Below are positions 1 to 35,421 of a stretch of DNA of 35,421 nt, piece by piece; positions within the stretch are counted from its first letter, which is position 1; the number at the start of each line of letters is the position of its first letter. The notes beneath the pieces are model-generated. The model was not told where the DNA came from and searched no databases. It saw nothing but the letters and a program-made list of their open reading frames with translations. Source of the stretch: a virus (lineage: Duplodnaviria; Heunggongvirae; Uroviricota; Caudoviricetes); IMG/VR virus record IMGVR_UViG_2751185971_000005, positions 1 through 35,421 of that record; one strand, given 5' to 3'. A program made the position numbers and the translations under genes.

Positions 1-121
1 CCTCCGTGGTGGAAATACCGGGGTGTAGCAACAGCTCACCCATGCGGCTCTGACAACGATGTTAACCCGCGTTAAATATCCCACGTTGGCCAGCATCTGT
101 CTCACGGAAAGTCATACTGCC

Positions 122-460
122 TTACATATGAGTGATCACTTTCAGAACATCACCACGGCAGGAGAAACGGTAGCGAAGGTGTGTTCCGATACCATCAGGA
201 TTCTTTTCGTCGATACGTTCCAGAGTGATTCCAAGCTGGCGTTCTAACTCTGTTGCATAGTTACGACCAGAAGACAGACGGCAGTAGCGAAGAATGTCAT
301 TTTCTGTCCATCCCTCTATACCAGTACGCAGCATATAGACTCTGGCACGATGCTTTTTCGGTGTGCGCTTTGGTGCTTGAAGGGATTTTGTAAGGGGCGT
401 AACATCAGATACGCGAATATCTGAATTAGCCGCCTGTAATGGGCGGTTTTTCTTATTCAT
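122..460 (-). CDS. Hypothetical small basic protein (112 aa) downstream of alpA
   Basis: ORF track; its ATG (458-460) overlaps the alpA stop (460-462) as TAATG, indicating translational coupling. No family recognised. Confidence 0.5.
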   Translation of the reverse strand: MNKKNRPLQAANSDIRVSDVTPLTKSLQAPKRTPKKHRARVYMLRTGIEGWTENDILRYCRLSSGRNYATELERQLGITLERIDEKNPDGIGTHLRYRFSCRGDVLKVITHM

Positions 461-657
461 TACGCTACCTCGCCACGCGACTCAGCGATGCGCTGATTAA
501 TCCATTCTTCAATTTCACTTTCAATAAACGCAATTGATCGGCTTCCAATCTTTACAGATTGAGGGAATCGCTGTTCTTTGATGAGCCGATAAATCCACAC
601 TTTGCTGTAACCAGTACGGCGTTGAACCTCAGAAAGACGAATAAATGATTGAGACAT
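460..657 (-). CDS. alpA: AlpA-family helix-turn-helix regulator / excisionase-like protein
   Basis: 65-aa protein MSQSFIRLSEVQRRTGYSKVWIYRLIKEQRFPQ... typical of AlpA/Vis-like prophage regulators; AGGAGT Shine-Dalgarno upstream of the ATG at 657. Confidence 0.85.
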   Translation of the reverse strand: MSQSFIRLSEVQRRTGYSKVWIYRLIKEQRFPQSVKIGSRSIAFIESEIEEWINQRIAESRGEVA

Positions 658-775
658 GTTTACTCCTATATTCTGTCATCTTCTTTAATGGACATCAGTA
701 GACAGAAAGGAGATTAAACAAACCGGTGAATGGGTGATAGCGGATAAAAATAAAATATTTTTTTGAGAAGATTAT

Positions 776-810
776 CCGCTTTGAAATACACAGTAGCGTA
801 TTCAAAGCGG
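776..810. promoter_or_regulatory. Perfect 10-bp inverted repeat (CCGCTTTGAA-N15-TTCAAAGCGG), candidate operator
   Basis: Read directly from sequence; lies in the AT-rich gap between the 293-aa ORF and alpA; no T-run follows on either strand, so not a typical terminator. Confidence 0.3.
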
Positions 811-854
811 AAATCGCGAAATTTACTTAAAACGTTTACGTAGGATTTTGCTTG

Positions 855-1736
855 CTATAAATCTCTACTCATTAAATCAGATATTTTTATCAAGCTCATT
901 TCTCTGTCTTTGTTTACATAAAGCTGAAGCAAGCGGGTGTATCTCTCGCTTATAGATTCAAGTGCAAAAGGCTTTATTGATTCCTTAATAGCCTGCGTAT
1001 CTTTCGGATCATCACTAAAAACCAAGGCAGAAATCATCGGATTGCTCACTTCCTTACCTGACTTCTCACCCCAAATCAGCAGATCAACAATAGGTATCAC
1101 TCTATTAGATATCAACTTCTGAAGGGTCTTTAATCCAATCCTTTTCTGAGCGACATGCTCTCTCTCTGGTACTTTTAACTCTTTTCGCCATAGAGGTAGA
1201 AGGTGAGTCAGGCTGGTAATAATTTCGTCATCAGTGGCGTCATCTAAATCTATAGAAACGAGTATGATGTTAGGGGAACAATTACTTAGGTTTCCAGTAA
1301 CACTCGCAAGCATAGCGTTTGCCTTGAGGTAGCAATCCTCTTCGTCTCTTTTAAAAAAGCCTTGATCTATCGATGAGAAAGAGTACATGGCCAGCTCTGA
1401 AAATGTTACTGGACTAACCCCCATAGCTGAAGATAATGAGGGTAGATCATCGTACTCATTTCTTAATGATGGGGCTTCATCATTTACTTTGCGAATAAAT
1501 TCTTCGACCTCTTCCTCTTCTTCATTGAGAATGGTTAGGTTAGGATCGCCCGAAAAAATCCTTTCATATTTTATATCGTACTCTTCTTTGAATATAGCAG
1601 TGTCATCTTTTGCATGACGCAATAAAAAATCGCGCCACTCTAATTCTTGAATCAAGTCCGGCAAGGTTAAATCATTTAAAAATTCATAATTACTAATATC
1701 AAACCATGCTAAATCTTGTTTTTTGGCTCTCACCAT
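855..1736 (-). CDS. Hypothetical acidic protein (293 aa), cargo gene between integrase and alpA
   Basis: Long ORF in an AT-rich region with an EEEEEVEE acidic tract; occupies the variable slot between int and alpA; no recognisable motif. Confidence 0.6.
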   Translation of the reverse strand: MVRAKKQDLAWFDISNYEFLNDLTLPDLIQELEWRDFLLRHAKDDTAIFKEEYDIKYERIFSGDPNLTILNEEEEEVEEFIRKVNDEAPSLRNEYDDLPSLSSAMGVSPVTFSELAMYSFSSIDQGFFKRDEEDCYLKANAMLASVTGNLSNCSPNIILVSIDLDDATDDEIITSLTHLLPLWRKELKVPEREHVAQKRIGLKTLQKLISNRVIPIVDLLIWGEKSGKEVSNPMISALVFSDDPKDTQAIKESIKPFALESISERYTRLLQLYVNKDREMSLIKISDLMSRDL

Positions 1737-1878
1737 ACGCCACCCCGCGCCCCTAATTCTGACGGCTATGCCAGCCCGTAGGGGTGTACGGGTTTTCGGG
1801 GATCAGCCTAGACATAGCCTATTCTTTGTTCGTCTACATAAGTCTACTACCATTGCTTAACACGGTCTATTCATACAG

Positions 1879-3093
1879 TTAAGCTCGTTTCCCAAACGAA
1901 CCATGAACAACGTTCTCCTCCTTCTCCAGCGCATCCATATAGTCGGCATACCATTGAAGCATCTCCCGCCTTCCATCCAGATATTGCGCATGGTTGTATG
2001 TGCCACGAATTGAGTTCTTATCAACGTGAGCGAGCTGCGTTTCTATCCACGCGGTGTTATAGCCCTGCTCATGCAAAATCGTGCTCATAGTGTGCCGGAA
2101 CCCATGACCAGTTACACGTCCAGCGTAGCCAATGCGCTTAAACACTTGGTTTATGCTGGCCTCACTCATTGTTTTCCTTGGATCATTGCGCCCGGGAAAC
2201 ATAAGAGGGTAATTGCCTGTTATTTCTCTAATCTTCCCAATAAGCGAAAGAGCCTGATCAGACAATGGCACAATATGAGGCCGCCGCATTTTCATACGTG
2301 AAGCGGGTATCTCCCAGATAGCCTTGTTGAAATCAATTTCATCCCATAATGCGCCACGTAGTTCGCCAGTCCGCAAGCCGATGATAATCAGTAGACGAGC
2401 CGCCATAACAACCAATGCGCTTCCTGAGTAACTGGACAATGCCTTGAAAAAATCAGGTAATTCTTTAGCTGTAAGGAAAGGGTAATGATTAGATTCATGG
2501 CCTTGCATCGCGCTAGTAAGGTCTGGTGCAGGGTTATACTCTGCGCGACCAGTGACTATTGCATAGCGGAAAACTTCCCCGCACCGCTGCCTCACTTTTT
2601 TGGCTTTTTCTGTAGCACCGCGCCCCTCGATGCGCCGCAGCACATTCAGAAGTTCAAGTGGTTTGATTTCGGCGATTGGTTTTTTGCCAATGTAAGGGAA
2701 CACATCTTTGTTGAAGGCTTCGAGGATGTCTGAAGCATAACCAGCAGACCATTTTTTTAATTTGCTGCTGTGCCACTCAAGGGCAATATCTTTGAAGGTG
2801 TTGTTTAACTGCGTTTCCCGGGCAATCTTTTCCTCTCGTTTCGCTTCCATCGGATCGATACCACCAGCGATACCTCTTTTCGCATCTTCACGTTTTGCCC
2901 GAGCATCGGCTAGAGTAACCTCAGGATACACACCTAGTGCCAATAGCTTCTCTTTACCAGCTACACGATATTTAAGTCGCCAGTATTTACCTCCATTAGG
3001 TTTTACCAAGAGATACAAACCGCCACCATCGGCCAGCTTGTAAGCCTTCTCTTTTGGCTTGGCTGTGTCTATTTGACGGGCATTGAGTTTCAC
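1879..3093 (-). CDS. int: Tyrosine site-specific integrase, P4 type
   Basis: 404 aa; N-terminus MKLNARQIDTAKPKEKAYKLADGGGLYLLVKPNGGKYWRLKYR and C-terminal GHGFRHT...LAH...Y catalytic region are characteristic of P4-type integrases; it lies just downstream of a tRNA 3' fragment. Confidence 0.92.
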   Translation of the reverse strand: MKLNARQIDTAKPKEKAYKLADGGGLYLLVKPNGGKYWRLKYRVAGKEKLLALGVYPEVTLADARAKREDAKRGIAGGIDPMEAKREEKIARETQLNNTFKDIALEWHSSKLKKWSAGYASDILEAFNKDVFPYIGKKPIAEIKPLELLNVLRRIEGRGATEKAKKVRQRCGEVFRYAIVTGRAEYNPAPDLTSAMQGHESNHYPFLTAKELPDFFKALSSYSGSALVVMAARLLIIIGLRTGELRGALWDEIDFNKAIWEIPASRMKMRRPHIVPLSDQALSLIGKIREITGNYPLMFPGRNDPRKTMSEASINQVFKRIGYAGRVTGHGFRHTMSTILHEQGYNTAWIETQLAHVDKNSIRGTYNHAQYLDGRREMLQWYADYMDALEKEENVVHGSFGKRA

Positions 3094-3165
3094 TTGGGGG
3101 TACCTCCACTAAACCGAACAGCAAATACCCCCATAAGTACCCCCATCTGACCGTAGATTTTGAGG

Positions 3166-3239
3166 GACTTTAGTAGGCGTCAAAAGACGAACGGGGCTTT
3201 AATACGCGGATTATAAGGGGTTTTGAAAGACTTTAGTAG
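3166..3239. repeat. Two 11-bp direct repeats GACTTTAGTAG (3166-3176 and 3229-3239) between int and the att core
   Basis: Seen in sequence; position is appropriate for integrase arm-type binding sites. Confidence 0.3.
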
Positions 3240-3258
3240 ACTTGGGGAGATGTTTGAA

Positions 3259-3304
3259 TGGTGCCGATAATAGGAGTCGAACCTACGACCTTCGCATTAC
3301 GAAT
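3259..3304 (-). repeat. att repeat: 46-bp 3' fragment of tRNA-Thr(CGU) (anticodon loop to CCA), not a complete tRNA
   Basis: Minus-strand reading gives ATTCGTAATGCGAAGGTCGTAGGTTCGACTCCTATTATCGGCACCA (anticodon loop, T-arm, acceptor 3' strand, CCA). The sequence beyond 3304 has no D-arm or 5' acceptor strand, so the tRNA is truncated, as expected for the displaced att repeat of a tRNA-integrating element. Confidence 0.8.
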
Positions 3305-3653
3305 TATAAGAATCCACTTCTAATTCAAAGCATTACCCCATCAACACTGCGCTCACACGTCCCACCACATCAAAACATGTAAAGCCTTGCAAGCCATTGC
3401 GAGGCCTTATGTGTCTCAGTTTTGTCCCACCTTGTATTACGACTTGCATAGCCAATGAAGATAAACGTGACGACAAACGGCGCAGCAGTCTTCTTTTCCT
3501 TCATACTTTCCCCACCCAGCATGCATACCTTTATGCCATAACTGAAGTTTATGTCTGTTATGAGCGAATTGCAGACATTAACGTTTGGTTAAGGGACGGG
3601 CTGTAGCCCGTCCCAGTGAGCGAAGCTTAATTTAGTCCGTGTGCAGCGCTTTG

Positions 3654-5084
3654 TTAGCCAAAACTGATGTGATTTTTAGTTAGATCTCTATATCTCTTAT
3701 CGTTGTGTACTTTATGGAGGATCGTTTGGTTGGCGATCAAAAAATCTATAATTTCTTGAATTCTTTCGCTACGAGCATTGGCTCTTAACAAAGTCAAAAC
3801 GCTTACCATATGTTGCTGGCAGTATTTGTTGTCTAAATTCACTCGCACTTCATTAGAGTGCATTGCTATAACTGTATTGATAATGTTTTGATCGCCAAGC
3901 ATGCCAAAAAACTGATCATACAAAGGTCGTCCCGCCGGAGAAACACCAGTATTATATGGTATTCCTTTACCAACACGACAAATCAAAACTGTTTTTATAA
4001 GCTTATGAACCCTCTCTAAAGGTATGTCATTTTCAGTCTTTAAATACGAAAGAATCTTCCGCATATGAGGGGGTTCATTATAAAAGTTATCCCAAGCATA
4101 CCTAGCCTCTAAGAGATCGTCGGCATGGCCGTCCAGTGATATAATTCTAGAGTCTAATGATTGATAACGATTACCATCACAAAACGTAAAAAACTCAATA
4201 CCTAAAGCATGTTTCTCGTTGTGAAGATTGTTCTTGTATCCGTCTAGCGTCACGCCGAGCTTGTATTTTACGTTATCACTGCTTTTATTCCAGATATGCG
4301 GAGCAAAAAGAGCGATATTTTTTCTGACAACATTTCCTGTTGAATCAGCTGTATATATGCCGAAAATACTATTGAGTAGATTGTCAGTATTCTGAAGCGA
4401 CAGATCATTCAAAGGTCTTTCCATGCTATGAATTGTGGCTTCATCAAGAACATCAGTGGATCTTTTTAGATTCTCAAGGAATGATTTTATTTGTATGGCA
4501 GACGCGGACGGTTTGTCGTTCAAAATATCTTGAACGCATGTTTGGAGCCAGCCAAGAAGTTCAAAAGCATTTATGGAGTATGAATTTGGGTGCGAAGCAC
4601 CAATGTCATTCCTCATAGTCAATATATGATTGAGCTTGGTGTAAACAACGTCAGATATTAATTCAAGTTTTCGGCAAGTATTAATAAGGGTGTTGTCTTT
4701 TAAACCAGAAAGATCTTCTTCGGTAGAATAAAGCTCTCTACGTCCTCCTCCAACTGCAGCATCAAAGAACATATCGAGGCCATAAACTACTACTTTTTCC
4801 CTTAAATTCAGTACAACTTCATTCCAAACATAATTTAACGATGCATCAAATAGTCCTATAGCCGCACCAGCAACGAACTTTGATAAATATCGAGCATCTC
4901 TTTTTACCTCAGCAGGTAAAGAATCTATGAATGTGGGGAGGTTTTTTTCAATAATTTGGCGCTCAGGGAGAGAGGCAATTATATTTTCGGTCGGCAAACC
5001 AAGATAGGATAAATATCCTTCAAATTTTGTTGTATCTGTGGAAAGTACCCCTGTTCCAGGTTTTGCAATCAATTCTGAACTCAT
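3654..5084 (-). CDS. Hypothetical protein (476 aa), AT-rich orphan gene; weak HEPN-like Rx4-6H motifs
   Basis: Long ORF with AGGAA Shine-Dalgarno 8 nt upstream of the ATG at 5084; markedly AT-rich compared with neighbours; contains RNDIGASH (residues 158-165) and RDLTKNH near the C-terminus. Confidence 0.7.
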   Translation of the reverse strand: MSSELIAKPGTGVLSTDTTKFEGYLSYLGLPTENIIASLPERQIIEKNLPTFIDSLPAEVKRDARYLSKFVAGAAIGLFDASLNYVWNEVVLNLREKVVVYGLDMFFDAAVGGGRRELYSTEEDLSGLKDNTLINTCRKLELISDVVYTKLNHILTMRNDIGASHPNSYSINAFELLGWLQTCVQDILNDKPSASAIQIKSFLENLKRSTDVLDEATIHSMERPLNDLSLQNTDNLLNSIFGIYTADSTGNVVRKNIALFAPHIWNKSSDNVKYKLGVTLDGYKNNLHNEKHALGIEFFTFCDGNRYQSLDSRIISLDGHADDLLEARYAWDNFYNEPPHMRKILSYLKTENDIPLERVHKLIKTVLICRVGKGIPYNTGVSPAGRPLYDQFFGMLGDQNIINTVIAMHSNEVRVNLDNKYCQQHMVSVLTLLRANARSERIQEIIDFLIANQTILHKVHNDKRYRDLTKNHISFG

Positions 5085-5347
5085 ACGATTATTTCCTTAT
5101 CTGGTTGAAGGCTAGAGAACAGCTAACGCTTTTAGCAGGGGCGCGACGTTAGGAGCGTCCCATACCTAAACTTGTTAAGGTATTTGTGAGCAAACGCCAC
5201 CAGTATTTGGGTTTAGATCCAATACATACTTCATGCGAGTACAACCTATCCCGAATCAAGCAGGAGTCATTTCTCCCGCACTTAGGGTTTGGACATTTCA
5301 TGTTCCCTACCCATGGTGAATTCGATTCGTAATGTACGATCTTCATA

Positions 5348-5380
5348 AAGCCTTAACAATTTAATAGAAGGCTTTTTTGC
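5348..5380 (+). terminator. Orphan rho-independent terminator-like hairpin (AAGCCTT-N13-AAGGCTT followed by TTTTTT)
   Basis: Seen in sequence; oriented for plus-strand transcription, but no convincing plus-strand gene lies upstream. Confidence 0.35.
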
Positions 5381-5700
5381 CCGCAAGTGGAACATTTTTC
5401 TGCCTTCTTTCCTGATCTTTACTCACATCAAACTAACGCTGATATACCTCTATTTCAACAGGTTTTTCTGAAATCAATAAATTTGCGTCCGGCAAACTTT
5501 ATACAGCCAGTACGCGAGTTGTTCTTGATTTACTTAAGCTGGACACATGGGAATTATCCAGCGGCTTGTGCTAGTAAAAGAAGAAATTATCAGGCATTTA
5601 CCACAACGCCCAATGCCCGCTTTTGGCACAAAGCAGACGCCCACTCTCACGCGAATGCTTTGCCCTTGACTTGCCAACAACCGTATCGCTTGCTCCGCAA

Positions 5701-6978
5701 CTATGGTTTTTTATTAGAATCTTCGCCACTAAATAAATTATAATAAATTGATTTTATTAGATATCTGTCAGAATCTATATGGTCAGCACGAGTAGCATGC
5801 TCTAATGTTTCAAATGCTAGGGTTTGTGCGGCTTCAGCAAAAATTCCAGGCCAACCCTTACTCAGCATCGACAGTCCTTTAAGGACCCTTATCTGAATTT
5901 CCCTCATACTGGCACCATCGCGCGCAACAGGTGAGAAAAAGTCTTCAAGTAGATCGTTATTCTGAAGTGGTGCAACATGTACAGAAGGATATTTCACTTC
6001 TATTTCATCAGATTTATTCTGCGCGTAAGCGGAAAGTATACGTACACCTCTGCCAATGACATCAATGGCGGTTCCAGGATCGTTCACTGCGGGGGAAAGG
6101 GCTCGGCAGGCTATTTCGGCCATGACGCTAAGACAAAATCGGGGGTCCTGAGCAAATGAACGTACATCCGAGACAATAATCGTCTCAAGTAAATCGGTGC
6201 TGATTGATGACTCCTGGCCCTGACTCAGGTACAAAACTGGCGTGGACGGATGTATGAAACTGCCCGGCTGCGCCACGAGGTATACATGACGGGGATCATT
6301 GGTCAGCAGCTTACTGAGTTTCACCATATCAACATATTCAACATAGCCAATCTTTTTCGGATAAACTGCAACCGTTCCTTTCGGCTGTTCATTGTTCTCA
6401 AGCCATGGATATCCGCCGAGACAGGGATTTCTTGCTCTCGCAATAAATGTTTCGATGGCCGCCTGTTCTACTTTTGCCGTTGTCTCACCAACCCTCCCCA
6501 GAGAGGTCAAATGCTGTATCCAGCGAAGCAATGTGATGAGGATTAAGGCAATGACAACCAGTGTTACAATGAATAAAATGACTCTCCCCCTTTCTCCATA
6601 AGCTCCCATATTGAGGGCAATAATCCCTACCAGACTGAAGAGAAAAGAACCGATGAAGGTGGCCAGTACATTTTGTGTGGTGACGTCTTCAACAACTAAA
6701 CGAGTAGCTCTGGGAGTCACATTAGTAGTGGCTGAACCGTAGGCTGTGACCATGATGCTCAGCGAAAATGTGGTCACTGCCAGCATACTCGATGCCAGTA
6801 TGTTCAGAATGTTATCGACTGCTTCCGCACCAACCTTCACGGAAACCGACTCAGGTATCATTGATTTAAAAAGAATTGATAAAAGGGCCGTTATTATTGC
6901 GACAATTGCGAATAACGTTGCCCTGAACCATAGTTTTTTAAATGTCTGCTTCAGCATCCATTTCCAGCGTGAAATCAT
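5701..6978 (-). CDS. DUF2254-like predicted membrane protein
   Basis: N-terminal multi-pass hydrophobic region followed by a soluble domain; start placed at the ATG at 6978, which has a GAGGGA Shine-Dalgarno (the track's longest ORF starts at 6993). Confidence 0.7.
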   Translation of the reverse strand: MISRWKWMLKQTFKKLWFRATLFAIVAIITALLSILFKSMIPESVSVKVGAEAVDNILNILASSMLAVTTFSLSIMVTAYGSATTNVTPRATRLVVEDVTTQNVLATFIGSFLFSLVGIIALNMGAYGERGRVILFIVTLVVIALILITLLRWIQHLTSLGRVGETTAKVEQAAIETFIARARNPCLGGYPWLENNEQPKGTVAVYPKKIGYVEYVDMVKLSKLLTNDPRHVYLVAQPGSFIHPSTPVLYLSQGQESSISTDLLETIIVSDVRSFAQDPRFCLSVMAEIACRALSPAVNDPGTAIDVIGRGVRILSAYAQNKSDEIEVKYPSVHVAPLQNNDLLEDFFSPVARDGASMREIQIRVLKGLSMLSKGWPGIFAEAAQTLAFETLEHATRADHIDSDRYLIKSIYYNLFSGEDSNKKP

Positions 6979-7041
6979 TCTGCATTCCCTCATATTGCAG
7001 CCGGGATAAATAAATGCCGCCTCTGTGGCGGCATGTTGCTG

Positions 7042-9045
7042 TTAACGAACCAGATGCAGGAAGTGCAGGTGTTTTTCGTACTGGTCCAGTATGTCATTAA
7101 TCAGCTGTTCCTGATTCCAGCCCATTACATCATAATTTTGGCCGCCCTCTTTGAGATAGACTTCAGCGCGATAATATCGATGTTGTTCACTCTGCTGCTC
7201 ATCATTATCCAGCGCAGCGAGCGCGAAGGTCGGTGAGTTATACCCGCGAAGCCTCACTTCATATATATAATTCAGCTCGTTGCCCAAATCGACTTCAAGG
7301 CGAATACGATCCTCGGCGGCGTCACTGATGTGGCTTATCGTTCCCTGCTTGTTAAGTTCCTCCTGAACCAGCGTCATGGCGGGTTGGATAATGTCGTCCA
7401 TAAAACGTTTCACAAGAGAGCGCTTCGGCAAATACGCGATATTGCGTAACCTTCTCTGCCAGGGAATTGGGTTACGTGCAGCCGTAGGAGCAATAGTCGC
7501 CATGCTAAGGCTTTCACGCTTGGTCAAATCCCGACGCAGGGCTTTTAACAGTCCGTATATGGATATTAATAAGATAACTGAGAAGGGCAATGCACTCGCT
7601 ATCGTTACGGTTTGCAACGCACTCAGCCCCCCTGCGATCAGCAGGGCAATAGCAACAACGCCCATGAGCAATGCCCAGAAAATTCGCTGCCAGACGGGCG
7701 TGTTTGCCACCCCACCTGATGCCAGAGTATCCACAACCATTGCCCCCGAATCAGCAGACGTTACAAAGAAGACGATGACCATCGCCATTGCAATGAATGA
7801 CAGCACGGAAGAGAACGGGAAATGCTCCAGGAAATTAAACAGGGCAAGCGCAACATCCTGCTGAACGGTATTGGCGAGGTCAGTGGCGCCCTGGTTCATG
7901 ATGAGATAGATGGCGCTGTTTCCAAACACCGTCATCCACATGAGCGTAAAGCCGGCGGGAACAAACAACACGCCAGTCACGAACTCACGAATTGTCCTGC
8001 CGCGGGAAACGCGTGCAATGAACATACCTACAAACGGCGACCATGAAAGCCACCATCCCCAGTATAATAATGTCCAGCCCCCCAGCCAGTTGCTCGACTT
8101 GGGTTCATACGCGTAAAGGTTGAACGTTTTACTCACCAGTTCCGACAGATAACCACCCGTATTTTCCACAAATGACTTCAGCAGAAGCACAGTGGGACCC
8201 AGGCACAAGACCAGCGCCAGGAGCAACACCGCCAGGCCCAGATTAAGCTCAGACAGGATGCGTATTCCCTTGTCCAGGCCGGACACCACCGAAATCGTCG
8301 CTAACCCCGTGATGACCACGATCAAAATGACCTGTACCGTTTCATTGATGGGCACGCCGAAAAGATGGTTCAAACCGGCATTCACCTGCAATACACCGTA
8401 ACCCAGCGATGTTGCAACGCCAAAGACAGTGCCTATCACGGCGAAGATATCAACCGCGTGGCCTATAGGCCCGTAAATGCGATCGCCGATAATGGGATAG
8501 AGCGCAGAACGCAGCGTTAAAGGCAGACCGTGACGGTAACTGAAAAAGGCCAGAATCAGCGCCACGATGGCATAAATTGCCCATGCGTGCAGACCCCAGT
8601 GGAAGAACGTCAGGCGCATGGCTTCCTTCGCTGCCGCAACGGTCTCTGGAGTGCCGACAGGTGGCGAAAGATAATGCATCACAGGTTCGGCAACGCCAAA
8701 GAACATCAGGCCGATCCCCATCCCTGCCGAAAAAAGCATCGCGAACCAGGAGTGGTAGCTGAAATCAGGCTGCGCATGGTCTGGGCCCAGCTTTATATCA
8801 CCGTAACGTGAGAGTCCAAGGAACGTGACGCTCAGTAAAATCAGGGCCACAGCAAGTATGTAGAACCAGCTGGCATTCGTGAAGATTTGTTGCTGAAGTA
8901 GTTTAAAATTTTTGTCGGCGACATCCGGGAATACGGCGGCAAAGGCGACAAGAAGGAAAATTAGCAAAGCAGATGTAAAGAATACCGCTTTGTTAACCTG
9001 GCTTGTAGACTTCTTTGGGGTTGTATCATTTTCACTCATAATCAT
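7042..9045 (-). CDS. BCCT-family transporter (BetT-like choline/betaine/carnitine transporter) with long C-terminal cytoplasmic tail
   Basis: 667 aa with conserved BCCT signature segments (WTLLYWGWWLSWSPFVGMFIARVSRGRTIREF) and a BetT-like C-terminal extension. Confidence 0.9.
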   Translation of the reverse strand: MIMSENDTTPKKSTSQVNKAVFFTSALLIFLLVAFAAVFPDVADKNFKLLQQQIFTNASWFYILAVALILLSVTFLGLSRYGDIKLGPDHAQPDFSYHSWFAMLFSAGMGIGLMFFGVAEPVMHYLSPPVGTPETVAAAKEAMRLTFFHWGLHAWAIYAIVALILAFFSYRHGLPLTLRSALYPIIGDRIYGPIGHAVDIFAVIGTVFGVATSLGYGVLQVNAGLNHLFGVPINETVQVILIVVITGLATISVVSGLDKGIRILSELNLGLAVLLLALVLCLGPTVLLLKSFVENTGGYLSELVSKTFNLYAYEPKSSNWLGGWTLLYWGWWLSWSPFVGMFIARVSRGRTIREFVTGVLFVPAGFTLMWMTVFGNSAIYLIMNQGATDLANTVQQDVALALFNFLEHFPFSSVLSFIAMAMVIVFFVTSADSGAMVVDTLASGGVANTPVWQRIFWALLMGVVAIALLIAGGLSALQTVTIASALPFSVILLISIYGLLKALRRDLTKRESLSMATIAPTAARNPIPWQRRLRNIAYLPKRSLVKRFMDDIIQPAMTLVQEELNKQGTISHISDAAEDRIRLEVDLGNELNYIYEVRLRGYNSPTFALAALDNDEQQSEQHRYYRAEVYLKEGGQNYDVMGWNQEQLINDILDQYEKHLHFLHLVR

Positions 9046-9445
9046 TTATTCCATTAATTAAATCCGCACTGGATAGAAGGTACTACCTCTCACAGAGTAG
9101 CAAAGTTCAACTGGCTATGCGGGATTAATCGGAATGCATGGTGGAATGAGTGCCGATACAAATCATCCTATATTCTAAGGAGTTTTAAGTTACTCAGCCT
9201 GCCAATTACTGGGGCATTTAATTTGTATGATCTGTATCAAAGCTGGGATATAAGTTAAGTGAAGTATATTAGGCACGAATTACCAGCGTCTGCTCTTGGC
9301 ACATAGCAGACCAGAGACACTGGCGTAAAGCCATGGAGGATCGGTGGGAGGAGGTAAAAATCCTCTCATGCAAAAAATACGCAAAATCGATAACAGTTGG
9401 AAATCATTCAATACTCGCACTATCGGAAGTTCACCAGCCAGTCGT

Positions 9446-9480
9446 AGCACGTTCTTGCATACGACGTGGCTACGGGTTTC
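9446..9480. repeat. Hairpin-forming repeat copy A (AGCACG-TTCTTGCATACGACGTG-GCTACGG-GTTTC)
   Basis: About 35-bp imperfect direct repeat of 10467-10502; internal palindrome CGTAGCACG / CGTGGCTACG; about 190 bp upstream of the GIY-YIG start. Confidence 0.6.
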
Positions 9481-9570
9481 GAGACCGACCCGATCATCAA
9501 ACGAAACATAAAATTAGCTCACATTATGAGGAAATGTATCTTTTTGCGCTATGTAAATTCAAAGGGTTAG

Positions 9571-10440
<870 letters not shown>

Positions 10441-10466
10441 GTCTTTAAGTGATAAGCATAAACCGC

Positions 10467-10502
10467 AGCACGATCTTCTTGCATACGACGTGCTACGGTT
10501 TC
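10467..10502. repeat. Hairpin-forming repeat copy B (AGCACG-ATC-TTCTTGCATACGACGTG-CTACGG-TTTC); possible bidirectional terminator
   Basis: Direct repeat of 9446-9480; lies in the 60-bp gap between the convergent GIY-YIG and invertase genes and overlaps the invertase stop codon. Confidence 0.6.
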
Positions 10503-11055
10503 ATTTATCTCCGACCGGAAACTTCTTATACAGTGTCGATATACCAACATCATAGATGATCGCCACCTTCTGGCGAGGAACGCCTGATGCAATTAATCGC
10601 CCGGCCTGCGCCCATTGTTCTGGTGTAAGTTTGGGACGACGTCCACCAATTCGTCCCTGTGCGCGAGCAACTTCCAGTCCAGCTTTTGTTCGTTCAACAA
10701 TCAGTTCTCGTTCCATTTCAGCCAGGGCACCCATGACATGAAAAAAGAAACGGCCCATTGGGGTACTGGTATCAATACTGTCAGTCAGGCTTCGGAAATT
10801 CACGCCACGCTGGCGCAACTCTTCTATCAGCGTAACAAGATGCCGCATACTGCGCCCTAACCTGTCCAGCTTCCAGACAACCAGAGTGTCACCTGCCGAT
10901 AATGTCCTGAGCAGTTTTTTCAGTCCGGGCCTTTCGGACTTCGTACCGCTTATCTTGTCTTCAAAAATCAGTTCACATCCTACACAGTTCAACGCATTAC
11001 GTTGTAGATCGGTGTTCTGGTCATTTGTTGATACGCGTACATAGCCAATAAGCAT
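10501..11055 (-). CDS. Serine recombinase, DNA invertase (Gin/Hin/Pin/Cin family)
   Basis: N-terminus MLIGYVRVSTNDQNTDLQRNAL with the catalytic Ser, then resolvase core and C-terminal HTH; start at the ATG at 11055 with AGGGAG Shine-Dalgarno; adjacent to an invertible tail-fibre segment. Confidence 0.92.
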   Translation of the reverse strand: MLIGYVRVSTNDQNTDLQRNALNCVGCELIFEDKISGTKSERPGLKKLLRTLSAGDTLVVWKLDRLGRSMRHLVTLIEELRQRGVNFRSLTDSIDTSTPMGRFFFHVMGALAEMERELIVERTKAGLEVARAQGRIGGRRPKLTPEQWAQAGRLIASGVPRQKVAIIYDVGISTLYKKFPVGDK

Positions 11056-11081
11056 GGTGGATCTCCCTGACAAAAGCAGGA

Positions 11082-11576
11082 ATGATGCCATTTGCTCGTT
11101 ATTTCTGCATTTTCATAAACGTTGGTTTGGGAGAAGCGGCAAAACGGAATGTGGGCAACGGGGAAAACCAAATCCCTGATATGTCTTTCTGGACGGTTAC
11201 TGGTGGCAATGGAAATTTTGTGATTCGTCAACCTGACGGGCTAATCATTCAGATGGTTACTGTAAGTATAAGCGGTCCAGTGGCGATGAATGGAATGACT
11301 GATAATGCTTATGCCATTACAGGTTCTAATAAGTCTTATATTGCCACAGCCACATTGCCCTTTGTATTTCCTAATAAGGTGCTGGGCGTTATCCCTCTGG
11401 TATCAACAACAGCTTATGGTGGTGTATCCAGTAATATTACAGGTTCATACGCGACGGCGGTTTGTTCTTTTGCCGCTGTCAGGGGGAATAATACGATTGT
11501 GTTCAAAGTCGACAAACCACTGAATGCAGCCTTTCCTTCAGATACCAGCGTCTCAGCGTTAATCATTGGACGGTAA
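11082..11576 (+). CDS. Alternative tail-fibre C-terminal variable segment (Sv'-like), expressed only after inversion
   Basis: The reading frame runs through crossover site 1 and encodes NVGLGE there, matching NLGLGE at site 2 inside the expressed fibre gene; the ATG at 11082 is probably not a real start. Confidence 0.6.
   Translation: MMPFARYFCIFINVGLGEAAKRNVGNGENQIPDMSFWTVTGGNGNFVIRQPDGLIIQMVTVSISGPVAMNGMTDNAYAITGSNKSYIATATLPFVFPNKVLGVIPLVSTTAYGGVSSNITGSYATAVCSFAAVRGNNTIVFKVDKPLNAAFPSDTSVSALIIGR
11110..11135. promoter_or_regulatory. Invertase crossover site 1 (hix/gix-like 26-bp site TTTTCATAAACGTTGGTTTGGGAGAA)
   Basis: 26-bp imperfect palindrome 55 bp upstream of the invertase start; inverted repeat of the site at 13055-13080; close to the hixL consensus TTATCAAAAACCTTGGTTTTCAAGAA. 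Confidence 0.8.
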
Positions 11577-11578
11577 GA

Positions 11579-12022
11579 ATGAACTCAGTATTCTTTTCAC
11601 CCGGAAGTAAAAGTTTTTATCTGCAAGAATTGTTTCCAGAATATGAGGATGCGGGAACGCTTCCTGATGATGTTATTGAAATTACCAGAGAAACATATGA
11701 GCAATTTCTTGGGCTGCATCCAGAAGGGAAAGAAATTGGCGCTGACAGTTCAGGACGGCCAATATGGATTAATTCCCCGCCGCCTTCAAAAGAGGATGAG
11801 ATGCTGGCGGCTGAAATGAAAAAGATATCTTTGGTTTCAGAAGTCAATACCTACATCAATACCAATCAGTGGCCTGGCAAAGCTGCTATTGGTCGTCTGA
11901 AAGGTTACGAGCTGGAACAATATAATTTATGGCTGGATTATCTGGACGCACTGGAACTGGTTGATACCTCCAGTGCTCCAGATATTGAATGGCCTACGCC
12001 TCCGGTAGTTCAGGCCAGATGA
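11579..12022 (+). CDS. Tail fibre assembly protein (U'-like chaperone for the alternative fibre)
   Basis: 147 aa with the conserved Tfa C-terminal signature ([26 protein letters not shown]). Confidence 0.85.
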   Translation: MNSVFFSPGSKSFYLQELFPEYEDAGTLPDDVIEITRETYEQFLGLHPEGKEIGADSSGRPIWINSPPPSKEDEMLAAEMKKISLVSEVNTYINTNQWPGKAAIGRLKGYELEQYNLWLDYLDALELVDTSSAPDIEWPTPPVVQAR

Positions 12023-12599
12023 CATCCGGCGCGGTGCTGGTATCTGTTGCAGTCACCGCGTCAATGTAATCCAGCACAGCGTTAAGCCGGGTTGTTTCTG
12101 CCTGCGTCAGCTTCCGCCCGGCCTGCAATTTCAGCTGAATCAGACTAATGGAAGCCATAGCAGCATCAATCAGTGACTGGCGCCGTACTTCTGCCGCGTC
12201 TACTGCGGCGTTATGCTGTGCCTCAGTATCGGTCACCCATTTCTCACCATCCCATTTATCGTATGACGTTAACGGGGCGATAGTGGTTGTATTTTCAGGG
12301 TAATCACCCGGAACTGTGATTTCTTTTGATTCTCCTGTTTCGGTGCTATAGACGATTTCACCGCGATGGTCTGGCACATATTCCCATGAGTTAAAATCTG
12401 CAGAACGGCAAATTGCATAACCAGCTTTATATGAGCCAGGAGCATCTAAACAGGAACATGCCGGGATACCGACACCCACAGCAAGATATTCAGTTGATGT
12501 GGAAATATATTCCCGTGTTTCACCATCATAATTATAAACGGTAATGTCTCCGGCCTTTGTGGCGATGAGTTCATTATTTAATACAGCTTTACTTATCAT
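11994..12599 (-). CDS. Tail fibre assembly protein (U-like chaperone for the currently expressed fibre)
   Basis: 201 aa; C-terminal [28 protein letters not shown] Tfa signature; immediately downstream of the fibre gene. Confidence 0.85.
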
Positions 12600-13357
12600 G
12601 CAGCCCTCACAATATAATTAAAGGCGATGTTACGGGAGCGGGTTTCAGATGCTGTGCGAACTGAGCGAGATGCGTCGAATGTCCAGTTATAAGCGCCATA
12701 ACCCTCAATAATTTCGGCTTCCTTTAGACCTGTAGATAATACTTGCCCATGTTGACTAAATGGCCCTGAACTAAGTACGTCTCTAAAAAGCTGGGTACGC
12801 CCAAAAGAACCAACAATATTCTGAATTGCATCATTCTGTGCAGATAATAAGTTACGACCAGAGTCAATCCCGCGCCCATCATCCCAGCCACGAATAAATT
12901 CACCGCGTAAATCTGGTAATTTTAATGTTGGGTAAGCCTTTGCCAGATTTGGGTACTTTTCAGAAGAAAATACTGCTCCGTTACATTTTAGCCACCCCGT
13001 TGGCGGAGTGGCTGAAGGCCACGGAACAGGCACACCAACCGGTAATGCAGAGCCTTCTCCCAAACCAAGGTTTTCGAGAGCTGTTTTCACGGTGCCATCC
13101 GATTTGATATCGCCAAACGGATTCTTGCGGCTTAACAGCAGCGCACGAAGCGCGGTAAGCAGCTGGTCGTGCCTCCCCTTCTCCAGGCTGGCACCGGATG
13201 CCTCCACCACGCCACAAAGCTCTTCCTGCAACATGTCAAAGTAGTCATCATCCAGATCGGTGGCAGGCGTGCCGGTCTGGGGGTTACCACGGGTAAAACC
13301 GTTCTTACCCGCGCCGAACTTATCCTTCTGCGCGGTTTTCGTGTCTATACGATGCAT
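12596..13357 (-). CDS. Tail fibre protein (short constant N-terminal part plus variable C-terminal part in current orientation)
   Basis: 253 aa; crossover site 2 lies inside the gene at the ENLGLGE junction; followed by the Tfa gene; Mu S / e14 Stf-like. Confidence 0.85.
13055..13080. promoter_or_regulatory. Invertase crossover site 2 (hix-like TTCTCCCAAACCAAGGTTTTCGAGAG)
   Basis: Central 13 bp AAACCAAGGTTTT identical to the hixL centre; inverted relative to site 1. Confidence 0.8.
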
Positions 13358-13360
13358 GGA

Positions 13361-13945
13361 TTACTCCGGATATTTAAAAATTACGTAGGTATGCGACGGG
13401 CAGAGTTTGTTAAGCACACATTCGACAACGGTGTCCCCCCAGATACGCAGTGCGGAATCGCAGGGGTCGCCACATGTCATCCAGGTGGTGTTGGTGGCGG
13501 CTGGCATGTTGACCTGCCAGTAATACCGCCATTCCGGCGCATTCACCGCGTCAGTACAGACCGATGAGCAGGTGAACGTGCTTTTGTCGTATCGCGTGAT
13601 GGTGGCGTCTGGTCTGCCCAGGGCAGCAAGCTGTGCAAGGTAAAAATCCTCATTGATGCCGCCCGCCAGGTTAACCTTCGCATCCAGTCGTTGCTGACGC
13701 TGGCGAAGGGTCTGTGTCCCTGCGGGAATACATTCATCCGGCAGGCCGCACAGACGCTCCCAGCGATTTATCAGTTCGGTGGTGGTGCGCGGATCCAGCT
13801 CCCGCATCAGGGCATCCGCACGCTGATGAACGCGAGTTAATGACGGTGCCGCACCGGCAATCGCCGGATCGCTGGCTGACCACGCCGGACCGGGGGGCAA
13901 CAGTGCCGACAACAGATGGATGTAATCATCGTTTGTCACGTCCAT
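13361..13945 (-). CDS. Mu gp48-like tail/baseplate protein (YmfQ/DUF2313-like)
   Basis: 194 aa; position between baseplate J and the tail fibre matches the Mu and e14 gene order. Confidence 0.75.
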
Positions 13946-14994
13946 GAAATCGTCCCCAGTACCGCCAGTTCATTTTTTGCAATGGAGATATTGTCCGCCG
14001 GTGCAAGCAACTGATGGCTGTATTCCCCGTTCGCACCGGAAATCGCCTCACTGATACGCGACACCTTCAGTTCTCCCTGCGGATAACCATCACGCAGCAG
14101 GAACGAACGCAACTCCGCGGTGATGGCAGTCCGTATTTCCGGTGTGTCCGGCGTCACGCGGATATGAAAATCCACTTTATGCGCCACCGGCCTGAATACA
14201 TACAAATCAGAGCCTGCCACCGGGGCCAGTGGCTCAATGTGTTGTCTTGCCGCCGTTTCCGTTGATTCTTCCGGAATGGGATTAATCAGGTCACTGCTGG
14301 CAATCATCACACCGACAGTCCCCGTTCCCATCCAGTGGCGGTATGTCCATGCACGGGTAATGCCTGGCACTTCTTTAGCCCAGACAACATAGTCCCCGTC
14401 AGCCCCGCCCTGAGGCGTCCAGTAATACCGCTCAATGACGCGGGCGCGCCACGTTTCCAGCTCTTCAGTATCAAATCCACCTGTCAGAGTGTCTGCCACG
14501 CCGGAAGACGGCAGACCATTCACCGGCGTGACCAGGATTAATGACGTACCGTCGTCAGCGTTACCGACCGCGCCTGCACTTGAGCAGGCGATCGGCACGC
14601 GCAGGACACCACCGGAGCTGGTTGCATCGGCAGTTGCCGTGTACTGAACCAGGTCATCGCGCTGAATAACACTCCCGGCGGTCACCTTCAGGCCATCGCT
14701 GACACCTTCCCAGCGCATATACCCGCTGGCAGCCGTGGCCCCCTTGCGCGGACACCGTTTCATCGCAGCATGTCGCGCCAGCCAGGACTCATCGCACAGG
14801 TCAGGCAGCATGTTCATTGCCAGATAATCGATGTAACCGTAAACCGTATGCAGCGCCGCCGCATACACCTTTGCCCGCACGTCTTCATCCATGCGCCGGA
14901 GCGTGTCGCTGACGTCCAGCCTGGCGAATAAATCGTTACGGAGCATACTGATATTTTCTGCCAGCGTCGGGCGCTGAAATTCACTGTCCGCCAT
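13936..14994 (-). CDS. Baseplate J-like protein (Mu gp47-like)
   Basis: 352 aa; size and position in the baseplate block (gp46 - J - gp48 - fibre). Confidence 0.8.
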
Positions 14995-15409
14995 GCGTTA
15001 TCGCACTCCACAGATCATCAAAAGAAATCATTACCGGTCCGTCACGACGCCAGAGAGTGATACTGTTACCCAGTTCATTAATCCCGGTGCGGCGGATATC
15101 CAGATCAATACGGGACACCACACCGTCATCAATCATCCATTGCAGGCATTCGCGGATATACCCCCTTACCGTCTGCACCAGCTGATTGGTCAGTTTGCCG
15201 CGCTGAAGCAGCCACAGCCGGGAGCCGTAACGGTCATTCTGTACCGCAGGCCAGGTATCCCCCCACCATCCCATCGGGACGTCGGCATTGTCATCAGGCT
15301 CCGCCCGCCGCCAGGTGAACAGGGAAATCACCACGGCGCGGGTCAGCGGATCCAGCGGTGCGCTGGCGCAGGTGCGTTTACCGTTCACCGTCAGCCACAG
15401 TTCCATCAT
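14981..15409 (-). CDS. Mu gp46-like baseplate protein
   Basis: 142 aa; conserved position between baseplate V and J. Confidence 0.75.
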   Translation of the reverse strand: MMELWLTVNGKRTCASAPLDPLTRAVVISLFTWRRAEPDDNADVPMGWWGDTWPAVQNDRYGSRLWLLQRGKLTNQLVQTVRGYIRECLQWMIDDGVVSRIDLDIRRTGINELGNSITLWRRDGPVMISFDDLWSAITHGGQ

Positions 15410-15954
15410 GCCTCCATCGCTTTATCCGGTTTGTCGGTGTTACTGCCCTGACCGTTCTCTCTGTGACGATGGCCGTTATAGGCAAGCCGCATCGCTGACA
15501 TGGTGGTGCCGCCGGAGTCGCACAGGTCTTTCACCTGTCCGGTCACTTCCAGGTCCATTTCAAAACGTGCTCTGGGCGCATTGCGAAACGTGATCGTTTT
15601 ACCTGCACCGTCCACCACGATCCCCTCCCGGGTCAGCGTCACAGACTGCCCCTGATCGTCATAGACAGCCACCTCCCCCGTCTGCAGCCCTTTCATGCGG
15701 TAGCGCCGGTCCGACACCGTAACAACCACCGCATGAGAACGGTCGCCATCCGGAAACAACACCACCGCTTCCGCACCGCTGTTTGCCCTTGCGGTAAAAC
15801 CGTAGGGTTCAAGATGTTCAACCCCGGCTTTGGGTTCACCGGCAATCAGGGACACATCCACGGTCTGACATTTCGTGGCGGCACTGATGCTTTTCACCAC
15901 TGCCCGCCCAATCAGGCCGAGAAGTTGTCGCTGCATGGCTTCAATCGTCCTCAT
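15406..15954 (-). CDS. Baseplate assembly protein V / spike (Mu gp45-like)
   Basis: 182 aa; synteny with the Mu baseplate block. Confidence 0.75.
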   Translation of the reverse strand: MRTIEAMQRQLLGLIGRAVVKSISAATKCQTVDVSLIAGEPKAGVEHLEPYGFTARANSGAEAVVLFPDGDRSHAVVVTVSDRRYRMKGLQTGEVAVYDDQGQSVTLTREGIVVDGAGKTITFRNAPRARFEMDLEVTGQVKDLCDSGGTTMSAMRLAYNGHRHRENGQGSNTDKPDKAMEA

Positions 15955-17033
15955 CAGAACGGGTCCTCCTGTACTCTGGCTTTTTTCTTTTTCCGCGCGC
16001 CGGGGTCTTCAGGTTCAGGCAGATAAGCATCAGGCGGGCCGACACGGATTTCCGTCAGGGTGCCGTTCTGGTCCTGAGTAAACGTGACTTCCGAAACAAG
16101 CAGTTCGGTATTGTCAAAACCACAGACCGGATCAAAGACAATCACCCGCTGGTTGGGTTGCCACAGCGTACCGTTACCCTGTCGCCAGCCCTGCACCACA
16201 TAGGTGGTTTCATCCGTCCGCGCCGCCCGTTGCCGGGCTTCAAAGTCAGCACGCGCAATACAGCCTGCCCCCGTAGCCTGCCCTGTCTGCCTGATATACA
16301 TCGGACGGTAACGGGCAATAAATGCGTCCTCTGTGCGGGCCCGCAGCGCGGTGGTGGTGGCCTCACCGAAATCATCGTCGTTTCCGGCACGCTGCCCCGC
16401 CACCTGGTAAACAGAAAACCGCTCCCGGATACTCTTCTCCGTATCGCAGGAAAGGATGTTTTCCCCAAGTACCAGCGCGGTATGTGCCCGCGTTGAGCCA
16501 ATACTACCAATCACCAGCCTGCCGTGCGGGTCGTCGTAAGCCAGCGCCTGCTGCTGACCGAGTATTTTGTTGATCACCTCAATCACCGTTTCACCGTGAT
16601 CAGGCTGGACATCAGGAATAACACCCGACGGCGCACCGCTGTTCACCACCTCAATGCCGAAAGGCGCAGCAAGCGCCTGCGCAATCTGTACCAGCGATCG
16701 TCCGTTAAACTGTGTCGGTTCGGCTGCACAGTCAATCAGGTCAGCGGTCAGACTACGTCCGGCAATACCGGTGCTGACCGAACGGGCATCGTAACGAACG
16801 GGCGTCGCCTCCACCCAGCCGGTGATCACCAGCTCATCACCAATCAGCACCTCCACTTTTGAACCGTTTTTAATGCGCGACTGAAGCGTGGTAATACCCT
16901 CATCTCCCGGCCACTGGCGGGTGATCTCCACACTGAAATCCCGCGCCAGTCGTTCAACACCGGCACCGATGCGCACCGATGTCCAGCCATTCCACTCCCG
17001 GCCATTTACCCGTAGCGTGACGTTATCGTTCAT
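15954..17033 (-). CDS. Mu gp44 (P)-like baseplate hub protein
   Basis: 359 aa; located between the DNA circularization (N-like) gene and baseplate V as in Mu. Confidence 0.75.
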   Translation of the reverse strand: MNDNVTLRVNGREWNGWTSVRIGAGVERLARDFSVEITRQWPGDEGITTLQSRIKNGSKVEVLIGDELVITGWVEATPVRYDARSVSTGIAGRSLTADLIDCAAEPTQFNGRSLVQIAQALAAPFGIEVVNSGAPSGVIPDVQPDHGETVIEVINKILGQQQALAYDDPHGRLVIGSIGSTRAHTALVLGENILSCDTEKSIRERFSVYQVAGQRAGNDDDFGEATTTALRARTEDAFIARYRPMYIRQTGQATGAGCIARADFEARQRAARTDETTYVVQGWRQGNGTLWQPNQRVIVFDPVCGFDNTELLVSEVTFTQDQNGTLTEIRVGPPDAYLPEPEDPGARKKKKARVQEDPF

Positions 17034-18358
17034 TACACTGGCACCTTCAGAGGGATCACCGGCACAAAGCCGGGATGCGTAATGGCATTACGCCGGATAA
17101 TGTCCGCGTCACACGCCGCGTTATCAAACCAGGTCGCCGCCAGCACCAGCGCGGGTAAAACCTCATCCGGCGTGCGCTGAATGATCCGTGCAGACTGTTC
17201 AAGGCGCGTGTTGATATCCGCATTCAGATCTGCTTTCACCCGGCGCAGCGCCAGAAACAGCGCATCACTGGTTGTTCGGGACAACTCCTTATCAATTGCC
17301 GTATTCAGTGTGTCGCGAATGTCAGTCAGTTCTTCCCACGTCGGCAGGTCAACCGTGCTTTTCACCGCCGGTGCATTGTTCAGTGCCGGATGCGTGACGG
17401 AAGGCCAGCCAGTGCTCTGCGCGGGTGTTGTTGCCTGCCCCACTGCGGCATTCTGCATCACCGCGGAAGTTGTTGGCGCAGGCAATCGGGTGACGGCATA
17501 CGCCGCTTCGCTGATTGCGGTCGTACGAAGGGTGCTGGCAACCACGTTACGCTGCTGCGTCGCCGTGGCGGTGGTTTTACTGTCCGTTTTCCAGACGCCG
17601 CGCGGTTGCAGATTGCTGCCGAGGCTGACACCGGAAAGCGTTTTGATCATGGTGACCAGGTCGCTGGCGTTACCATAAAGGCGTTTCCCGGTACGCCACA
17701 TTTTCTGCACCTGCTCAACGAAATTTTTGCCTGACGATGGCGGCGGCAGAAGTACCGAGATATCCCCCTGCAACAGCCTGGCGGCATCCGATACGGCAGA
17801 ATCCACCACTTTCATCGCATCAGAAACATACCCAAGCATTGTGCTGGCATTACCGACGACGTCGTTCTGCACAAAATCTGCCACGCCATCGATACTGAAA
17901 CCACTGAAGCTGTCACTGATGCAGTCATCCAGTGCAGAACAGGATGACATCAGCGTCTGCGCCGTCGCCGCACCTGAAGTGGGGTAAGAGAGTTCTCCCG
18001 CTTCGACAAACTTCAGGTCAAAGCGGACAATACGCCCTTCACTCTTCGATGTGCTGACCCGAACTTCCCCGTCAACACAGACTTTCAGCTCACCGTAAGT
18101 CGGATGGACAAGCGTGCCGGGACCGGGTTTATTCAGCGCGTCAATCAGGCGATCGCGCTGGTCAAAGCAGTCATCTCCCACCACATAAGCTGTGATGGAC
18201 GGGCGGAAAGTGATTTTCCCCAGGTCTTCGGTATAGGGTTTGTCGCGGTTCGGGTATTCGTGCGTTTCCACACGACGACCGGTTCCCGCACTTTCTTCTT
18301 CAACCTTAAACGGCACACCGCGAAATGACGCGTCCTGAAGTCTGTCTTTCCACGTCAT
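17033..18358 (-). CDS. DNA circularization protein N-like tail protein (Mu gp43-like)
   Basis: About 441 aa from the ATG at 18358 (GGAG Shine-Dalgarno); immediately downstream of the tape measure gene. Confidence 0.75.
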   Translation of the reverse strand: MTWKDRLQDASFRGVPFKVEEESAGTGRRVETHEYPNRDKPYTEDLGKITFRPSITAYVVGDDCFDQRDRLIDALNKPGPGTLVHPTYGELKVCVDGEVRVSTSKSEGRIVRFDLKFVEAGELSYPTSGAATAQTLMSSCSALDDCISDSFSGFSIDGVADFVQNDVVGNASTMLGYVSDAMKVVDSAVSDAARLLQGDISVLLPPPSSGKNFVEQVQKMWRTGKRLYGNASDLVTMIKTLSGVSLGSNLQPRGVWKTDSKTTATATQQRNVVASTLRTTAISEAAYAVTRLPAPTTSAVMQNAAVGQATTPAQSTGWPSVTHPALNNAPAVKSTVDLPTWEELTDIRDTLNTAIDKELSRTTSDALFLALRRVKADLNADINTRLEQSARIIQRTPDEVLPALVLAATWFDNAACDADIIRRNAITHPGFVPVIPLKVPV

Positions 18359-18373
18359 ATAAACTCCGTACAT

Positions 18374-18395
18374 AAAAAATCCCACCGGAGTGGGA
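18374..18395 (-). terminator. Hairpin plus T6 between tape measure and N-like gene (possible intra-operon attenuator)
   Basis: Minus-strand TCCCACTCCGGTGGGA followed by TTTTTT, read from sequence. Confidence 0.35.
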
Positions 18396-18418
18396 CTCAT
18401 TAACAGATTAATTTTTCA

Positions 18419-20254
18419 TTACCTGCCAAAGCGCGTATAGCCAACATCATGGCTGACATCAAAACCGCTGGATCGCGTTTCCATAACCCGCATACCCGGA
18501 GGCGAATTCACAAAAGAGACCTTGATCTCACCATCAACTTTTGGCGCAGAAGCTTTGTTAATCATGAAGGGATTCGGGCCTGTGGCATCGGAGGCGTTGT
18601 TTGACTGAGCCGGATCTACCGCCTGATAAGGTGTGTATCCCCGTGCCGGTATTCCCGTCCCATAAGCATCATAAGCACCCGCGCCCCACTGCGCAGAGTT
18701 AATGACATCGACCGTGTCACCGGAACTGTCGGTAAACCACTCAATAATTGGCTTCAGCTTGTCCCACATATCCTGAAACCACTTAACAACCGGTCCCCAG
18801 TTATTGATTACCATCCCCAGCGGCGACCAGGCAAAAACCTTCTTCAGAAGTTCCCAGCCAGCCTCAAAATAAGGACCAATGGTTTCCCAGAGCTTCTTGA
18901 AATAAGGTCCGACAACATCCCAGTTAGTGATAATTAATCCCGCAGCCAGGGCTATCGCCGTCGCAATCATTCCAATCGGCGTCATCGACATGATCCTGCT
19001 GACAATACTGATGGCACCGCCAACGCCCATCAATCCCAGTTTCAGAATCGCAAGACCGGCAGCAAGCCCGACGACGCCGCGAATAACCCGGGGATTTTCA
19101 TCCGCAAACTTCGTGAATTTTTCCCCTAACTCTCCCAGCCATTGCGTGATATTTTTGGCGTCACCAGAAAATGCGCCGCCAATAGCCGCAAGGCCGTTAG
19201 TTGCGGTCCCCGTCATTGCCTCCCACAGGTTGGACAGCGTACCAAGCTGGGCCTGAACACGTTTATTCAGGCTGGCCTGTTTATTCATCTTCTGCTGGAT
19301 CTGATCGTAACCATCCTTTCCTTTATCGATCAGAGCATTGACCACCTGAAGGGTTTCAGCATCATCACCAAATATTGCCTTAAGTACACCTGTTCGCTTA
19401 ACGTCGGTCAGTTTTCGCAGCTTTGCCAGTTGCCTGAACATGTTATCAAGACCGCCAAAACTTCCTTTGCCGTCAGTAAAATCGAGCTGTACCCCGAGTT
19501 TCTGGCGGGCCATAACTTTATTAACGTCCCTGATTTTCTTAACGCTTAATCCGGACTGGATAACTTTTCGCAGGGCATTACCTGCCGACTCCCCGTTCAT
19601 CCCCATCTGATCCATCATGACGCTGATGGGGGCAAGGCTCTGTGCAGCCTGAAGACCGTCCTTGTTCACCATCTTCAGAACAGAACTGGTTTTAGTGAAG
19701 AAGGACAACATGTTGGTATCGTCAACGCCCAGATAAAACGCCTTCTGGATAGTGTCGAACAGCCCCATCATGTCTTCTGACGCCGTTCCGGTAGCATCCT
19801 GCATCTTTGCAGCAAACTCAGCAGCCGCTTCCGGTGTTTTTTTCAGTTGTACCGCAAGATAAGCTGTCGCTTTACCCACACCACCCAGAATGTTTTCTGC
19901 CGGGATCCCCTGACGCACCAGCATCTGCATCATGTTCTGGAAATCAGCCGTTGTACCGGGTAGCTGGTTACCCAGGCCAATAGCCAGTTTATTGATGTCC
20001 TGAAAGCTCTTTCCAACCTCGCCGTTCGCATCCATCATGGCGACTTTCAGCCCGGTGGCGGCGTTTTCCTGATCGGCATAAGATTTCAGGGAAAGCGTCA
20101 GACCCGCTGCCAGTCCGCCACCAAGCGCCAGCCCACCCTGTGACGCTTCTTCCGCCTGGCGTTTAAATCCCCGGATTTTCTTTTGCATTTTCGACAGCGC
20201 GGGAGAAAGCCTGTCGACACCGGTGATCAACGCCTTAAGCTCAAATTCAGCCAT
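18419..20254 (-). CDS. Tail tape measure protein
   Basis: 611 aa, Gly/Ala-rich with hydrophobic central segments; preceded by a frameshifted chaperone pair. Confidence 0.9.
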   Translation of the reverse strand: MAEFELKALITGVDRLSPALSKMQKKIRGFKRQAEEASQGGLALGGGLAAGLTLSLKSYADQENAATGLKVAMMDANGEVGKSFQDINKLAIGLGNQLPGTTADFQNMMQMLVRQGIPAENILGGVGKATAYLAVQLKKTPEAAAEFAAKMQDATGTASEDMMGLFDTIQKAFYLGVDDTNMLSFFTKTSSVLKMVNKDGLQAAQSLAPISVMMDQMGMNGESAGNALRKVIQSGLSVKKIRDVNKVMARQKLGVQLDFTDGKGSFGGLDNMFRQLAKLRKLTDVKRTGVLKAIFGDDAETLQVVNALIDKGKDGYDQIQQKMNKQASLNKRVQAQLGTLSNLWEAMTGTATNGLAAIGGAFSGDAKNITQWLGELGEKFTKFADENPRVIRGVVGLAAGLAILKLGLMGVGGAISIVSRIMSMTPIGMIATAIALAAGLIITNWDVVGPYFKKLWETIGPYFEAGWELLKKVFAWSPLGMVINNWGPVVKWFQDMWDKLKPIIEWFTDSSGDTVDVINSAQWGAGAYDAYGTGIPARGYTPYQAVDPAQSNNASDATGPNPFMINKASAPKVDGEIKVSFVNSPPGMRVMETRSSGFDVSHDVGYTRFGR

Positions 20255-20414
20255 GTGTGCGTTTCTCCTGCTCTATCCTGTTTGCCTGACTGACCAGTAA
20301 GGGAATTTCACTGATCGGCATATTCAGCAATTCGAAAGGATTAATGCGCCAGTAGCTGGCGCAGTCAAAGAAGCGATCAGTGAGGTATTCAGCCGTCAGG
20401 CCTGGAGGAAAAAA
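20247..20414 (-). CDS. Frameshift extension of the tail assembly chaperone (-1 frame; GT-like product)
   Basis: The -1 frame ORF overlaps the 3' end of the 89-aa chaperone; slippery heptamer T TTT TTC sits at plus-strand 20408-20414; extension ends at the tape measure start. Confidence 0.65.
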   Translation of the reverse strand, partial: FFPPGLTAEYLTDRFFDCASYWRINPFELLNMPISEIPLLVSQANRIEQEKRTHG

Positions 20415-20665
20415 CCAGCCACAAGCCACGCCGCTGCATTCAGGTCTGCCGGAGACATCTGGTCGACAGAGCTTTGCGGCACTTTCGCCAGCCGCACAAT
20501 GTATTTCGACACCACATGCGCCAGAAGTCTGACTGACTCATCCTGATTCATCTGGTAGGGATACCCAAGCTCGCGGACATCCTTCCCGGTGGGCTCATCA
20601 AACTCCAGTACGGAGAGTGTCTCGCCATGAGCAGTAATCGGTTTCTTTAACTCAAGCTCTTTCAT
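20396..20665 (-). CDS. Tail assembly chaperone (G-like; Mu gp41-like)
   Basis: 89 aa between tail tube and tape measure; ends just after the slippery heptamer. Confidence 0.75.
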   Translation of the reverse strand: MKELELKKPITAHGETLSVLEFDEPTGKDVRELGYPYQMNQDESVRLLAHVVSKYIVRLAKVPQSSVDQMSPADLNAAAWLVAGFFLQA

Positions 20666-21021
20666 TACTGGTAATCCCCTTCTTCACCGTGGAACTCAAG
20701 ATCAACCGTGCCTTCTTCGGCATTATGGTTCGCTTCGCCGTGCAGCCATGCAGACGACAGTACATAGACCTGACCGTTCGCCAGCTCGGCAGTGATTGTC
20801 ATCTCATCAGACGAGGTGATTTTGCTCACCGGAAAATTCTTCGGCACCTTGAAGGTCCCTTTGACATAAGGCGCACGGTGAGTTTCCTTGCGGTCCACTG
20901 AACCGTCCAGGCCGATGATGTCATCATTGACCGTCCTGTTCATGGGCACCTCAATGCCGCCGGTCAGCGATAGCTGCTGACCGTCAATTTTGAAATAACA
21001 GGTTCCCCCGATACGGGCCAT
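20665..21021 (-). CDS. Tail tube protein (Mu gp40/M-like)
   Basis: 118 aa; directly downstream of the sheath gene. Confidence 0.8.
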   Translation of the reverse strand: MARIGGTCYFKIDGQQLSLTGGIEVPMNRTVNDDIIGLDGSVDRKETHRAPYVKGTFKVPKNFPVSKITSSDEMTITAELANGQVYVLSSAWLHGEANHNAEEGTVDLEFHGEEGDYQ

Positions 21022-22517
21022 TATGCAGACTCCTCTGAATACTGAAGACGGAACTGGTTAACCACGGCAAAAACACGCAACTGGTTAACATAGTCAGGCG
21101 GGAACAGCGTGTTCAGGCGGTTCGGATCGCTGGCATCACGCTCCACAACCAGGTACTGCTTAAACAGTTCGTAGTTTTCCACGATCCCCGCACGCTCAAG
21201 CTGACGGTAGGTTGCCAGCAGTTCCCCTTTGATTACCGCCGGGGTGACAATCGCCTGACCGGGACCAAAGCGGGTACCGTCGCTGGCAAGCTTGTGACGC
21301 CCGTACTTACTGGTAATGACGGATTTCAGTTTGCGCAGTACATACGCACTGGTATGCAGCGTCTCGCTGTCGAGGTAGCTGTTATCCGCAACCCCGTAAG
21401 CGTTTTTCCTGTACGTGGTGACATCACGCTGAATGCGCAGCACCCCGCTTTCGACATACGCCGTTGCCACGCCATGAGACAGCAGGGTCTGCTGCTCGGT
21501 CATCGTGAACCGTTTCCCCTTCGGCGCAGGCAGCATACCCACCAGCTCACCGGTCTGCGTGGGACGTGCCGGATCGTTGCGGATAAACACCGCTGCGCGG
21601 GCGGTACGGCTTGCCGCCAGCTCGTCGGCAGGCGTCTGGGTCTCTTTTTCGTACCCCGCCAGGGTAATGTGCTGCTGGTTAAACTGGTCACCTGCGGTCA
21701 CCAGTTCTGACAGCGTGCCGATCTTTGCCGTATACACATGACCATACAGCTGACGCGCATAGCTCCAGCGACCGCTGGTATCGTTCATCTCGGTCACCAG
21801 TGTGTTAACGGAGGCCGTGTCGTTGAACGGCAGGCCGATATAATCAAACGGCTCATCCGCCATTGCAGCCACCGCGCCGGTGAGAACAGGAGAGCCCGTT
21901 CCGGCGGTCCCCGTCGCCACGGCAATCTGTACGCCCGCAGGCAGCACTTCGCCCCCACCAAAGCCGTAGTAATTGAGGCTGACAGGAATTTCATTCCCGC
22001 AAAGCCCCTTATGACGCGCGGTCAGTGTGACCACGCCAGCCGAAGATGAGGCCGTAAACGGCAGGGCCGGAACGGCATTGATGGCATCCTGGATACTGCT
22101 GGCAATCGTCGTGACGTTATCGCCGTTAGTCACCGGTGCCTGCACGCGGGTACGTCCCACATAAACATTCACCGTGCCGGTTTCGGTTGCCGCCCCGGTC
22201 ACCGTCAGCGTAACTGTTGCCGCCGCGCCCGTGGATTCAGGAACGGCAATTACATACAGTTCACCAAACGGGTCGGTCTGGCGATAAGCCTCGACCATAC
22301 GCGCCAGCTGACTTCCCGCACCACAAATCTGGCGTGCATAGTCTGCCGACGGCATCAGCAACAGACTGTTGGCAACAATCTCTGCACCGTTATTGGCATG
22401 ACCAATCAGCAGCGATGCTCCGCTGTCCTGTGCAGTATTCGCCGCCTGGTTATCCATTTCCGCATAAAACAGCGGAACCAGCGTATTCGACGGAATGGTG
22501 TTAAAGCTTATCGTCAT
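21021..22517 (-). CDS. Contractile tail sheath protein (Mu gp39/L-like)
   Basis: 498 aa; position upstream of tube and chaperone genes. Confidence 0.9.
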   Translation of the reverse strand: MTISFNTIPSNTLVPLFYAEMDNQAANTAQDSGASLLIGHANNGAEIVANSLLLMPSADYARQICGAGSQLARMVEAYRQTDPFGELYVIAVPESTGAAATVTLTVTGAATETGTVNVYVGRTRVQAPVTNGDNVTTIASSIQDAINAVPALPFTASSSAGVVTLTARHKGLCGNEIPVSLNYYGFGGGEVLPAGVQIAVATGTAGTGSPVLTGAVAAMADEPFDYIGLPFNDTASVNTLVTEMNDTSGRWSYARQLYGHVYTAKIGTLSELVTAGDQFNQQHITLAGYEKETQTPADELAASRTARAAVFIRNDPARPTQTGELVGMLPAPKGKRFTMTEQQTLLSHGVATAYVESGVLRIQRDVTTYRKNAYGVADNSYLDSETLHTSAYVLRKLKSVITSKYGRHKLASDGTRFGPGQAIVTPAVIKGELLATYRQLERAGIVENYELFKQYLVVERDASDPNRLNTLFPPDYVNQLRVFAVVNQFRLQYSEESA

Positions 22518-22671
22518 CGGTGTTCACCTTTTTATTCACGCGCCGGATATCACCCGCTGCTTCACGGCGCAGCCAGTAGTTGTTCTCGTCAACCTTTCGC
22601 CCTTCGGCGGGCAAAAGGTCACCGCGGGCAGGGTCAGGCACTGACCGCCCTTTAACAGGTTTCACAAACAT
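22501..22671 (-). CDS. Small conserved phage protein (56 aa, DUF2635-like) preceding the sheath gene
   Basis: ATG at 22671; encodes MFVKPVKGRSVPDPARGDLLPAEGRKVDENNYWLRREAAGDIRRVNKKVNTDDDKL; overlaps the sheath start by 17 nt; below the 60-aa cutoff of the ORF track. Confidence 0.5.
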   Translation of the reverse strand: MFVKPVKGRSVPDPARGDLLPAEGRKVDENNYWLRREAAGDIRRVNKKVNTDDDKL

Positions 22672-22679
22672 GAAGATTC

Positions 22680-23240
22680 TCAGGAAGGAAGGGTTATTTC
22701 GGTGTGATGTTCGATATCGCCGTCAGGCCCGTTACCGGGATCGAGATAATCAACATCAATCGCCAGCGTTCGCAGTTCATCCAGACTGTTCAGGTCATCC
22801 TGCTGGCGGGTATCGTCTTCAGTCAGCTCGCTGATGATCGAAAAATCGAACTGATAAATCAGCTCATGACGATTCAGATCCAGCAGCGTGCCGCCGTCAT
22901 AGTTAATCGGGTTACCGCACTCTTCCGGGTTCCAGCCCAGCAGGGCCTTAAAGAGCATCTGCCGGACATCGTCCACCACATCATACGAAGCAAACTGACC
23001 GCGCTCATCACGCCCGTTACTCAGTATGACAACCACGGAGAAGCCCTCTTTCAGCTCCTGCCAGTAGTCGGTCTGGCTTTTGTTTTCTCCCGGAGAATCA
23101 TCCCCCGGTACCACATACGCCGCCGGGAGTCTCAGCTTTCCGACCTCCGGCAGATTTTTGAACTGTGCCGCGCCTGCCACCCGGTTTTCAAAATACGGGC
23201 AGCGGGCACGCAGCGCAGCAATAACAGGCGTCAGTTTCAT
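22680..23240 (-). CDS. Virion morphogenesis / tail completion protein (Mu gp37-like)
   Basis: 186 aa; position between head-tail joining genes and the sheath. Confidence 0.65.
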   Translation of the reverse strand: MKLTPVIAALRARCPYFENRVAGAAQFKNLPEVGKLRLPAAYVVPGDDSPGENKSQTDYWQELKEGFSVVVILSNGRDERGQFASYDVVDDVRQMLFKALLGWNPEECGNPINYDGGTLLDLNRHELIYQFDFSIISELTEDDTRQQDDLNSLDELRTLAIDVDYLDPGNGPDGDIEHHTEITLPS

Positions 23241-23743
23241 CTGTGTCGTCGCTCCGGCTTCAGTGATTTACGCAATTCCCGCGCCAGAAAATAGCGTGTC
23301 CAGCTGCGGTTCTTTTCAAGAGTTTCCACCATGAAGTTATTACGTGGAGCCAGTCGCCAGCCGCTGCCACCGGATGCACCACGATGATGGCTGCGACGAC
23401 GCTTTGCCCCTCGCCTCACGCCATAGAACAAAAAAGCCGGATAAAAATCACCGGTGATACGGCGGTTTCCCTCTCCATTACGCTGGTTAGGGGCTATACG
23501 TGCCATAAAACCAGGGCGATGTTTACTGGCTCTGGGTACCATGTAACCAATCGAACGAGCCAGGCGTCCGGTCTGATAACCGGGGTTTTCACCCGGTGCC
23601 GACCGCGCACGGCGCATCACCAGCCGACGGGCATCACGCATATGACGCTGACCAATCGTGACAAACGCCCGCCGGACACGGGCGCGGTTAAAGCGCATCT
23701 CCGCGGGCTGCTGAAAATCAACGTGCAAAAAGGAAGTCGTCAT
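23237..23743 (-). CDS. Virion morphogenesis protein (Mu gp36-like), Arg-rich
   Basis: 168 aa; position in the head-tail joining block; start may be an internal Met because it overlaps the upstream gene. Confidence 0.6.
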   Translation of the reverse strand: MTTSFLHVDFQQPAEMRFNRARVRRAFVTIGQRHMRDARRLVMRRARSAPGENPGYQTGRLARSIGYMVPRASKHRPGFMARIAPNQRNGEGNRRITGDFYPAFLFYGVRRGAKRRRSHHRGASGGSGWRLAPRNNFMVETLEKNRSWTRYFLARELRKSLKPERRHR

Positions 23744-24128
23744 TGTTGCCTCCGTGACTCTGCCTACATTCGCCCAGCTCCGTACACTCCAGCAGCAGAA
23801 AGCGCCGCGCCCCGTTCAGATCGCGCTGACGTTTCACCCGGTACACACTGTCACCGCAGACCACCTCATAATCAGCGGTGATCCCCCGGCGGTAACGAAT
23901 GGTGATGTAATGGGTGATGGCGTCCCCGGTCTGCGCGGTTTCCTGCCAGGTGGTGGCACTGGTCTGGACAACCTTCGCCCATGTCCGGAACGCAACCGGG
24001 TATTGAGGCTCCACGCCAAAGTTATCCGCGGGCATATCCACCCGCTGGCGGATCAGGACGCGTTTATTCAGTTCACCGGGGTCCGGCAGAATGTAGGTTG
24101 CGCTGGTCTGCGCCTGACGAATTTTCAT
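23718..24128 (-). CDS. Head-tail joining / head closure protein
   Basis: 136 aa; position downstream of the connector gene. Confidence 0.65.
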   Translation of the reverse strand: MKIRQAQTSATYILPDPGELNKRVLIRQRVDMPADNFGVEPQYPVAFRTWAKVVQTSATTWQETAQTGDAITHYITIRYRRGITADYEVVCGDSVYRVKRQRDLNGARRFLLLECTELGECRQSHGGNNDDFLFAR

Positions 24129-24448
24129 TGCGGGAAATACCTGTACGGGCCGACAAGCCAGTTAAAGCTCATTGGCAACTCCATTTTCTCAACGTCTGTA
24201 ACCGACGAGCGATTTTCGTAAAAATGGCTGATAAGCATCAGCATCCCCAGACGAATATCATCCGGCAGGTGCAGCCCGTCCGGATCGCTGTCCGGAATGG
24301 TTTCATCCGGAGCATAGAGCTTCCGGTTCAGATACGTTTCCGTCCGCTTTTGCGCCGCACTGGCCAGCAGTTGCAGATGGCGGTCATCAGCATCGAAATC
24401 CTCATCCAGCCGGAGTTGGGCTTTAATCTCTTCCATTGTCAGAAGCAT
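24125..24448 (-). CDS. Head-tail connector protein (gp6-like)
   Basis: 107 aa starting MLLTMEEIKAQLRLDEDFDADD; position just downstream of the capsid gene. Confidence 0.7.
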   Translation of the reverse strand: MLLTMEEIKAQLRLDEDFDADDRHLQLLASAAQKRTETYLNRKLYAPDETIPDSDPDGLHLPDDIRLGMLMLISHFYENRSSVTDVEKMELPMSFNWLVGPYRYFPQ

Positions 24449-24450
24449 AC

Positions 24451-24651
24451 TCAGCCCTCTTTACTGGTCGTGGCTTTATTCTCTTTTGTCGCTTTACTGC
24501 TTTTTGCACTGGTTCCGCGCTCTGCTAACCCGGCCTGAAGTGCAATCTCCTGCACCCGGGCAGGAAGCGCCCCGTCGTCATACTCACCGGCCCGAATGAC
24601 CTCAACACGCATACCGTCCGGTGACCATTTCAGATCTTGTTTCAGGATCAT
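24451..24651 (-). CDS. Small hypothetical head-associated protein (66 aa)
   Basis: ORF between major capsid and connector genes, tightly packed. Confidence 0.5.
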   Translation of the reverse strand: MILKQDLKWSPDGMRVEVIRAGEYDDGALPARVQEIALQAGLAERGTSAKSSKATKENKATTSKEG

Positions 24652-24700
24652 GATTCTTCACCCGTCAGAACAGGGGGCGCGGTTCCGCGCCCCTGAGTGA

Positions 24701-25906
24701 TTACGCCGCAGCAATCTTCAGCAGTTTGATGGCCTGCGAATCGACCAGCATGCCGCCGGTGCGCTTGGTGGTATAAAAACCGACAAACGGTTTATTGGTG
24801 TACGGATCGCGAAGAATGCGGGTACCGATACGGTCAACGATGGTGTAACCCCGTTTGAAGTTACCAAATGCAATGGCTTTCGCATCCGCGGCAATATCCG
24901 GCATCTGCTCGTTTTCAGCGATACCGTAACCCGCCAGAGAGGATGGCTGCCCCAGTTCCAGCCCAGGACGCCACAGATAGTTACCCTCGGTGTCTTTCAG
25001 CAGACGGATGGCAAACAGGCTGTTGTTGTTCATCATGAACTTCGCGCCAGTGCGGTGTGCCTTACGCAGCGTGTAAATCAGTTTGATAATGGCGTCTGCG
25101 GTCACCGCGGTCGCTTCGCCGGATACAATATGCTGAAGTTTGCCGAACGCCCGGACCTTGTCGGTTTCATCAGTGGATTCATACGCCAGGAACCCTTTCG
25201 GCTTCTTGGTGCCATCGCCTGAGGTAAAGGCAATTTCTTCCTGTTCGGCAAATTCGGTTGCCAGCTCGCTGTTGATCCAGGCCTCCACGTTGAAGAAGGC
25301 ATCGTCCAGCATTTTCTGGGTAGCCTGCGGGTTGCCGTAAATTTCCCCCATGAGAGGTTCAATCAGCTCCAGTCTGGAGGTGGCAGTCTGGGATCGCGTA
25401 TCCGTTTCCCCCACCCATCCGGAAGCCGTACCGCCCAGATTCACCAGTTTTTTGTAGTCGGAACCGCCAACGGTGATCACCGTGGCTTCCTGACGCATCA
25501 CCACTTCATCTTTCAGCAGGTTAAGAATGTTGCGATCCAGTTCTTCCGGCACGGCGTAGCCACCGTCTTCATCGGTACCCACCTGCAATGCCTTACGCTC
25601 CAGATCGCGCAGACCGTCTTCACGGCCTTTACGCAGGAAGCCCACAAACGCCTCTTTATGCTCGGTGGCCAGTTTATTTTGCGCTCCACCAGCCGGACGT
25701 TTCAGCTCAAGCAGCTCTTTTTCAAGGTCGCTTTTGAGATTTTCCAGCTCGCTGAGTTTCCCGTTCAGGGTTTCCACCTGCCCGGCAAGCTTGCCTTTTT
25801 CCTGCTCAATCGCATCCACGCGCTTGTCGTTCTTTGCTTTGAAGTCGTCAAACTTCTGCTGCAGCTCCTGCGCGACCTGTTCGACATCTTTAATATCAAC
25901 CGCCAT
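24701..25906 (-). CDS. Major capsid protein, HK97 family (with N-terminal coiled-coil delta-like region)
   Basis: 401 aa; N-terminal coiled-coil about 90 aa then an HK97-fold core; follows the prohead protease gene. Confidence 0.9.
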   Translation of the reverse strand: MAVDIKDVEQVAQELQQKFDDFKAKNDKRVDAIEQEKGKLAGQVETLNGKLSELENLKSDLEKELLELKRPAGGAQNKLATEHKEAFVGFLRKGREDGLRDLERKALQVGTDEDGGYAVPEELDRNILNLLKDEVVMRQEATVITVGGSDYKKLVNLGGTASGWVGETDTRSQTATSRLELIEPLMGEIYGNPQATQKMLDDAFFNVEAWINSELATEFAEQEEIAFTSGDGTKKPKGFLAYESTDETDKVRAFGKLQHIVSGEATAVTADAIIKLIYTLRKAHRTGAKFMMNNNSLFAIRLLKDTEGNYLWRPGLELGQPSSLAGYGIAENEQMPDIAADAKAIAFGNFKRGYTIVDRIGTRILRDPYTNKPFVGFYTTKRTGGMLVDSQAIKLLKIAAA

Positions 25907-25920
25907 CGTATTTCTCCTGA

Positions 25921-26607
25921 TTAGAAGTTCAGATTTTTCAGTGCATTCAGTGCAGAGCCCACATCCTCAGCGTCGCGCAGGGACAGTGCGCCATAGCCCC
26001 CGGCCATGAATGCTTTGGCCTGGGTACGGGAGAGTCCGACATCACGCAGGACTCTTTCGATTTTTTTCTGTTCGGGGATTTCCCCGCGGGCCAGTGCGTT
26101 CTTGACGTCGCTGATCCGCGCCTCGTCGTTAGACGGGAACGTCACCAGGCTGACTTCCCAGAGGTCGATTTCTTTCAGCAGAAAGGCTTCTTTGCTCCGG
26201 TCGTATTCCCAGTCTTTCAGGACGTACCCAATAGAAAGGCCGGTTAACGAACCGGCCTTCATGTGTGCATGTGCGCGTTTTGCGAGGGGATCATCATCAA
26301 TAAGCAACCGTCCCCTGACGTAAAGCCCGACATCGTCTTCCTTCATTTCGGTGTAAACACCGATGGGTTCATCCATGCGGTGCTGCCAGAGCAGCGCAGG
26401 TAACGCTTTTCTGTCACTCCACGCCCGCAGGGAAGCAGCAAATGCCCCGGACATCACCACATCATCGTGGCTGTCCTTTACACCAAAGACGGAGCCATAC
26501 CCTTCAAACTCACCGGAGTCACTGACAGATTTCAGACTCAGCGGTACATCAAGACGTTGTTTCGTCTGCATTGGCGTTATCCTTCTGCTTACCGGCTTTA
26601 CTGCCAT
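25921..26607 (-). CDS. Prohead protease (HK97 family)
   Basis: 228 aa; position between portal and capsid genes; real start may be the internal Met at about 26571. Confidence 0.8.
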   Translation of the reverse strand: MAVKPVSRRITPMQTKQRLDVPLSLKSVSDSGEFEGYGSVFGVKDSHDDVVMSGAFAASLRAWSDRKALPALLWQHRMDEPIGVYTEMKEDDVGLYVRGRLLIDDDPLAKRAHAHMKAGSLTGLSIGYVLKDWEYDRSKEAFLLKEIDLWEVSLVTFPSNDEARISDVKNALARGEIPEQKKIERVLRDVGLSRTQAKAFMAGGYGALSLRDAEDVGSALNALKNLNF

Positions 26608-27790
26608 CGGAGGGTTTCGTGGTCATGTTCATCGGTGTGAGATAGACATCACCACCGGGACGCGGATTCATATCTTCCAGGTCGCGGCAGTCATTGGGAG
26701 AGTAAATTCCCCAGTTGATCCCGGTGGCGTAGGCTTCAAAACGGGACTTCATATCCCCGCGCAGTAACGCCCCGGCGTTAAATTTGGCGTAATAAACGCC
26801 CTGCTTACTTTTTCGTACCAGTCCGGTGTTGATCCGCTGTTCGATGCGGGTCAGATACGGCACCAGTGAATAGTTGATAAATCCCAGCCCCAGCTCTTCG
26901 ATATTGTTGAAGGTGGCGCGATCGGTGTTCTGCACCATGTGCAACGGCACCCGGAACAGACGACAGATTTCTTCAAGCTGAAACTTGCGGGTTTCCAGGA
27001 ACTGGCTGTCCTCGGCGTTCAGCGCCATCGACTTCCAGTCCAGCCCCATCTCAAGGATCATCGGGCGGTGAGCATTGCCAAGCCCGGTGTGACGCTCCTC
27101 AAAATCTTTCTTCAGGCGCTCATAAGCCTGATCTGACAGCGTCTGCTCTGTACGCAACACACCCGACGTCACCGCGCCATTGCTGAACAGTCTGGCCCCG
27201 TGCTCTTCGGTCGCTGCCGCCAGCGATATTGCCTCGCGGGCATAGGCGATGGGATTCAGCCCCACCAGTCCGTCCAGCGTCAGCGTGCGCACATGCCAGA
27301 TATCCTCCTGGCTCAGTACATCCGTGGATCCATCCGGGAATGTGACCTGATAGATCGGCTCCCAGCTACTGTTAAGCTTCGGTACCACACAGCCGGGATC
27401 GACGGGCAGCAGTTCAGCCACTTCGCCAAATGCTTTCACTTTGTAGGCGTAAAAGTTTCCCCGCAGGCACAGACAGGTGACCACCAGCTCCCAGAACTCC
27501 TGCGGCGTCATATAGCCATTGGGATGCGTGGAGATCAGTTTATGCAGACGTTCGCCGGTGGCTCTCTGCTTCAGGCTGCCGTTCAGGTGATACAGATTGC
27601 AGGGCAACATCCCAACCGACTCTGCCAGCACTCTGACGCAGGAAAAAACCGCCGTCAGTCGCATGGCCCGCTGACTGCTGATCTGCTTTCCGGTATAGGT
27701 GTCGTAGGACAACCCGATGGCATCCGCCAGCTCTGCTGGCGTGGTCACCGGTGCGTCACTTTTTCGTTGAAATAATCCCGAAAAGAACAC
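26549..27790 (-). CDS. Portal protein (HK97 family)
   Basis: 413 aa; position after the large terminase gene. Confidence 0.9.
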   Translation of the reverse strand: MFFSGLFQRKSDAPVTTPAELADAIGLSYDTYTGKQISSQRAMRLTAVFSCVRVLAESVGMLPCNLYHLNGSLKQRATGERLHKLISTHPNGYMTPQEFWELVVTCLCLRGNFYAYKVKAFGEVAELLPVDPGCVVPKLNSSWEPIYQVTFPDGSTDVLSQEDIWHVRTLTLDGLVGLNPIAYAREAISLAAATEEHGARLFSNGAVTSGVLRTEQTLSDQAYERLKKDFEERHTGLGNAHRPMILEMGLDWKSMALNAEDSQFLETRKFQLEEICRLFRVPLHMVQNTDRATFNNIEELGLGFINYSLVPYLTRIEQRINTGLVRKSKQGVYYAKFNAGALLRGDMKSRFEAYATGINWGIYSPNDCRDLEDMNPRPGGDVYLTPMNMTTKPSDGSKAGKQKDNANADETTS

Positions 27791-27972
27791 TATTTACCTC
27801 CACCAACAGACAGCTGTGTACGATCGAGATATCGCGCTACCAGCCACGACCAGAACAGGCACAACGCCCCGGCAACAACAAACCCCGCCGGGGGATAAAT
27901 CAGCCAGGCACCATACGCCAGCAAAAGCGCCCCCAGCACGCCCACCAGAGGCGCGAGAATCAGCATGATCAT
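27790..27972 (-). CDS. Small hydrophobic protein (60 aa) between terminase and portal
   Basis: ORF track; two predicted membrane-spanning segments; tightly coupled to flanking genes. Confidence 0.45.
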
Positions 27973-27983
27973 AATTACCTCAG

Positions 27984-29717
27984 TTAAAGCGAGCGGATCC
28001 CATAGGACTCAATGTGGTCAGACAGCGTGTCTTCTTTCTCGTACAGCATGGCTCTGCCAACCGCCATAATCAGCGCAACTGCACCGTCAATTTTGTTTTC
28101 CGCCTGCTCTTTGACGGGTTTCACCACATCATCGTTACCCGGAATGGTTTTGCCGACCACATTGCCGATACACCAGGTCATGATGGGATTGCCATCATGA
28201 TGAAAGCGCCCCGATTCAATTGCCGCTTCCAGCTCTTTCATCGGGTCGGACATGTTGGTGTAGTTCTGAATGATAGTGACGGGATTCAGGTCTTCATCAG
28301 CAAGGTCATGTGACAACCCGGTCGCCCCGAAGGGGTCGATGGGTGACTCACTGACCGGGCTGATTTTGTTCGCCGCTTTGGCCTCCTCGAGGATGTAGCG
28401 ATAATCCACCTCCGCACCATCGGTAACGGTCAGAACGCCCATTTCCACCCATTTCTGAAAGCGTTCGGCTGTCCGGCGATCTTCATTTTTCTCGACGCTG
28501 TACACCGTGTCATACGGTACCCAGAAGCGCGGAGCCACACTGTAGTAATGCGTTTTACCGTCAATCTCGCGGGTATAAAGTCGCGCCATGCTGTTCATAT
28601 CCAGCTTACGCGCCAGGTCAAAGGCCAGAATGCACGGCTGCCCCTCGAACTGCTCAAGGGTCAGTGATTTATCCTCGCAGCTCTGCCAGCTCACCAGGTT
28701 GAAATACGCCGAACGCGCCGACACCCAGATATTGAGGTGTTTTGTTTTAAAGACGTTTGCCAGACGGGCGTTATTTTTCGCACGCTGCTGCTGACTTAAC
28801 AAAAATTCGCGATAAACCGACACGCCAATATTTGGATTGGCTTTTTCCAGCACCTGCGGGTCGGTCCAGTCATCGCCTTCGTCAACGGTATAGATGATCC
28901 CGAACAGTTCATCGTTGGGTACCGAACCGTTGAGCATCTCGATAACTTCCCGCCGCTTGTCGTAGCACGGCCCCTCAATGTTGTACCCGGCGGTGGTGAT
29001 GGCCCACATCAGTGGCTGACGTCGCGCGCCCATCCCGGTAAGCATCGTGGTATAAAGCGCATCGGTGGCGTGCTCGTGATATTCATCCACCACGGCACAG
29101 TGGGGTGATGAGCCATCACCGGGGTTACCGATCAGCGGTTCAAACCGCGCGCCATCCTCCGGACGGTTCATGTTTGAGGCGTTAACCTCAATCCCGAACG
29201 CTTCCGTCAGCATGGGTGTGCGTTTACACATCAGTCGCGCCGGGCGAAAGACTTCCCACGCCTGTTTCTCTGTCGTGGCACCGGAATACACTTCCGCGCC
29301 AAACTCGTTATCACAGGCAAAACAATACAGGGCAACACCGGCAGAGATTGCCGATTTGCCGTTCTTACGGGGGATTTCGGTATACACCTCCCTGAAGCGG
29401 CGCAGCCGGGAGCCTTTATTGACCCAGCCAAACGCACAGCAGATCACAAAGAGCTGCCACGGTTCCAGCGTGATGGGCATCCTCTTGAATGCCCACTCCC
29501 CCTTGGTGTGTGGCAACAGCTGAATAAATTTCGCGGCCCGTTCAGCCAGGTCCTTGTCGAAGCGGTAACGAAACGACTTACTTTTTTCCGCCATCAGGTC
29601 ATCAAGATGGCGCTGGCAGGCCTGAATCACAAACTGGCAGGCCACAATCTTTCCGCGCACGACATCACGGGCATACTGATTGGCAGCATTTACGTTGGGG
29701 TAAGATTTCCGGCTCAT
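27984..29717 (-). CDS. Terminase large subunit
   Basis: 577 aa; N-terminal ATPase and C-terminal nuclease regions; overlaps the small-subunit stop. Confidence 0.92.
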
Positions 29718-30208
29718 GATTCGATGATTTTCAGAAACGGGTTAGTGGCTTTCTTCTGCCCCGCCAGGCCAATCAGACGCTGGCGGCTGCTGGGGTCGAG
29801 TCCGAGCATTGCCCCCGTGCTGCTCATCTCGGACTCCTGTTCTTTCTTGGCGGTCAGCTCCGGATTTTTGACCATGCCACCCATTGCACCGGTGATGGTG
29901 TTGCCCTGTCTGGCAATATTTTTCACGGCACGCCGCCAGAACTCGTAGGCCACGCACCACCGCTCAAGCACCGCGAGGTCAGTCACGCACAGCAGGCCCT
30001 GACCGCAGAGTTCTTTGGTTGTCAGTTGCCACATGATCGTGGCGAGAGGGAGATCTTCTTCAGCGAACCACTCCGGTGGCTCAACACCTTTGATGGGCGT
30101 AAAAACAGGTTCATCTTTATTCAGGGCTCGCTTGCCGGGGTTTCCGGCCAGCGCCTTGCGCGCCGTTGGCTTGGGGCGACGCCCGGAACGCCCCGCCGTT
30201 CCAGCCAT
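29714..30208 (-). CDS. Terminase small subunit (P27 family)
   Basis: Begins [30 protein letters not shown], the characteristic P27-family N-terminus; start placed at the ATG at 30208. Confidence 0.85.
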
Positions 30209-30217
30209 ATGCAGCAC

Positions 30218-30332
30218 TCCTGGTTAAATTTCATTTTTCGCGGGTATAAAAAAACGATGGGGCGGGCAGTCCGGAAGACGTCAGGTCACAGGGATTTGAC
30301 CTGCCCTCCCCTCTGGCAGTTGAGAATCATTA
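30218..30332. other. Candidate cos / packaging-site region between HNH and small terminase genes
   Basis: HK97-like layout places cos between the HNH and terS genes; contains GGGGCGGGCAG (30259-30269), resembling the lambda cohesive-end sequence GGGCGGCGACCT, and CTGCCCTCCCC (30301-30311). Confidence 0.35.
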
Positions 30333-30683
30333 TCACTTAAGCCGTTCACGGGCCGTCTTCGCCTTGTGGCATGGCCAGCACAGGCTCTGCAGATTACCGT
30401 CTGCATCCGTACCGCCATGCGCTTTCGGAATGATGTGGTCCACAGTTCTGGCTTCAACGGCTCTCCCATTGCGCAGGCAGTTCTGACACAAATGATTATC
30501 ACGCTTCAGTATGCGCGCACGTATGGCATCCCATTTCGAGCCATAGCCACGCTGGTGGCGGCTCAGTCCGCGTTGATGTTGTGTCCAACCTTCGCCGCGA
30601 TGCTTATCGCAGTAGCCAGAACTGTCCGTCGTTGTGCCTGCACAGCCTCGCTTACGGCATGCACGAGGGATTTGTGATGGCAT
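30333..30683 (-). CDS. HNH endonuclease (terminase-associated)
   Basis: CxxC...HIIPKAHGGTD...N...CWPCH HNH/zinc motif; start at the ATG at 30683 with GAGGAG Shine-Dalgarno; directly upstream of the terminase genes. Confidence 0.88.
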   Translation of the reverse strand: MPSQIPRACRKRGCAGTTTDSSGYCDKHRGEGWTQHQRGLSRHQRGYGSKWDAIRARILKRDNHLCQNCLRNGRAVEARTVDHIIPKAHGGTDADGNLQSLCWPCHKAKTARERLK

Positions 30684-30725
30684 AGAATTTCGCTCCTCTA
30701 AAAAATATTCTGCTCTCACCGTCGG

Positions 30726-30908
30726 TCAGTTCTGCATACACTGCCGGACACTATCAACAATTTCACAGACCTGAGAAGCTGTATCGAAAAGCTGGCGCGC
30801 CTTATCCAGGCTGACGCAGCCCACCAGGAAAAAAGGCACCAGTATCGCTACCAGTGCCCATTTCACCGCCGTTCGCGGCATTCTGTGTGTCCAGTGTTTT
30901 CGCGTCAT
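30726..30908 (-). CDS. Small lipoprotein (60 aa; lipobox LVGC)
   Basis: Signal peptide AVKWALVAILVPFFLVGC then a 38-aa mature part with two Cys; its ATG overlaps the stop of the upstream small ORF (TGATATGA region). Confidence 0.6.
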   Translation of the reverse strand: MTRKHWTHRMPRTAVKWALVAILVPFFLVGCVSLDKARQLFDTASQVCEIVDSVRQCMQN

Positions 30909-30909
30909 A

Positions 30910-31023
30910 TCACCACCAACGCACAGCCCAAATCAGAACAGCGACCGCCACAAGGCGAATTGCAAAGGCCGCAGCCCTTGTCAAATCAAGGCTCGCGGGA
31001 GTTTCCACTTCAATACCTTTCAT
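30910..31023 (-). CDS. Small membrane peptide (37 aa), translationally coupled to the lipoprotein gene
   Basis: ATG at 31023; encodes MKGIEVETPASLDLTRAAAFAIRLVAVAVLIWAVRWW with one hydrophobic segment; below the ORF-track size cutoff. Confidence 0.45.
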   Translation of the reverse strand: MKGIEVETPASLDLTRAAAFAIRLVAVAVLIWAVRWW

Positions 31024-31119
31024 AATGGACAACCTCAAAAAGAATCTTTTATACTTTCCCACGAGGATTTTCTCCGTACTCACTACTCACAATTTCCTCT
31101 TTGACGTGAAAACTAAAAA

Positions 31120-31156
31120 CCCCGGACTGTTCCAGCAGCCGGGGTTTTGTTTTTTT
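31120..31156. terminator. Rho-independent terminator (CCCCGG-N13-CCGGGG flanked by A-run and T-run), bidirectional
   Basis: GC stem with flanking AAAAA and TTTTGTTTTTTT; lies just downstream of the 93-aa gene on the minus strand. Confidence 0.7.
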
Positions 31157-31436
31157 ATTTACTGCCCTGGGTGCGGCATCTGGCTATTTCATTCCTGGCT
31201 TTAGTGTCACCGCGACAGATACAACGAACCGTGTCACCCGCCAGCGTAGTGATGTAGGCCTCATCCGTTTTTTCCACCGAAATGCATGGTACATTTCCAT
31301 CCAGGCAATACTCCACCAGGGCAGCAAGGTGAGTGTTGCGCGGGTAAAATTCCAGGCGATACATATTCCCCAGAACATGCACTTCTTCAACCTGGCGCCC
31401 ATCTTCCGTTACCGTGATTTTTTTCAGCGCGTACAT
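31155..31436 (-). CDS. Hypothetical Cys-containing protein (93 aa) downstream of the endolysin
   Basis: ATG at 31436 with GGAGG Shine-Dalgarno 5 nt upstream; five Cys including a CxC pair; no transmembrane segment, so not a canonical spanin. Confidence 0.55.
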   Translation of the reverse strand: MYALKKITVTEDGRQVEEVHVLGNMYRLEFYPRNTHLAALVEYCLDGNVPCISVEKTDEAYITTLAGDTVRCICRGDTKARNEIARCRTQGSK

Positions 31437-31506
31437 ACGTACCTCCGTTCTTTCGTTTTTTGAGCAATAAAAAAGCCGCTCATGGCGGCCCTGTATGTTT
31501 TGCAAG

Positions 31507-31890
31507 CTATCGCTTCAATTGAAAATGTGGGCCGTCTTTAAGCGTCCGCCAGTCCCCGCCCCATTCGATGGCTGTTCCCAGCTCTGCGGCAGCCTGCTTA
31601 AATGCCTGCGCGATTTTCTCGTACAGAGGCCAGTCCCATGACACCTGGCTGCCAACCCAGGCAACAACATCCACCGCATCACCGGTCAGGTGGCGGCTGT
31701 TCATGGTCTGGCTTTTCCCTTCCGCGACCAGCTGTTTCTGGCGTTCTTTCGTGCGCAGCCCTTCCGTAATACCGAAATCAACCTCCGTCAGCTCCAGCGC
31801 ACGGCGAACGACAGCAACCAGCTGTGGTTTAACGCCCTCCAGATTCTTTTCGCTGCGACGACTGAATCTGAATTTACCCGACATATTCAC
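31507..31890 (-). CDS. Endolysin, peptidase M15 family (zinc metallopeptidase type)
   Basis: 127 aa with SRHLTGDAVD ... DGPHFQL zinc-ligand pattern typical of M15 endolysins; sits within the holin cluster. Confidence 0.85.
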   Translation of the reverse strand: MNMSGKFRFSRRSEKNLEGVKPQLVAVVRRALELTEVDFGITEGLRTKERQKQLVAEGKSQTMNSRHLTGDAVDVVAWVGSQVSWDWPLYEKIAQAFKQAAAELGTAIEWGGDWRTLKDGPHFQLKR

Positions 31891-32162
31891 CTCAATAATG
31901 GAAAGATTTTTGTGACGTTCCCGCGCGCGCGTATCACCAGCACGCAGAACAGCAGATTAAAAAACACTTCCAGCCAGCCCGTTGCTAACGGGCGACCACA
32001 CAGATAGCTGAGGGGCGCAAAGGCATACAGCAGCATCAGCAACCAGGCCAGCCATGACATCAGCGGTTTATGTCTGGAATCACGACGACGATAAAAAAAG
32101 AGCGTCAGCACGATAACCGTGCATAACGCCACATTCAGCAATCCGGGAAGGTTACTTAACAT
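31887..32162 (-). CDS. Membrane protein of the lysis cassette (91 aa; holin/antiholin-like)
   Basis: ATG at 32162 preceded by GGAGGAGG; several hydrophobic segments; overlaps the holin stop by 11 nt and the endolysin start by 4 nt. Confidence 0.6.
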   Translation of the reverse strand: MLSNLPGLLNVALCTVIVLTLFFYRRRDSRHKPLMSWLAWLLMLLYAFAPLSYLCGRPLATGWLEVFFNLLFCVLVIRARGNVTKIFPLLR

Positions 32163-32544
32163 TGCCGCCTCCTCCACCCCGCAGGCGGGAGAACAGGCCG
32201 GACACCAGCGATGCAATATCCTGCTGGTGGATGAACGAGAGAATCTTCACCGACACCACCGCCACCAGCACCGCACACAGTGCATCCGCCGATGTACCGT
32301 CATAACCTGTTTTTGATGCAATCCAGGCTGACAGCACATGCGCACCCAGCACGCCAACGATAAACGACACCAGAAAATGCGCCGCCACACGCCAGGCTGA
32401 AAGCGCCTGCGGCATCGTTGCCACAAATAACGCCCCAGCGAACGCCCCAAACACAATCCCGAAATCCGTTCCGGTAAACAGCCCGAATACCGTCGCCCCG
32501 CCGAGCGCCGCAGCCGTACCGGAACCGGACAAGGGTTCAGACAT
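32152..32544 (-). CDS. Putative holin (130 aa, Gly/Ala-rich transmembrane segments)
   Basis: ATG at 32544 with AGGAG Shine-Dalgarno; MSEPLSGSGTAAALGGATVFG... followed by several transmembrane segments; located upstream of the endolysin. Confidence 0.7.
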   Translation of the reverse strand: MSEPLSGSGTAAALGGATVFGLFTGTDFGIVFGAFAGALFVATMPQALSAWRVAAHFLVSFIVGVLGAHVLSAWIASKTGYDGTSADALCAVLVAVVSVKILSFIHQQDIASLVSGLFSRLRGGGGGNVK

Positions 32545-32631
32545 ACTTTTTCTCCTGTAAATAAAAAAGGGCCACCAACGACCCGTAAAAAACACCCGTC
32601 AAAGGCACCCGCAGATACCTTTTGTGTGGTG

Positions 32632-32784
32632 TTATTCAGATTTACGCAGTAAAGGCCAGAGTACGGCCAGCGCCATCGCCACCAGCACACCATCTGCCAG
32701 CACCGACATCAGCCGTCCGGTGAAATCCACCGCCACTACCAGAAACAGCAGGATGGCAGCCAGCACAAGGCGCGCACTTTTCAC
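32632..32784 (-). CDS. Small membrane protein (50 aa), GTG start overlapping the TerB-like stop
   Basis: GTG at 32784-32782 overlaps the TGA at 32783-32781 (GTGA); encodes VKSARLVLAAILLFLVVAVDFTGRLMSVLADGVLVAMALAVLWPLLRKSE; below the track's size cutoff. Confidence 0.45.
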   Translation of the reverse strand: MKSARLVLAAILLFLVVAVDFTGRLMSVLADGVLVAMALAVLWPLLRKSE

Positions 32785-33206
32785 AGGTACTGCTCCAGCG
32801 GCAACTGCAGCGCCTGAGCAATTTTCTTGAGCTGCGCTTCTTCATCCGGACCAATGCCATCCTGGTCAGCAATATCGAGACACAGGCACAGCACATCAAC
32901 CGCTTCGGCGGTTCCTGCCACATCAGCCAGTTCACGCAAAGCCTGAGCATTCGCACTACGAGGTGACGCTTCATAACGGGCGCGGATATTTGCACTCATT
33001 TGTGCAATCTCACCGGAGAACGGCGCAAAGGCAGGAAGTGCTGCAATGGTTTTTTCCAGTACAGCGATTTCTTTCGCATCACAGGTGCCGTCGGCGAATG
33101 CTATGGAATACGCGCCCCAGACGGTCGCCTCCACTGCGTCGCGGTTCTCCATCTTCTTCACTTCAGTAATGGCCTTGCGGGTTTTCTTTTTGAAAATACC
33201 AAACAT
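32781..33206 (-). CDS. TerB-like (tellurite-resistance TerB / DjlA N-terminal domain family) protein
   Basis: 141 aa with paired AFADG...E / DQDG...EE helical motif pattern typical of TerB-fold proteins. Confidence 0.65.
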   Translation of the reverse strand: MFGIFKKKTRKAITEVKKMENRDAVEATVWGAYSIAFADGTCDAKEIAVLEKTIAALPAFAPFSGEIAQMSANIRARYEASPRSANAQALRELADVAGTAEAVDVLCLCLDIADQDGIGPDEEAQLKKIAQALQLPLEQYL

Positions 33207-33344
33207 CGTGACTTTTCCTTTTAGTGGGTGAGCCTGCGCCCGGGGGTGACCAGCCCACAGAGAAAGTCACACTGACCATCCCGTAAGCTCACCCCTGAAA
33301 GGCTCTGTGGTTTTTTTGATGTGCGCCGGACGTGGCGCGGATAT

Positions 33345-33372
33345 AAAAAAGGCCCGCCGCAGCGAGCCTGTT
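33345..33372 (-). terminator. Rho-independent terminator downstream of the AraC-family gene
   Basis: Minus-strand hairpin GGCTCGC-TGCG-GCGGGCC followed by TTTTTT. Confidence 0.6.
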
Positions 33373-33393
33373 TTCAATGAGTGCAAAATTCAA

Positions 33394-34137
33394 TTATTCT
33401 TGAGTAACACTTAAACTCATCTCATTGAATGCAGCCATCCTGTAACCTGCCGGTGTAACACCAAAATAACTCCTGAATACGCTGATAAAATAAGATGTAA
33501 AATTATAGCCACACTGAGCAGCGATTCTGTTGATGGCGCAACGAGATTGATTCAACAGCATTGCTGCCATTCTCATTCTCTCTGTAAGCAACAACTCACT
33601 GAAACAGGTGCCTTCTTCTTTCAGTCTTTTTTTTAACAAACTTTCACTGATACATAACCGCGAAGACACATCTCTCAGAGTCCAGTTTGCTGCAATGTCC
33701 GTACGAAACAATGCACTAAGCCTGTCACTAATATTGCCAATACACGCGGTCAGAAACGACGAAAACATTTTCTCTGATGAGAAAAACGCCAGACACGAAA
33801 AGGAAAGCATTTCCGCTAAATTGTCCGTATGAATCTTTTCCTCACAAAGATAATCAATCAGGATGCCCATCAATTCTGCCTTGGGAAAACTCACGCAAAG
33901 ATATCGTGGTATTTGCCGGACTAAAACTACATCCTGTTTTTCGTCTCCACACAACAGGTAACGGATAATTGTCGATTCACTGAGACTTATTCGCCGAAAA
34001 CATTCCGAAAAGGGCAATAACGATCCAGCTCCCCCCCTGACAAGAAGTGCACTACCACTTTCCAGAGAGAGCTCTTTTCCTTCAAAGAGCACAACAAACG
34101 GGGAATGAACAAAAACAACAGAACAAGCTTCATTCAT
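33394..34137 (-). CDS. AraC-family transcriptional regulator, AppY/GadX-like (prophage moron)
   Basis: C-terminal AraC-type HTH (SESLLKKRLKEEGTCFSELLLTERMRMAAMLL...CGYNFTSYFISVFRSYFGVTPAGY) resembling AppY of DLP12; AT-rich; start placed at the ATG at 34137 (track ORF starts at a TTG at 34197). Confidence 0.85.
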   Translation of the reverse strand: MNEACSVVFVHSPFVVLFEGKELSLESGSALLVRGGAGSLLPFSECFRRISLSESTIIRYLLCGDEKQDVVLVRQIPRYLCVSFPKAELMGILIDYLCEEKIHTDNLAEMLSFSCLAFFSSEKMFSSFLTACIGNISDRLSALFRTDIAANWTLRDVSSRLCISESLLKKRLKEEGTCFSELLLTERMRMAAMLLNQSRCAINRIAAQCGYNFTSYFISVFRSYFGVTPAGYRMAAFNEMSLSVTQE

Positions 34138-34261
34138 ATCAATTGCCCTGACATTACTGGTCACAAGATAAGTATATATCGATTTACAAAAATACAAGCC
34201 GAAAGACCAGTATTCGCAACCACCAGCGCGTTTAACGTCCTGTACCGTTTTTCAGGCATAA

Positions 34262-34288
34262 AAAAACCCGCTCAGTGGCGGGTTCTTA
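34262..34288 (-). terminator. Candidate tR' terminator of the late operon
   Basis: Minus-strand hairpin AACCCGCCACTGAGCGGGTT followed by TTTTTTT, about 105-130 bp downstream of the Q stop codon, as for lambdoid tR'. Confidence 0.6.
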
Positions 34289-34324
34289 AATCTTATCAAC
34301 GGTAGACATACAAAGCCCATCGTT

Positions 34325-34360
34325 GGAAAAATCTTATCCATATTTTTTGGAAAAAGCAAG
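34325..34360 (-). promoter_or_regulatory. Candidate late promoter P_R' (-35 TTGCTT, -10 TAAGAT-like)
   Basis: Minus-strand sigma-70-like hexamers with about 17-bp spacing between Q and the tR' hairpin; sequence inspection only. Confidence 0.35.
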
Positions 34361-34390
34361 CATTATGTCGCCATCTTCGGCGAAAATCAT

Positions 34391-35143
34391 TTATCTCGTC
34401 ACTTTTCTTAATTGCGCCTCAGCATATGCTTCTTCCTGCCAGCACTTTGTAACCAGTTTATCAATGACATCTGCATATCCTTTGTACCACTGATAATCTG
34501 TCAGGTCTGGTACCAGCTTCTGGACATGATGCCGCGCCAGTGTGGTTGGTAAACGGCTAAACCGGTTTCCATTGCAACGCCCACAAATCTTATAAACAGG
34601 CGTGCCATGAAGCCGGGTCCTTTTTTCATCCAGGACAATACCTTTACCCTTACACCCTCTGCACGCTGTGCTGACTTCTCCCTTACCATGACAATGCTGA
34701 CATAGTTCCTTCACCCACTCTTCCTTGATAACAGATTCCCCGCTTCTGGAGTGTTTCACCACTTCGCGCAATACATTATGAAATCCAGTACCAGCACAAT
34801 GCTCACAGCGAGCCTTACTTGCCGCAGACCTGGAATAATCAGCAAAGGCAAAATTCACAAGGTAAGGGATGATCTGTAACCGGGTTTCTTCACTCAATTT
34901 GTTCAATGTCGGGTTATCCAGTGCCATCGCGTAATTGAGCAGACCTTCAATCGCAAATTGAGGATCCTGAACACCAACTTTTGCCAGGAATAAGGCAAAC
35001 CCAAGCGGTGCTTTCGACTGCACCATCCCCTGCGCAGCCATTACATCCGTAATTGTTAAACCACCAGAGCCTGTCGTCGGTGCGTCATCGCTCAATTTTG
35101 GAGATTTTGGGGAGTAATATTTCGGTAAGGCTTCAAGGTTCAT
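34391..35143 (-). CDS. Late-gene antitermination protein Q (Qin/82-type, zinc-finger Q family)
   Basis: 250 aa with MNLEALPKYYSPKSPKLSDDAPTTGSGGLTITDVMAAQGM... and CEHC...CQHCHGKG...CRGCKGKG...CGRCNG zinc motifs, very close to E. coli Qin-type Q proteins; GGAGAA Shine-Dalgarno. Confidence 0.9.
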   Translation of the reverse strand: MNLEALPKYYSPKSPKLSDDAPTTGSGGLTITDVMAAQGMVQSKAPLGFALFLAKVGVQDPQFAIEGLLNYAMALDNPTLNKLSEETRLQIIPYLVNFAFADYSRSAASKARCEHCAGTGFHNVLREVVKHSRSGESVIKEEWVKELCQHCHGKGEVSTACRGCKGKGIVLDEKRTRLHGTPVYKICGRCNGNRFSRLPTTLARHHVQKLVPDLTDYQWYKGYADVIDKLVTKCWQEEAYAEAQLRKVTR

Positions 35144-35156
35144 GCTCGTTCTCCAC

Positions 35157-35421
35157 TTACGCCAGTACGCCTATTGCCAGCGCACGATCGATAAAACGAA
35201 ATATCAGCTCCAGCTGGGAACCATACTTCTCTTCAAATGCCACGGTATCCGCATGCAGCTCGTCGTGATGCTTTCTGCACAAAGGCAACACAAAGAGGTC
35301 ATGCGCTTTTGTTCCCATTCCACCCTGACCGTGACCTATCAGGTGGTGGGGATCATCAGCGGGCTTTCCACAACATGCACACGGCTGTGTCTTAACCCAG
35401 CGCGTGTACTTTTCATTAACC
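35157..35421 (-). CDS. C-terminal part of a DUF968 / HNH-like protein (YdfU-like), partial at window edge
   Basis: Minus-strand frame ...VNEKYTRWVKTQPCACCGKPADDPHHLIGHGQGGMGTKAHDLFVLPLCRKHHDELH... ending at the TAA at 35157-35159; directly upstream of Q, as ydfU is in Qin. Confidence 0.6.
   Translation of the reverse strand, partial: VNEKYTRWVKTQPCACCGKPADDPHHLIGHGQGGMGTKAHDLFVLPLCRKHHDELHADTVAFEEKYGSQLELIFRFIDRALAIGVLA

Follow-up and report, generated by a model that had tools for sequence, protein, structure and literature searches.

The interval between the integrase gene and alpA in the phage satellite analyzed here is a true gene-swap slot, and the DUF6387 gene that fills it is dispensable accessory cargo, one of many alternative occupants of this 5' (int-alpA) accessory slot. 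The gene (positions 855..1736, minus strand) was analyzed within a window of 35,421 nucleotides that covers positions 1 to 35,421 of the virus record IMGVR_UViG_2751185971_000005. Its product looks non-enzymatic and is tentatively assigned a role in phage interference through stoichiometric binding. Many new anti-phage and phage-manipulating genes come from phage satellites, and the occupants of the int-alpA slot of Gram-negative PICIs are almost entirely proteins that no database can name. Catalogue entries exist both for the DUF6387 family and for the RNA motif RF02996, which lies directly in front of the slot gene, and hotspots of this kind are an established principle.

A PICI-type satellite at thrW with an exchangeable slot

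The element belongs to the Gram-negative PICI type of satellites, with thrW of Escherichia coli as its site, and is not P4 proper. Its minus-strand order is thrW 3' fragment, integrase, DUF6387 open reading frame (ORF), alpA, and a 112-amino-acid ORF. The integrase (404 amino acids; positions 1879..3093, minus strand) is a P4-type tyrosine integrase with the domains Arm-DNA-bind_3, Phage_int_M, and Phage_integrase and is 99.8% identical to thrW-associated integrases, and the alpA gene (positions 460..657, minus strand) encodes an excisionase-like AlpA-family regulator of 65 amino acids (PF05930, E = 9.4e-19). The att repeat of the satellite consists of the 3' 46 nt of thrW (tRNA-Thr; positions 3259..3304, minus strand). 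Homology to a related locus with a fully annotated tRNA-Thr (L002) ends at position 3304, and ARAGORN identified no complete tRNA in the window. Since only the 3' 46 nt of the tRNA-Thr are present, the satellite does not lie beside an intact tRNA, and the DNA to the right of it is other island or prophage material. At the opposite end, the satellite is interrupted by the end of an IS4-like (ISEc60-type) multicopy element (positions 1..127) that matches as many as 16 sites in a single genome, both chromosomal and plasmid-borne, with one of the matches annotated as an IS4-like ISEc60 transposase.

A full copy of the satellite (L001, strain 6409, NZ_CP010371) is 99% identical to the window, and the homology of the window to both L001 and L002 begins at position 126. 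The 112-amino-acid ORF (positions 122..460, minus strand) is a truncated copy of the 143-amino-acid gene that follows alpA in L001 (99% identity over 112 amino acids). In L001 this gene is followed by AntA (AntA/Bro), DUF4222, Ash, and small ORFs and, farther on, by a TOPRIM-DUF927 primase, DUF2824, P22-like ejection proteins, and PerC. Within the window, int and alpA are adjacent and co-directional and lie at one end of the element by a tRNA att site, the arrangement that characterizes PICIs; the downstream primase is seen in the L001 copy, the satellite of the window ending at the IS (about position 125). The layout of L001 matches the Gram-negative PICI organization of an integration zone (Int, AlpA), Bro, and replication and late zones (PMC10111431). 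It is also like that of EcCIMP1 (int, slot, alpA and, farther on, primase, DUF2824/P22-like ejection genes, and PerC), an E. coli PICI that was experimentally mobilized and displays helper-dependent induction, packaging, and transfer (PMC11773190). The slot gene of that element, EcCIMP1_002, is small (about a tenth of UvrB, PMC11773190) and is not DUF6387, a distinction based on the description in the paper.

The original prediction had described an AT-rich ORF of 293 amino acids with an EEEEEVEE tract between a P4-type integrase and AlpA, which is present as described, and had called the element P4/CP4-57-like, a label that the comparison did not support. CP4-57 of E. coli K-12 (intA-yfjH-alpA) shares the P4-type integrase, AlpA, and a gene of about 300 amino acids and unassigned role between them, but yfjH runs on the opposite strand, its product does not resemble DUF6387 (hhalign probability 0.3%), and CP4-57 integrates at ssrA whereas the window satellite integrates at thrW. 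The likeness to P4 consists of tRNA integration, the P4-type integrase, and variable cargo between conserved genes, and C4/isrK-type RNAs occur within the Ash region of relatives of the window element. However, L001 fails as a P4-like element on the basis of its annotation, which contains a primase of the TOPRIM + DUF927 type and no psu, sid, delta, or P4 alpha primase. In P4, moreover, the hotspot lies near psu/cos and not between int and alpA. This P4 hotspot was reportedly described as a defence hotspot by Rousset et al. in 2022 (cited in PMC13612085).

The predicted turnover of genes between int and alpA was borne out by the comparison of related satellites. Among the sampled E. coli satellites with closely related integrases, the slot is either empty or contains one of at least six unrelated gene sets. 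Two satellites, L019 (integrase 94%, IS-disrupted) and L040 (integrase intact, also at thrW), have a slot of about 430-470 bp without a gene, and a third (L041, integrase intact, thrW) carries a 129-amino-acid ORF on the opposite strand. The slot encodes an unrelated 239-amino-acid protein in L033 (97% integrase protein identity to the window), an unrelated 294-amino-acid protein in L020 (86%), a 265-amino-acid protein in L034 and a pair of 106 and 147 amino acids in L035 (65-66% each), a protein of about 310 amino acids in L032 (62%), and a 321-amino-acid protein in L021 (29%). No convincing match was found between the other slot proteins and DUF6387, Pfam, or PADLOC; a PADLOC search with seven of them returned nothing except for a weak match of the L021 protein to PDC-S31 (E = 0.002). 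Kinship of DUF6387 with other slot proteins was likewise rejected by hhalign for the L020 protein (probability 0.14%), as it was for YfjH.

The boundaries of the exchange are sharp. Homology between the window and L020 spans positions 1734-3304 and 134-663 and the replaced segment therefore corresponds exactly to the ORF together with the stretch that precedes alpA, with swap boundaries at the start codon (window position 1734) and just above alpA (663). Homologous recombination between satellites may be the process that drops genes into the slot. DUF6387 DNA is present in 87 out of 5426 complete E. coli genomes, always as a single chromosomal copy (86 out of 87 copies at ≥99%), and a related alpA region at ≥80% coverage was found in 347 E. 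coli genomes. Synteny is conserved wherever the DUF6387 gene is present, as would be expected of a core structural, packaging, or replication protein. However, closely related satellites lack the gene, and no structural or replication family matches it, so that the condition under which the original prediction was to fall (a gene common to all related elements that matches a known structural or replication protein) did not come true. That the ORF encodes such a core protein or is instead spurious or decaying is extremely improbable, the latter being excluded by 507 diverged representatives of constant length with invariant residues.

The DUF6387 protein

The ORF starts with ATG and encodes an acidic protein of 293 amino acids (pI 4.62; 55 D+E vs. 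35 K+R) with the sequence NEEEEEVEEF at residues 71-80. The GC content of the gene is 38.0%, compared with 47.5% for int and 50.9% for the window. The protein had been described as unrecognised, which is true for its function but not for its family, because it matches the Pfam family DUF6387 (PF19924; E = 3.7e-38, 132 bits vs. a gathering score of 28.9) over residues 5-269 of 293 and profile positions 6-256 of 258, and identical copies carry the RefSeq name "DUF6387 family protein" (WP_000251023.1). PHROG 23422, which has no function assigned there, also matches the protein, and NCBIfam holds no model that does. In the literature, DUF6387 was found in two gene tables only, AlpA adjoining each time.

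A word-indexed search identified 47 full-length relatives with 43-100% identity within Escherichia, Salmonella, Klebsiella, Enterobacter, Yersinia, Pantoea, Pectobacterium, Providencia, Morganella, Xenorhabdus, and Kosakonia, and a second word-indexed search with a deep alignment added zero new distant members. An exhaustive profile search retrieved 507 cluster representatives (E ≤ 1e-3), nearly all of them about 260-330 amino acids long, and each of the 65 diverse homologues tested (65/65) matches DUF6387 alone in Pfam. Of the slot occupants seen in this study, DUF6387 is the most widespread, its 507 diverged clusters ranging from the Enterobacterales through Gilliamella to marine contigs. 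In a 28-sequence alignment (mean column identity 68%) the start methionine is common to the members and the acidic tract is poorly conserved. The near-invariant residues of the deep alignment (W11, F12, Y17, R35, L180, R184, D218, and W222) comprise a hydrophobic and aromatic core, two arginines, and one aspartate, with no recognizable catalytic motif.

The AlphaFold2 model based on the deep alignment has a mean pLDDT of 87.4 and a pTM of 0.80, with residues 83-94 alone below 50. It is mostly helical and consists of a confident N-terminal part (about residues 1-65) and a confident C-terminal part (about residues 165-293), the latter being the most conserved, which are joined by a variable acidic linker. 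The acidic tract falls into the sole low-confidence region of the model and is probably disordered. No solved structure is similar to the model, a Foldseek search against viral predicted structures returned nothing, and a profile search of all PDB sequences gave a meaningless best match (E = 0.44). PADLOC-DB v2 contains zero families that match the protein at E up to 1. A helix-turn-helix (HTH) was not detected in DUF6387, and an N-terminal AlpA/excisionase-like HTH was rejected by hhalign against an AlpA alignment (probability 0.1%). Overall, DUF6387 is a conserved, soluble, acidic protein without a detectable enzymatic domain or known fold. It can be modelled with confidence, has no structural relative, and is a candidate for a new single-gene defence or a new kind of satellite regulator.

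The net charge of about -20 and the acidic linker are consistent with an anti-defence or host-adaptation factor that would aid the establishment of the satellite in a new cell, such as a DNA-mimic-like acidic inhibitor that would act on restriction or on the DNA-binding protein of a competing element. A homologue with 20% identity that is found beside an orphan D12 methyltransferase, in a context free of int and alpA, points in the same direction. However, this context is the single one of its kind, the acidity is moderate and concentrated in the poorly conserved linker, and the model is not similar to Ocr, ArdA, or any solved protein, which makes an anti-defence function quite unlikely.

Position of DUF6387 beside alpA

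A total of 17 distinct DUF6387 contexts in several element types were examined; a scan of genome contigs for related loci yielded 6 loci. Among the contexts are PICIs of enterobacteria, located at several att sites, satellites that carry a capsid gene along with a D5-type primase, a circular Klebsiella element of 17 kb, and a plasmid with an ICEKp258.2-type backbone, as well as islands in Salmonella houtenae (at tRNA-Leu) and in Gilliamella, and marine contigs. DUF6387 is located downstream of a tyrosine integrase in homologues down to 24-28% identity and, wherever downstream sequence is available, is followed at a distance of 115-220 bp by an AlpA/HTH_17 gene. The Gilliamella locus has a TerS-like gene and the toxin-antitoxin pair RnlA/RnlB between int and DUF6387, which still abuts alpA, and the marine contigs carry two DUF6387 paralogues in tandem followed by alpA. 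The sole exception is the 20%-identical homologue mentioned above, which is carried by a conjugative-type contig and flanked there by an ankyrin-repeat gene and the orphan D12 methyltransferase. True phage genomes lack the family, and it was found in 5 out of 72,556 plasmids.

Non-enzymatic single-gene defences borne on PICIs have a precedent, for example Tai. Defence genes usually occur in defence islands, prophages, and plasmids as well. Phage interference was chosen as the favoured role of DUF6387 because the PICI 5' end hosts immune genes (PMC11364771), RnlAB is a neighbour, the gene is dispensable and low in GC, and non-enzymatic PICI precedents exist. The immune systems of PICIs are encoded at either the 5' or the 3' end (PMC11364771), and the 5' accessory region of Gram-negative PICIs described in that study agrees with the int-alpA slot in element type, with int, alpA, and primase running in one direction, in the end concerned, and in the strain-to-strain turnover of genes; the presence of RnlA/RnlB in the slot of the Gilliamella locus adds to the likeness to this immune region. 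The DUF6387 protein would bind a phage component (protein or DNA) stoichiometrically, and the competing or helper phage bound in this way would be blocked to the benefit of both satellite and host. The proposal that the gene is cargo and a candidate for defence thus stands with regard to variable cargo, but neither DUF6387 nor the other slot genes matched a defence family in PADLOC. DUF6387 also differs from typical PICI hotspot cargo in that it is almost never found elsewhere. Its near confinement to the place after the integrase and directly upstream of alpA/HTH_17 argues against phage interference; a position next to alpA is unusual for free-moving defence cargo and also fits a functional tie to alpA.

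AlpA is a helper-induced, self-activating master switch (PMC11773190, PMC10111431). The near-exclusive position of DUF6387 upstream of alpA, which holds down to 24% identity, is the reason why a regulatory role is considered the main, though less probable, alternative: DUF6387 might be an optional partner of the int-alpA module, acting as an anti-activator, repressor, or helper-phage sensor that sets the timing of alpA firing or of Int/AlpA excision, in functional analogy to Stl. Such a partner is at odds with the absence of DUF6387 from close relatives, with the lack of a detectable DNA-binding domain, and with a hairpin downstream of the gene whose sequence is not conserved. Co-variation of DUF6387 with one AlpA clade was not seen; the DUF6387 loci are interspersed among loci with other slot types in the AlpA tree, a weak tree based on a 65-amino-acid protein. 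Stl, the master repressor of the staphylococcal islands, has an HTH domain and divergent transcription and occurs in all of the islands. DUF6387 resembles Stl in its location beside int and before the regulatory gene of the island and in its great diversity between islands, but it does not qualify as a Stl-like or HTH regulator, since no HTH was detected in it, its gene runs in the same direction as alpA, and close relatives lack it.

The leader and the hairpin flanking the slot gene

The spacer between int and the ORF is more conserved than the ORF and is common to loci with unrelated slot genes. It contains a match to the int-alpA RNA motif (Rfam RF02996; positions 1751..1818, minus strand; cmscan 46.7 bits vs. 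a gathering score of 35.8, E = 9.6e-8) that ends 14 nt before the DUF6387 ATG. The motif is above threshold in 11 further loci, and the distance from its end to the start codon of the slot gene is 13-20 nt in the 12 loci, which holds for DUF6387 and for five unrelated gene families. Empty slots lack the RNA. In an 11-locus alignment, compensatory changes were identified at 10 out of 18 predicted pairs, with G-U pairs on the gene strand, and the window match shares the predicted stems and covariation of RF02996, which Rfam types as "sRNA". The fixed spacing of 13-20 nt for any slot gene, together with the absence from empty slots, suggests that the int-alpA RNA is a cis-acting leader rather than, or besides, a trans-acting small RNA. 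The spacing thereby gives this orphan motif a testable role; the main text, at least, of the paper that introduced it is silent on the motif. A conserved ribosome-binding stretch, GGGGCGCGGGGTGGCGT (positions 1737..1750, minus strand), precedes the ATG and is common to unrelated slot genes, and in the 11-locus alignment this GAGGTG-type stretch is conserved up to the ATG.

Just 5' of the int-alpA RNA lies an exact copy of a doubled motif, GTAGAC-N4-GTAGAC (positions 1832..1847, minus strand), with the GTAG of its second GTAGAC copy invariant in 7 loci. The window contains four matches to the doubled motif compared with 0.9 expected, a number that was reached in 0 out of 100 shuffles. One copy with two mismatches (positions 688..703, plus strand) precedes the alpA ATG by about 38 nt and is oriented oppositely to the copy at 1832-1847, and GTCTACT is conserved at this place near alpA in most enterobacterial DUF6387 loci. 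Two further, overlapping copies (positions 3226..3251, plus strand) lie beside the att repeat and are candidate arm-type or AlpA sites. [quoted passage not shown]

The leader, composed of the doubled motif, the int-alpA RNA, and the ribosome-binding stretch, may supply expression signals to any gene that enters the slot. A bolder version, in which the int-alpA RNA is a built-in cassette-slot leader with the cargo plugged in at the start codon and, linked to this, DUF6387 tunes the AlpA switch by helper sensing or as an anti-activator, is rather unlikely; if it were true, DUF6387 would be a functional counterpart of Stl in Gram-negative bacteria and its fold one not found among solved structures.

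Downstream of the slot gene, the inverted repeat noted in the original prediction is real and slightly longer than described, with perfect 11-nt arms (positions 775-785 and 801-811) within a terminator-like hairpin (positions 770..815, minus strand). The RNA stem of about 20 bp has a dG of -24.9 kcal/mol (z = -7.2, equalled by 0 out of 200 shuffles). The tail of the window hairpin (AUAAUCUUCUC) contains no clean U-tract and the terminator consensus scan made no call; the promoter and terminator consensus scan around the DUF6387 gene gave nothing useful. A hairpin of a different, locus-specific sequence is present at the same place in 10 out of 11 other loci. An operator for DUF6387 is disfavoured as an explanation of the repeat by the unrelated sequences of the hairpins in orthologous loci. 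Given the hairpins found here in other loci, the one in Salmonella with a U7, the repeat is best read, judging by sequence, as a putative terminator of the slot gene, possibly weakened in the window. Such a hairpin would keep transcription of the slot gene out of alpA, the induction switch of the satellite. Four of the hairpins in the other loci are followed by U-runs, and the hairpin of the Salmonella orthologue keeps the CGCTTTGAA/TTCAAAGCG stem in front of its U7.

The int-alpA RNA and the genes it precedes

The int-alpA RNA, typed as an sRNA in Rfam (RF02996), was matched at 1751-1818 on the minus strand, ahead of the DUF6387 gene (855-1736, minus strand) that occupies the slot between the integrase gene and alpA. 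The same motif was identified at the related loci L004, L005, L012, L013, L015, L020, L021, L032, L034, and L035, and at every locus with the motif its 3' end lies 13-20 nt from the start codon of the slot gene, which encodes either DUF6387 or one of five unrelated families. The motif was not found at L019, L040, and L041, where the slot is empty. The constant spacing, the unrelated downstream genes and the absence of the motif from empty slots together suggest that the int-alpA RNA is a cis-acting leader for swapped cargo.

At L032 the RefSeq start of the slot gene (1867-2880) overlaps the RF02996 motif (2815-2883). The initial 27 codons of this CDS are the translated RNA motif, and translation therefore probably begins at the internal Met near 2799.

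Further slot proteins, at L020 (6664-7548), L021 (6653-7618), L034 (1974-2771), and L035 (1990-2773), are all without annotation, and their relations are modular. The L020 and L021 proteins have in common only a 26-residue N-terminal motif (YCxxERAxKxxxCEIDDxxHW), and the 265-aa protein of L034 looks like a fusion of both L035 ORFs (106 and 147 aa).

A second group of RNAs was observed outside the window, in the Ash/Bro zone of eight related satellites (L013, L015, L019, L020, L021, L032, L040, and L041), where matches to the C4 antisense RNA (RF01695) and isrK (RF01394) are adjacent in the Ash region. These matches indicate that the PICI-like elements have RNA immunity of the P4 type.

Repeated motifs around the DUF6387 gene

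The doubled motif GTAGAC-N4-GTAGAC has four matches in the window compared with 0.9 expected by chance. One copy is located ahead of the RNA leader (1832-1847, minus strand), one lies before alpA in reversed orientation (688-703, plus strand), and two adjoin the att repeat (3226-3241 and 3236-3251, both plus strand). As candidate binding sites for AlpA or of the Int arm type, these copies would tie att to the slot gene and to alpA.

A second, imperfect inverted repeat (841-872, GTAGAGATTT...AAAATCCTAC) spans the DUF6387 stop codon. In the alignment of orthologous DUF6387 loci (A3) the Salmonella copy of this repeat has perfect arms (GTAGAATTT/AAATTCTAC), and the repeat is also found in Yersinia, Providencia, and Shimwellia. 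The AGA codon of the invariant Arg291 belongs to the repeat and may therefore be constrained at the nucleic-acid level.

Ends of the satellite copy and the adjoining DNA

Positions 1 to ~127 match the terminus of an IS4-like (ISEc60-type) element that is multicopy and occurs on chromosomes and plasmids. This end shortens the gene after alpA (122-460) to 112 aa, compared with 143 aa in intact copies, and the satellite copy is therefore interrupted. At the other end, only the 3' 46 nt of the tRNA-Thr gene thrW are present (3259-3304, minus strand), and ARAGORN identified no tRNA in the whole window. Other inserted DNA stands between the satellite and the intact thrW, with the whole arranged as a tandem or composite island.

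The att fragment is followed on the right by an AT-rich block (3654-9045). It encodes a 476-aa protein matching phrog_27609 (unknown); a DUF2254 protein is encoded at 5701-6993 and a BCCT-family transporter at 7042-9045. In a 100% identical copy, these genes precede a gene for a LEM-3-like GIY-YIG protein, pinE, and tail/baseplate genes.

DUF6387 homologues in other elements

The slot of Gilliamella sp. Choc4-2 (L008, 4673-8834) contains a TerS-like gp3 gene, an RnlA/RnlB toxin–antitoxin pair and then DUF6387, which is directly upstream of alpA; no other locus seen has a known anti-phage system sharing the slot. Two marine metagenome contigs (L037, 1619-3330; L038, 221-1932) carry tandem DUF6387 paralogues of 272 and 298 aa that overlap by 4 nt, with an integrase on one side and an AlpA-like gene on the other. 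The 16,971-bp circular Klebsiella "plasmid" CP018459.1 (L029) encodes a terminase, a capsid protein, an integrase, a DUF6387 homologue with a 4-nt overlap with the int stop codon, and an AlpA-like gene, and looks like an excised capsid-gene-carrying satellite that was deposited as a plasmid.

Follow-up and report, generated by a model that had tools for sequence, protein, structure and literature searches.

What leaves 46 nucleotides of a threonine tRNA gene standing alone beside an integrase gene, and what do they separate? The fragment in question lies at positions 3259 to 3304 of the window, by which we mean the whole stretch of viral DNA that was analysed (35,421 nucleotides), and reads TGGTGCCGATAATAGGAGTCGAACCTACGACCTTCGCATTACGAAT. 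Its reverse complement is identical to the last 46 nucleotides of the 76-nucleotide thrW gene as annotated in EC4, D2 and K-12, which places the tRNA remnant on the minus strand. Read along the tRNA, the fragment opens with the final base of the anticodon stem's 5′ strand, takes in the CGU anticodon loop, the variable loop, the T arm and the 3′ acceptor strand, and ends with CCA. The first 30 nucleotides of thrW, comprising the 5′ acceptor strand and the D arm, are missing, and the sequence beyond position 3304 (TATAAGAATCC...) is unrelated to them. An earlier sequence-only reading of this DNA had described a truncated tRNA-Thr(CGU) of which only the 3′ 46 nucleotides were present, with neither D-arm nor 5′ acceptor strand, and the exact match to thrW bears out this description.

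The window was searched for further traces of the gene. A 45-mer of the fragment occurred a single time in the window with up to three mismatches allowed and gave matches in 0 of 100 shuffles, indicating that its presence is not due to chance. No second copy of the core was found in the window, either with up to three mismatches or by 12-mer scans, nor did any other thrW k-mer of 12 nucleotides or more occur elsewhere in it. ARAGORN, run over the whole window, called no tRNA. A permissive Rfam scan returned only a sub-threshold look-alike of a tmRNA 3′ end, which scored 9 bits (gathering score 47) and was rejected as a chance match.

In the family of phages that integrate at thrW, the phage integrase recombines the 46-bp core of attP with the 3′ end of the tRNA gene. 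The tRNA is thereby rebuilt at the int end of the prophage, and an orphan core is left at its cargo end. The att core of phage SfI was reported to consist of the 46 bases ATTCGTAATGCGAAGGTCGTAGGTTCGACTCCTATTATCGGCACCA, and the same core was found in SfII, SfV, SfX and P22 (PMC3636060). This published sequence is exactly that of window positions 3304 to 3259, the window reading 3259 to 3304 being its reverse complement.

The DNA to the right of the fragment was compared with phage SfIV (NC_022749), in which the order is xis, int, TTGATTTTAA, the 46-nucleotide core, TATAAGAATCC... and gtrA. Window positions 3259 to 3429, that is, the core together with the first 125 nucleotides of the adjoining arm, are 97.7% identical to SfIV, and the right flank also matches phage phi458 with about 90% identity over about 310 nucleotides. 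Because this flank directly continues the core in the genome of the free phage SfIV, we identify it as attP sequence, and assign positions 3305 to 3567 (right limit approximate) to the cargo-side, or gtr-side, arm of an SfIV-type attP at the left end of a prophage. The arm stays beside the core in prophages whose cargo otherwise differs. With the core equal to that published for thrW phages and its right flank equal to SfIV attP, the proposal that the fragment is a displaced att core held up well.

On the int side of the SfIV attP, the arm GTAACTTATTGATTTTAA resembles the native flank downstream of thrW, GTAACTCTTTGATTTTAA, as seen when positions 3975 to 4000 of the SfIV locus (L005) were set against positions 19935 to 19959 of L009 and against the K-12 locus (L008). 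By this likeness, attP and attB agree for at least 10 nucleotides past the 46 bases of the published core. In place of this extension, the window has GATGTTTGAA, the flank of a P4-type element lying to the left of the fragment.

To the right of the attP arm, the position of the gtr genes is taken by a cargo block (3654 to 9045, minus strand) encoding a 476-aa orphan protein, a DUF2254 membrane protein and a 667-aa transporter of the BCCT (betaine/carnitine/choline) family. Searches of Pfam, NCBIfam and PADLOC with the 476-aa protein gave no match. The block, defined by Pfam and by its relatives, is 99.96 to 99.98% identical to the thrW prophages of LR-06 and 1604D011, and is also present on a 110-kb plasmid (NZ_CP020517.1), beside a site-specific integrase. 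From position 9288 to 35421, open reading frames with Pfam and PADLOC matches outline the body of an SfV/e14-like prophage on the minus strand, with a PD-T4-3 gene, a pin invertase and tail-fibre switch, a Mu-type baseplate, a contractile tail, an HK97-type head, a terminase, lysis genes and a Q antiterminator. The prophage continues past the window's right edge, which falls in the Q antiterminator region. Positions 9652 to 30617 are 99.6 to 99.9% identical to the prophages of LR-06 and 1604D011.

Some features of the prophage body were recorded in passing. The gene for a LEM-3-like GIY-YIG protein (9616 to 10440, plus strand), which matches the PADLOC model of the anti-phage defence protein PD-T4-3 with an E value of 2.6e-140, has the cargo block on one side and the pin invertase on the other; in 1604D011, an ISCro1 insertion is found just upstream of this gene. 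The Pin-family invertase gene (10501 to 11091) adjoins opposed tail-fibre genes, the group spanning 10501 to 12599, in which genes for a tail-fibre C-terminus and tail-fibre assembly are oppositely oriented at 11082 to 12022 (plus strand) and 11994 to 12599 (minus strand). Relatives align to positions 11870 to 12652 in inverted orientation with about 90% identity, and the invertase with its tail-fibre genes looks like an invertible host-range switch. The lysis and late module at 30618 to 34207, in which an AraC-family regulator gene (33394 to 34197) sits between Q and the lysis genes, had no match in the prophages of LR-06 and 1604D011, near-identical as these are elsewhere, and looks like a mosaic module exchange.

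On its left, the fragment is followed by the gene for a 404-aa tyrosine integrase (1879 to 3093, minus strand). Since the integrase reading frame occupies 1879 to 3093, the spacer between fragment and int (3094 to 3258) is 165 nucleotides long; the start at 3093 agrees with the RefSeq annotation of the homologous gene. The minus-strand order of tRNA fragment and then int, at this distance, is the one that the earlier reading had given. The protein contains the Pfam domains Arm-DNA-bind_3, Phage_int_M and Phage_integrase, and is 42% identical to the P4 integrase over its full length (E value 3e-115), its nearest phage relatives being the IntS-type integrases of Sf6 and CUS-3 (about 49% identity). 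This identity, together with an arm-repeat layout that is the same as in P4, confirmed the assignment to the P4 type that had been made from the sequence.

Next to int lies a cargo gene of the same left-hand element for a DUF6387 protein (855 to 1736, minus strand; Pfam PF19924, E value 3.7e-38), which had no match in PADLOC or NCBIfam, and then a gene for a small DNA-binding protein of the AlpA/Vis family (460 to 657, minus strand; Pfam Phage_AlpA, E value 9e-19). The P4 protein ORF88 is annotated as 'excisionase and transcriptional regulator', and by analogy the AlpA/Vis-family protein is likely to be the excision or directionality factor of the P4-type element. Within the window, the left element thus comprises int, the DUF6387 gene, the AlpA gene and a 112-aa reading frame. 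The gene order int, DUF6387, AlpA also adjoins intact thrW in strain E2855.

The extreme left of the window, positions 1 to 121, holds the start of a minus-strand reading frame that runs off the window edge, and diverges from all P4-type element relatives that were fetched; these have a longer, 143-aa gene and antA at the same position, and similarity breaks off precisely where the 112-aa reading frame has its stop codon. Full-length relatives of the P4-type element (L001, 5996 to 10654, and L007, 6502 to 10251) carry genes annotated as P22-like DNA ejection/injection proteins and DUF2824, and also have a primase gene, an 'ash family' gene and antA. A small integrative element would not usually carry such genes; they may point to a satellite or to a decayed podovirus.

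The spacer at 3094 to 3258 (minus strand) was identified as the int-side arm of the attachment site of the P4-type element by its repeats and by its position directly beside intact thrW in 854 genomes. A putative arm-type repeat, TTGGGGGTACC, lies in inverted orientation at the start of int (3094 to 3104), and a putative tandem pair, AAATACCCCCAT/AAGTACCCCCAT, lies at 3123 to 3146. These repeats have the motif TACCCCC, to which the integrase would be expected to bind. Their number, orientation and spacing are those annotated for the attP of phage P4, whose record places the arm repeats at 3915 to 3926, 3942 to 3965 and 4151 to 4174: an inverted repeat at the start of int, two tandem 12-mers just upstream, a core about 150 nucleotides away on the upstream side, and another pair of tandem 12-mers in the far arm. 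P4 and the left element have in common an inverted repeat at the start of int, two tandem repeats about 20 to 30 nucleotides upstream, a core about 150 to 165 nucleotides upstream, and a second tandem pair in the far arm, which for the left element was read in EC4. The likeness to the P4 module (int, attP with a 20-bp core and 12-nucleotide arm repeats, Vis/AlpA) extends to an AlpA-family gene nearby and to the 3′ end of a tRNA gene as target. P4, however, targets leuX and has the motif TGCCCCC, whereas the target here is thrW and the motif TACCCCC; the comparison with the P4 satellite covers the 3 kb of the left element that the window shows.

The int-side arm contains a second direct repeat, different from the TACCCCC repeats. 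This 19-nucleotide sequence, TTTTGA(GG/AA)GACTTTAGTAG, occurs at 3158 to 3176 and at 3221 to 3239, 63 nucleotides apart, and may be a candidate binding site for AlpA or a host factor.

How much of the 46 nucleotides serves the P4-type integrase was judged from the distal end of the element in EC4 and MSB1_8G, relatives whose cargo is unlike that of the window's element, the distal end of which lies outside the window. In both, the element terminates in TGGTG-CGATAATAGGA, which repeats 16 of the 17 nucleotides at the 3′ end of the tRNA with one base deleted, and which sits between the native chromosomal flank GGGGTAACTCTTTGATTTTAA and element-specific DNA. This repeat, with its 1-nucleotide deletion, was missed by ungapped search and found by gapped local alignment. 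In EC4, the distal arm has a TACCCCC tandem pair about 60 nucleotides from the core. Because the distal end of these relatives repeats 16 of 17 nucleotides of the tRNA 3′ end, the alignment suggests a core of about 17 nucleotides for the P4-type integrase, TGGTGCCGATAATAGGA, at the extreme 3′ end of the tRNA (3259 to 3275, minus strand) and nested in the 46. The distal TTGATTTTAA with its core remnant was also considered as a trace of an old SfV-type phage, on the ground that SfIV carries the same 10 nucleotides (TTGATTTTAA) beside its core; this was rejected, the same sequence being the native chromosomal flank in K-12 and LR-06.

The cryptic prophage CP4-6 of E. coli K-12 (thrW ... intF) resembles the present locus in using the same tRNA gene, in having the same distal flank (GGGGTAACTCTTTGATTTTAA, then yagP-paoD), and in carrying an orphan 3′ thrW repeat at its far boundary, where the native flank is followed by a 49-nucleotide thrW repeat and then by intF. 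It differs in that the 49-nucleotide K-12 repeat is the outer end of a single composite island, whereas the repeat in the window is an internal junction. A BLASTP comparison of the window integrase with K-12 IntF gave short, weak local matches only, the best with an E value of 0.002. The sequence-only reading had named both SfV-type phages and CP4-6-type elements as users of thrW; the thrW core is indeed that of the SfV type, and the CP4-6-type label does not fit the left element because its matches to IntF are short and weak.

We surveyed 5,426 complete E. coli genomes for each state of the site. The state with the element only was queried by a synthetic sequence made of the int arm, whole thrW and the proA flank, counting matches of full coverage; in 854 of the 5,426 genomes, for example MSB1_8G and E2855, the intact thrW stands directly beside the P4-type int. 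The native yagP-side flank followed by the 46-nucleotide core and the phage arm was present in 342 genomes of the same set, among them LR-06, and the window's own junction (2900 to 3560) in 202. E2855 carries the window's variant of the element (int, DUF6387, AlpA), 99.78% identical over window positions 122 to 3304, and in this strain the 46 nucleotides belong to a complete thrW that adjoins proA; its element is truncated by an IS. LR-06 has no P4-type element, and there the order is yagP′, native flank, 46-nucleotide core and then the same cargo and phage, with 99.96% identity. These two served as relatives in which one partner is empty, E2855 having no phage beside thrW and int, and the comparison that had been proposed with such relatives showed each element at the site on its own. 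The element-side similarity ends at 3304, and the prophage-side similarity to LR-06 and 1604D011 (99.96 to 99.98% identity) begins at 3249 and 3254, respectively, and the two tracts overlap in the core only, which is the signature of site-specific recombination inside the core.

In the genome collection, no complete E. coli genome matched the whole window. EC4 was the sole complete E. coli genome to span positions 2600 to 4000 (98.5% identity), and the right end of the window had no good match among the complete E. coli genomes, with coverage of at most 73% at about 92% identity. Among GTDB species representatives the exact junction was absent; in IMG/VR it was found in four contigs, whose loci are too short to add context.

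The far side of the prophage was examined in relatives. EC4 and D2 share the window's junction, and both read proA, intact thrW, phage int, phage body, 46-nucleotide fragment, P4-type int, the rest of the element and yagP′/paoD. The closest relative of the window's prophage is that of 1604D011 (99.6 to 99.98% identity over 3254 to 30617, the ISCro1 insertion aside), in which the phage end reads int, thrW, proA, and the phage integrase is 99% identical to that of SfIV (370 of 372 residues). The distance to thrW from the point that matches the right end of the window is 10.2 kb in 1604D011 and 11.6 kb in D2. Because the prophages of EC4, D2 and 1604D011 end at an SfIV-type int followed by thrW-proA, we predict an intact thrW next to proA about 10 to 12 kb beyond the right end of the window. 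The earlier reading had expected an intact tRNA further right, and had proposed a search for it and for a second core. Both are present in EC4 and D2, and 1604D011 likewise has the tRNA, with an SfIV-type int and proA; the window itself holds no second copy, and here the intact gene is placed by inference. Since no intact thrW occurs within the window, and no distal repeat of the left element either, the tandem model for this locus draws on the relatives.

From these results, positions 3259 to 3304 are very probably a hybrid attachment site, the meeting point of two independent mobile elements that occupy the 3′ end of thrW in tandem. Direct comparison established the identity of the core, that of both arms and the occurrence of each element alone at thrW, and showed that relatives have an intact thrW at the opposite end of the phage. 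Judged by its sequence matches, the fragment is at once the cargo-side att junction of an SfIV-type prophage and the int-side att junction of a P4-type element. With both arms identified, and genomes found that carry the element alone (854) or the phage alone, the earlier proposal of tandem integration at one tRNA was supported.

The arrangement would arise as follows. The right element is a temperate prophage of the SfV/SfIV type, whose integrase would use the 46-bp core equal to the last 46 nucleotides of thrW, its integration giving an intact tRNA at the phage int end and a 46-nucleotide orphan at the cargo end. The left P4-type element (int, DUF6387, AlpA and further genes) would use the core of about 17 nucleotides nested in the same 46, and when alone abuts the intact tRNA directly. 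Excision of the phage would be expected to restore thrW beside the P4-type int; excision of the element, by Int and AlpA acting on the 17-nucleotide cores, would be expected to leave the phage beside the native flank. Both integrases would presumably still be able to act on the hybrid site.

Two simpler origins of the fragment were weighed. An intact thrW could have decayed into a pseudogene by losing its 5′ 30 nucleotides through a deletion or an unrelated insertion, with no site-specific recombination, as might be supposed from the presence of the 3′ part alone and the lack of a tRNA call. Yet the fragment stops precisely where the published core of 46 bases stops, what comes next is the attP arm found beside that core in the genome of a free phage, relatives have the intact thrW at the other phage end, and the breakpoint recurs in 202 and 342 genomes. 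The attP match and the recurrent breakpoint lead us to exclude this origin for practical purposes. It is hardly more credible that a phage contig and an island contig were joined by faulty assembly or binning through their shared 46-nucleotide repeat. Although short-read assembly could be led astray by an exact repeat of this length, 202 complete E. coli chromosomes, most of them from long reads, and four IMG/VR contigs contain the identical junction, which makes a chimera very unlikely, and both flanks are consistent in EC4 and D2.

A more serious alternative concerns only the order of events within the same tandem, namely that the prophage came first and the P4-type element later entered the orphan copy. 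The orphan 46-nucleotide copy holds the whole of the 17-nucleotide core suggested for the element, phage-only lysogens with an orphan copy by the native flank are common (the 342 genomes above), and the junction predicted is the same as in the order that we favour. Both orders yield the same junction, and so the sequence does not tell which element came first. Against entry of the element into the orphan copy, in the one experimental case, tandem integration of the thrW phages SfX and SfI, the incoming phage took the intact, proA-proximal copy of the tRNA (PMC3306764). The element beside intact thrW is, moreover, the commoner state (854 genomes); the IS-truncated element of E2855 suggests long residence, and the phage, being more than 99.9% identical across otherwise different strains, suggests recent spread. 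None of these points is decisive. We consider it more probable that the element was already resident and that the phage then entered the intact thrW beside it; the reverse order is possible at rather lower probability.

The arrangement has close precedents. The serotype-converting Shigella flexneri phages SfI, SfII, SfIV, SfV and SfX use the same proA-thrW site with an identical 46-base core (PMC3636060, PMC3306764), and thrW is a documented integration hotspot (PMC7545054). As in the SfI-SfX tandem lysogen, two elements here have one internal att copy in common. The Shigella phages at thrW carry gtrABX, in contrast to the orphan protein, DUF2254 protein and BCCT transporter genes of the window's prophage; and in the SfI-SfX tandem the second partner is a phage with the same type of integrase, whereas the partner in the window is a P4-type element with another integrase and a shorter, nested core. 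Tandem occupancy of thrW is thus already known, and is an ordinary and common state of this gene in E. coli. The fragment opens no new question, since mechanism, core sequence and tandem use of thrW are all documented.

A further-reaching idea is that the nested cores, 17 nucleotides within 46, would make one site the substrate of two unrelated integrases, with the P4-type element living as a satellite of the adjoining SfV-like phage and tandem residence coupling their induction or packaging. Genes for a primase, an AlpA-family protein and P22-like ejection proteins are present in relatives of the element. We regard the satellite idea as improbable.

For annotation, the value of the fragment is that it marks the exact boundary between two mobile elements that could otherwise be called as one 'island' or one oversized prophage. 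It also predicts where the intact thrW would lie and which products the excision of each element would give. More generally, the locus illustrates how a tRNA hotspot gathers elements with different integrases and overlapping cores.

Follow-up and report, generated by a model that had tools for sequence, protein, structure and literature searches.

Evidence for an e14-family Pin/P-segment inversion switch that gives an Escherichia coli prophage two alternative tail-fibre tips

The window analysed here, a single stretch of viral DNA of 35,421 nucleotides, very probably contains a Pin/P-segment inversion switch of an e14-family prophage residing in an E. coli chromosome, by which the tail fibre can be given either of two alternative tips. 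The switch is genuine and appears to work. Its invertase, an intact small serine recombinase, is encoded outside the segment, two inverted 26-bp crossover sites are located inside the fibre reading frame, and each alternative fibre C-terminus has its own assembly gene directly after it. The original prediction had read the locus as a host-range switch of the Mu G, P1 C and e14 P type, and every element of a Din-family switch was found. The Pin/P-segment switch itself has long been known, and the present system is an ordinary one; the P segment of e14, its invertase PinE and its sites pixL and pixR were reportedly described by Plasterk & van de Putte in 1985 and by Mehta et al. in 2004 (both cited in PMC4272514). 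The phage combines a Q antiterminator of the lambdoid kind with an HK97-type head and a contractile tail of the Mu type. A complete complement of head, tail, baseplate and lysis genes is present in the prophage, and the end of the window at 35421 falls within its regulatory region.

The crossover sites are identical to pixR and pixL

Two 26-bp sites had been predicted at 11110-11135 and 13055-13080, and both are present there, in inverted orientation and agreeing at 21 of 26 positions when compared as inverted copies. Site 1 (11110-11135, unstranded) reads TTTTCATAAACGTTGGTTTGGGAGAA, or TTCTCCCAAACCAACGTTTATGAAAA as its reverse complement, with a TT core at 11122-11123. Site 2 (13055-13080, unstranded) reads TTCTCCCAAACCAAGGTTTTCGAGAG, with an AA core at 13067-13068, and codes for ALENLGLGE on the minus strand. 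The sites had been called 'hix-like'; they are indeed of the Din type, but the label is too loose, since they are the e14 sites letter for letter. The reverse complement of site 1 is identical to pixR, and site 2 to pixL, at 26 of 26 positions in each case (Table 3 of PMC3241671), and the identical 26-mers also occur in K-12, pixR beside pinE and pixL in e14. The further claim that the 13-bp centre of the second site is identical to hixL was borne out, as AAACCAAGGTTTT is contained in hixL as tabulated in PMC3241671.

The two sites are imperfect palindromes that fit the dix consensus and share their central dinucleotide, as is characteristic of the Din family. The cores read TT and AA on the plus strand and are therefore identical in inverted orientation; strand exchange needs identical central dinucleotides. 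In a repeat search, the arms appeared as 20 nt with one mismatch (11117-11136 and 13054-13073), within which perfect identity is confined to 15 bp (11122-11136 and 13054-13068), corresponding to the 2-bp core, the inner half-site and one more base. The outer half-sites of pixL and pixR are mismatched at 5 of 12 positions. The predicted N(L/V)GLGE junction holds as well, the reading frame being kept through both sites as ALENLGLGE and FINVGLGE.

A multiple-inversion system, such as Min of p15B or a shufflon-like arrangement, was ruled out because the 35-kb window contains only two sites. With up to 3 mismatches allowed, the site 19-mer occurs exactly twice in the window, and two matches were obtained in 0 of 100 shuffles; the core motif AAACCAASGTTT is found nowhere in the window except at sites 1 and 2.

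The invertase Pin and a candidate enhancer

The invertase gene pin (10501-11055, minus strand) encodes a Din-family serine DNA invertase of 184 aa, identified by Pfam, structure alignment and homology, and lies outside the invertible segment. Its product shows the features expected of the family: a small serine recombinase within the usual range of about 180-195 aa, with the nucleophilic serine near position 9-10 and a C-terminal helix-turn-helix. Pfam detects the Resolvase (1e-51) and HTH_7 domains, and residues 1-181 align with the Gin structures 3UJ3 and 4M6F (E 7e-93). Protein identity is 94.0% to PinE of K-12 and 76% to Gin of Mu. Judged from its translation, Pin is intact and carries no disabling change; it is full length, and the catalytic residues Y5, R7, S9, D64, R65 and R68 are all kept. 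RefSeq names the gene pinE in a genome that is 100% identical over 10400-13500 of the window. The invertase had been placed 55 bp outside site 1. The start supported by homology is the ATG at 11055 (MLIGYVRVS), from which the spacer is 54 bp; 55 bp is the distance from start to start.

The best match to Pin in the phage database (94%) comes from Escherichia phage vB_EcoM-689R6. This record was rejected as evidence from a virion fibre, as the entry is a predicted prophage that still includes flanking host genes (icd, mnmA, hflD) and lacks a full switch.

Pin and Hin numbering presumably differ by one residue, an offset that we take from the Hin N-terminus; at this offset, Pin carries the residues typical of Fis/enhancer-activated invertases at K46, K47, R50, Q150, R153 and L154, each aligned in Gin with an identical residue or one of its class. 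The residues specific to such invertases in Hin are basic 47, 48 and 51, together with Q151, R154 and L155 (Fig. 8 legend, PMC3798978). The 5' end of pin also contains a candidate recombinational enhancer (10971-11034, unstranded), proposed from sequence pattern and position. Two G-N13-C 15-mers resembling the Fis core, at nt +22 and +71 of pin, cover 64 bp from end to end, in a region that is also under coding constraint. Centre to centre, the proximal 15-mer and site 1 are about 95 bp apart, and both 15-mers occupy equal positions in K-12 pinE and Mu gin. In the Din family the enhancer acts in cis and natively lies in the 5' part of the invertase gene. The Hin enhancer measures 65 bp and has a Fis site at either end, and a hix site is about 100 bp away (PMC3798978). 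The stretch in pin resembles this description and may be a Fis-dependent enhancer.

One fibre gene with two alternative C-termini

The gene order of the locus is baseplate J, YmfQ/Mu gp48, fibre, tfa, tfa', Sv' and invertase. The baseplate J gene (13936-14994, minus strand; Pfam Baseplate_J) and the YmfQ/Mu gp48 gene (13361-13945, minus strand; Pfam Phage_Mu_Gp48, 97% identical to K-12 YmfQ) lie upstream of the fibre gene in the same late operon. The constant N-terminal part of the fibre, of about 97 codons (13069-13357, minus strand), was assigned by homology and is outside the segment. It is 96% identical to residues 1-105 of K-12 StfP and also aligns with the N-terminal ends of tail-fibre PHROG profiles, which range from 338 to 1018 positions in length.

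In the present orientation this part is continued by a variable C-terminus, Sv (12596-13066, minus strand), which, by Pfam, PHROG and homology, is a collar-domain receptor-binding part (Pfam Collar, 2.7e-15; PHROG 523 tail collar fibre, E 2.5e-72) and is 58% identical to K-12 StfE. Its partner is a TfaE-like tail-fibre assembly gene of 201 aa (11994-12599, minus strand; Pfam Caudo_TAP, 6e-32) that is 91% identical to K-12 TfaE. The ATG of this gene overlaps the fibre stop codon (ATGA), and at the 3' end the gene shares 29 bp with the convergent tfa gene. That second assembly gene (11579-12022, plus strand; 147 aa) is the partner of the silent C-terminus; it matches Pfam Caudo_TAP (5e-27) and PHROG 188 (tail fibre assembly) and is 54% identical to K-12 TfaP, chiefly in the C-terminal half.

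The open reading frame next to pin (11082-11576, plus strand), taken from the ORF list, begins with a leader of 14 codons, MMPFARYFCIFINV, which spans site 1, and continues into the silent C-terminus Sv' (11124-11576). Sv' matches PHROG 12714 (E 1.5e-47) as well as tail-fibre PHROGs, and gives a weak Pfam match to Gp53-like_C, at 24.2 bits just below the cut-off. The locus thus contains the two fibre C-termini and the two oppositely oriented assembly genes that had been claimed, in a mirror arrangement with two convergent Caudo_TAP genes.

The fibre had also been called unusually short. At 253 aa it is indeed short relative to Mu S (504 aa), but it is typical for the e14 family, in which K-12 StfP has 209 aa; the fibre is short because its constant part is only about 97 aa long, and there is no truncation. 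This comparison was settled with K-12 StfP and with the P2-like prophage of E. coli C2. In a search for homologues of the 101-aa constant part, almost all of the matches listed were partial (101-177 aa) and cut by contig ends, and therefore no distribution of fibre lengths was drawn from them. The 253-aa form and the 247-aa form predicted for the opposite orientation are the two alternatives of a real fibre, which matters for correct annotation and little beyond. RefSeq lists the promoterless fibre C-terminus as a protein of its own, under "hypothetical protein" or "phage tail protein".

Both orientations occur among complete genomes

The invertible P segment was delimited by reverse alignment with E. 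coli ES5 and spans 1947 bp from core to core (11122-13068, unstranded). In ES5 this prophage occupies an identical chromosomal position but holds the segment in flipped form: window positions 11117-13073 align in reverse between forward flanks of 1955 and 12447 nt, and a construct in which the segment was flipped in silico aligns with ES5 over 3101 nt in a single piece, with 100.0% identity. ES5 again has both 26-mers, restored by the inversion; its constant fibre part is unchanged, and Sv' is joined to it; the predicted alternative fibre of 247 aa is exactly the annotated ES5 protein. Among 5,426 complete genomes, counting matches with at least 80% coverage, 34 have the orientation of the window and 15 have the flipped one. 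Since both orientations are found among complete genomes, the segment inverts in nature, with junctions inside the 15-bp common core. The inversion with conservative junctions that marks a Din-family switch is seen here by comparing genomes rather than within one culture, and by extension from these relatives the segment probably inverts in this particular genome too. The e14 P segment of K-12, flanked by the same repeats, is inverted by PinE, and both of its orientations coexist in cultures (PMC4272514, PMC12529663). The original prediction had stated beforehand that a single orientation together with an inactivated invertase would speak against it; public genomes of the same prophage instead hold both orientations, and Pin is intact.

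Two other accounts of these orientations were weighed. The switch might be a frozen relic that no longer inverts at a meaningful rate, with the orientations being old alleles inherited separately. Orientation was indeed compared between genomes, and the four near-identical copies (at least 99.9%) are split three against one. However, no substitution separates ES5 from the window within the segment of 1.9 kb, and 4 do so across 12.4 kb of flanking sequence, and the flip is therefore very recent; moreover, Pin is undamaged, both sites are canonical, and K-12 flips detectably in ordinary cultures with identical sites and a 94%-identical PinE. We regard a frozen relic as highly improbable.

Alternatively, the inversion could proceed by RecA-dependent homologous recombination between the inverted repeats instead of by site-specific exchange. 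Inverted repeats are present, and the junction position can be resolved only to the common 15 bp. Yet perfect identity over 15 bp, or 20 bp with one mismatch, is below the length of efficient RecA substrates, and the locus has a dedicated invertase, encoded at a distance of 54 bp, with canonical sites to match. With a common repeat of only 15 bp, this route is scarcely credible and was rejected.

Site-specific inversion by Pin is the reading that we retain, and its course can be sketched by analogy with the family, from which the strand-exchange chemistry, the dependence on Fis and enhancer, and the consequence for host range are all drawn. Pin, dependent on Fis and enhancer, would bind as dimers to pixR and pixL and cut both sites at the central AA/TT dinucleotide. 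One pair of half-sites would then turn by 180 degrees before religation, so that the 1947 bp between the cores would be inverted. The fibre gene is read on the minus strand from the late operon (baseplate J, YmfQ, fibre), with its codons 1 to about 97 (13357-13069) outside the segment and the crossover in frame within the NLGLGE codons. In the present orientation, the constant part and the collar-domain C-terminus form the 253-aa fibre, followed by the TfaE-like chaperone; after inversion, the constant part is joined to the gp53-like C-terminus in a fibre of 247 aa, and the other chaperone gene comes next. A population of lysogens may thereby yield particles with two receptor specificities.

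An allelic variant of the e14 switch of K-12

As in K-12 e14, jayE (baseplate J), ymfQ and the StfP-type constant N-terminus flank the segment on one side and pinE flanks it on the other, with the same gene order and with the invertase outside the segment. Nucleotide identity to K-12 is 95.9% over the 1671 nt that cover the constant fibre part, ymfQ and jayE, and 88.6% in the pin region, where the proteins are 94% identical. A defence gene is located just past pin in both, mcrA in K-12 and PD-T4-3 here. In contrast, only one of the two arms is shared. The TfaE arm is present, although its StfE-type C-terminus is only 58% identical, whereas the StfP/TfaP arm is different: BLASTP found no similarity between Sv' and the StfP C-terminus, and the accompanying chaperone and TfaP share only 54% identity. 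The locus is therefore an allelic cassette variant of the e14 switch and not the K-12 allele. The sites are 1945 bp apart from start to start, versus 1827 bp in K-12, and the expressed arm is the TfaE arm, which is the opposite of the MG1655 reference orientation. The prophage also differs from K-12 e14 in having complete morphogenesis genes and in its chromosomal position, beside a BCCT transporter gene rather than in icd.

Inversion of the K-12 P segment is reported to give rise to StfE2, a chimeric protein encoded next to pin that keeps T2 from adsorbing (PMC12529663). This raises the alternative that the switch is chiefly a phage-defence device of the host. Inversion would then determine which receptor-binding domain is produced from the pin-proximal frame, as the leader joined to whichever C-terminus is nearest to pin, and this free domain, with the chaperone, would mask outer-membrane receptors against other phages. 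StfE2 of K-12 e14 has been proposed in that role (PMC12529663), and several features of the window are compatible with it. The pin-proximal frame has its own ATG and is open across site 1, the K-12 leader MPFACYFFIFINV is nearly the same as that of the window, the flipped ES5 form keeps the frame open at 169 aa, and PD-T4-3, a known defence gene, is next outward. On the other hand, an open leader is largely imposed by the pixR sequence, and the silent C-terminus is unrelated to the StfP C-terminus that forms StfE2. Unlike the defective K-12 e14, this prophage has full morphogenesis and lysis genes, and therefore the classical host-range role in the virion is fully available to it.

Expression signals are also against a defence device. 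A promoter and terminator scan of 10300-13500 gave match counts at the level of shuffled sequence, with no sensibly placed match for pin or the pin-proximal frame and no promoter identified for the fibre operon. Nor did the pin-proximal frame show a good ribosome-binding site, as an AGGA directly adjoins its first ATG and is separated from the second by 3 nt. We consider a switch that serves chiefly in host defence unlikely. There is likewise only an outside chance that the pin-proximal frame, with its leader, its pin-facing receptor-binding domain and the chaperone that follows, is expressed in the lysogen as a switchable receptor-masking or superinfection-exclusion factor. If it were, the frame and PD-T4-3 would make this end of the prophage a small defence island that is phase-variable and whose repertoire of decoys differs from that of K-12. 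Should the recent claim that pin-proximal e14 products block other phages prove correct, the domains of this allele would be a second pair, distinct from that of K-12, on which it could be tested.

Relation to Mu, Hin and P2-like cassettes

The virion fibre switch that we favour has the same layout as the Mu G segment, in which the order is gp47 (baseplate J), gp48, S, U, U', Sv' and gin. Both have the invertase outside the segment and an in-frame crossover in a conserved NLGL motif (QNLGLQE in Mu), and the invertases are 76% identical. Mu differs in its gix core, which is GA versus AA here, in its half-sites, and in its longer constant part (about 170 aa, in an S protein of 504 aa), and its variable parts and chaperones have no detectable similarity to those of the window. 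The Salmonella Hin/hix system shares the recombinase subfamily and the 26-bp site architecture, including the 13-bp centre noted above. However, Hin is encoded within its own segment and flips a promoter, whereas the invertase of the window lies outside and inversion exchanges coding 3' ends.

The same cassette is found in P2-like prophages and phages, for example in a prophage of E. coli C2, Escherichia phage 500465-1 and Klebsiella phage KP12. It takes in the two C-termini, their chaperones and the greater part of the invertase gene; nucleotide identity is 96.3% for E. coli C2 and about 87% for the phage records. Unlike in the window, the cassette is fused there to a P2 H-type constant part, giving a fibre of 507 aa. 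At one end homology breaks off at window position 13079, within the outer half-site of site 2, and at the other within pin, at 10594. The locus is thus a clear natural instance in which Din crossover sites serve as module boundaries, with the same invertase-cassette unit present in 253-aa fibres of the e14 type and 507-aa fibres of the P2 type.

Inverted crossover sites identical to pixL and pixR

Two 26-bp inverted sites flank a tail-fibre segment where the original prediction had placed a Gin/Hin-type switch: site 1, the pin-proximal site, at 11110-11135 (TTTTCATAAACGTTGGTTTGGGAGAA) and site 2, inside the fibre gene, at 13055-13080 (TTCTCCCAAACCAAGGTTTTCGAGAG). With one of them inverted, the two match at 21 of 26 positions. 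A 15-bp stretch is shared perfectly, made up of the central dinucleotide plus the inner half-site and a single additional base; the outer half-sites differ. The repeat arms (11117-11136 and 13054-13073; 20 nt, one mismatch) are the strongest inverted repeat within the 5 kb that was scanned. On the + strand the central dinucleotides are TT (11122-11123) and AA (13067-13068) and are thus identical in inverted orientation. Site 2 falls within the fibre codons for ALENLGLGE and site 1 within the codons for FINVGLGE in the opposite ORF, so that recombination at the core preserves the reading frame.

The sites had been called hix-like, and the 13-bp centre of site 2 is indeed that of hixL. More exactly, they are pix sites themselves: site 2 is the published pixL (TTCTCCCAAACC AA GGTTTTCGAGAG) and the reverse complement of site 1 is pixR (TTCTCCCAAACC AA CGTTTATGAAAA; Table 3, PMC3241671), both without a mismatch, and both 26-mers are present in the K-12 sequence. 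The site 19-mer, with up to three mismatches allowed, occurs exactly twice in the 35.4-kb window (two matches arose in 0 of 100 shuffles), and the core motif AAACCAASGTTT is found there at sites 1 and 2 and nowhere else. There is therefore no third site, which rules out a multi-inversion system in the window. An 18-nt inverted repeat (11932-11949 and 12058-12075; 83%) straddles the 29-bp overlap of the convergent tfa genes. It was rejected as a further recombination site because it encodes a conserved C-terminal chaperone motif, LDYLDA or LDYIDA, on opposite strands.

A cassette variant of the e14 P-segment switch

The window is E. coli chromosome, and 10400-13500 is 100% identical to strain 1604D011, in which RefSeq names the genes pinE, tfaE and ymfQ. 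The late operon, on the minus strand, contains baseplate J (13936-14994), YmfQ/Mu gp48 (13361-13945), a fibre of 253 aa that has a Collar domain (12596-13357) and a Caudo_TAP assembly protein of 201 aa (11994-12599), whose start codon (ATG) and the fibre stop codon overlap. Opposite this operon, the plus strand carries a 147-aa Caudo_TAP gene (11579-12022) preceded by the pin-proximal ORF (11082-11576), which from 11124 on encodes a second fibre C-terminus (Sv'), with a weak Gp53-like_C match and matches to tail-fibre PHROGs. Both expected pairs, two alternative C-termini and two oppositely oriented assembly genes, are thus found between the sites. RefSeq treats the promoterless, pin-adjacent C-terminus (window 11082-11576; L001 20686-21177 and L002 12686-13195) as an independent CDS, whose name depends on the orientation: 'hypothetical protein' for one, 'phage tail protein' for the other. 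The full alternative fibre of strain ES5 is also labelled 'hypothetical protein'.

The gene order is that of Mu gp47-gp48-S-U-U'-Sv'-gin. Relative to K-12 e14, Pin is 94.0% identical to PinE, YmfQ 97% identical, fibre residues 1-105 96% identical to StfP and the 201-aa chaperone 91% identical to TfaE. In contrast, identity to StfE is 58% for the expressed C-terminus, and the pin-facing arm from 11137 to about 11855 has no K-12 counterpart. Sv' gives no match to the C-terminus of StfP, and identity between its chaperone and TfaP is 54%. The start-to-start distance of the sites is 1945 bp, versus 1827 bp in K-12, and the segment stands the other way round from the MG1655 reference, with the TfaE arm expressed. 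The prophage also differs in having full head, tail and lysis gene sets with a Q antiterminator gene, and in not being inserted in icd. The pix sites, e14 genes and Mu gene order support the predicted switch of the Mu G-segment and e14 P-segment kind. We conclude that this is the Pin/pix P-segment switch, a system already known; the cassette variant seen here is common in sequenced E. coli and has been annotated before.

The fibre had been considered unusually short. This holds against Mu S (504 aa), but the two forms here (253 and 247 aa) are normal for the e14 family, in which K-12 StfP has 209 aa. It is the constant part that is short. The same cassette (window 10594-13079, L007 5001-7487; 96.3% nucleotide identity) is carried by a P2-like prophage of E. 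coli C2, where its fusion to a P2 H-type N-terminus yields a fibre of 507 aa. Homology between the two is lost within the outer half of site 2, immediately behind ...AAACCAAGGT, and at the other side it ends within pin, ~90 bp before the 3' end of this gene. With ~87% identity and an unchanged boundary, the cassette also occurs in P2-like phage records, and among 120 listed database proteins with this constant N-terminus the sequence beyond the NLGLGE junction takes at least 15 different forms. Thus, the crossover site doubles as the edge of a module that is exchanged horizontally, an idea already present in the literature (Sandmeier 1994, as cited in PMC3241671). Two large clusters of partial proteins, P0052 and P0055, end at NLGLGE or four residues past it (101 aa, 609 members; 105 aa, 550 members, named 'protein StfP, partial'), and most other listed matches are also partial. 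Evidently, draft assemblies break at or just past this site; mixed orientations, or a cassette repeated in several prophages, would be expected to cause this.

Both orientations occur in complete genomes

We built the flipped sequence in silico, with exchange at the core, and searched it against 5,426 complete E. coli genomes. E. coli ES5 gave a single unbroken match of 100.0% identity across the full 3101 nt. ES5 aligns forward with window 9182-11136 (100%) and 13054-25500 (99.97%) and in reverse with 11117-13073, the sole two mismatches being positions where the outer half-sites differ. The two strains share the prophage locus, next to the same BCCT transporter gene; ES5 regenerates both 26-mers, and the 247-aa fibre predicted for the flipped state is exactly its annotated protein. 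At ≥80% coverage, 34 complete genomes have the window orientation and 15 the flipped one, a comparison between genomes that bears out the anticipated two orientations. An inactivating mutation in the invertase, which would have spoken against the switch, was sought and none was seen. These results support inversion in this prophage type, a judgement that for this strain comes from the genomes of its relatives. In ordinary cultures, the K-12 allele, which has the same repeats, is present in both orientations side by side (PMC4272514). PinE and paralogous Pin proteins invert the K-12 segment, and of 562 E. coli genome sequences in a published survey about one third show P-segment inversions (PMC12529663).

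A relic that no longer inverts in this strain is unlikely, given 0 substitutions within the segment between the two orientations. RecA-mediated inversion between the repeats is likewise unlikely, with a perfect repeat of just 15 bp and a dedicated invertase adjoining the segment. The pin-proximal ORF might instead serve host defence as an expressed receptor mask, as claimed for StfE2 (PMC12529663); it has an ATG and a conserved leader and is open in both orientations. We regard this as improbable, since a scan for expression signals of this ORF found none, the prophage has complete structural and lysis gene sets, and the domain is unlike that of StfP.

Pin invertase and a candidate enhancer

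The invertase, Pin, is encoded at 10501-11055 on the minus strand (184 aa from MLIGYVRVS; Resolvase and HTH_7 domains), outside the segment as predicted, with a spacer to site 1 of 54 bp rather than 55 bp. Residues 1-181 align with Gin crystal structures (E 7e-93). Pin keeps the catalytic residues (Y5, R7, S9, D64, R65 and R68) and carries basic residues at 46, 47 and 50 together with Q150, R153 and L154, which are specific to Fis/enhancer-dependent invertases (PMC3798978). By its membership in the Din family, whose general scheme is given in the same paper, Pin dimers would bind the two pix sites, and a Fis-bound enhancer would assist invertasome assembly on supercoiled DNA. Both sites would then be cleaved at the central dinucleotide, and the ends religated after a subunit rotation of 180 degrees. 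As a result, the ~97-codon constant part carries one of two ends: the collar-type C-terminus, paired with the TfaE-like chaperone, or the gp53-like C-terminus, paired with the second chaperone.

Two G-N13-C 15-mers spanning 64 bp (10971-11034), ~95 bp from the centre of site 1 and at equal positions in pinE and gin, would fit the described 65-bp enhancer ~100 bp from a hix site (PMC3798978). This region is a candidate only; it is also coding sequence.

Prophage neighbourhood

Between pin and the chromosomal BCCT transporter gene, a plus-strand gene (9664-10440) matches the PADLOC anti-phage defence protein PD-T4-3 over its full length (E 2e-140); Pfam calls its product a LEM-3-like GIY-YIG nuclease. 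In K-12 e14, mcrA occupies this slot beside pinE; defence genes thus appear to be swapped at the pin-distal end of the prophage. The 0.5-kb intergenic stretch between the transporter and PD-T4-3 genes also holds a fragment annotated as capsid protein. Here ISCro1 (IS66-family) is present in near-identical relatives, ES5 (~9189) and 1604D011 (~9655), in opposite orientations, and not in the window; the two are independent recent insertions.

Window 1-3253 is absent at the matching place in 1604D011 and ES5 and therefore appears to be a separate integrative element. It contains a DUF6387 protein (855-1736), an int-alpA RNA (1751-1818, minus strand; Rfam RF02996, 46.7 bits) and, adjoining it, a 404-aa tyrosine integrase with an arm-binding domain (1879-3093, minus strand). 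At the other end, the window departs from 1604D011 beyond 30617, and an AraC-family regulator gene (33394-34197, minus strand) has the Q antiterminator gene (34391-35143) on one side and the prophage lysis genes on the other.

Follow-up and report, generated by a model that had tools for sequence, protein, structure and literature searches.

A 60-aa lipoprotein gene in the Rz/Rz1 slot and a 37-aa membrane-peptide gene upstream of it at the end of the lysis cassette of a P27-like E. coli prophage

Genes and signals at the end of the lysis cassette

Analysis of the window, i.e., the whole 35,421-nucleotide stretch of viral DNA, identified a lysis cassette on the minus strand that ends with two very small genes. 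The upstream part of the cassette (31507-32595) codes for a Phage_holin_8 protein (32595-32152), a Phage_holin_3_7 protein (32216-31887), and a Peptidase_M15_4 endolysin (31890-31507), all on the minus strand. These are followed on the same strand by a gene for a 37-aa single-helix membrane peptide (30910-31023 including the stop codon) and by a gene for a 60-aa prolipoprotein (30726-30908 including the stop codon), the latter being the last gene of the lysis cassette. Beyond it lies a minus-strand HNH endonuclease gene (30333-30683) that opens a P27-type packaging module and precedes the P27-type TerS and TerL genes. The HNH homologue is called at 116 aa by PGAP and the 128-aa form beginning with a GTG at 30719 is probably too long. 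An earlier note on this DNA had described a 37-aa single-helix peptide and a 60-aa lipoprotein with an LVGC lipobox and two further cysteines, lying after a strong terminator and before the HNH and terminase genes, and each of these features was recovered. The same note had the peptide stop overlapping the lipoprotein ATG, but the junction reads TGG TGG TGA T ATG, with a one-base spacer and no overlap.

The lipoprotein signal peptide comprises codons 1-30 and the mature part consists of 30 aa from Cys31. The LVGC lipobox (30827-30816) was invariant in 27 relatives and is of the type expected of an o-spanin, predicting cleavage and lipidation at Cys31, while the residue at position +2, Val and not Asp, predicts an outer-membrane location. 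Beyond the lipidation site, two cysteines are encoded on the minus strand within a stretch (30738-30767) of a predicted amphipathic helix, comprising Cys48 (codon 30767-30765), which was nearly invariant, and Cys57 (codon 30740-30738), which was kept in most relatives, both also being present in distant members of the family. Periplasmic cysteines occur in about 96% of two-component spanin systems and are likewise present here, where they may form intermolecular disulfides. The AF2 model displayed a single helix over residues 12-59 (pLDDT about 70), and the mature part was amphipathic (muH 0.35, with 4% of shuffles as high) with a net charge of -1. As a predicted helix, the 29 residues beyond the lipidated Cys would extend for about 4.4 nm. 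The hydropathy profile had no hydrophobic segment after residue 31 and the protein terminates in RQCMQN.

Purifying selection was evident on the lipoprotein gene (pooled dN/dS 0.17), control frames being without such a signal, and its G+C matched that of the neighboring genes. The start at Met1 was kept in every upstream context and Met10 was replaced by Val in some relatives (e.g., L101 and P0017), so that Met1 of the 60-aa form is taken as the real start and the 51-aa form was rejected. The lipoprotein had no Pfam or NCBIfam match at E up to 1, with none of the Pfam families Bor, Cor, Rz1 (PF06085), Phage_lysis (PF03245), or Lysis_col being matched, and its only PHROG matches were phrog_7528 (full length) and phrog_4493, both annotated as function unknown. 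PADLOC and PDB sequence searches returned nothing for either the lipoprotein or the 37-aa peptide. The lipoprotein family was small and enterobacterial. Neither a same-strand promoter-like site nor a downstream terminator was found for the lipoprotein gene in the window.

The 37-aa ORF (minus strand, 31023-30910; translation MKGIEVETPASLDLTRAAAFAIRLVAVAVLIWAVRWW) has a hydrophobic stretch at its C-terminus (residues 17-37), leaving at most 16 other residues. Selection on this frame was stringent, with dN/dS of about 0.03-0.04, pS of about 0.7 and pN of about 0.06 against the lambdoid copies, and variable sites distributed as 6/1/23 over the three codon positions. The invariant residues were A17, F20, A21, I22, R23, A28, W32, R35, W36, and W37. 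Conservation of both ORFs in relatives, which the earlier note had proposed as a check, was found to be accompanied by purifying selection in each case; both are real genes, far beyond chance, and the 37-aa gene is strongly selected and unannotated. A longer 57-aa form from a GTG start, as annotated in phiSTEC1575-Stx2k, was rejected as this start is not conserved and a 5-nt indel breaks its frame in the lambdoid copies. The bases upstream of the 37-aa ATG were conserved in a non-coding pattern, and from these alignments the 37-aa ATG is the correct start. The final codons of the peptide (UGG UGG UGA) also serve as a Shine-Dalgarno-like GGUGGUGA for the downstream gene, and translation of the gene in the slot is probably coupled to that of the peptide.

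Searches for relatives of the peptide by tblastn against phages gave nothing and a DNA search did give matches, while a profile search of genome contigs with the peptide alignment returned a spurious Streptomyces match only. No Pfam toxin family was matched and a literature search for the peptide sequences found no paper. The K-12 protein YnfT, also 37 aa and from the Qin prophage, was rejected as a relative as it is unrelated, with Qin having rrrQ fused to rzpQ without a peptide gene. The peptide is probably an inner-membrane protein and is under very strong selection, and for it a role as lysis accessory, lysis regulator, or small toxin is possible.

The leader upstream of the peptide ATG (31024-31060, minus strand) was conserved at the nucleotide level and contains the Shine-Dalgarno GAGG (31036-31033). 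Its plus strand reads as a sigma-70-like promoter with TGGACA (31026-31031), an 18-nt spacer, and TATACT (31050-31055), matching the consensus at 10/12 positions, and an identical site occupied the corresponding position in one Cronobacter and one lambdoid locus. Identical bases amounted to 36/41 in the leader compared to 90/114 in the peptide ORF, and the hexamers plus spacer had only 1 mismatch in 32 as counted on the alignment. From this promoter-like site an antisense RNA of about 100 nt (31061-31160, plus strand) is predicted that would end at a bidirectional intrinsic terminator and be complementary to the 5' leader of the peptide mRNA. The terminator (31109-31153, minus strand) has a G+C hairpin (31144-31120; minimum free energy -21.8 kcal/mol, z = -4.2) that is flanked by an A-tract and a U-tract, one on each side, the stem being preserved by compensatory changes in 3/13 pairs. 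It lies between the upstream lysis genes and the two small genes, and is also found upstream of the peptide gene in lambdoid prophages. Promoter and terminator were kept in all classes and the body of the predicted RNA differed between them. No Rfam family was matched at threshold by the predicted RNA, with sub-threshold matches only. In a scan for sigma-70 consensus promoters, no sense-strand site was found between the terminator and the peptide ATG in three contexts. For comparison with the Hfq-bound EcOnc RNAs of O157 Sakai (Tree, 2014), the Sakai Sp4 and Sp17 regions were inspected, and neither contained, beyond the endolysin, a lysis region in which the 37-aa gene could lie. The Pas sRNAs were discarded as a match for the predicted RNA, as they map upstream of the holin gene.

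Content of the slot across relatives

Across relatives, the lipoprotein is the usual last gene of cassettes made up of holin, holin, and an M15 or GH108 endolysin. In a sample anchored on the endolysin (79 loci), the lipoprotein gene was intact at 69 loci, 47 of them with the gene 15 nt after the endolysin stop, while Rz was present at one locus and neither gene at four. The 37-aa gene was missing beside 55 of the 69 intact lipoprotein copies. Distant family members (P0224 and P0236) have the lipoprotein gene 3-6 nt after an M15 endolysin, one of them with a different holin family, and no membrane partner was found beside the lipoprotein in either.

Lipoprotein and Rz/Rz1 were alternatives at the same position. 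Among 118 loci, fetched via the two proteins themselves or one endolysin family and including many close relatives, Rz was absent from the 97 that carry the lipoprotein and an intact lipoprotein from the 21 that carry Rz. A single prophage with both, the O104:H4 Stx2 prophage, carries a frameshifted lipoprotein gene. The substitution was exact to the base, such that in contexts with the 37-aa gene at 4001-4114 the next gene, at 4116, is the lipoprotein in one group (P0124) and Rz in another (P0133). A further group (P0134) retains the backbone of the window (holin_8, holin_3_7, M15, HNH, and Terminase_4) with Rz/Rz1 replacing the lipoprotein. The lipoprotein therefore occupies the Rz/Rz1 slot and is mutually exclusive with Rz/Rz1. 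These near-identical P27-type prophages, differing only in Rz/Rz1 versus the 60-aa lipoprotein at one base position, offer a clean natural test.

The 37-aa gene was found in 863/5426 E. coli genomes, about 16% of the complete ones. In hundreds of Shiga-toxin prophages, including those of O157, O26, O111, and O104, it lies directly upstream of Rz/Rz1. The identical spacing before full-length Rz/Rz1 was seen in lambdoid (including EHEC lambdoid) and P27-type prophages. A Cronobacter prophage remnant keeps the peptide alone, and a 28-aa variant in one locus (L003) is without the promoter block.

A separate canonical Rz/Rz1 pair, which the earlier note had named as a point against its reading, was absent from the window, which in addition had no second late lipoprotein or embedded Rz1-like frame. 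Likewise, neither an Rz homologue nor another late-region lipoprotein was found in phiP27 or phiSTEC1575-Stx2k, both complete phages that were scanned whole along with the window, the early region of the prophage itself lying beyond the window. The only other lipoproteins from these whole scans were unrelated early-region ones.

Explanations for the lipoprotein and the peptide

The earlier note had offered two readings of these genes, a minimal spanin pair and a bor/cor-like moron. In the former, the two would form an obligate two-component spanin, the peptide serving as its subunit in the inner membrane and the lipoprotein as that in the outer membrane, consistent with a membrane peptide and a lipoprotein encoded by adjacent and probably translationally coupled genes in a lysis cassette, with no other spanin in the window. 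A very short separated two-component spanin was in fact accepted for phiP27, with the homologue of the lipoprotein listed as the o-spanin, and this shortest spanin case is the present lipoprotein family (Kongari et al., 2018; PMC6139136). The phiP27 protein (51-aa form, 20706-20861) is a direct homologue of the lipoprotein with about 92% identity. However, the ORF assigned as its i-spanin is not the 37-aa ORF but a different one that has a TTG start and no family match and runs antisense to a conserved phrog_36812 gene. Judged by these features the assigned i-spanin looks spurious, and the published "shortest two-component spanin" probably is without an i-spanin, amounting to a correction of the assignment. 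When compared with what defines a two-component spanin, the lipoprotein gene was downstream of the endolysin in the lysis cassette as required, but no inner-membrane subunit combining a transmembrane domain at its N-terminus with a periplasmic coiled coil was found beside the lipoprotein in distant relatives or anywhere in phiP27 or phiSTEC1575-Stx2k, and the combined periplasmic parts were too short to bridge the membranes. The 37-aa peptide cannot be an i-spanin because its membrane segment is C-terminal with at most 16 residues outside, and these together with the 29 of the lipoprotein are too short for a periplasm of about 20 nm. The pairing is further contradicted by the 55 of 69 intact lipoprotein copies without the 37-aa gene (with 47 loci where the lipoprotein follows the endolysin stop by 15 nt), by the same peptide preceding full-length Rz/Rz1, which needs no extra subunit, and by its persistence alone in the Cronobacter remnant. 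Hence, the position put forward by the earlier note stood, in that the lipoprotein holds the Rz/Rz1 slot exclusively, and the pairing did not; sequence comparison largely refutes the pair reading, which is very improbable.

In the latter reading, the lipoprotein would be a lysogenic-conversion or exclusion moron such as Bor, Cor, or T5 Llp, with the P27-type phages having no outer-membrane lysis protein. Small phage lipoproteins with serum-resistance, receptor-blocking, and exclusion roles exist, and lambda bor, a lipoprotein gene, adjoins Rz/Rz1. Position in the cassette is circumstantial evidence, given that bor shares it. A moron is also in keeping with the terminator that precedes the peptide-lipoprotein pair in the window, with the lack of sequence similarity to any spanin family, and with the roughly 13% of phages of Gram-negative hosts that have no recognizable spanin (Kongari et al., 2018; PMC6139136). 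Against this, the lipoprotein gene is co-stranded with the late genes and lies 3-15 nt past the endolysin stop in most relatives, a gap that leaves no room for a promoter of its own, and in the window it is without an own-strand promoter-like site or a following terminator. Its G+C equals that of its neighbors, it strictly alternates with Rz/Rz1 at one base position, and it has decayed where Rz/Rz1 is present. The linkage to the M15 endolysin holds even in distant relatives with another holin family, and neither Bor, Cor, nor any other lipoprotein family was matched in Pfam. A moron role for the lipoprotein is consequently disfavored and considered unlikely; the moron-like candidate, if any, is the terminator plus peptide module and not the lipoprotein.

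An alternative for the peptide is that, together with the opposite-strand promoter, it constitutes a type I toxin-antitoxin-like or antisense-controlled module inserted before the last lysis gene, in which the predicted cis-encoded RNA of about 100 nt would restrain a membrane-active peptide. This reading concerns the peptide only and is compatible with the preferred explanation for the lipoprotein given below. The size and shape of the peptide (37 aa, one hydrophobic helix, conserved Arg and Trp) are those of such toxins, and the TGGACA-18-TATACT arrangement was found independently in the window, the lambdoid locus, and the Cronobacter locus, at the same place each time and with bases much better conserved than the synonymous sites of the neighboring ORF. 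U-tracts flank the terminator on either side, its stem is kept via compensatory changes, and the module is mobile between contexts and survives alone in a decayed prophage. However, the conserved block includes the Shine-Dalgarno of the peptide, such that translation alone could explain its conservation, and the predicted RNA leaves the ribosome-binding site uncovered. There may be no toxin mRNA to silence in the lysogen because no sense-strand promoter was found for the peptide. Further points against are that neither an Rfam family (at threshold) nor a Pfam toxin family was matched and that the 28-aa L003 variant is without the promoter block. Overall, a type I-like module is possible but rather unlikely.

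The explanation favored here, with a probability of roughly 0.55, is that the lipoprotein acts as a partner-less lysis protein at the outer-membrane step and that the peptide belongs to an inserted small membrane-peptide module, both roles being inferred. Two independent selected genes lie at the 3' end of the late lysis operon in this P27-like prophage. The peptide module comprises the bidirectional terminator, the conserved leader, and the small ORF, inserted upstream of whichever gene fills the slot. The lipoprotein would perform, or be needed for, the last step of lysis, in which the outer membrane is breached once the wall has been removed by the endolysin, presumably with no periplasm-spanning inner-membrane partner involved in its action. 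It may form disulfide-linked coiled-coil oligomers that destabilize the outer membrane. Colicin lysis lipoproteins activate the outer-membrane phospholipase A (PldA), and by analogy with these equally small proteins the phage lipoprotein could instead act via that enzyme. As a counterpoint, a mature lipoprotein of 30 aa is too short to span the periplasm and no partner in the inner membrane was found, so that the bridging and fusing mechanism of spanins cannot apply as known. The P27-type phages could also simply be spaninless, with the lipoprotein doing something else.

A broader proposal that joins two of these ideas is offered tentatively, as possible though well short of probable. According to it, the lipoprotein would represent a third, partner-less way for tailed phages of breaching the outer membrane through a lipid-anchored 30-aa amphipathic helix that has neither a transmembrane partner nor a domain spanning the periplasm and is interchangeable with Rz/Rz1 at the same locus, and the peptide with its predicted antisense RNA would be an unrecognized control or toxin module placed ahead of the final lysis gene in hundreds of E. 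coli prophages, Shiga-toxin prophages among them. The lipoprotein family bears on how phages with no recognizable spanin get past the outer membrane, and any effect of the peptide on the timing of lysis would bear on the release of toxin and phage.

Comparison with known systems

Among known outer-membrane lysis proteins, the lipoprotein resembles lambda Rz1 in its precursor of about 60 aa, its place as the last cassette gene at the Rz/Rz1 position, and its conserved periplasmic cysteines. It differs in having no sequence similarity (PF06085 was unmatched) and in being helical rather than proline-rich, and its gene is neither embedded in nor overlapping an i-spanin gene, with no credible i-spanin identified. 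Compared to the unimolecular spanin T1 gp11, it shares an N-terminal lipoprotein signal and, as its role is inferred, the use of a single gene product at the outer-membrane step. In contrast, the transmembrane domain of gp11 is C-terminal and its periplasmic domain is beta-rich and about 100 aa long, whereas the lipoprotein is helical with a polar end.

Disruptin is the only alternative to spanins experimentally shown so far, and it is not known to be lipidated. Its small size, its amphipathic helix, and its use in place of a spanin by a phage that has no Rz/Rz1 are points it shares with the lipoprotein as interpreted here. Disruptin (phage phiKT gp28) is described as a cationic peptide (bioRxiv 10.1101/515445), whereas the lipoprotein is predicted to be lipidated and its net charge is -1. 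As the lipoprotein is not cationic, the mechanism of disruptin does not extend to it.

Bor (lambda), Cor (phi80/N15), and Llp (T5) are also small phage lipoproteins, with bor adjoining lysis genes, but the lipoprotein gene differs from them in having no transcription signals of its own, in being almost fused to the co-oriented endolysin gene, and in its exclusivity with Rz/Rz1. The colicin lysis proteins (Kil/BRP, Lysis_col) have precursors of about 45-52 aa that yield a mature lipopeptide of about 28-35 aa, which alone permeabilizes the envelope. The lipoprotein falls in the same mature size class and each is a single small lipoprotein ending a release operon. The colicin proteins are without the extra cysteines and no sequence similarity was found, the resemblance thus being one of size and role only.

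The 37-aa peptide can be set beside the type I toxins (Hok, TisB, ZorO, and ShoB), which are likewise very small (under 60 aa) single-helix inner-membrane peptides, and a predicted cis-antisense RNA gene adjoins its gene. It differs in having no sequence similarity to any type I toxin family and no sense promoter found. LambdaSo Lcc6 was placed beside the peptide by description and was rejected as a relative, the two being analogous only, as Lcc6 is 65 aa long, its transmembrane domain is N-terminal, and its gene lies far from the lysis cassette. Its example nonetheless illustrates that phage lysis can require small membrane proteins that had escaped annotation (bioRxiv 10.1101/2024.01.23.576932).

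Gene order and coding status of the distal lysis genes

All lysis-region genes described here were encoded on the minus strand. Directly upstream of the holins lay a TerB-like gene (141 aa; phrog_632 'tellurite resistance') with a 50-aa membrane ORF (32632-33206), a pair seen again in many related loci and in which the 50-aa ORF occupies the place of a DUF3927 protein in relatives. The genes for Phage_holin_8 (32595-32152), Phage_holin_3_7 (32216-31887), and the Peptidase_M15_4 endolysin (31890-31507) were followed by a weak terminator-like hairpin (31492-31472), a 92-aa ORF (31433-31155), a strong hairpin terminator (31144-31120 plus U-tract; -21.8 kcal/mol, z = -4.2), the 37-aa ORF (31023-30910), and the 60-aa lipoprotein ORF (30908-30726), with an HNH endonuclease gene and then the P27-type small and large terminase genes on its 3' side. 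The 92-aa ORF between endolysin and terminator looks like a moron-type insertion. It belongs to phrog_33497, which carries no functional annotation, and had neither a membrane segment nor a Pfam match; it is flanked on both sides by the terminator-like hairpins, and is shared with phiSTEC1575-Stx2k and missing in most relatives, where the lipoprotein gene lies 15 nt after the endolysin gene.

The 37-aa product (MKGIEVETPASLDLTRAAAFAIRLVAVAVLIWAVRWW) has polar residues at positions 1-16 and then a single hydrophobic stretch reaching the C-terminus, while the lipoprotein starts with basic residues, continues through a hydrophobic core to the lipobox LVGC, and has a mature part of 30 aa (CVSLDKARQLFDTASQVCEIVDSVRQCMQN). 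The two genes had been described as overlapping; the junction reads TGG TGG TGA T ATG, so that they abut with a one-base spacer and zero overlap. Comparison of the 37-aa frame with lambdoid-prophage copies differing at 24 of 114 bases (21%) gave 18.5-19.5 synonymous and 4.5-5.5 non-synonymous differences (pS ~0.7, pN ~0.06, dN/dS 0.03-0.04) and 6/1/23 variable sites per codon position, with the opposite pattern in the other two frames. For the lipoprotein frame, the pooled dN/dS was 0.17 across 49 distinct DNA sequences, and a selection signal of that kind was absent from the other frames of the same sequences. Judged by these substitution patterns, both ORFs are genuine genes.

The lipobox was invariant, Cys48 nearly so, and Cys57 present in most relatives, both cysteines being found again in distant ones. 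The 60-aa start was present in all upstream contexts, and Met10 was replaced by Val in some relatives. A 57-aa GTG reading of the 37-aa ORF was not conserved because of a 5-nt indel upstream. Within the lipoprotein gene, a terminator-like hairpin of 11 pairs followed by TTTTTTCC (30834-30859, minus strand) coincides with the signal-peptide codons (ALVAILVPFF) and may be a mere by-product of them.

The lipoprotein and Rz/Rz1 in the lysis slot

The last position of the cassette was scored in 80 viral contigs selected solely because they encode an endolysin closely related to that of the window, 79 of which had enough sequence 3' of the endolysin gene. The downstream lipoprotein was intact in 69 and a fragment in five, Rz was present in one, and neither was found in four; in 47 loci the lipoprotein ATG lay 15 nt past the endolysin stop. 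Normally, therefore, this cassette ends with the lipoprotein gene. In distant relatives, where the shared features are limited to the lipobox, the two cysteines, and an EKAR-like motif, the gene was located 3-6 nt past an M15 endolysin gene, in one case with a different holin family (Phage_holin_3_1), and no membrane protein adjoined it.

In prophages with the window's backbone of holin_8, holin_3_7, M15, HNH, and Terminase_4, Rz with embedded Rz1 replaces the lipoprotein and begins at the same base as the lipoprotein would, and Rz/Rz1 likewise takes the slot from the same start base in Yersinia with a GH108 endolysin. Among 118 informative loci, many closely related and all fetched via the two proteins or one endolysin family, 97 had the lipoprotein without Rz and 21 had Rz without an intact lipoprotein. 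The lone prophage found with both (Stx2, O104:H4) carried a frameshifted, unannotated lipoprotein gene. By position and mutual replacement across these genomes, the lipoprotein and Rz/Rz1 fill an equivalent slot. The remnant in that prophage (E. coli O104:H4 2011C-3493, locus L026, 4001-4184; 79% identity) is separated by ~750 bp from the intact 37-aa gene and Rz/Rz1 upstream of it, and the interval contains a gene for LPS core heptose(II)-phosphate phosphatase in reverse orientation. The earlier note had left room for a canonical Rz/Rz1 pair elsewhere; no Rz homologue and no further late-region lipoprotein were found in the phiP27 and phiSTEC1575-Stx2k genomes, both complete, or in the window, which leaves the early part of its prophage outside.

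The lipoprotein family is small, with 25 matches when 1.84 billion representative proteins were searched by profile, and those with a named source were nearly all from Escherichia or Salmonella. No relative was found in Pfam, NCBIfam, PADLOC, or PDB, and the sole strong PHROG match was phrog_7528, a family without functional annotation. The protein is not new to the literature, being a direct homologue of the predicted phiP27 o-spanin (20706-20861), part of a 'separated' two-component spanin that was the shortest of its survey and whose i-spanin was placed at 20348-20542 (Kongari et al., 2018; PMC6139136). That i-spanin ORF (3158-3352, plus strand, in the phiP27 locus L002) has a TTG start and matched no family, and opposite it lies a 90-aa ORF (L002 3142-3414, minus strand) with a full-length match to phrog_36812; on these sequence features the i-spanin assignment is regarded as spurious. 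The original phiP27 annotation (L32) placed the lipoprotein region in an incorrect frame.

The 37-aa gene and its terminator module

The earlier note was essentially correct in its observation and half right in its interpretation. Conservation of the 37-aa ORF was borne out, as it is kept in relatives. Of 5426 complete E. coli genomes, 863 have it and 353 have the lipoprotein gene, so that it is the commoner of the two. The proposed pairing did not hold: the 37-aa gene stands in front of no more than 14 of the 69 lipoprotein genes that are intact in the endolysin-anchored sample, and it also precedes Rz/Rz1. The 60-80% identity band holds 670 of its 864 matching records, and for P0133, the commonest variant of lambdoid type, each of ten sampled places had a class II holin followed by lysozyme R, the 37-aa gene, and Rz/Rz1, with a spacing to Rz exactly that of window-type cassettes. 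The two genes are separable in these genomes; the 37-aa gene is distinct from and more widespread than the lipoprotein gene and, on this distribution, its product is not the lipoprotein's partner. No describing family, structure, or paper was found for the peptide, and its PHROG relatives (4493, 1115, and 3246) each lack functional annotation. In other prophages, extra small membrane ORFs occurred between endolysin and slot gene (L055 5662-5844 and about 5865-5996; L003 2652-2795), including a 44-aa single-helix ORF (phrog_4906) and one of 47-48 aa that is paralogous to the peptide (phrog_1115, motif RAVAFAIKW). This position seems to be populated by a family of small membrane peptides.

The 37-aa gene is part of a module comprising a hairpin terminator, a variable ~55 nt, a conserved block, and the ATG. 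The terminator hairpin is flanked by A- and U-tracts and its stem is preserved by compensatory changes. In the block directly 5' of the ATG, which includes the Shine-Dalgarno GAGG, P27 and lambdoid types agree at 36 of 41 positions, and the closest 32 bases have one mismatch compared with 21% difference in the ORF. A promoter scan independently recovered a sigma-70-like site, TGGACA-18-TATACT (31026-31055, plus strand), in the window, a lambdoid E. coli locus (L015), and Cronobacter (L113); its transcript would be a ~100-nt RNA antisense to the peptide leader, predicted at 31061-31160 (plus strand) and ending at the bidirectional terminator. In Cronobacter turicensis an intact 37-aa gene (L113 2161-2274) follows a tail-spike gene at a prophage-remnant edge and keeps the promoter-like site and hairpin with no lysis gene downstream, the module persisting alone. 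The conserved opposite-strand site and bidirectional terminator give the locus an architecture resembling type I toxin-antitoxin loci, with the difference that no sense promoter for the 37-aa gene was found by scanning the window, lambdoid, and Cronobacter loci for sigma-70 consensus sites. Translation of the slot gene is likely coupled to the 37-aa gene, since the last codons of the latter supply its ribosome-binding site. The peptide itself is a predicted inner-membrane protein, and its sequence is very strongly selected.

Candidate action of the lipoprotein

An obligate minimal spanin formed by peptide and lipoprotein is at odds with their separability and with geometry, as the mature lipoprotein is modeled as a helix of ~4.4 nm. 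With this length and with no inner-membrane subunit found, it cannot, by inference, function as a spanin as the term is defined; lacking a C-terminal transmembrane domain it is not a unimolecular spanin, and with a net charge of -1 it is not a disruptin. A Bor/Cor-like moron, as also suggested in the earlier note, would agree with the ~13% of phages in which a recognisable spanin is missing (Kongari et al., 2018) but is disfavoured by a lipoprotein gene of native composition, without transcription signals of its own, and almost fused to the endolysin gene.

The protein instead appears to be a lysis-slot lipoprotein working without any i-spanin. Signal peptidase II would cut it at Cys31, Val at +2 would direct it to the outer membrane, and it would act there in the final step of lysis, with no i-spanin involved. 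In the modeled helix, hydrophobic residues recur in a heptad pattern that puts Cys48 at a core position, and Cys48 and Cys57 would face opposite sides if the helix is continuous, making inter-chain disulfides more likely than intra-chain ones. Colicin lysis (bacteriocin release) lipoproteins permeabilise the envelope unaided, through phospholipase A, and are of similar mature size. A Pfam search returned no sequence similarity to them, so this nearest functional analogy is offered as a lead, not a classification.

Follow-up and report, generated by a model that had tools for sequence, protein, structure and literature searches.

The closest described counterpart of the locus considered here is the tciA-tciB-tciC group of phage P1, which belongs to the ban operon, a C1-repressed unit controlled through the C1 operator of Pban, and carries the label "tellurite/colicin resistance, inhibition of cell division", a name given by homology only. 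Transcripts of tciA/B were measured during P1vir lytic infection, and tciAB scored as non-essential in a P1 CRISPRi screen. A literature search on the function of TciA, TciB or DUF3927, the family to which TciB belongs, gave annotations only, and the guesses of superinfection exclusion and membrane stress made in an earlier note on this DNA were also made in the P1 annotation and by Iyer et al. 2021 (PMC7824862). Judged from its sequence, the gene pair preceding the holins in the present window (the whole 35,421-nucleotide stretch analysed) is the phiP27-like lambdoid prophage version of P1 tciA-tciB, with aa identities of 86.5% for TciA and ~50% for TciB. It had been presented as an unrecognised module, a description that has to be given up as the pair has been annotated since the P1 genome record. 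The exact TciA and TciB proteins are present on >700 public contigs and therefore do not form a new gene family, and tciAB DNA was detected in 388 of 5426 complete E. coli genomes. What is new here is the fixed pairing of the two genes, their presence in lytic phages and a conserved structured leader RNA; the gene family itself is ordinary.

The elements previously described for this region were all confirmed in position and strand, and every feature given below lies on the minus strand, in the order Q, tR', AraC-family gene with its terminator, tciA, tciB, two holins and M15 endolysin. The late antiterminator Q (34391-35143; Pfam Antiterm PF03589, E 1.4e-53; phrog_127, E 1.5e-108) lies outside the module and provides context. 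A candidate late promoter PR' (34332-34360; TTGCTT, 17-nt spacer, TAAGAT) was recognised by eye only, and downstream of Q the tR' intrinsic terminator (34260-34284) consists of the hairpin AACCCGC-CACTGA-GCGGGTT, with a 7-bp GC stem followed by seven U (-14.6 kcal/mol); the homologous segment of phage SfV bears an annotated "terminator". The lysis cassette (31507-32544), also context only, was assigned with Pfam and PHROG and comprises a Phage_holin_8 holin (32152-32544), a 3TM holin (31887-32162) and the M15 endolysin (31507-31890). The 50-aa ORF, tciB, was said to stand immediately ahead of the holin, and the holin is indeed the next gene, but its ATG (32544) is located 87 nt further downstream and the intervening spacer contains, ahead of the holin ribosome-binding site, a pair of terminator-like hairpins, both with a U-run behind them (32563-32631). 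In related prophages, where TerB is close by, Pas sRNAs are encoded beside the holins (bioRxiv 10.64898/2026.05.13.724894).

The first gene of the pair, tciA (32781-33206), encodes a 141-aa TerB-family protein, a six-helix bundle with a conserved basic, disordered N-terminus. The assignment to TerB was upheld against both the family model and a solved structure: TciA scored 29.9 bits with Pfam TerB (PF05099; cut-off 24.4), across only 47 residues, and matched phrog_632 (E 5.6e-65), and the TciA family profile aligned with KP-TerB (2JXU) at E 1.1e-11 over 126 residues. Homology to TerB is evident in both sequence and fold, the latter being all-alpha as in TerB. Paired acidic DG...E repeats are defining for the TerB family. 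In a set of 59 TciA sequences covering both clades, D39, G40, E46, D116, G117 and E122 were invariant or at least 90% conserved. DjlA membership failed, the match being weak (E 0.035) and its 13.7 bits falling short of the 162-bit cut-off; PF04391 (DUF533) was co-listed for many clade-2 TciA proteins. Among 69 tciA alleles, codon differences were synonymous in 2185 cases and non-synonymous in 527, indicating strong purifying selection.

The second gene, tciB (32632-32784), encodes a 50-aa small hydrophobic protein, and its GTG start overlaps the TGA of tciA in the sequence GTGA. This overlap was seen as previously reported, and both ORFs match curated families; specifically, TciB matched Pfam DUF3927 (PF13064) with E 1.1e-15 and 57.8 bits (cut-off 25) over 45 of the 53 model positions, and phrog_1470, "TciB-like", with E 3.1e-25. 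Residues D20-F21-T22, D31 and P44 were invariant. Codon differences in tciB (148 synonymous, 159 non-synonymous) gave a weaker signal than in tciA, with synonymous change still enriched. The description of TciB as a two-helix peptide came from a reading of hydropathy only, and AlphaFold2 modelled one continuous helix on a natural TerB-DUF3927 fusion; as the alignment had only three rows across the TciB part, nothing firm follows from this model on topology or docking.

The view of tciA and tciB as a two-gene unit was borne out by synteny, tciB directly following tciA in 80 of 80 viral loci and in 11 of 13 species-level genome loci, where both exceptions are truncated remnants; decayed tciAB remnants were found at L005, L014, L174 and L187. 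The pairing is kept at only 30-45% TciA identity in the N4-like phages FSL SP-058, SP-076 and Pollock, in Pseudomonas phage phiK7B1 and in Erwinia jumbo phages (gp6/gp7). Carriers of the pair include P1-like phage-plasmids together with obligately lytic N4-like, Erwinia jumbo and Pseudomonas (Nickievirus) phages, and its occurrence in obligately lytic phages suggests a function in the lytic cycle and not in lysogenic conversion. Three read-through tciA-tciB fusion ORFs (P0061, P0414 and P0471) indicate that TciA and TciB are topologically compatible, and synteny and fusions together suggest that the two proteins may be in contact. Recombination freely reassorts tciA and tciB alleles, as shown by a TciA of 99% paired with a TciB of 68%. 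A TerC-like neighbour of tciAB was seen solely in Vibrio phage BUCT194. Published papers repeatedly label phage TerB "standalone", missing the tiny DUF3927 partner.

Upstream of the pair lies an AraC/XylS-family regulator, YdeO/GadX-like, that had been grouped with tciAB in one cluster. The gene is present, AT-rich (41.7% GC against 50.9% for the window) and followed by its own intrinsic terminator (33350-33369; 8-bp stem then a T-run, -19.1 kcal/mol), as described, but its start is probably not at 34197: the ORF 33394-34197 gives 267 aa from a TTG, and the public protein is a 247-aa form beginning at the ATG at 34137 (33394-34137), found in exact copy on at least 1000 contigs. The protein matched HTH_18 (E 1.4e-13) and HTH_AraC, and its best NCBIfam models were YdeO, at 146 bits, and GadX, at 98 bits, both short of the equivalog cut-offs (348 and 500, respectively). 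In class it resembles PatE, PsrA/PsrB and AppY, being an AT-rich prophage-borne AraC/XylS regulator; PatE and PsrB are activators of the gad/hde acid-resistance genes (PMC10877973). Since related prophages have the AraC gene or tciAB alone, as in the prophage of E. coli E21845 (L003), where the AraC gene occurs without tciAB, the supposed cluster resolves into independent cassettes, and the AraC regulator is unrelated, separately mobile cargo with no functional tie to tciAB.

The tciAB cassette, consisting of leader, tciA and tciB, is a 681-bp unit (32636-33316) of insertion or deletion relative to L003. In L003 the AraC terminator region joins the pre-holin spacer directly with flanks 98-99% identical, a clean presence/absence polymorphism whose boundary lies just 5' of the leader. 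The second pre-holin hairpin (32569-32584) is kept in L003 with a different stem (GGGCC/GGCCC), and its retention in a prophage devoid of tciAB marks it as a backbone element rather than part of the cassette. A small GC palindrome, GCGCCACGTCCGGCGC (33323-33338), located between the AraC terminator and the tciA leader, is kept in tciA leaders, and a similar one, GCGCATCGCACGCGC, is found upstream of a second leader subfamily. These comparisons substantiate the Q-to-holin interval as a mosaic cargo site, with related E. coli prophages carrying AraC alone, tciAB alone, or other inserts such as DUF4145, methyltransferase, tRNA and ORF6N genes. The tciAB module is accessory, not essential.

Expression from the late transcript or from an own promoter had both been envisaged. 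The cassette is placed behind a terminator, in fact with terminators on both sides, within the Q-dependent late transcript, which favours the former; for the latter, no sigma-70-like promoter was detected by a consensus scan on the minus strand of 31800-35421 or by eye in 33207-33349. The scan is crude and insensitive, having also missed the presumed PR', so that a weak or non-sigma-70 promoter may still be present in the cassette. Of the features by which Juhala and Hendrix define morons, the downstream terminator is present (32563-32631), and an own promoter was not seen with this insensitive scan.

The most novel lead of the analysis is the structured 5' leader of tciA (~105 nt; 33207-33312), for which the window copy scored 134 bits with covariance model R1. 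In the predicted fold, helix P1 is formed by CCTTTCAGGGGTGAGC and GCTCACCCACTAAAAGG and sequesters the Shine-Dalgarno sequence, P3 forms an inner stem, and P2 joins the 5' tail CCACAGAG to CTCTGTGG in the apical loop. This hairpin, its Shine-Dalgarno pairing included, was the minimum-free-energy fold of six out of seven sequence types, with a predicted opening cost of 2.4-6.7 kcal/mol. The folding z-score was only -1.6 for the window leader and ranged from -2.8 to -4.1 for other members, and in the window leader an alternative fold with an open Shine-Dalgarno sequence is isoenergetic (0.3 kcal/mol difference). Covariation supports the leader fold, including the tail-to-loop pairing: in two counts, 94.5% and 93.7% of cells were paired, with 5 and 12 double-change pairs against 0-2 and 2-6, respectively, in slid controls. 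For the main count a covariance-model alignment was used, MAFFT having placed the jumbo-phage leaders one column off; such an alignment follows the model structure and is biased in its favour. Double changes in P2 stem from a single lineage of five jumbo phages plus sequences read by eye. A covariance model built from lambdoid copies only found the jumbo-phage leaders with E ~1e-12, and a 17-mer of the leader was followed by tciA in 99 of 101 genuine scorable copies. The leader was not found at the P1, N4-like and Pseudomonas copies of tciAB and hence is not required for the pair. Searches of Rfam 15 gave no match to the leader at E<=10 in 32400-34500 and none to a second-subfamily copy (L009:6064-6170) in the searched span 5900-6300, all matches obtained being sub-threshold and terminator-like.

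Two other features of this segment were considered and rejected. In the window leader itself the fold of minimum free energy is another one, in which GGGGTGA binds the proximal TCACCCC; in the lambdoid alignment this fold was only 87% paired, several of its pairs failing in 15-17 of the 20 sequences, and double changes occurred in one pair only. A leader peptide, from a 38-aa ORF at 33163-33279, was discarded as its start ATG is absent from other leader types.

Leaders of the second subfamily are nearly identical to one another and abut >25 unrelated ORFs, the conservation stopping a few bases before each ATG. Such a distribution would be expected if the leader were a DNA recombination junction or homology arm for cargo swaps, its structure being incidental or acting at the DNA level, and the position of the window cassette boundary just 5' of the leader, as well as the unremarkable z-score of the window copy, fit this explanation. 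We regard it as unlikely, because helices P2 and P3 are kept with different sequences between subfamilies (CCACAGAG/CTCTGTGG, CCGTAGAG/CTCTACGG and CCAAAGA/TCTTTGG for P2; GGAATAGTC/GATTATTCC, GATGGTC/GACCATC, GGAGTG/CACTCC and GGCAAA/TTTGCC for P3). Moreover, the structure favours one strand, the model scoring ~16 bits on the reverse strand against ~130 bits forward and many G-U pairs becoming A-C mismatches on the other strand, and the 3' arm of the pairing coincides exactly with the Shine-Dalgarno sequence. The roles of recombination junction and regulatory RNA are compatible. It is possible, and proposed here with caution, that the leader represents an undescribed cis-acting phage RNA family gating the translation of cargo genes, with tciAB then a regulated lytic-phase membrane module. 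On the same cautious reading, the pairing between apical loop and 5' tail could form a pseudoknot or a two-state switch, the cargo in late or read-through transcripts would comprise tciAB, antirepressor, glycosyltransferase, HNH and tail-related unknown genes, and the carriers would include temperate enterobacterial as well as lytic Erwinia jumbo phages. The leader may respond to a ligand, RNase III, temperature or a phage protein.

For the pair as a whole, we tentatively favour, at somewhat short of even confidence, a self-contained accessory cassette that is expressed in lytic growth under translational gating and whose TerB protein is held at the membrane by TciB. Transcription would occur mainly through read-through by Q-modified polymerase, i.e. 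during lytic growth, which agrees with C1 repression of the ban operon that contains the P1 pair and with the carriage of tciAB by obligately lytic phages. Translation of tciA would be gated by the leader through refolding, RNase processing or some factor, and tciB would be translationally coupled to tciA via the observed GTGA overlap. TciB in the inner membrane may then keep TciA, with its soluble TerB domain and acidic motifs, at that site, a non-covalent reconstruction of the layout of membrane anchor plus TerB in DjlA, YebE/DUF533 or TerB-TerC, and the membrane-held TciA could tune envelope or ion physiology, aiding the replicating phage or acting against competitors.

A lysogenic-conversion moron, expressed from the prophage and giving Ter-like protection (superinfection exclusion, colicin or tellurite resistance), would be in keeping with the Q-to-holin interval as a site of morons and Stx genes, the filing of both families under "moron" in PHROGs, the moron-like bounding of the cassette by terminators and the frequency of tciAB in E. 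coli. Two papers link the ter operon to the inhibition of phages and to resistance against colicins and tellurite (PMC7824862; PMC8123226). This explanation nonetheless seems improbable: the search for a promoter from the upstream terminator to tciA found none, the predicted leader fold sequesters the Shine-Dalgarno sequence, the pair persists in phages that are obligately lytic (N4-like, jumbo and Nickievirus), and the P1 copy lies inside a repressed operon. In addition, TerB occurs alone, unaccompanied by TerC, TerD, TerZ or TerE, and comparison of TciA, TciB and the AraC protein with PADLOC-DB 2.0 yielded no defence model at E up to 1. Exclusion may act during lytic growth, a possibility that overlaps with the favoured reading of a lytic-phase membrane cassette.

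A role in lysis timing, with TciB and TciA modulating the adjacent holins as antiholin or helper, is less probable again. TciB is a predicted small membrane protein, and most of the lambdoid loci examined have the pair ending ~90 nt short of the holin, a position that such a role would explain; the distance persists where holin identity is down to 50-70% or a different holin type is present (S-like, L054). The idea, raised in the earlier note, rests on holin adjacency, and this is absent from P1, where the pair is found between tRNA genes and ban, away from lysis genes, from N4-like phages, where it is found among early/replication genes, and from jumbo phages, where it is beside tRNAs at the genome start; furthermore, the same lysis cassette occurs without tciAB in related prophages, and two terminator-like hairpins separate pair and holin. 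That the pair is a neutral passenger hitch-hiking with successful prophages, as its dispensability in P1, its absence from closely related prophages and its decayed remnants might suggest, is very improbable given the strong purifying selection on tciA, the retention of the pairing at 30-45% identity in phages of Enterobacterales, Erwinia and Pseudomonas and the conserved motifs in TciA and TciB.

A lytic-phase cassette in which a TerB protein has a dedicated DUF3927 peptide, and which obligately lytic phages keep, would replace the vague notion of "tellurite resistance" with a testable hypothesis of host-membrane management, and the apparent arrangement of tciAB in lambdoid prophages for Q-dependent, translationally gated expression forms a third pillar of that hypothesis. 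Should the leader prove to be a real regulatory RNA, phage cargo genes would have in it a portable element controlling their expression, with a bearing on the silencing and timing of morons and on the annotation of prophage intergenic regions in pathogens.

The locus shares with P1 tciA-tciB-tciC a TciA of 141 aa and a DUF3927 TciB that directly abuts tciA. It differs from P1 in that, judged by spacing, there is no room for tciC, the space being limited to the 87-nt spacer with its two hairpins, in that the pair lies in the late Q-dependent operon of a phiP27-like prophage and not in the C1-controlled ban operon, and in the structured leader, which is confined to the window copy of the two. 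Compared with TerB of terZABCDE systems (KP-TerB, PDB 2JXU; COG3793, PDB 2OU3), the partner in the window is a 50-aa DUF3927 peptide; TerA, TerC, TerD, TerE and TerZ are not encoded nearby, where the neighbours are the AraC, DUF3927 and holin genes. The likeness to the DjlA N-terminal region and YebE/DUF533 would consist in a TerB-type domain placed on the cytoplasmic side of the inner membrane, as proposed here from a presumed tethering by TciB, with the difference from DjlA that the tciAB anchor would be a separate polypeptide and that there is no J-domain. Phage leaders that sequester the Shine-Dalgarno sequence are represented by the RNase III hairpin of the lambda N leader and the structural switch of cIII. 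The tciA leader resembles these in its predicted long irregular hairpin occluding the downstream ribosome-binding site and in its alternative pairings, but it bears no Rfam or sequence relation to them, and it is set apart by a covarying tail-to-loop pairing and by being shared by many unrelated cargo genes.

Every gene of the region lies on the minus strand. The Q antiterminator gene (34391-35143; PF03589, E 1.4e-53; phrog_127) is followed by a candidate PR' read by eye (34332-34360) and by tR' (34260-34284), a strong intrinsic terminator of -14.6 kcal/mol whose homologue in phage SfV carries a terminator annotation. Further downstream are an AraC/XylS-family gene with HTH_18 and HTH_AraC domains, its own intrinsic terminator (33350-33369), a small GC palindrome, GCGCCACGTCCGGCGC (33323-33338), a leader of ~105 nt (33207-33312), tciA (141 aa, TerB family; 32781-33206) and tciB (50 aa, DUF3927; 32632-32784), the GTG start of tciB overlapping the TGA stop of tciA (GTGA). 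Two terminator-like hairpins (32563-32631) occupy the 87-nt spacer that follows, beyond which lie genes assigned by profile matches to a Phage_holin_8 holin (ATG at 32544), a 3TM holin and an M15 endolysin. The layout claimed in the earlier note – regulator, TerB-like gene, overlapping small gene, holin – was confirmed with small corrections. The AT-rich AraC gene (GC 41.7% vs 50.9% for the window) was present with its own terminator as described, but its mechanical ORF of 267 aa (TTG at 34197) differs from the public form of 247 aa (ATG at 34137), which is identical on at least 1000 contigs; its nearest models, YdeO and GadX, both fell below cut-off. The CXXCXGXG zinc-finger repeats of the Q protein match the DnaJ central-domain model at 30.9 bits, slightly below the cut-off of 32.7, and also an anti-TRAP model. 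After the endolysin, where a spanin might be expected, is a 116-aa ORF (31155-31505, minus strand; phrog_33497), and a 128-aa ORF (30333-30719, minus strand), whose counterpart in E. coli E21845 (locus L003) bears an HNH endonuclease annotation and adjoins a P27-family small terminase, fits a phiP27-like prophage. The IMG/VR record UViG_2690316263_000015 (L020) shares 99-100% protein identity with the window from Q through the endolysin.

The 141-aa protein belongs to phrog_632 ("tellurite resistance"; E 5.6e-65) and the 50-aa protein to phrog_1470 ("TciB-like"; E 3.1e-25), and DNA and protein searches both reach tciA-tciB-tciC of phage P1, with 86.5% identity for TciA and ~50% for TciB. The exact window proteins occur on 766 and 732 public contigs, under names that include "Tellurite resistance protein TciA" and "DUF3927 family protein". 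The gene content had been read correctly in the earlier note, but the module, tciAB of phage P1, was already catalogued in the PHROG and phage P1 annotations. Of 5426 complete E. coli genomes, 388 carry cassette DNA; 171 of the places lie on plasmids, where tciA alone matched at ~81% identity, as in phage P1. The Actinobacillus phage vB_Apl-pPE4 record (PP818812.1, matches H26/H91) shows 94% DNA identity to the window prophage over tciA, tciB and holin (17432-18407); its assignment to Actinobacillus pleuropneumoniae looks doubtful. Both acidic DG...E motifs of TciA are nearly invariant. The two-helix membrane peptide proposed earlier is a hydropathy reading: TciB has hydrophobic stretches at residues 5-19 and 25-46, flanking an invariant D-F-T motif (D31 and P44 are also invariant), and its charge distribution fits a hairpin with both ends cytoplasmic, but AlphaFold2 modeled the TciB part of a natural TerB-DUF3927 fusion as one continuous helix. 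A CRISPRi screen (PMC10695390) found tciA, tciB and tciC of phage P1 to be non-essential, and their transcripts have been measured during P1vir lytic infection. No functional test of TciA or TciB was found in a literature search, and the functional ideas of the earlier note are the standard, unverified ones.

The limits of the cassette are exact. The E. coli E21845 locus shares the AraC gene and the lysis genes with the window at 98-99% identity and is missing exactly 681 bp, corresponding to window 32636-33316 (minus strand), that is, the leader, tciA and tciB to its stop codon. Since this locus has the AraC gene without tciAB, and this AraC gene is absent from most prophages with tciAB, the two are independent cassettes and not one cluster as had been claimed; the AraC gene is unrelated to tciAB and is a putative PatE/Psr/AppY-type prophage regulator (PMC10877973). 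In other relatives the same interval holds DUF4145, DNA methyltransferase, tRNA or ORF6N inserts.

The cassette starts directly after the AraC terminator, terminator-like hairpins follow it, and a crude scan recognized no sigma-70 promoter within it. Of the two sources of expression previously envisaged, a late transcript or an own promoter, this setting favors the former: with Q, PR' and tR' all upstream of the cassette, tciAB would most simply be transcribed by Q-modified, terminator-resistant polymerase, i.e., in late lytic growth. Such timing would match both the repressor-controlled location in phage P1 and the presence of the pair in lytic phages. The same setting makes expression in the lysogen less likely, and exclusion or resistance conferred by a lysogen-expressed module appears unlikely. 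Both the exact cassette and this late-operon setting, bounded by terminators and with no promoter recognized, are new.

The leader is the part most worth pursuing. Its nucleotide sequence is conserved before genes of the window TciA clade, of a second TciA clade (O157, Pantoea, Franconibacter type) with only ~40% protein identity to the first, and of jumbo phages. Searching with its 17-nt core motif gave 120 viral stretches, 99 of them with tciA ~98 nt downstream, the rest being 14 chance matches in unrelated coding sequence, two truncated leaders and five running off contig ends; the association with tciA is thus tight. In helix P1, CCTTTCAGGGGTGAGC pairs with GCTCACCCACTAAAAGG, which places the Shine-Dalgarno sequence inside the stem, helix P3 forms the inner stem of the hairpin, and in helix P2 the 5' tail CCACAGAG pairs with CTCTGTGG in the apical loop. 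From six sequences in an unfitted MAFFT alignment, RNAalifold derived the P1/P3 hairpin and counted six compensatory pairs in it, and this architecture was the minimum-free-energy fold in six of seven sequence types, with folding z-scores of -2.8 to -4.1 (window copy apart) and a cost of 2.4-6.7 kcal/mol for opening the Shine-Dalgarno sequence. Among 20 lambdoid leaders, 94.5% of cells were paired, with double changes in five pairs vs 0-2 in slid controls, and a covariance model built from these 20 only gave scores of 59-67 bits (E ~1e-12) for the leaders of jumbo phages. When jumbo phages were included (30 leaders, alignment fitted to the model), 93.7% of cells were paired and double changes affected 12 pairs (45 cells, a count that overstates independent events because the leaders are related) vs 2-6 pairs (3-11 cells) in slid controls, 12 pairs being reached by 1 of 500 shuffles. 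Outside the model, P2 changes from CCACAGAG/CTCTGTGG to CCGTAGAG/CTCTACGG in jumbo phages. As P2 crosses helices P1 and P3, its 5' strand abutting helix P1, the RNA either folds back on itself or alternates between a state with P2 and one with P1/P3. The window's own copy has a z-score of -1.6 and an isoenergetic alternative fold with the Shine-Dalgarno sequence open, which was rejected as a conserved structure because it is not conserved among leaders. No Rfam match was found for the window leader or a second-subfamily copy (L009), and this conserved structured family hiding a ribosome-binding site is apparently undescribed.

The same covariance model found related leaders before non-tciA genes in the same contigs, with other helix sequences and the pairings kept (P2 CCAAAGA/TCTTTGG, GAGAG/CTCTC and GAAAG/CTTTC; P3 GGCAAA/TTTGCC). 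Copies in the compared loci lie at window 33207-33312 (minus strand), L122:8879-9004, L009:6064-6170, L007:7028-7134, L010:7951-8057, L098:1498-1614 and L221-L224 ~499-614. A second-subfamily motif occurs in at least 120 more viral stretches, where an almost identical leader, again with a terminator and a small GC palindrome ahead of it, adjoins >25 unrelated ORFs, including a glycosyltransferase (phrog_1579), an HNH endonuclease (phrog_3593), small membrane proteins and tail-J-related proteins (phrog_13555, phrog_29765); an Ant-type antirepressor (phrog_63) follows the separate related copy in L122, which the covariance model detected. With so many unrelated ORFs behind it, the leader is a portable 5' element that phage cargo genes share and not a sensor specific to TerB. 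That it is a mere recombination junction is improbable, as the G-U pairs, the strand-specific model scores (~130 bits vs ~16 bits on the reverse strand) and the exact Shine-Dalgarno occlusion all favor a role at the RNA level, although it may serve as a junction as well. The palindrome of the second subfamily, GCGCATCGCACGCGC, has the same position as, and is similar to, the window GCGCCACGTCCGGCGC, which remains in the cassette-free E. coli E21845 locus; it may form a hairpin, bind a protein or act as a recombination junction.

The distance from the end of tciAB to the holin is ~90 nt in almost all lambdoid prophages, whatever the holin type. In phage P1 the pair belongs to the C1-controlled ban operon, with tRNA genes on one side and ban on the other; in N4-like phages it is found among early and replication genes, and in jumbo phages tRNAs adjoin it close to where the genome record starts. 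Holin adjacency is therefore a trait of the lambdoid cargo site and not of the module, and a function in lysis timing is given little credence. The spacer hairpins (32563-32631, minus strand; cf. L003:3150-3250) stand in tandem directly ahead of the holin ribosome-binding site, the second keeping its stem with different sequence in the window (GGGTCG/TGGCCC) and in the tciAB-free locus (GGGCC/GGCCC). As Pas sRNAs are reported to adjoin holins in related prophages (bioRxiv 10.64898/2026.05.13.724894), an sRNA derived from a 3' end here is possible.

The genes tciA and tciB are a two-gene unit. The co-occurrence check that had been proposed found tciB directly after tciA in all 80 closest viral contigs (TciB identity 55-100%, TciA at least 93%) and in 11 of 13 loci of different species, including five whose TciA is just 40-45% identical to the window protein; both exceptions are decayed remnants, one with a truncated tciB (L005) and one without tciA, its leader fused to a degenerate tciB (L014). 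Remnants at L005:4028-4135, L014:3891-4162, L174:3034-3147 and L187:1124-1240 comprise a truncated tciB behind a methyltransferase, a leader with degenerate tciB and no tciA, and leaders broken midway, so that the module is lost as well as gained. The pair is kept in obligately lytic phages, namely N4-like Salmonella FSL SP-058 and SP-076 and Escherichia Pollock, Erwinia jumbo phages (gp6 TerB and gp7, a 60-aa TciB-like protein) and Pseudomonas phiK7B1 (TciB-like ORF of 46 aa). That TerB and DUF3927 are obligatorily paired in temperate and lytic phages alike is new; phage TerB genes have been described as "standalone" or "single" (PMC7824862, PMC3728262, PMC8421299), and the small partner is overlooked outside the phage P1 and PHROG annotations. 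Three read-through TerB-DUF3927 ORFs (P0061, P0414, P0471; 170-197 aa) are joined at the overlap, one of them represented in NCBI by five sequences under the wrong label "zinc-finger family protein"; frameshifts are the probable cause, although the fusions may be real, and the three ORFs show that the topology of the two parts is compatible. With 2185 synonymous vs 527 non-synonymous codon differences, tciA is under strong purifying selection, and the constraint on tciB (148 vs 159) is weaker but present; that tciAB are a neutral passenger is very improbable.

Taken together, we tentatively favor, at somewhat less than an even chance, a late, gated, membrane-held TerB module: translation of tciA would be gated and that of tciB coupled to it through the GTGA overlap, TciB would act as an inner-membrane anchor keeping the TerB domain at the membrane, and the pair may affect envelope or ion physiology during infection. 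In Vibrio phage BUCT194 (N4-like; L100:424-2426), a TerB-family protein, a TerC-like membrane protein (339 aa, with a ...SVDNLFV... motif) and a TciA-like protein are encoded in tandem without a DUF3927 gene. This gene row hints that phage TerB proteins may work with TerC-type transporters and that the host counterpart of the module may be a TerC-family transporter. PF04391 (DUF533) is co-listed for many TciA proteins of the second clade, and a TerB domain anchored at the membrane by TciB would resemble DjlA, YebE/DUF533 and TerB-TerC.
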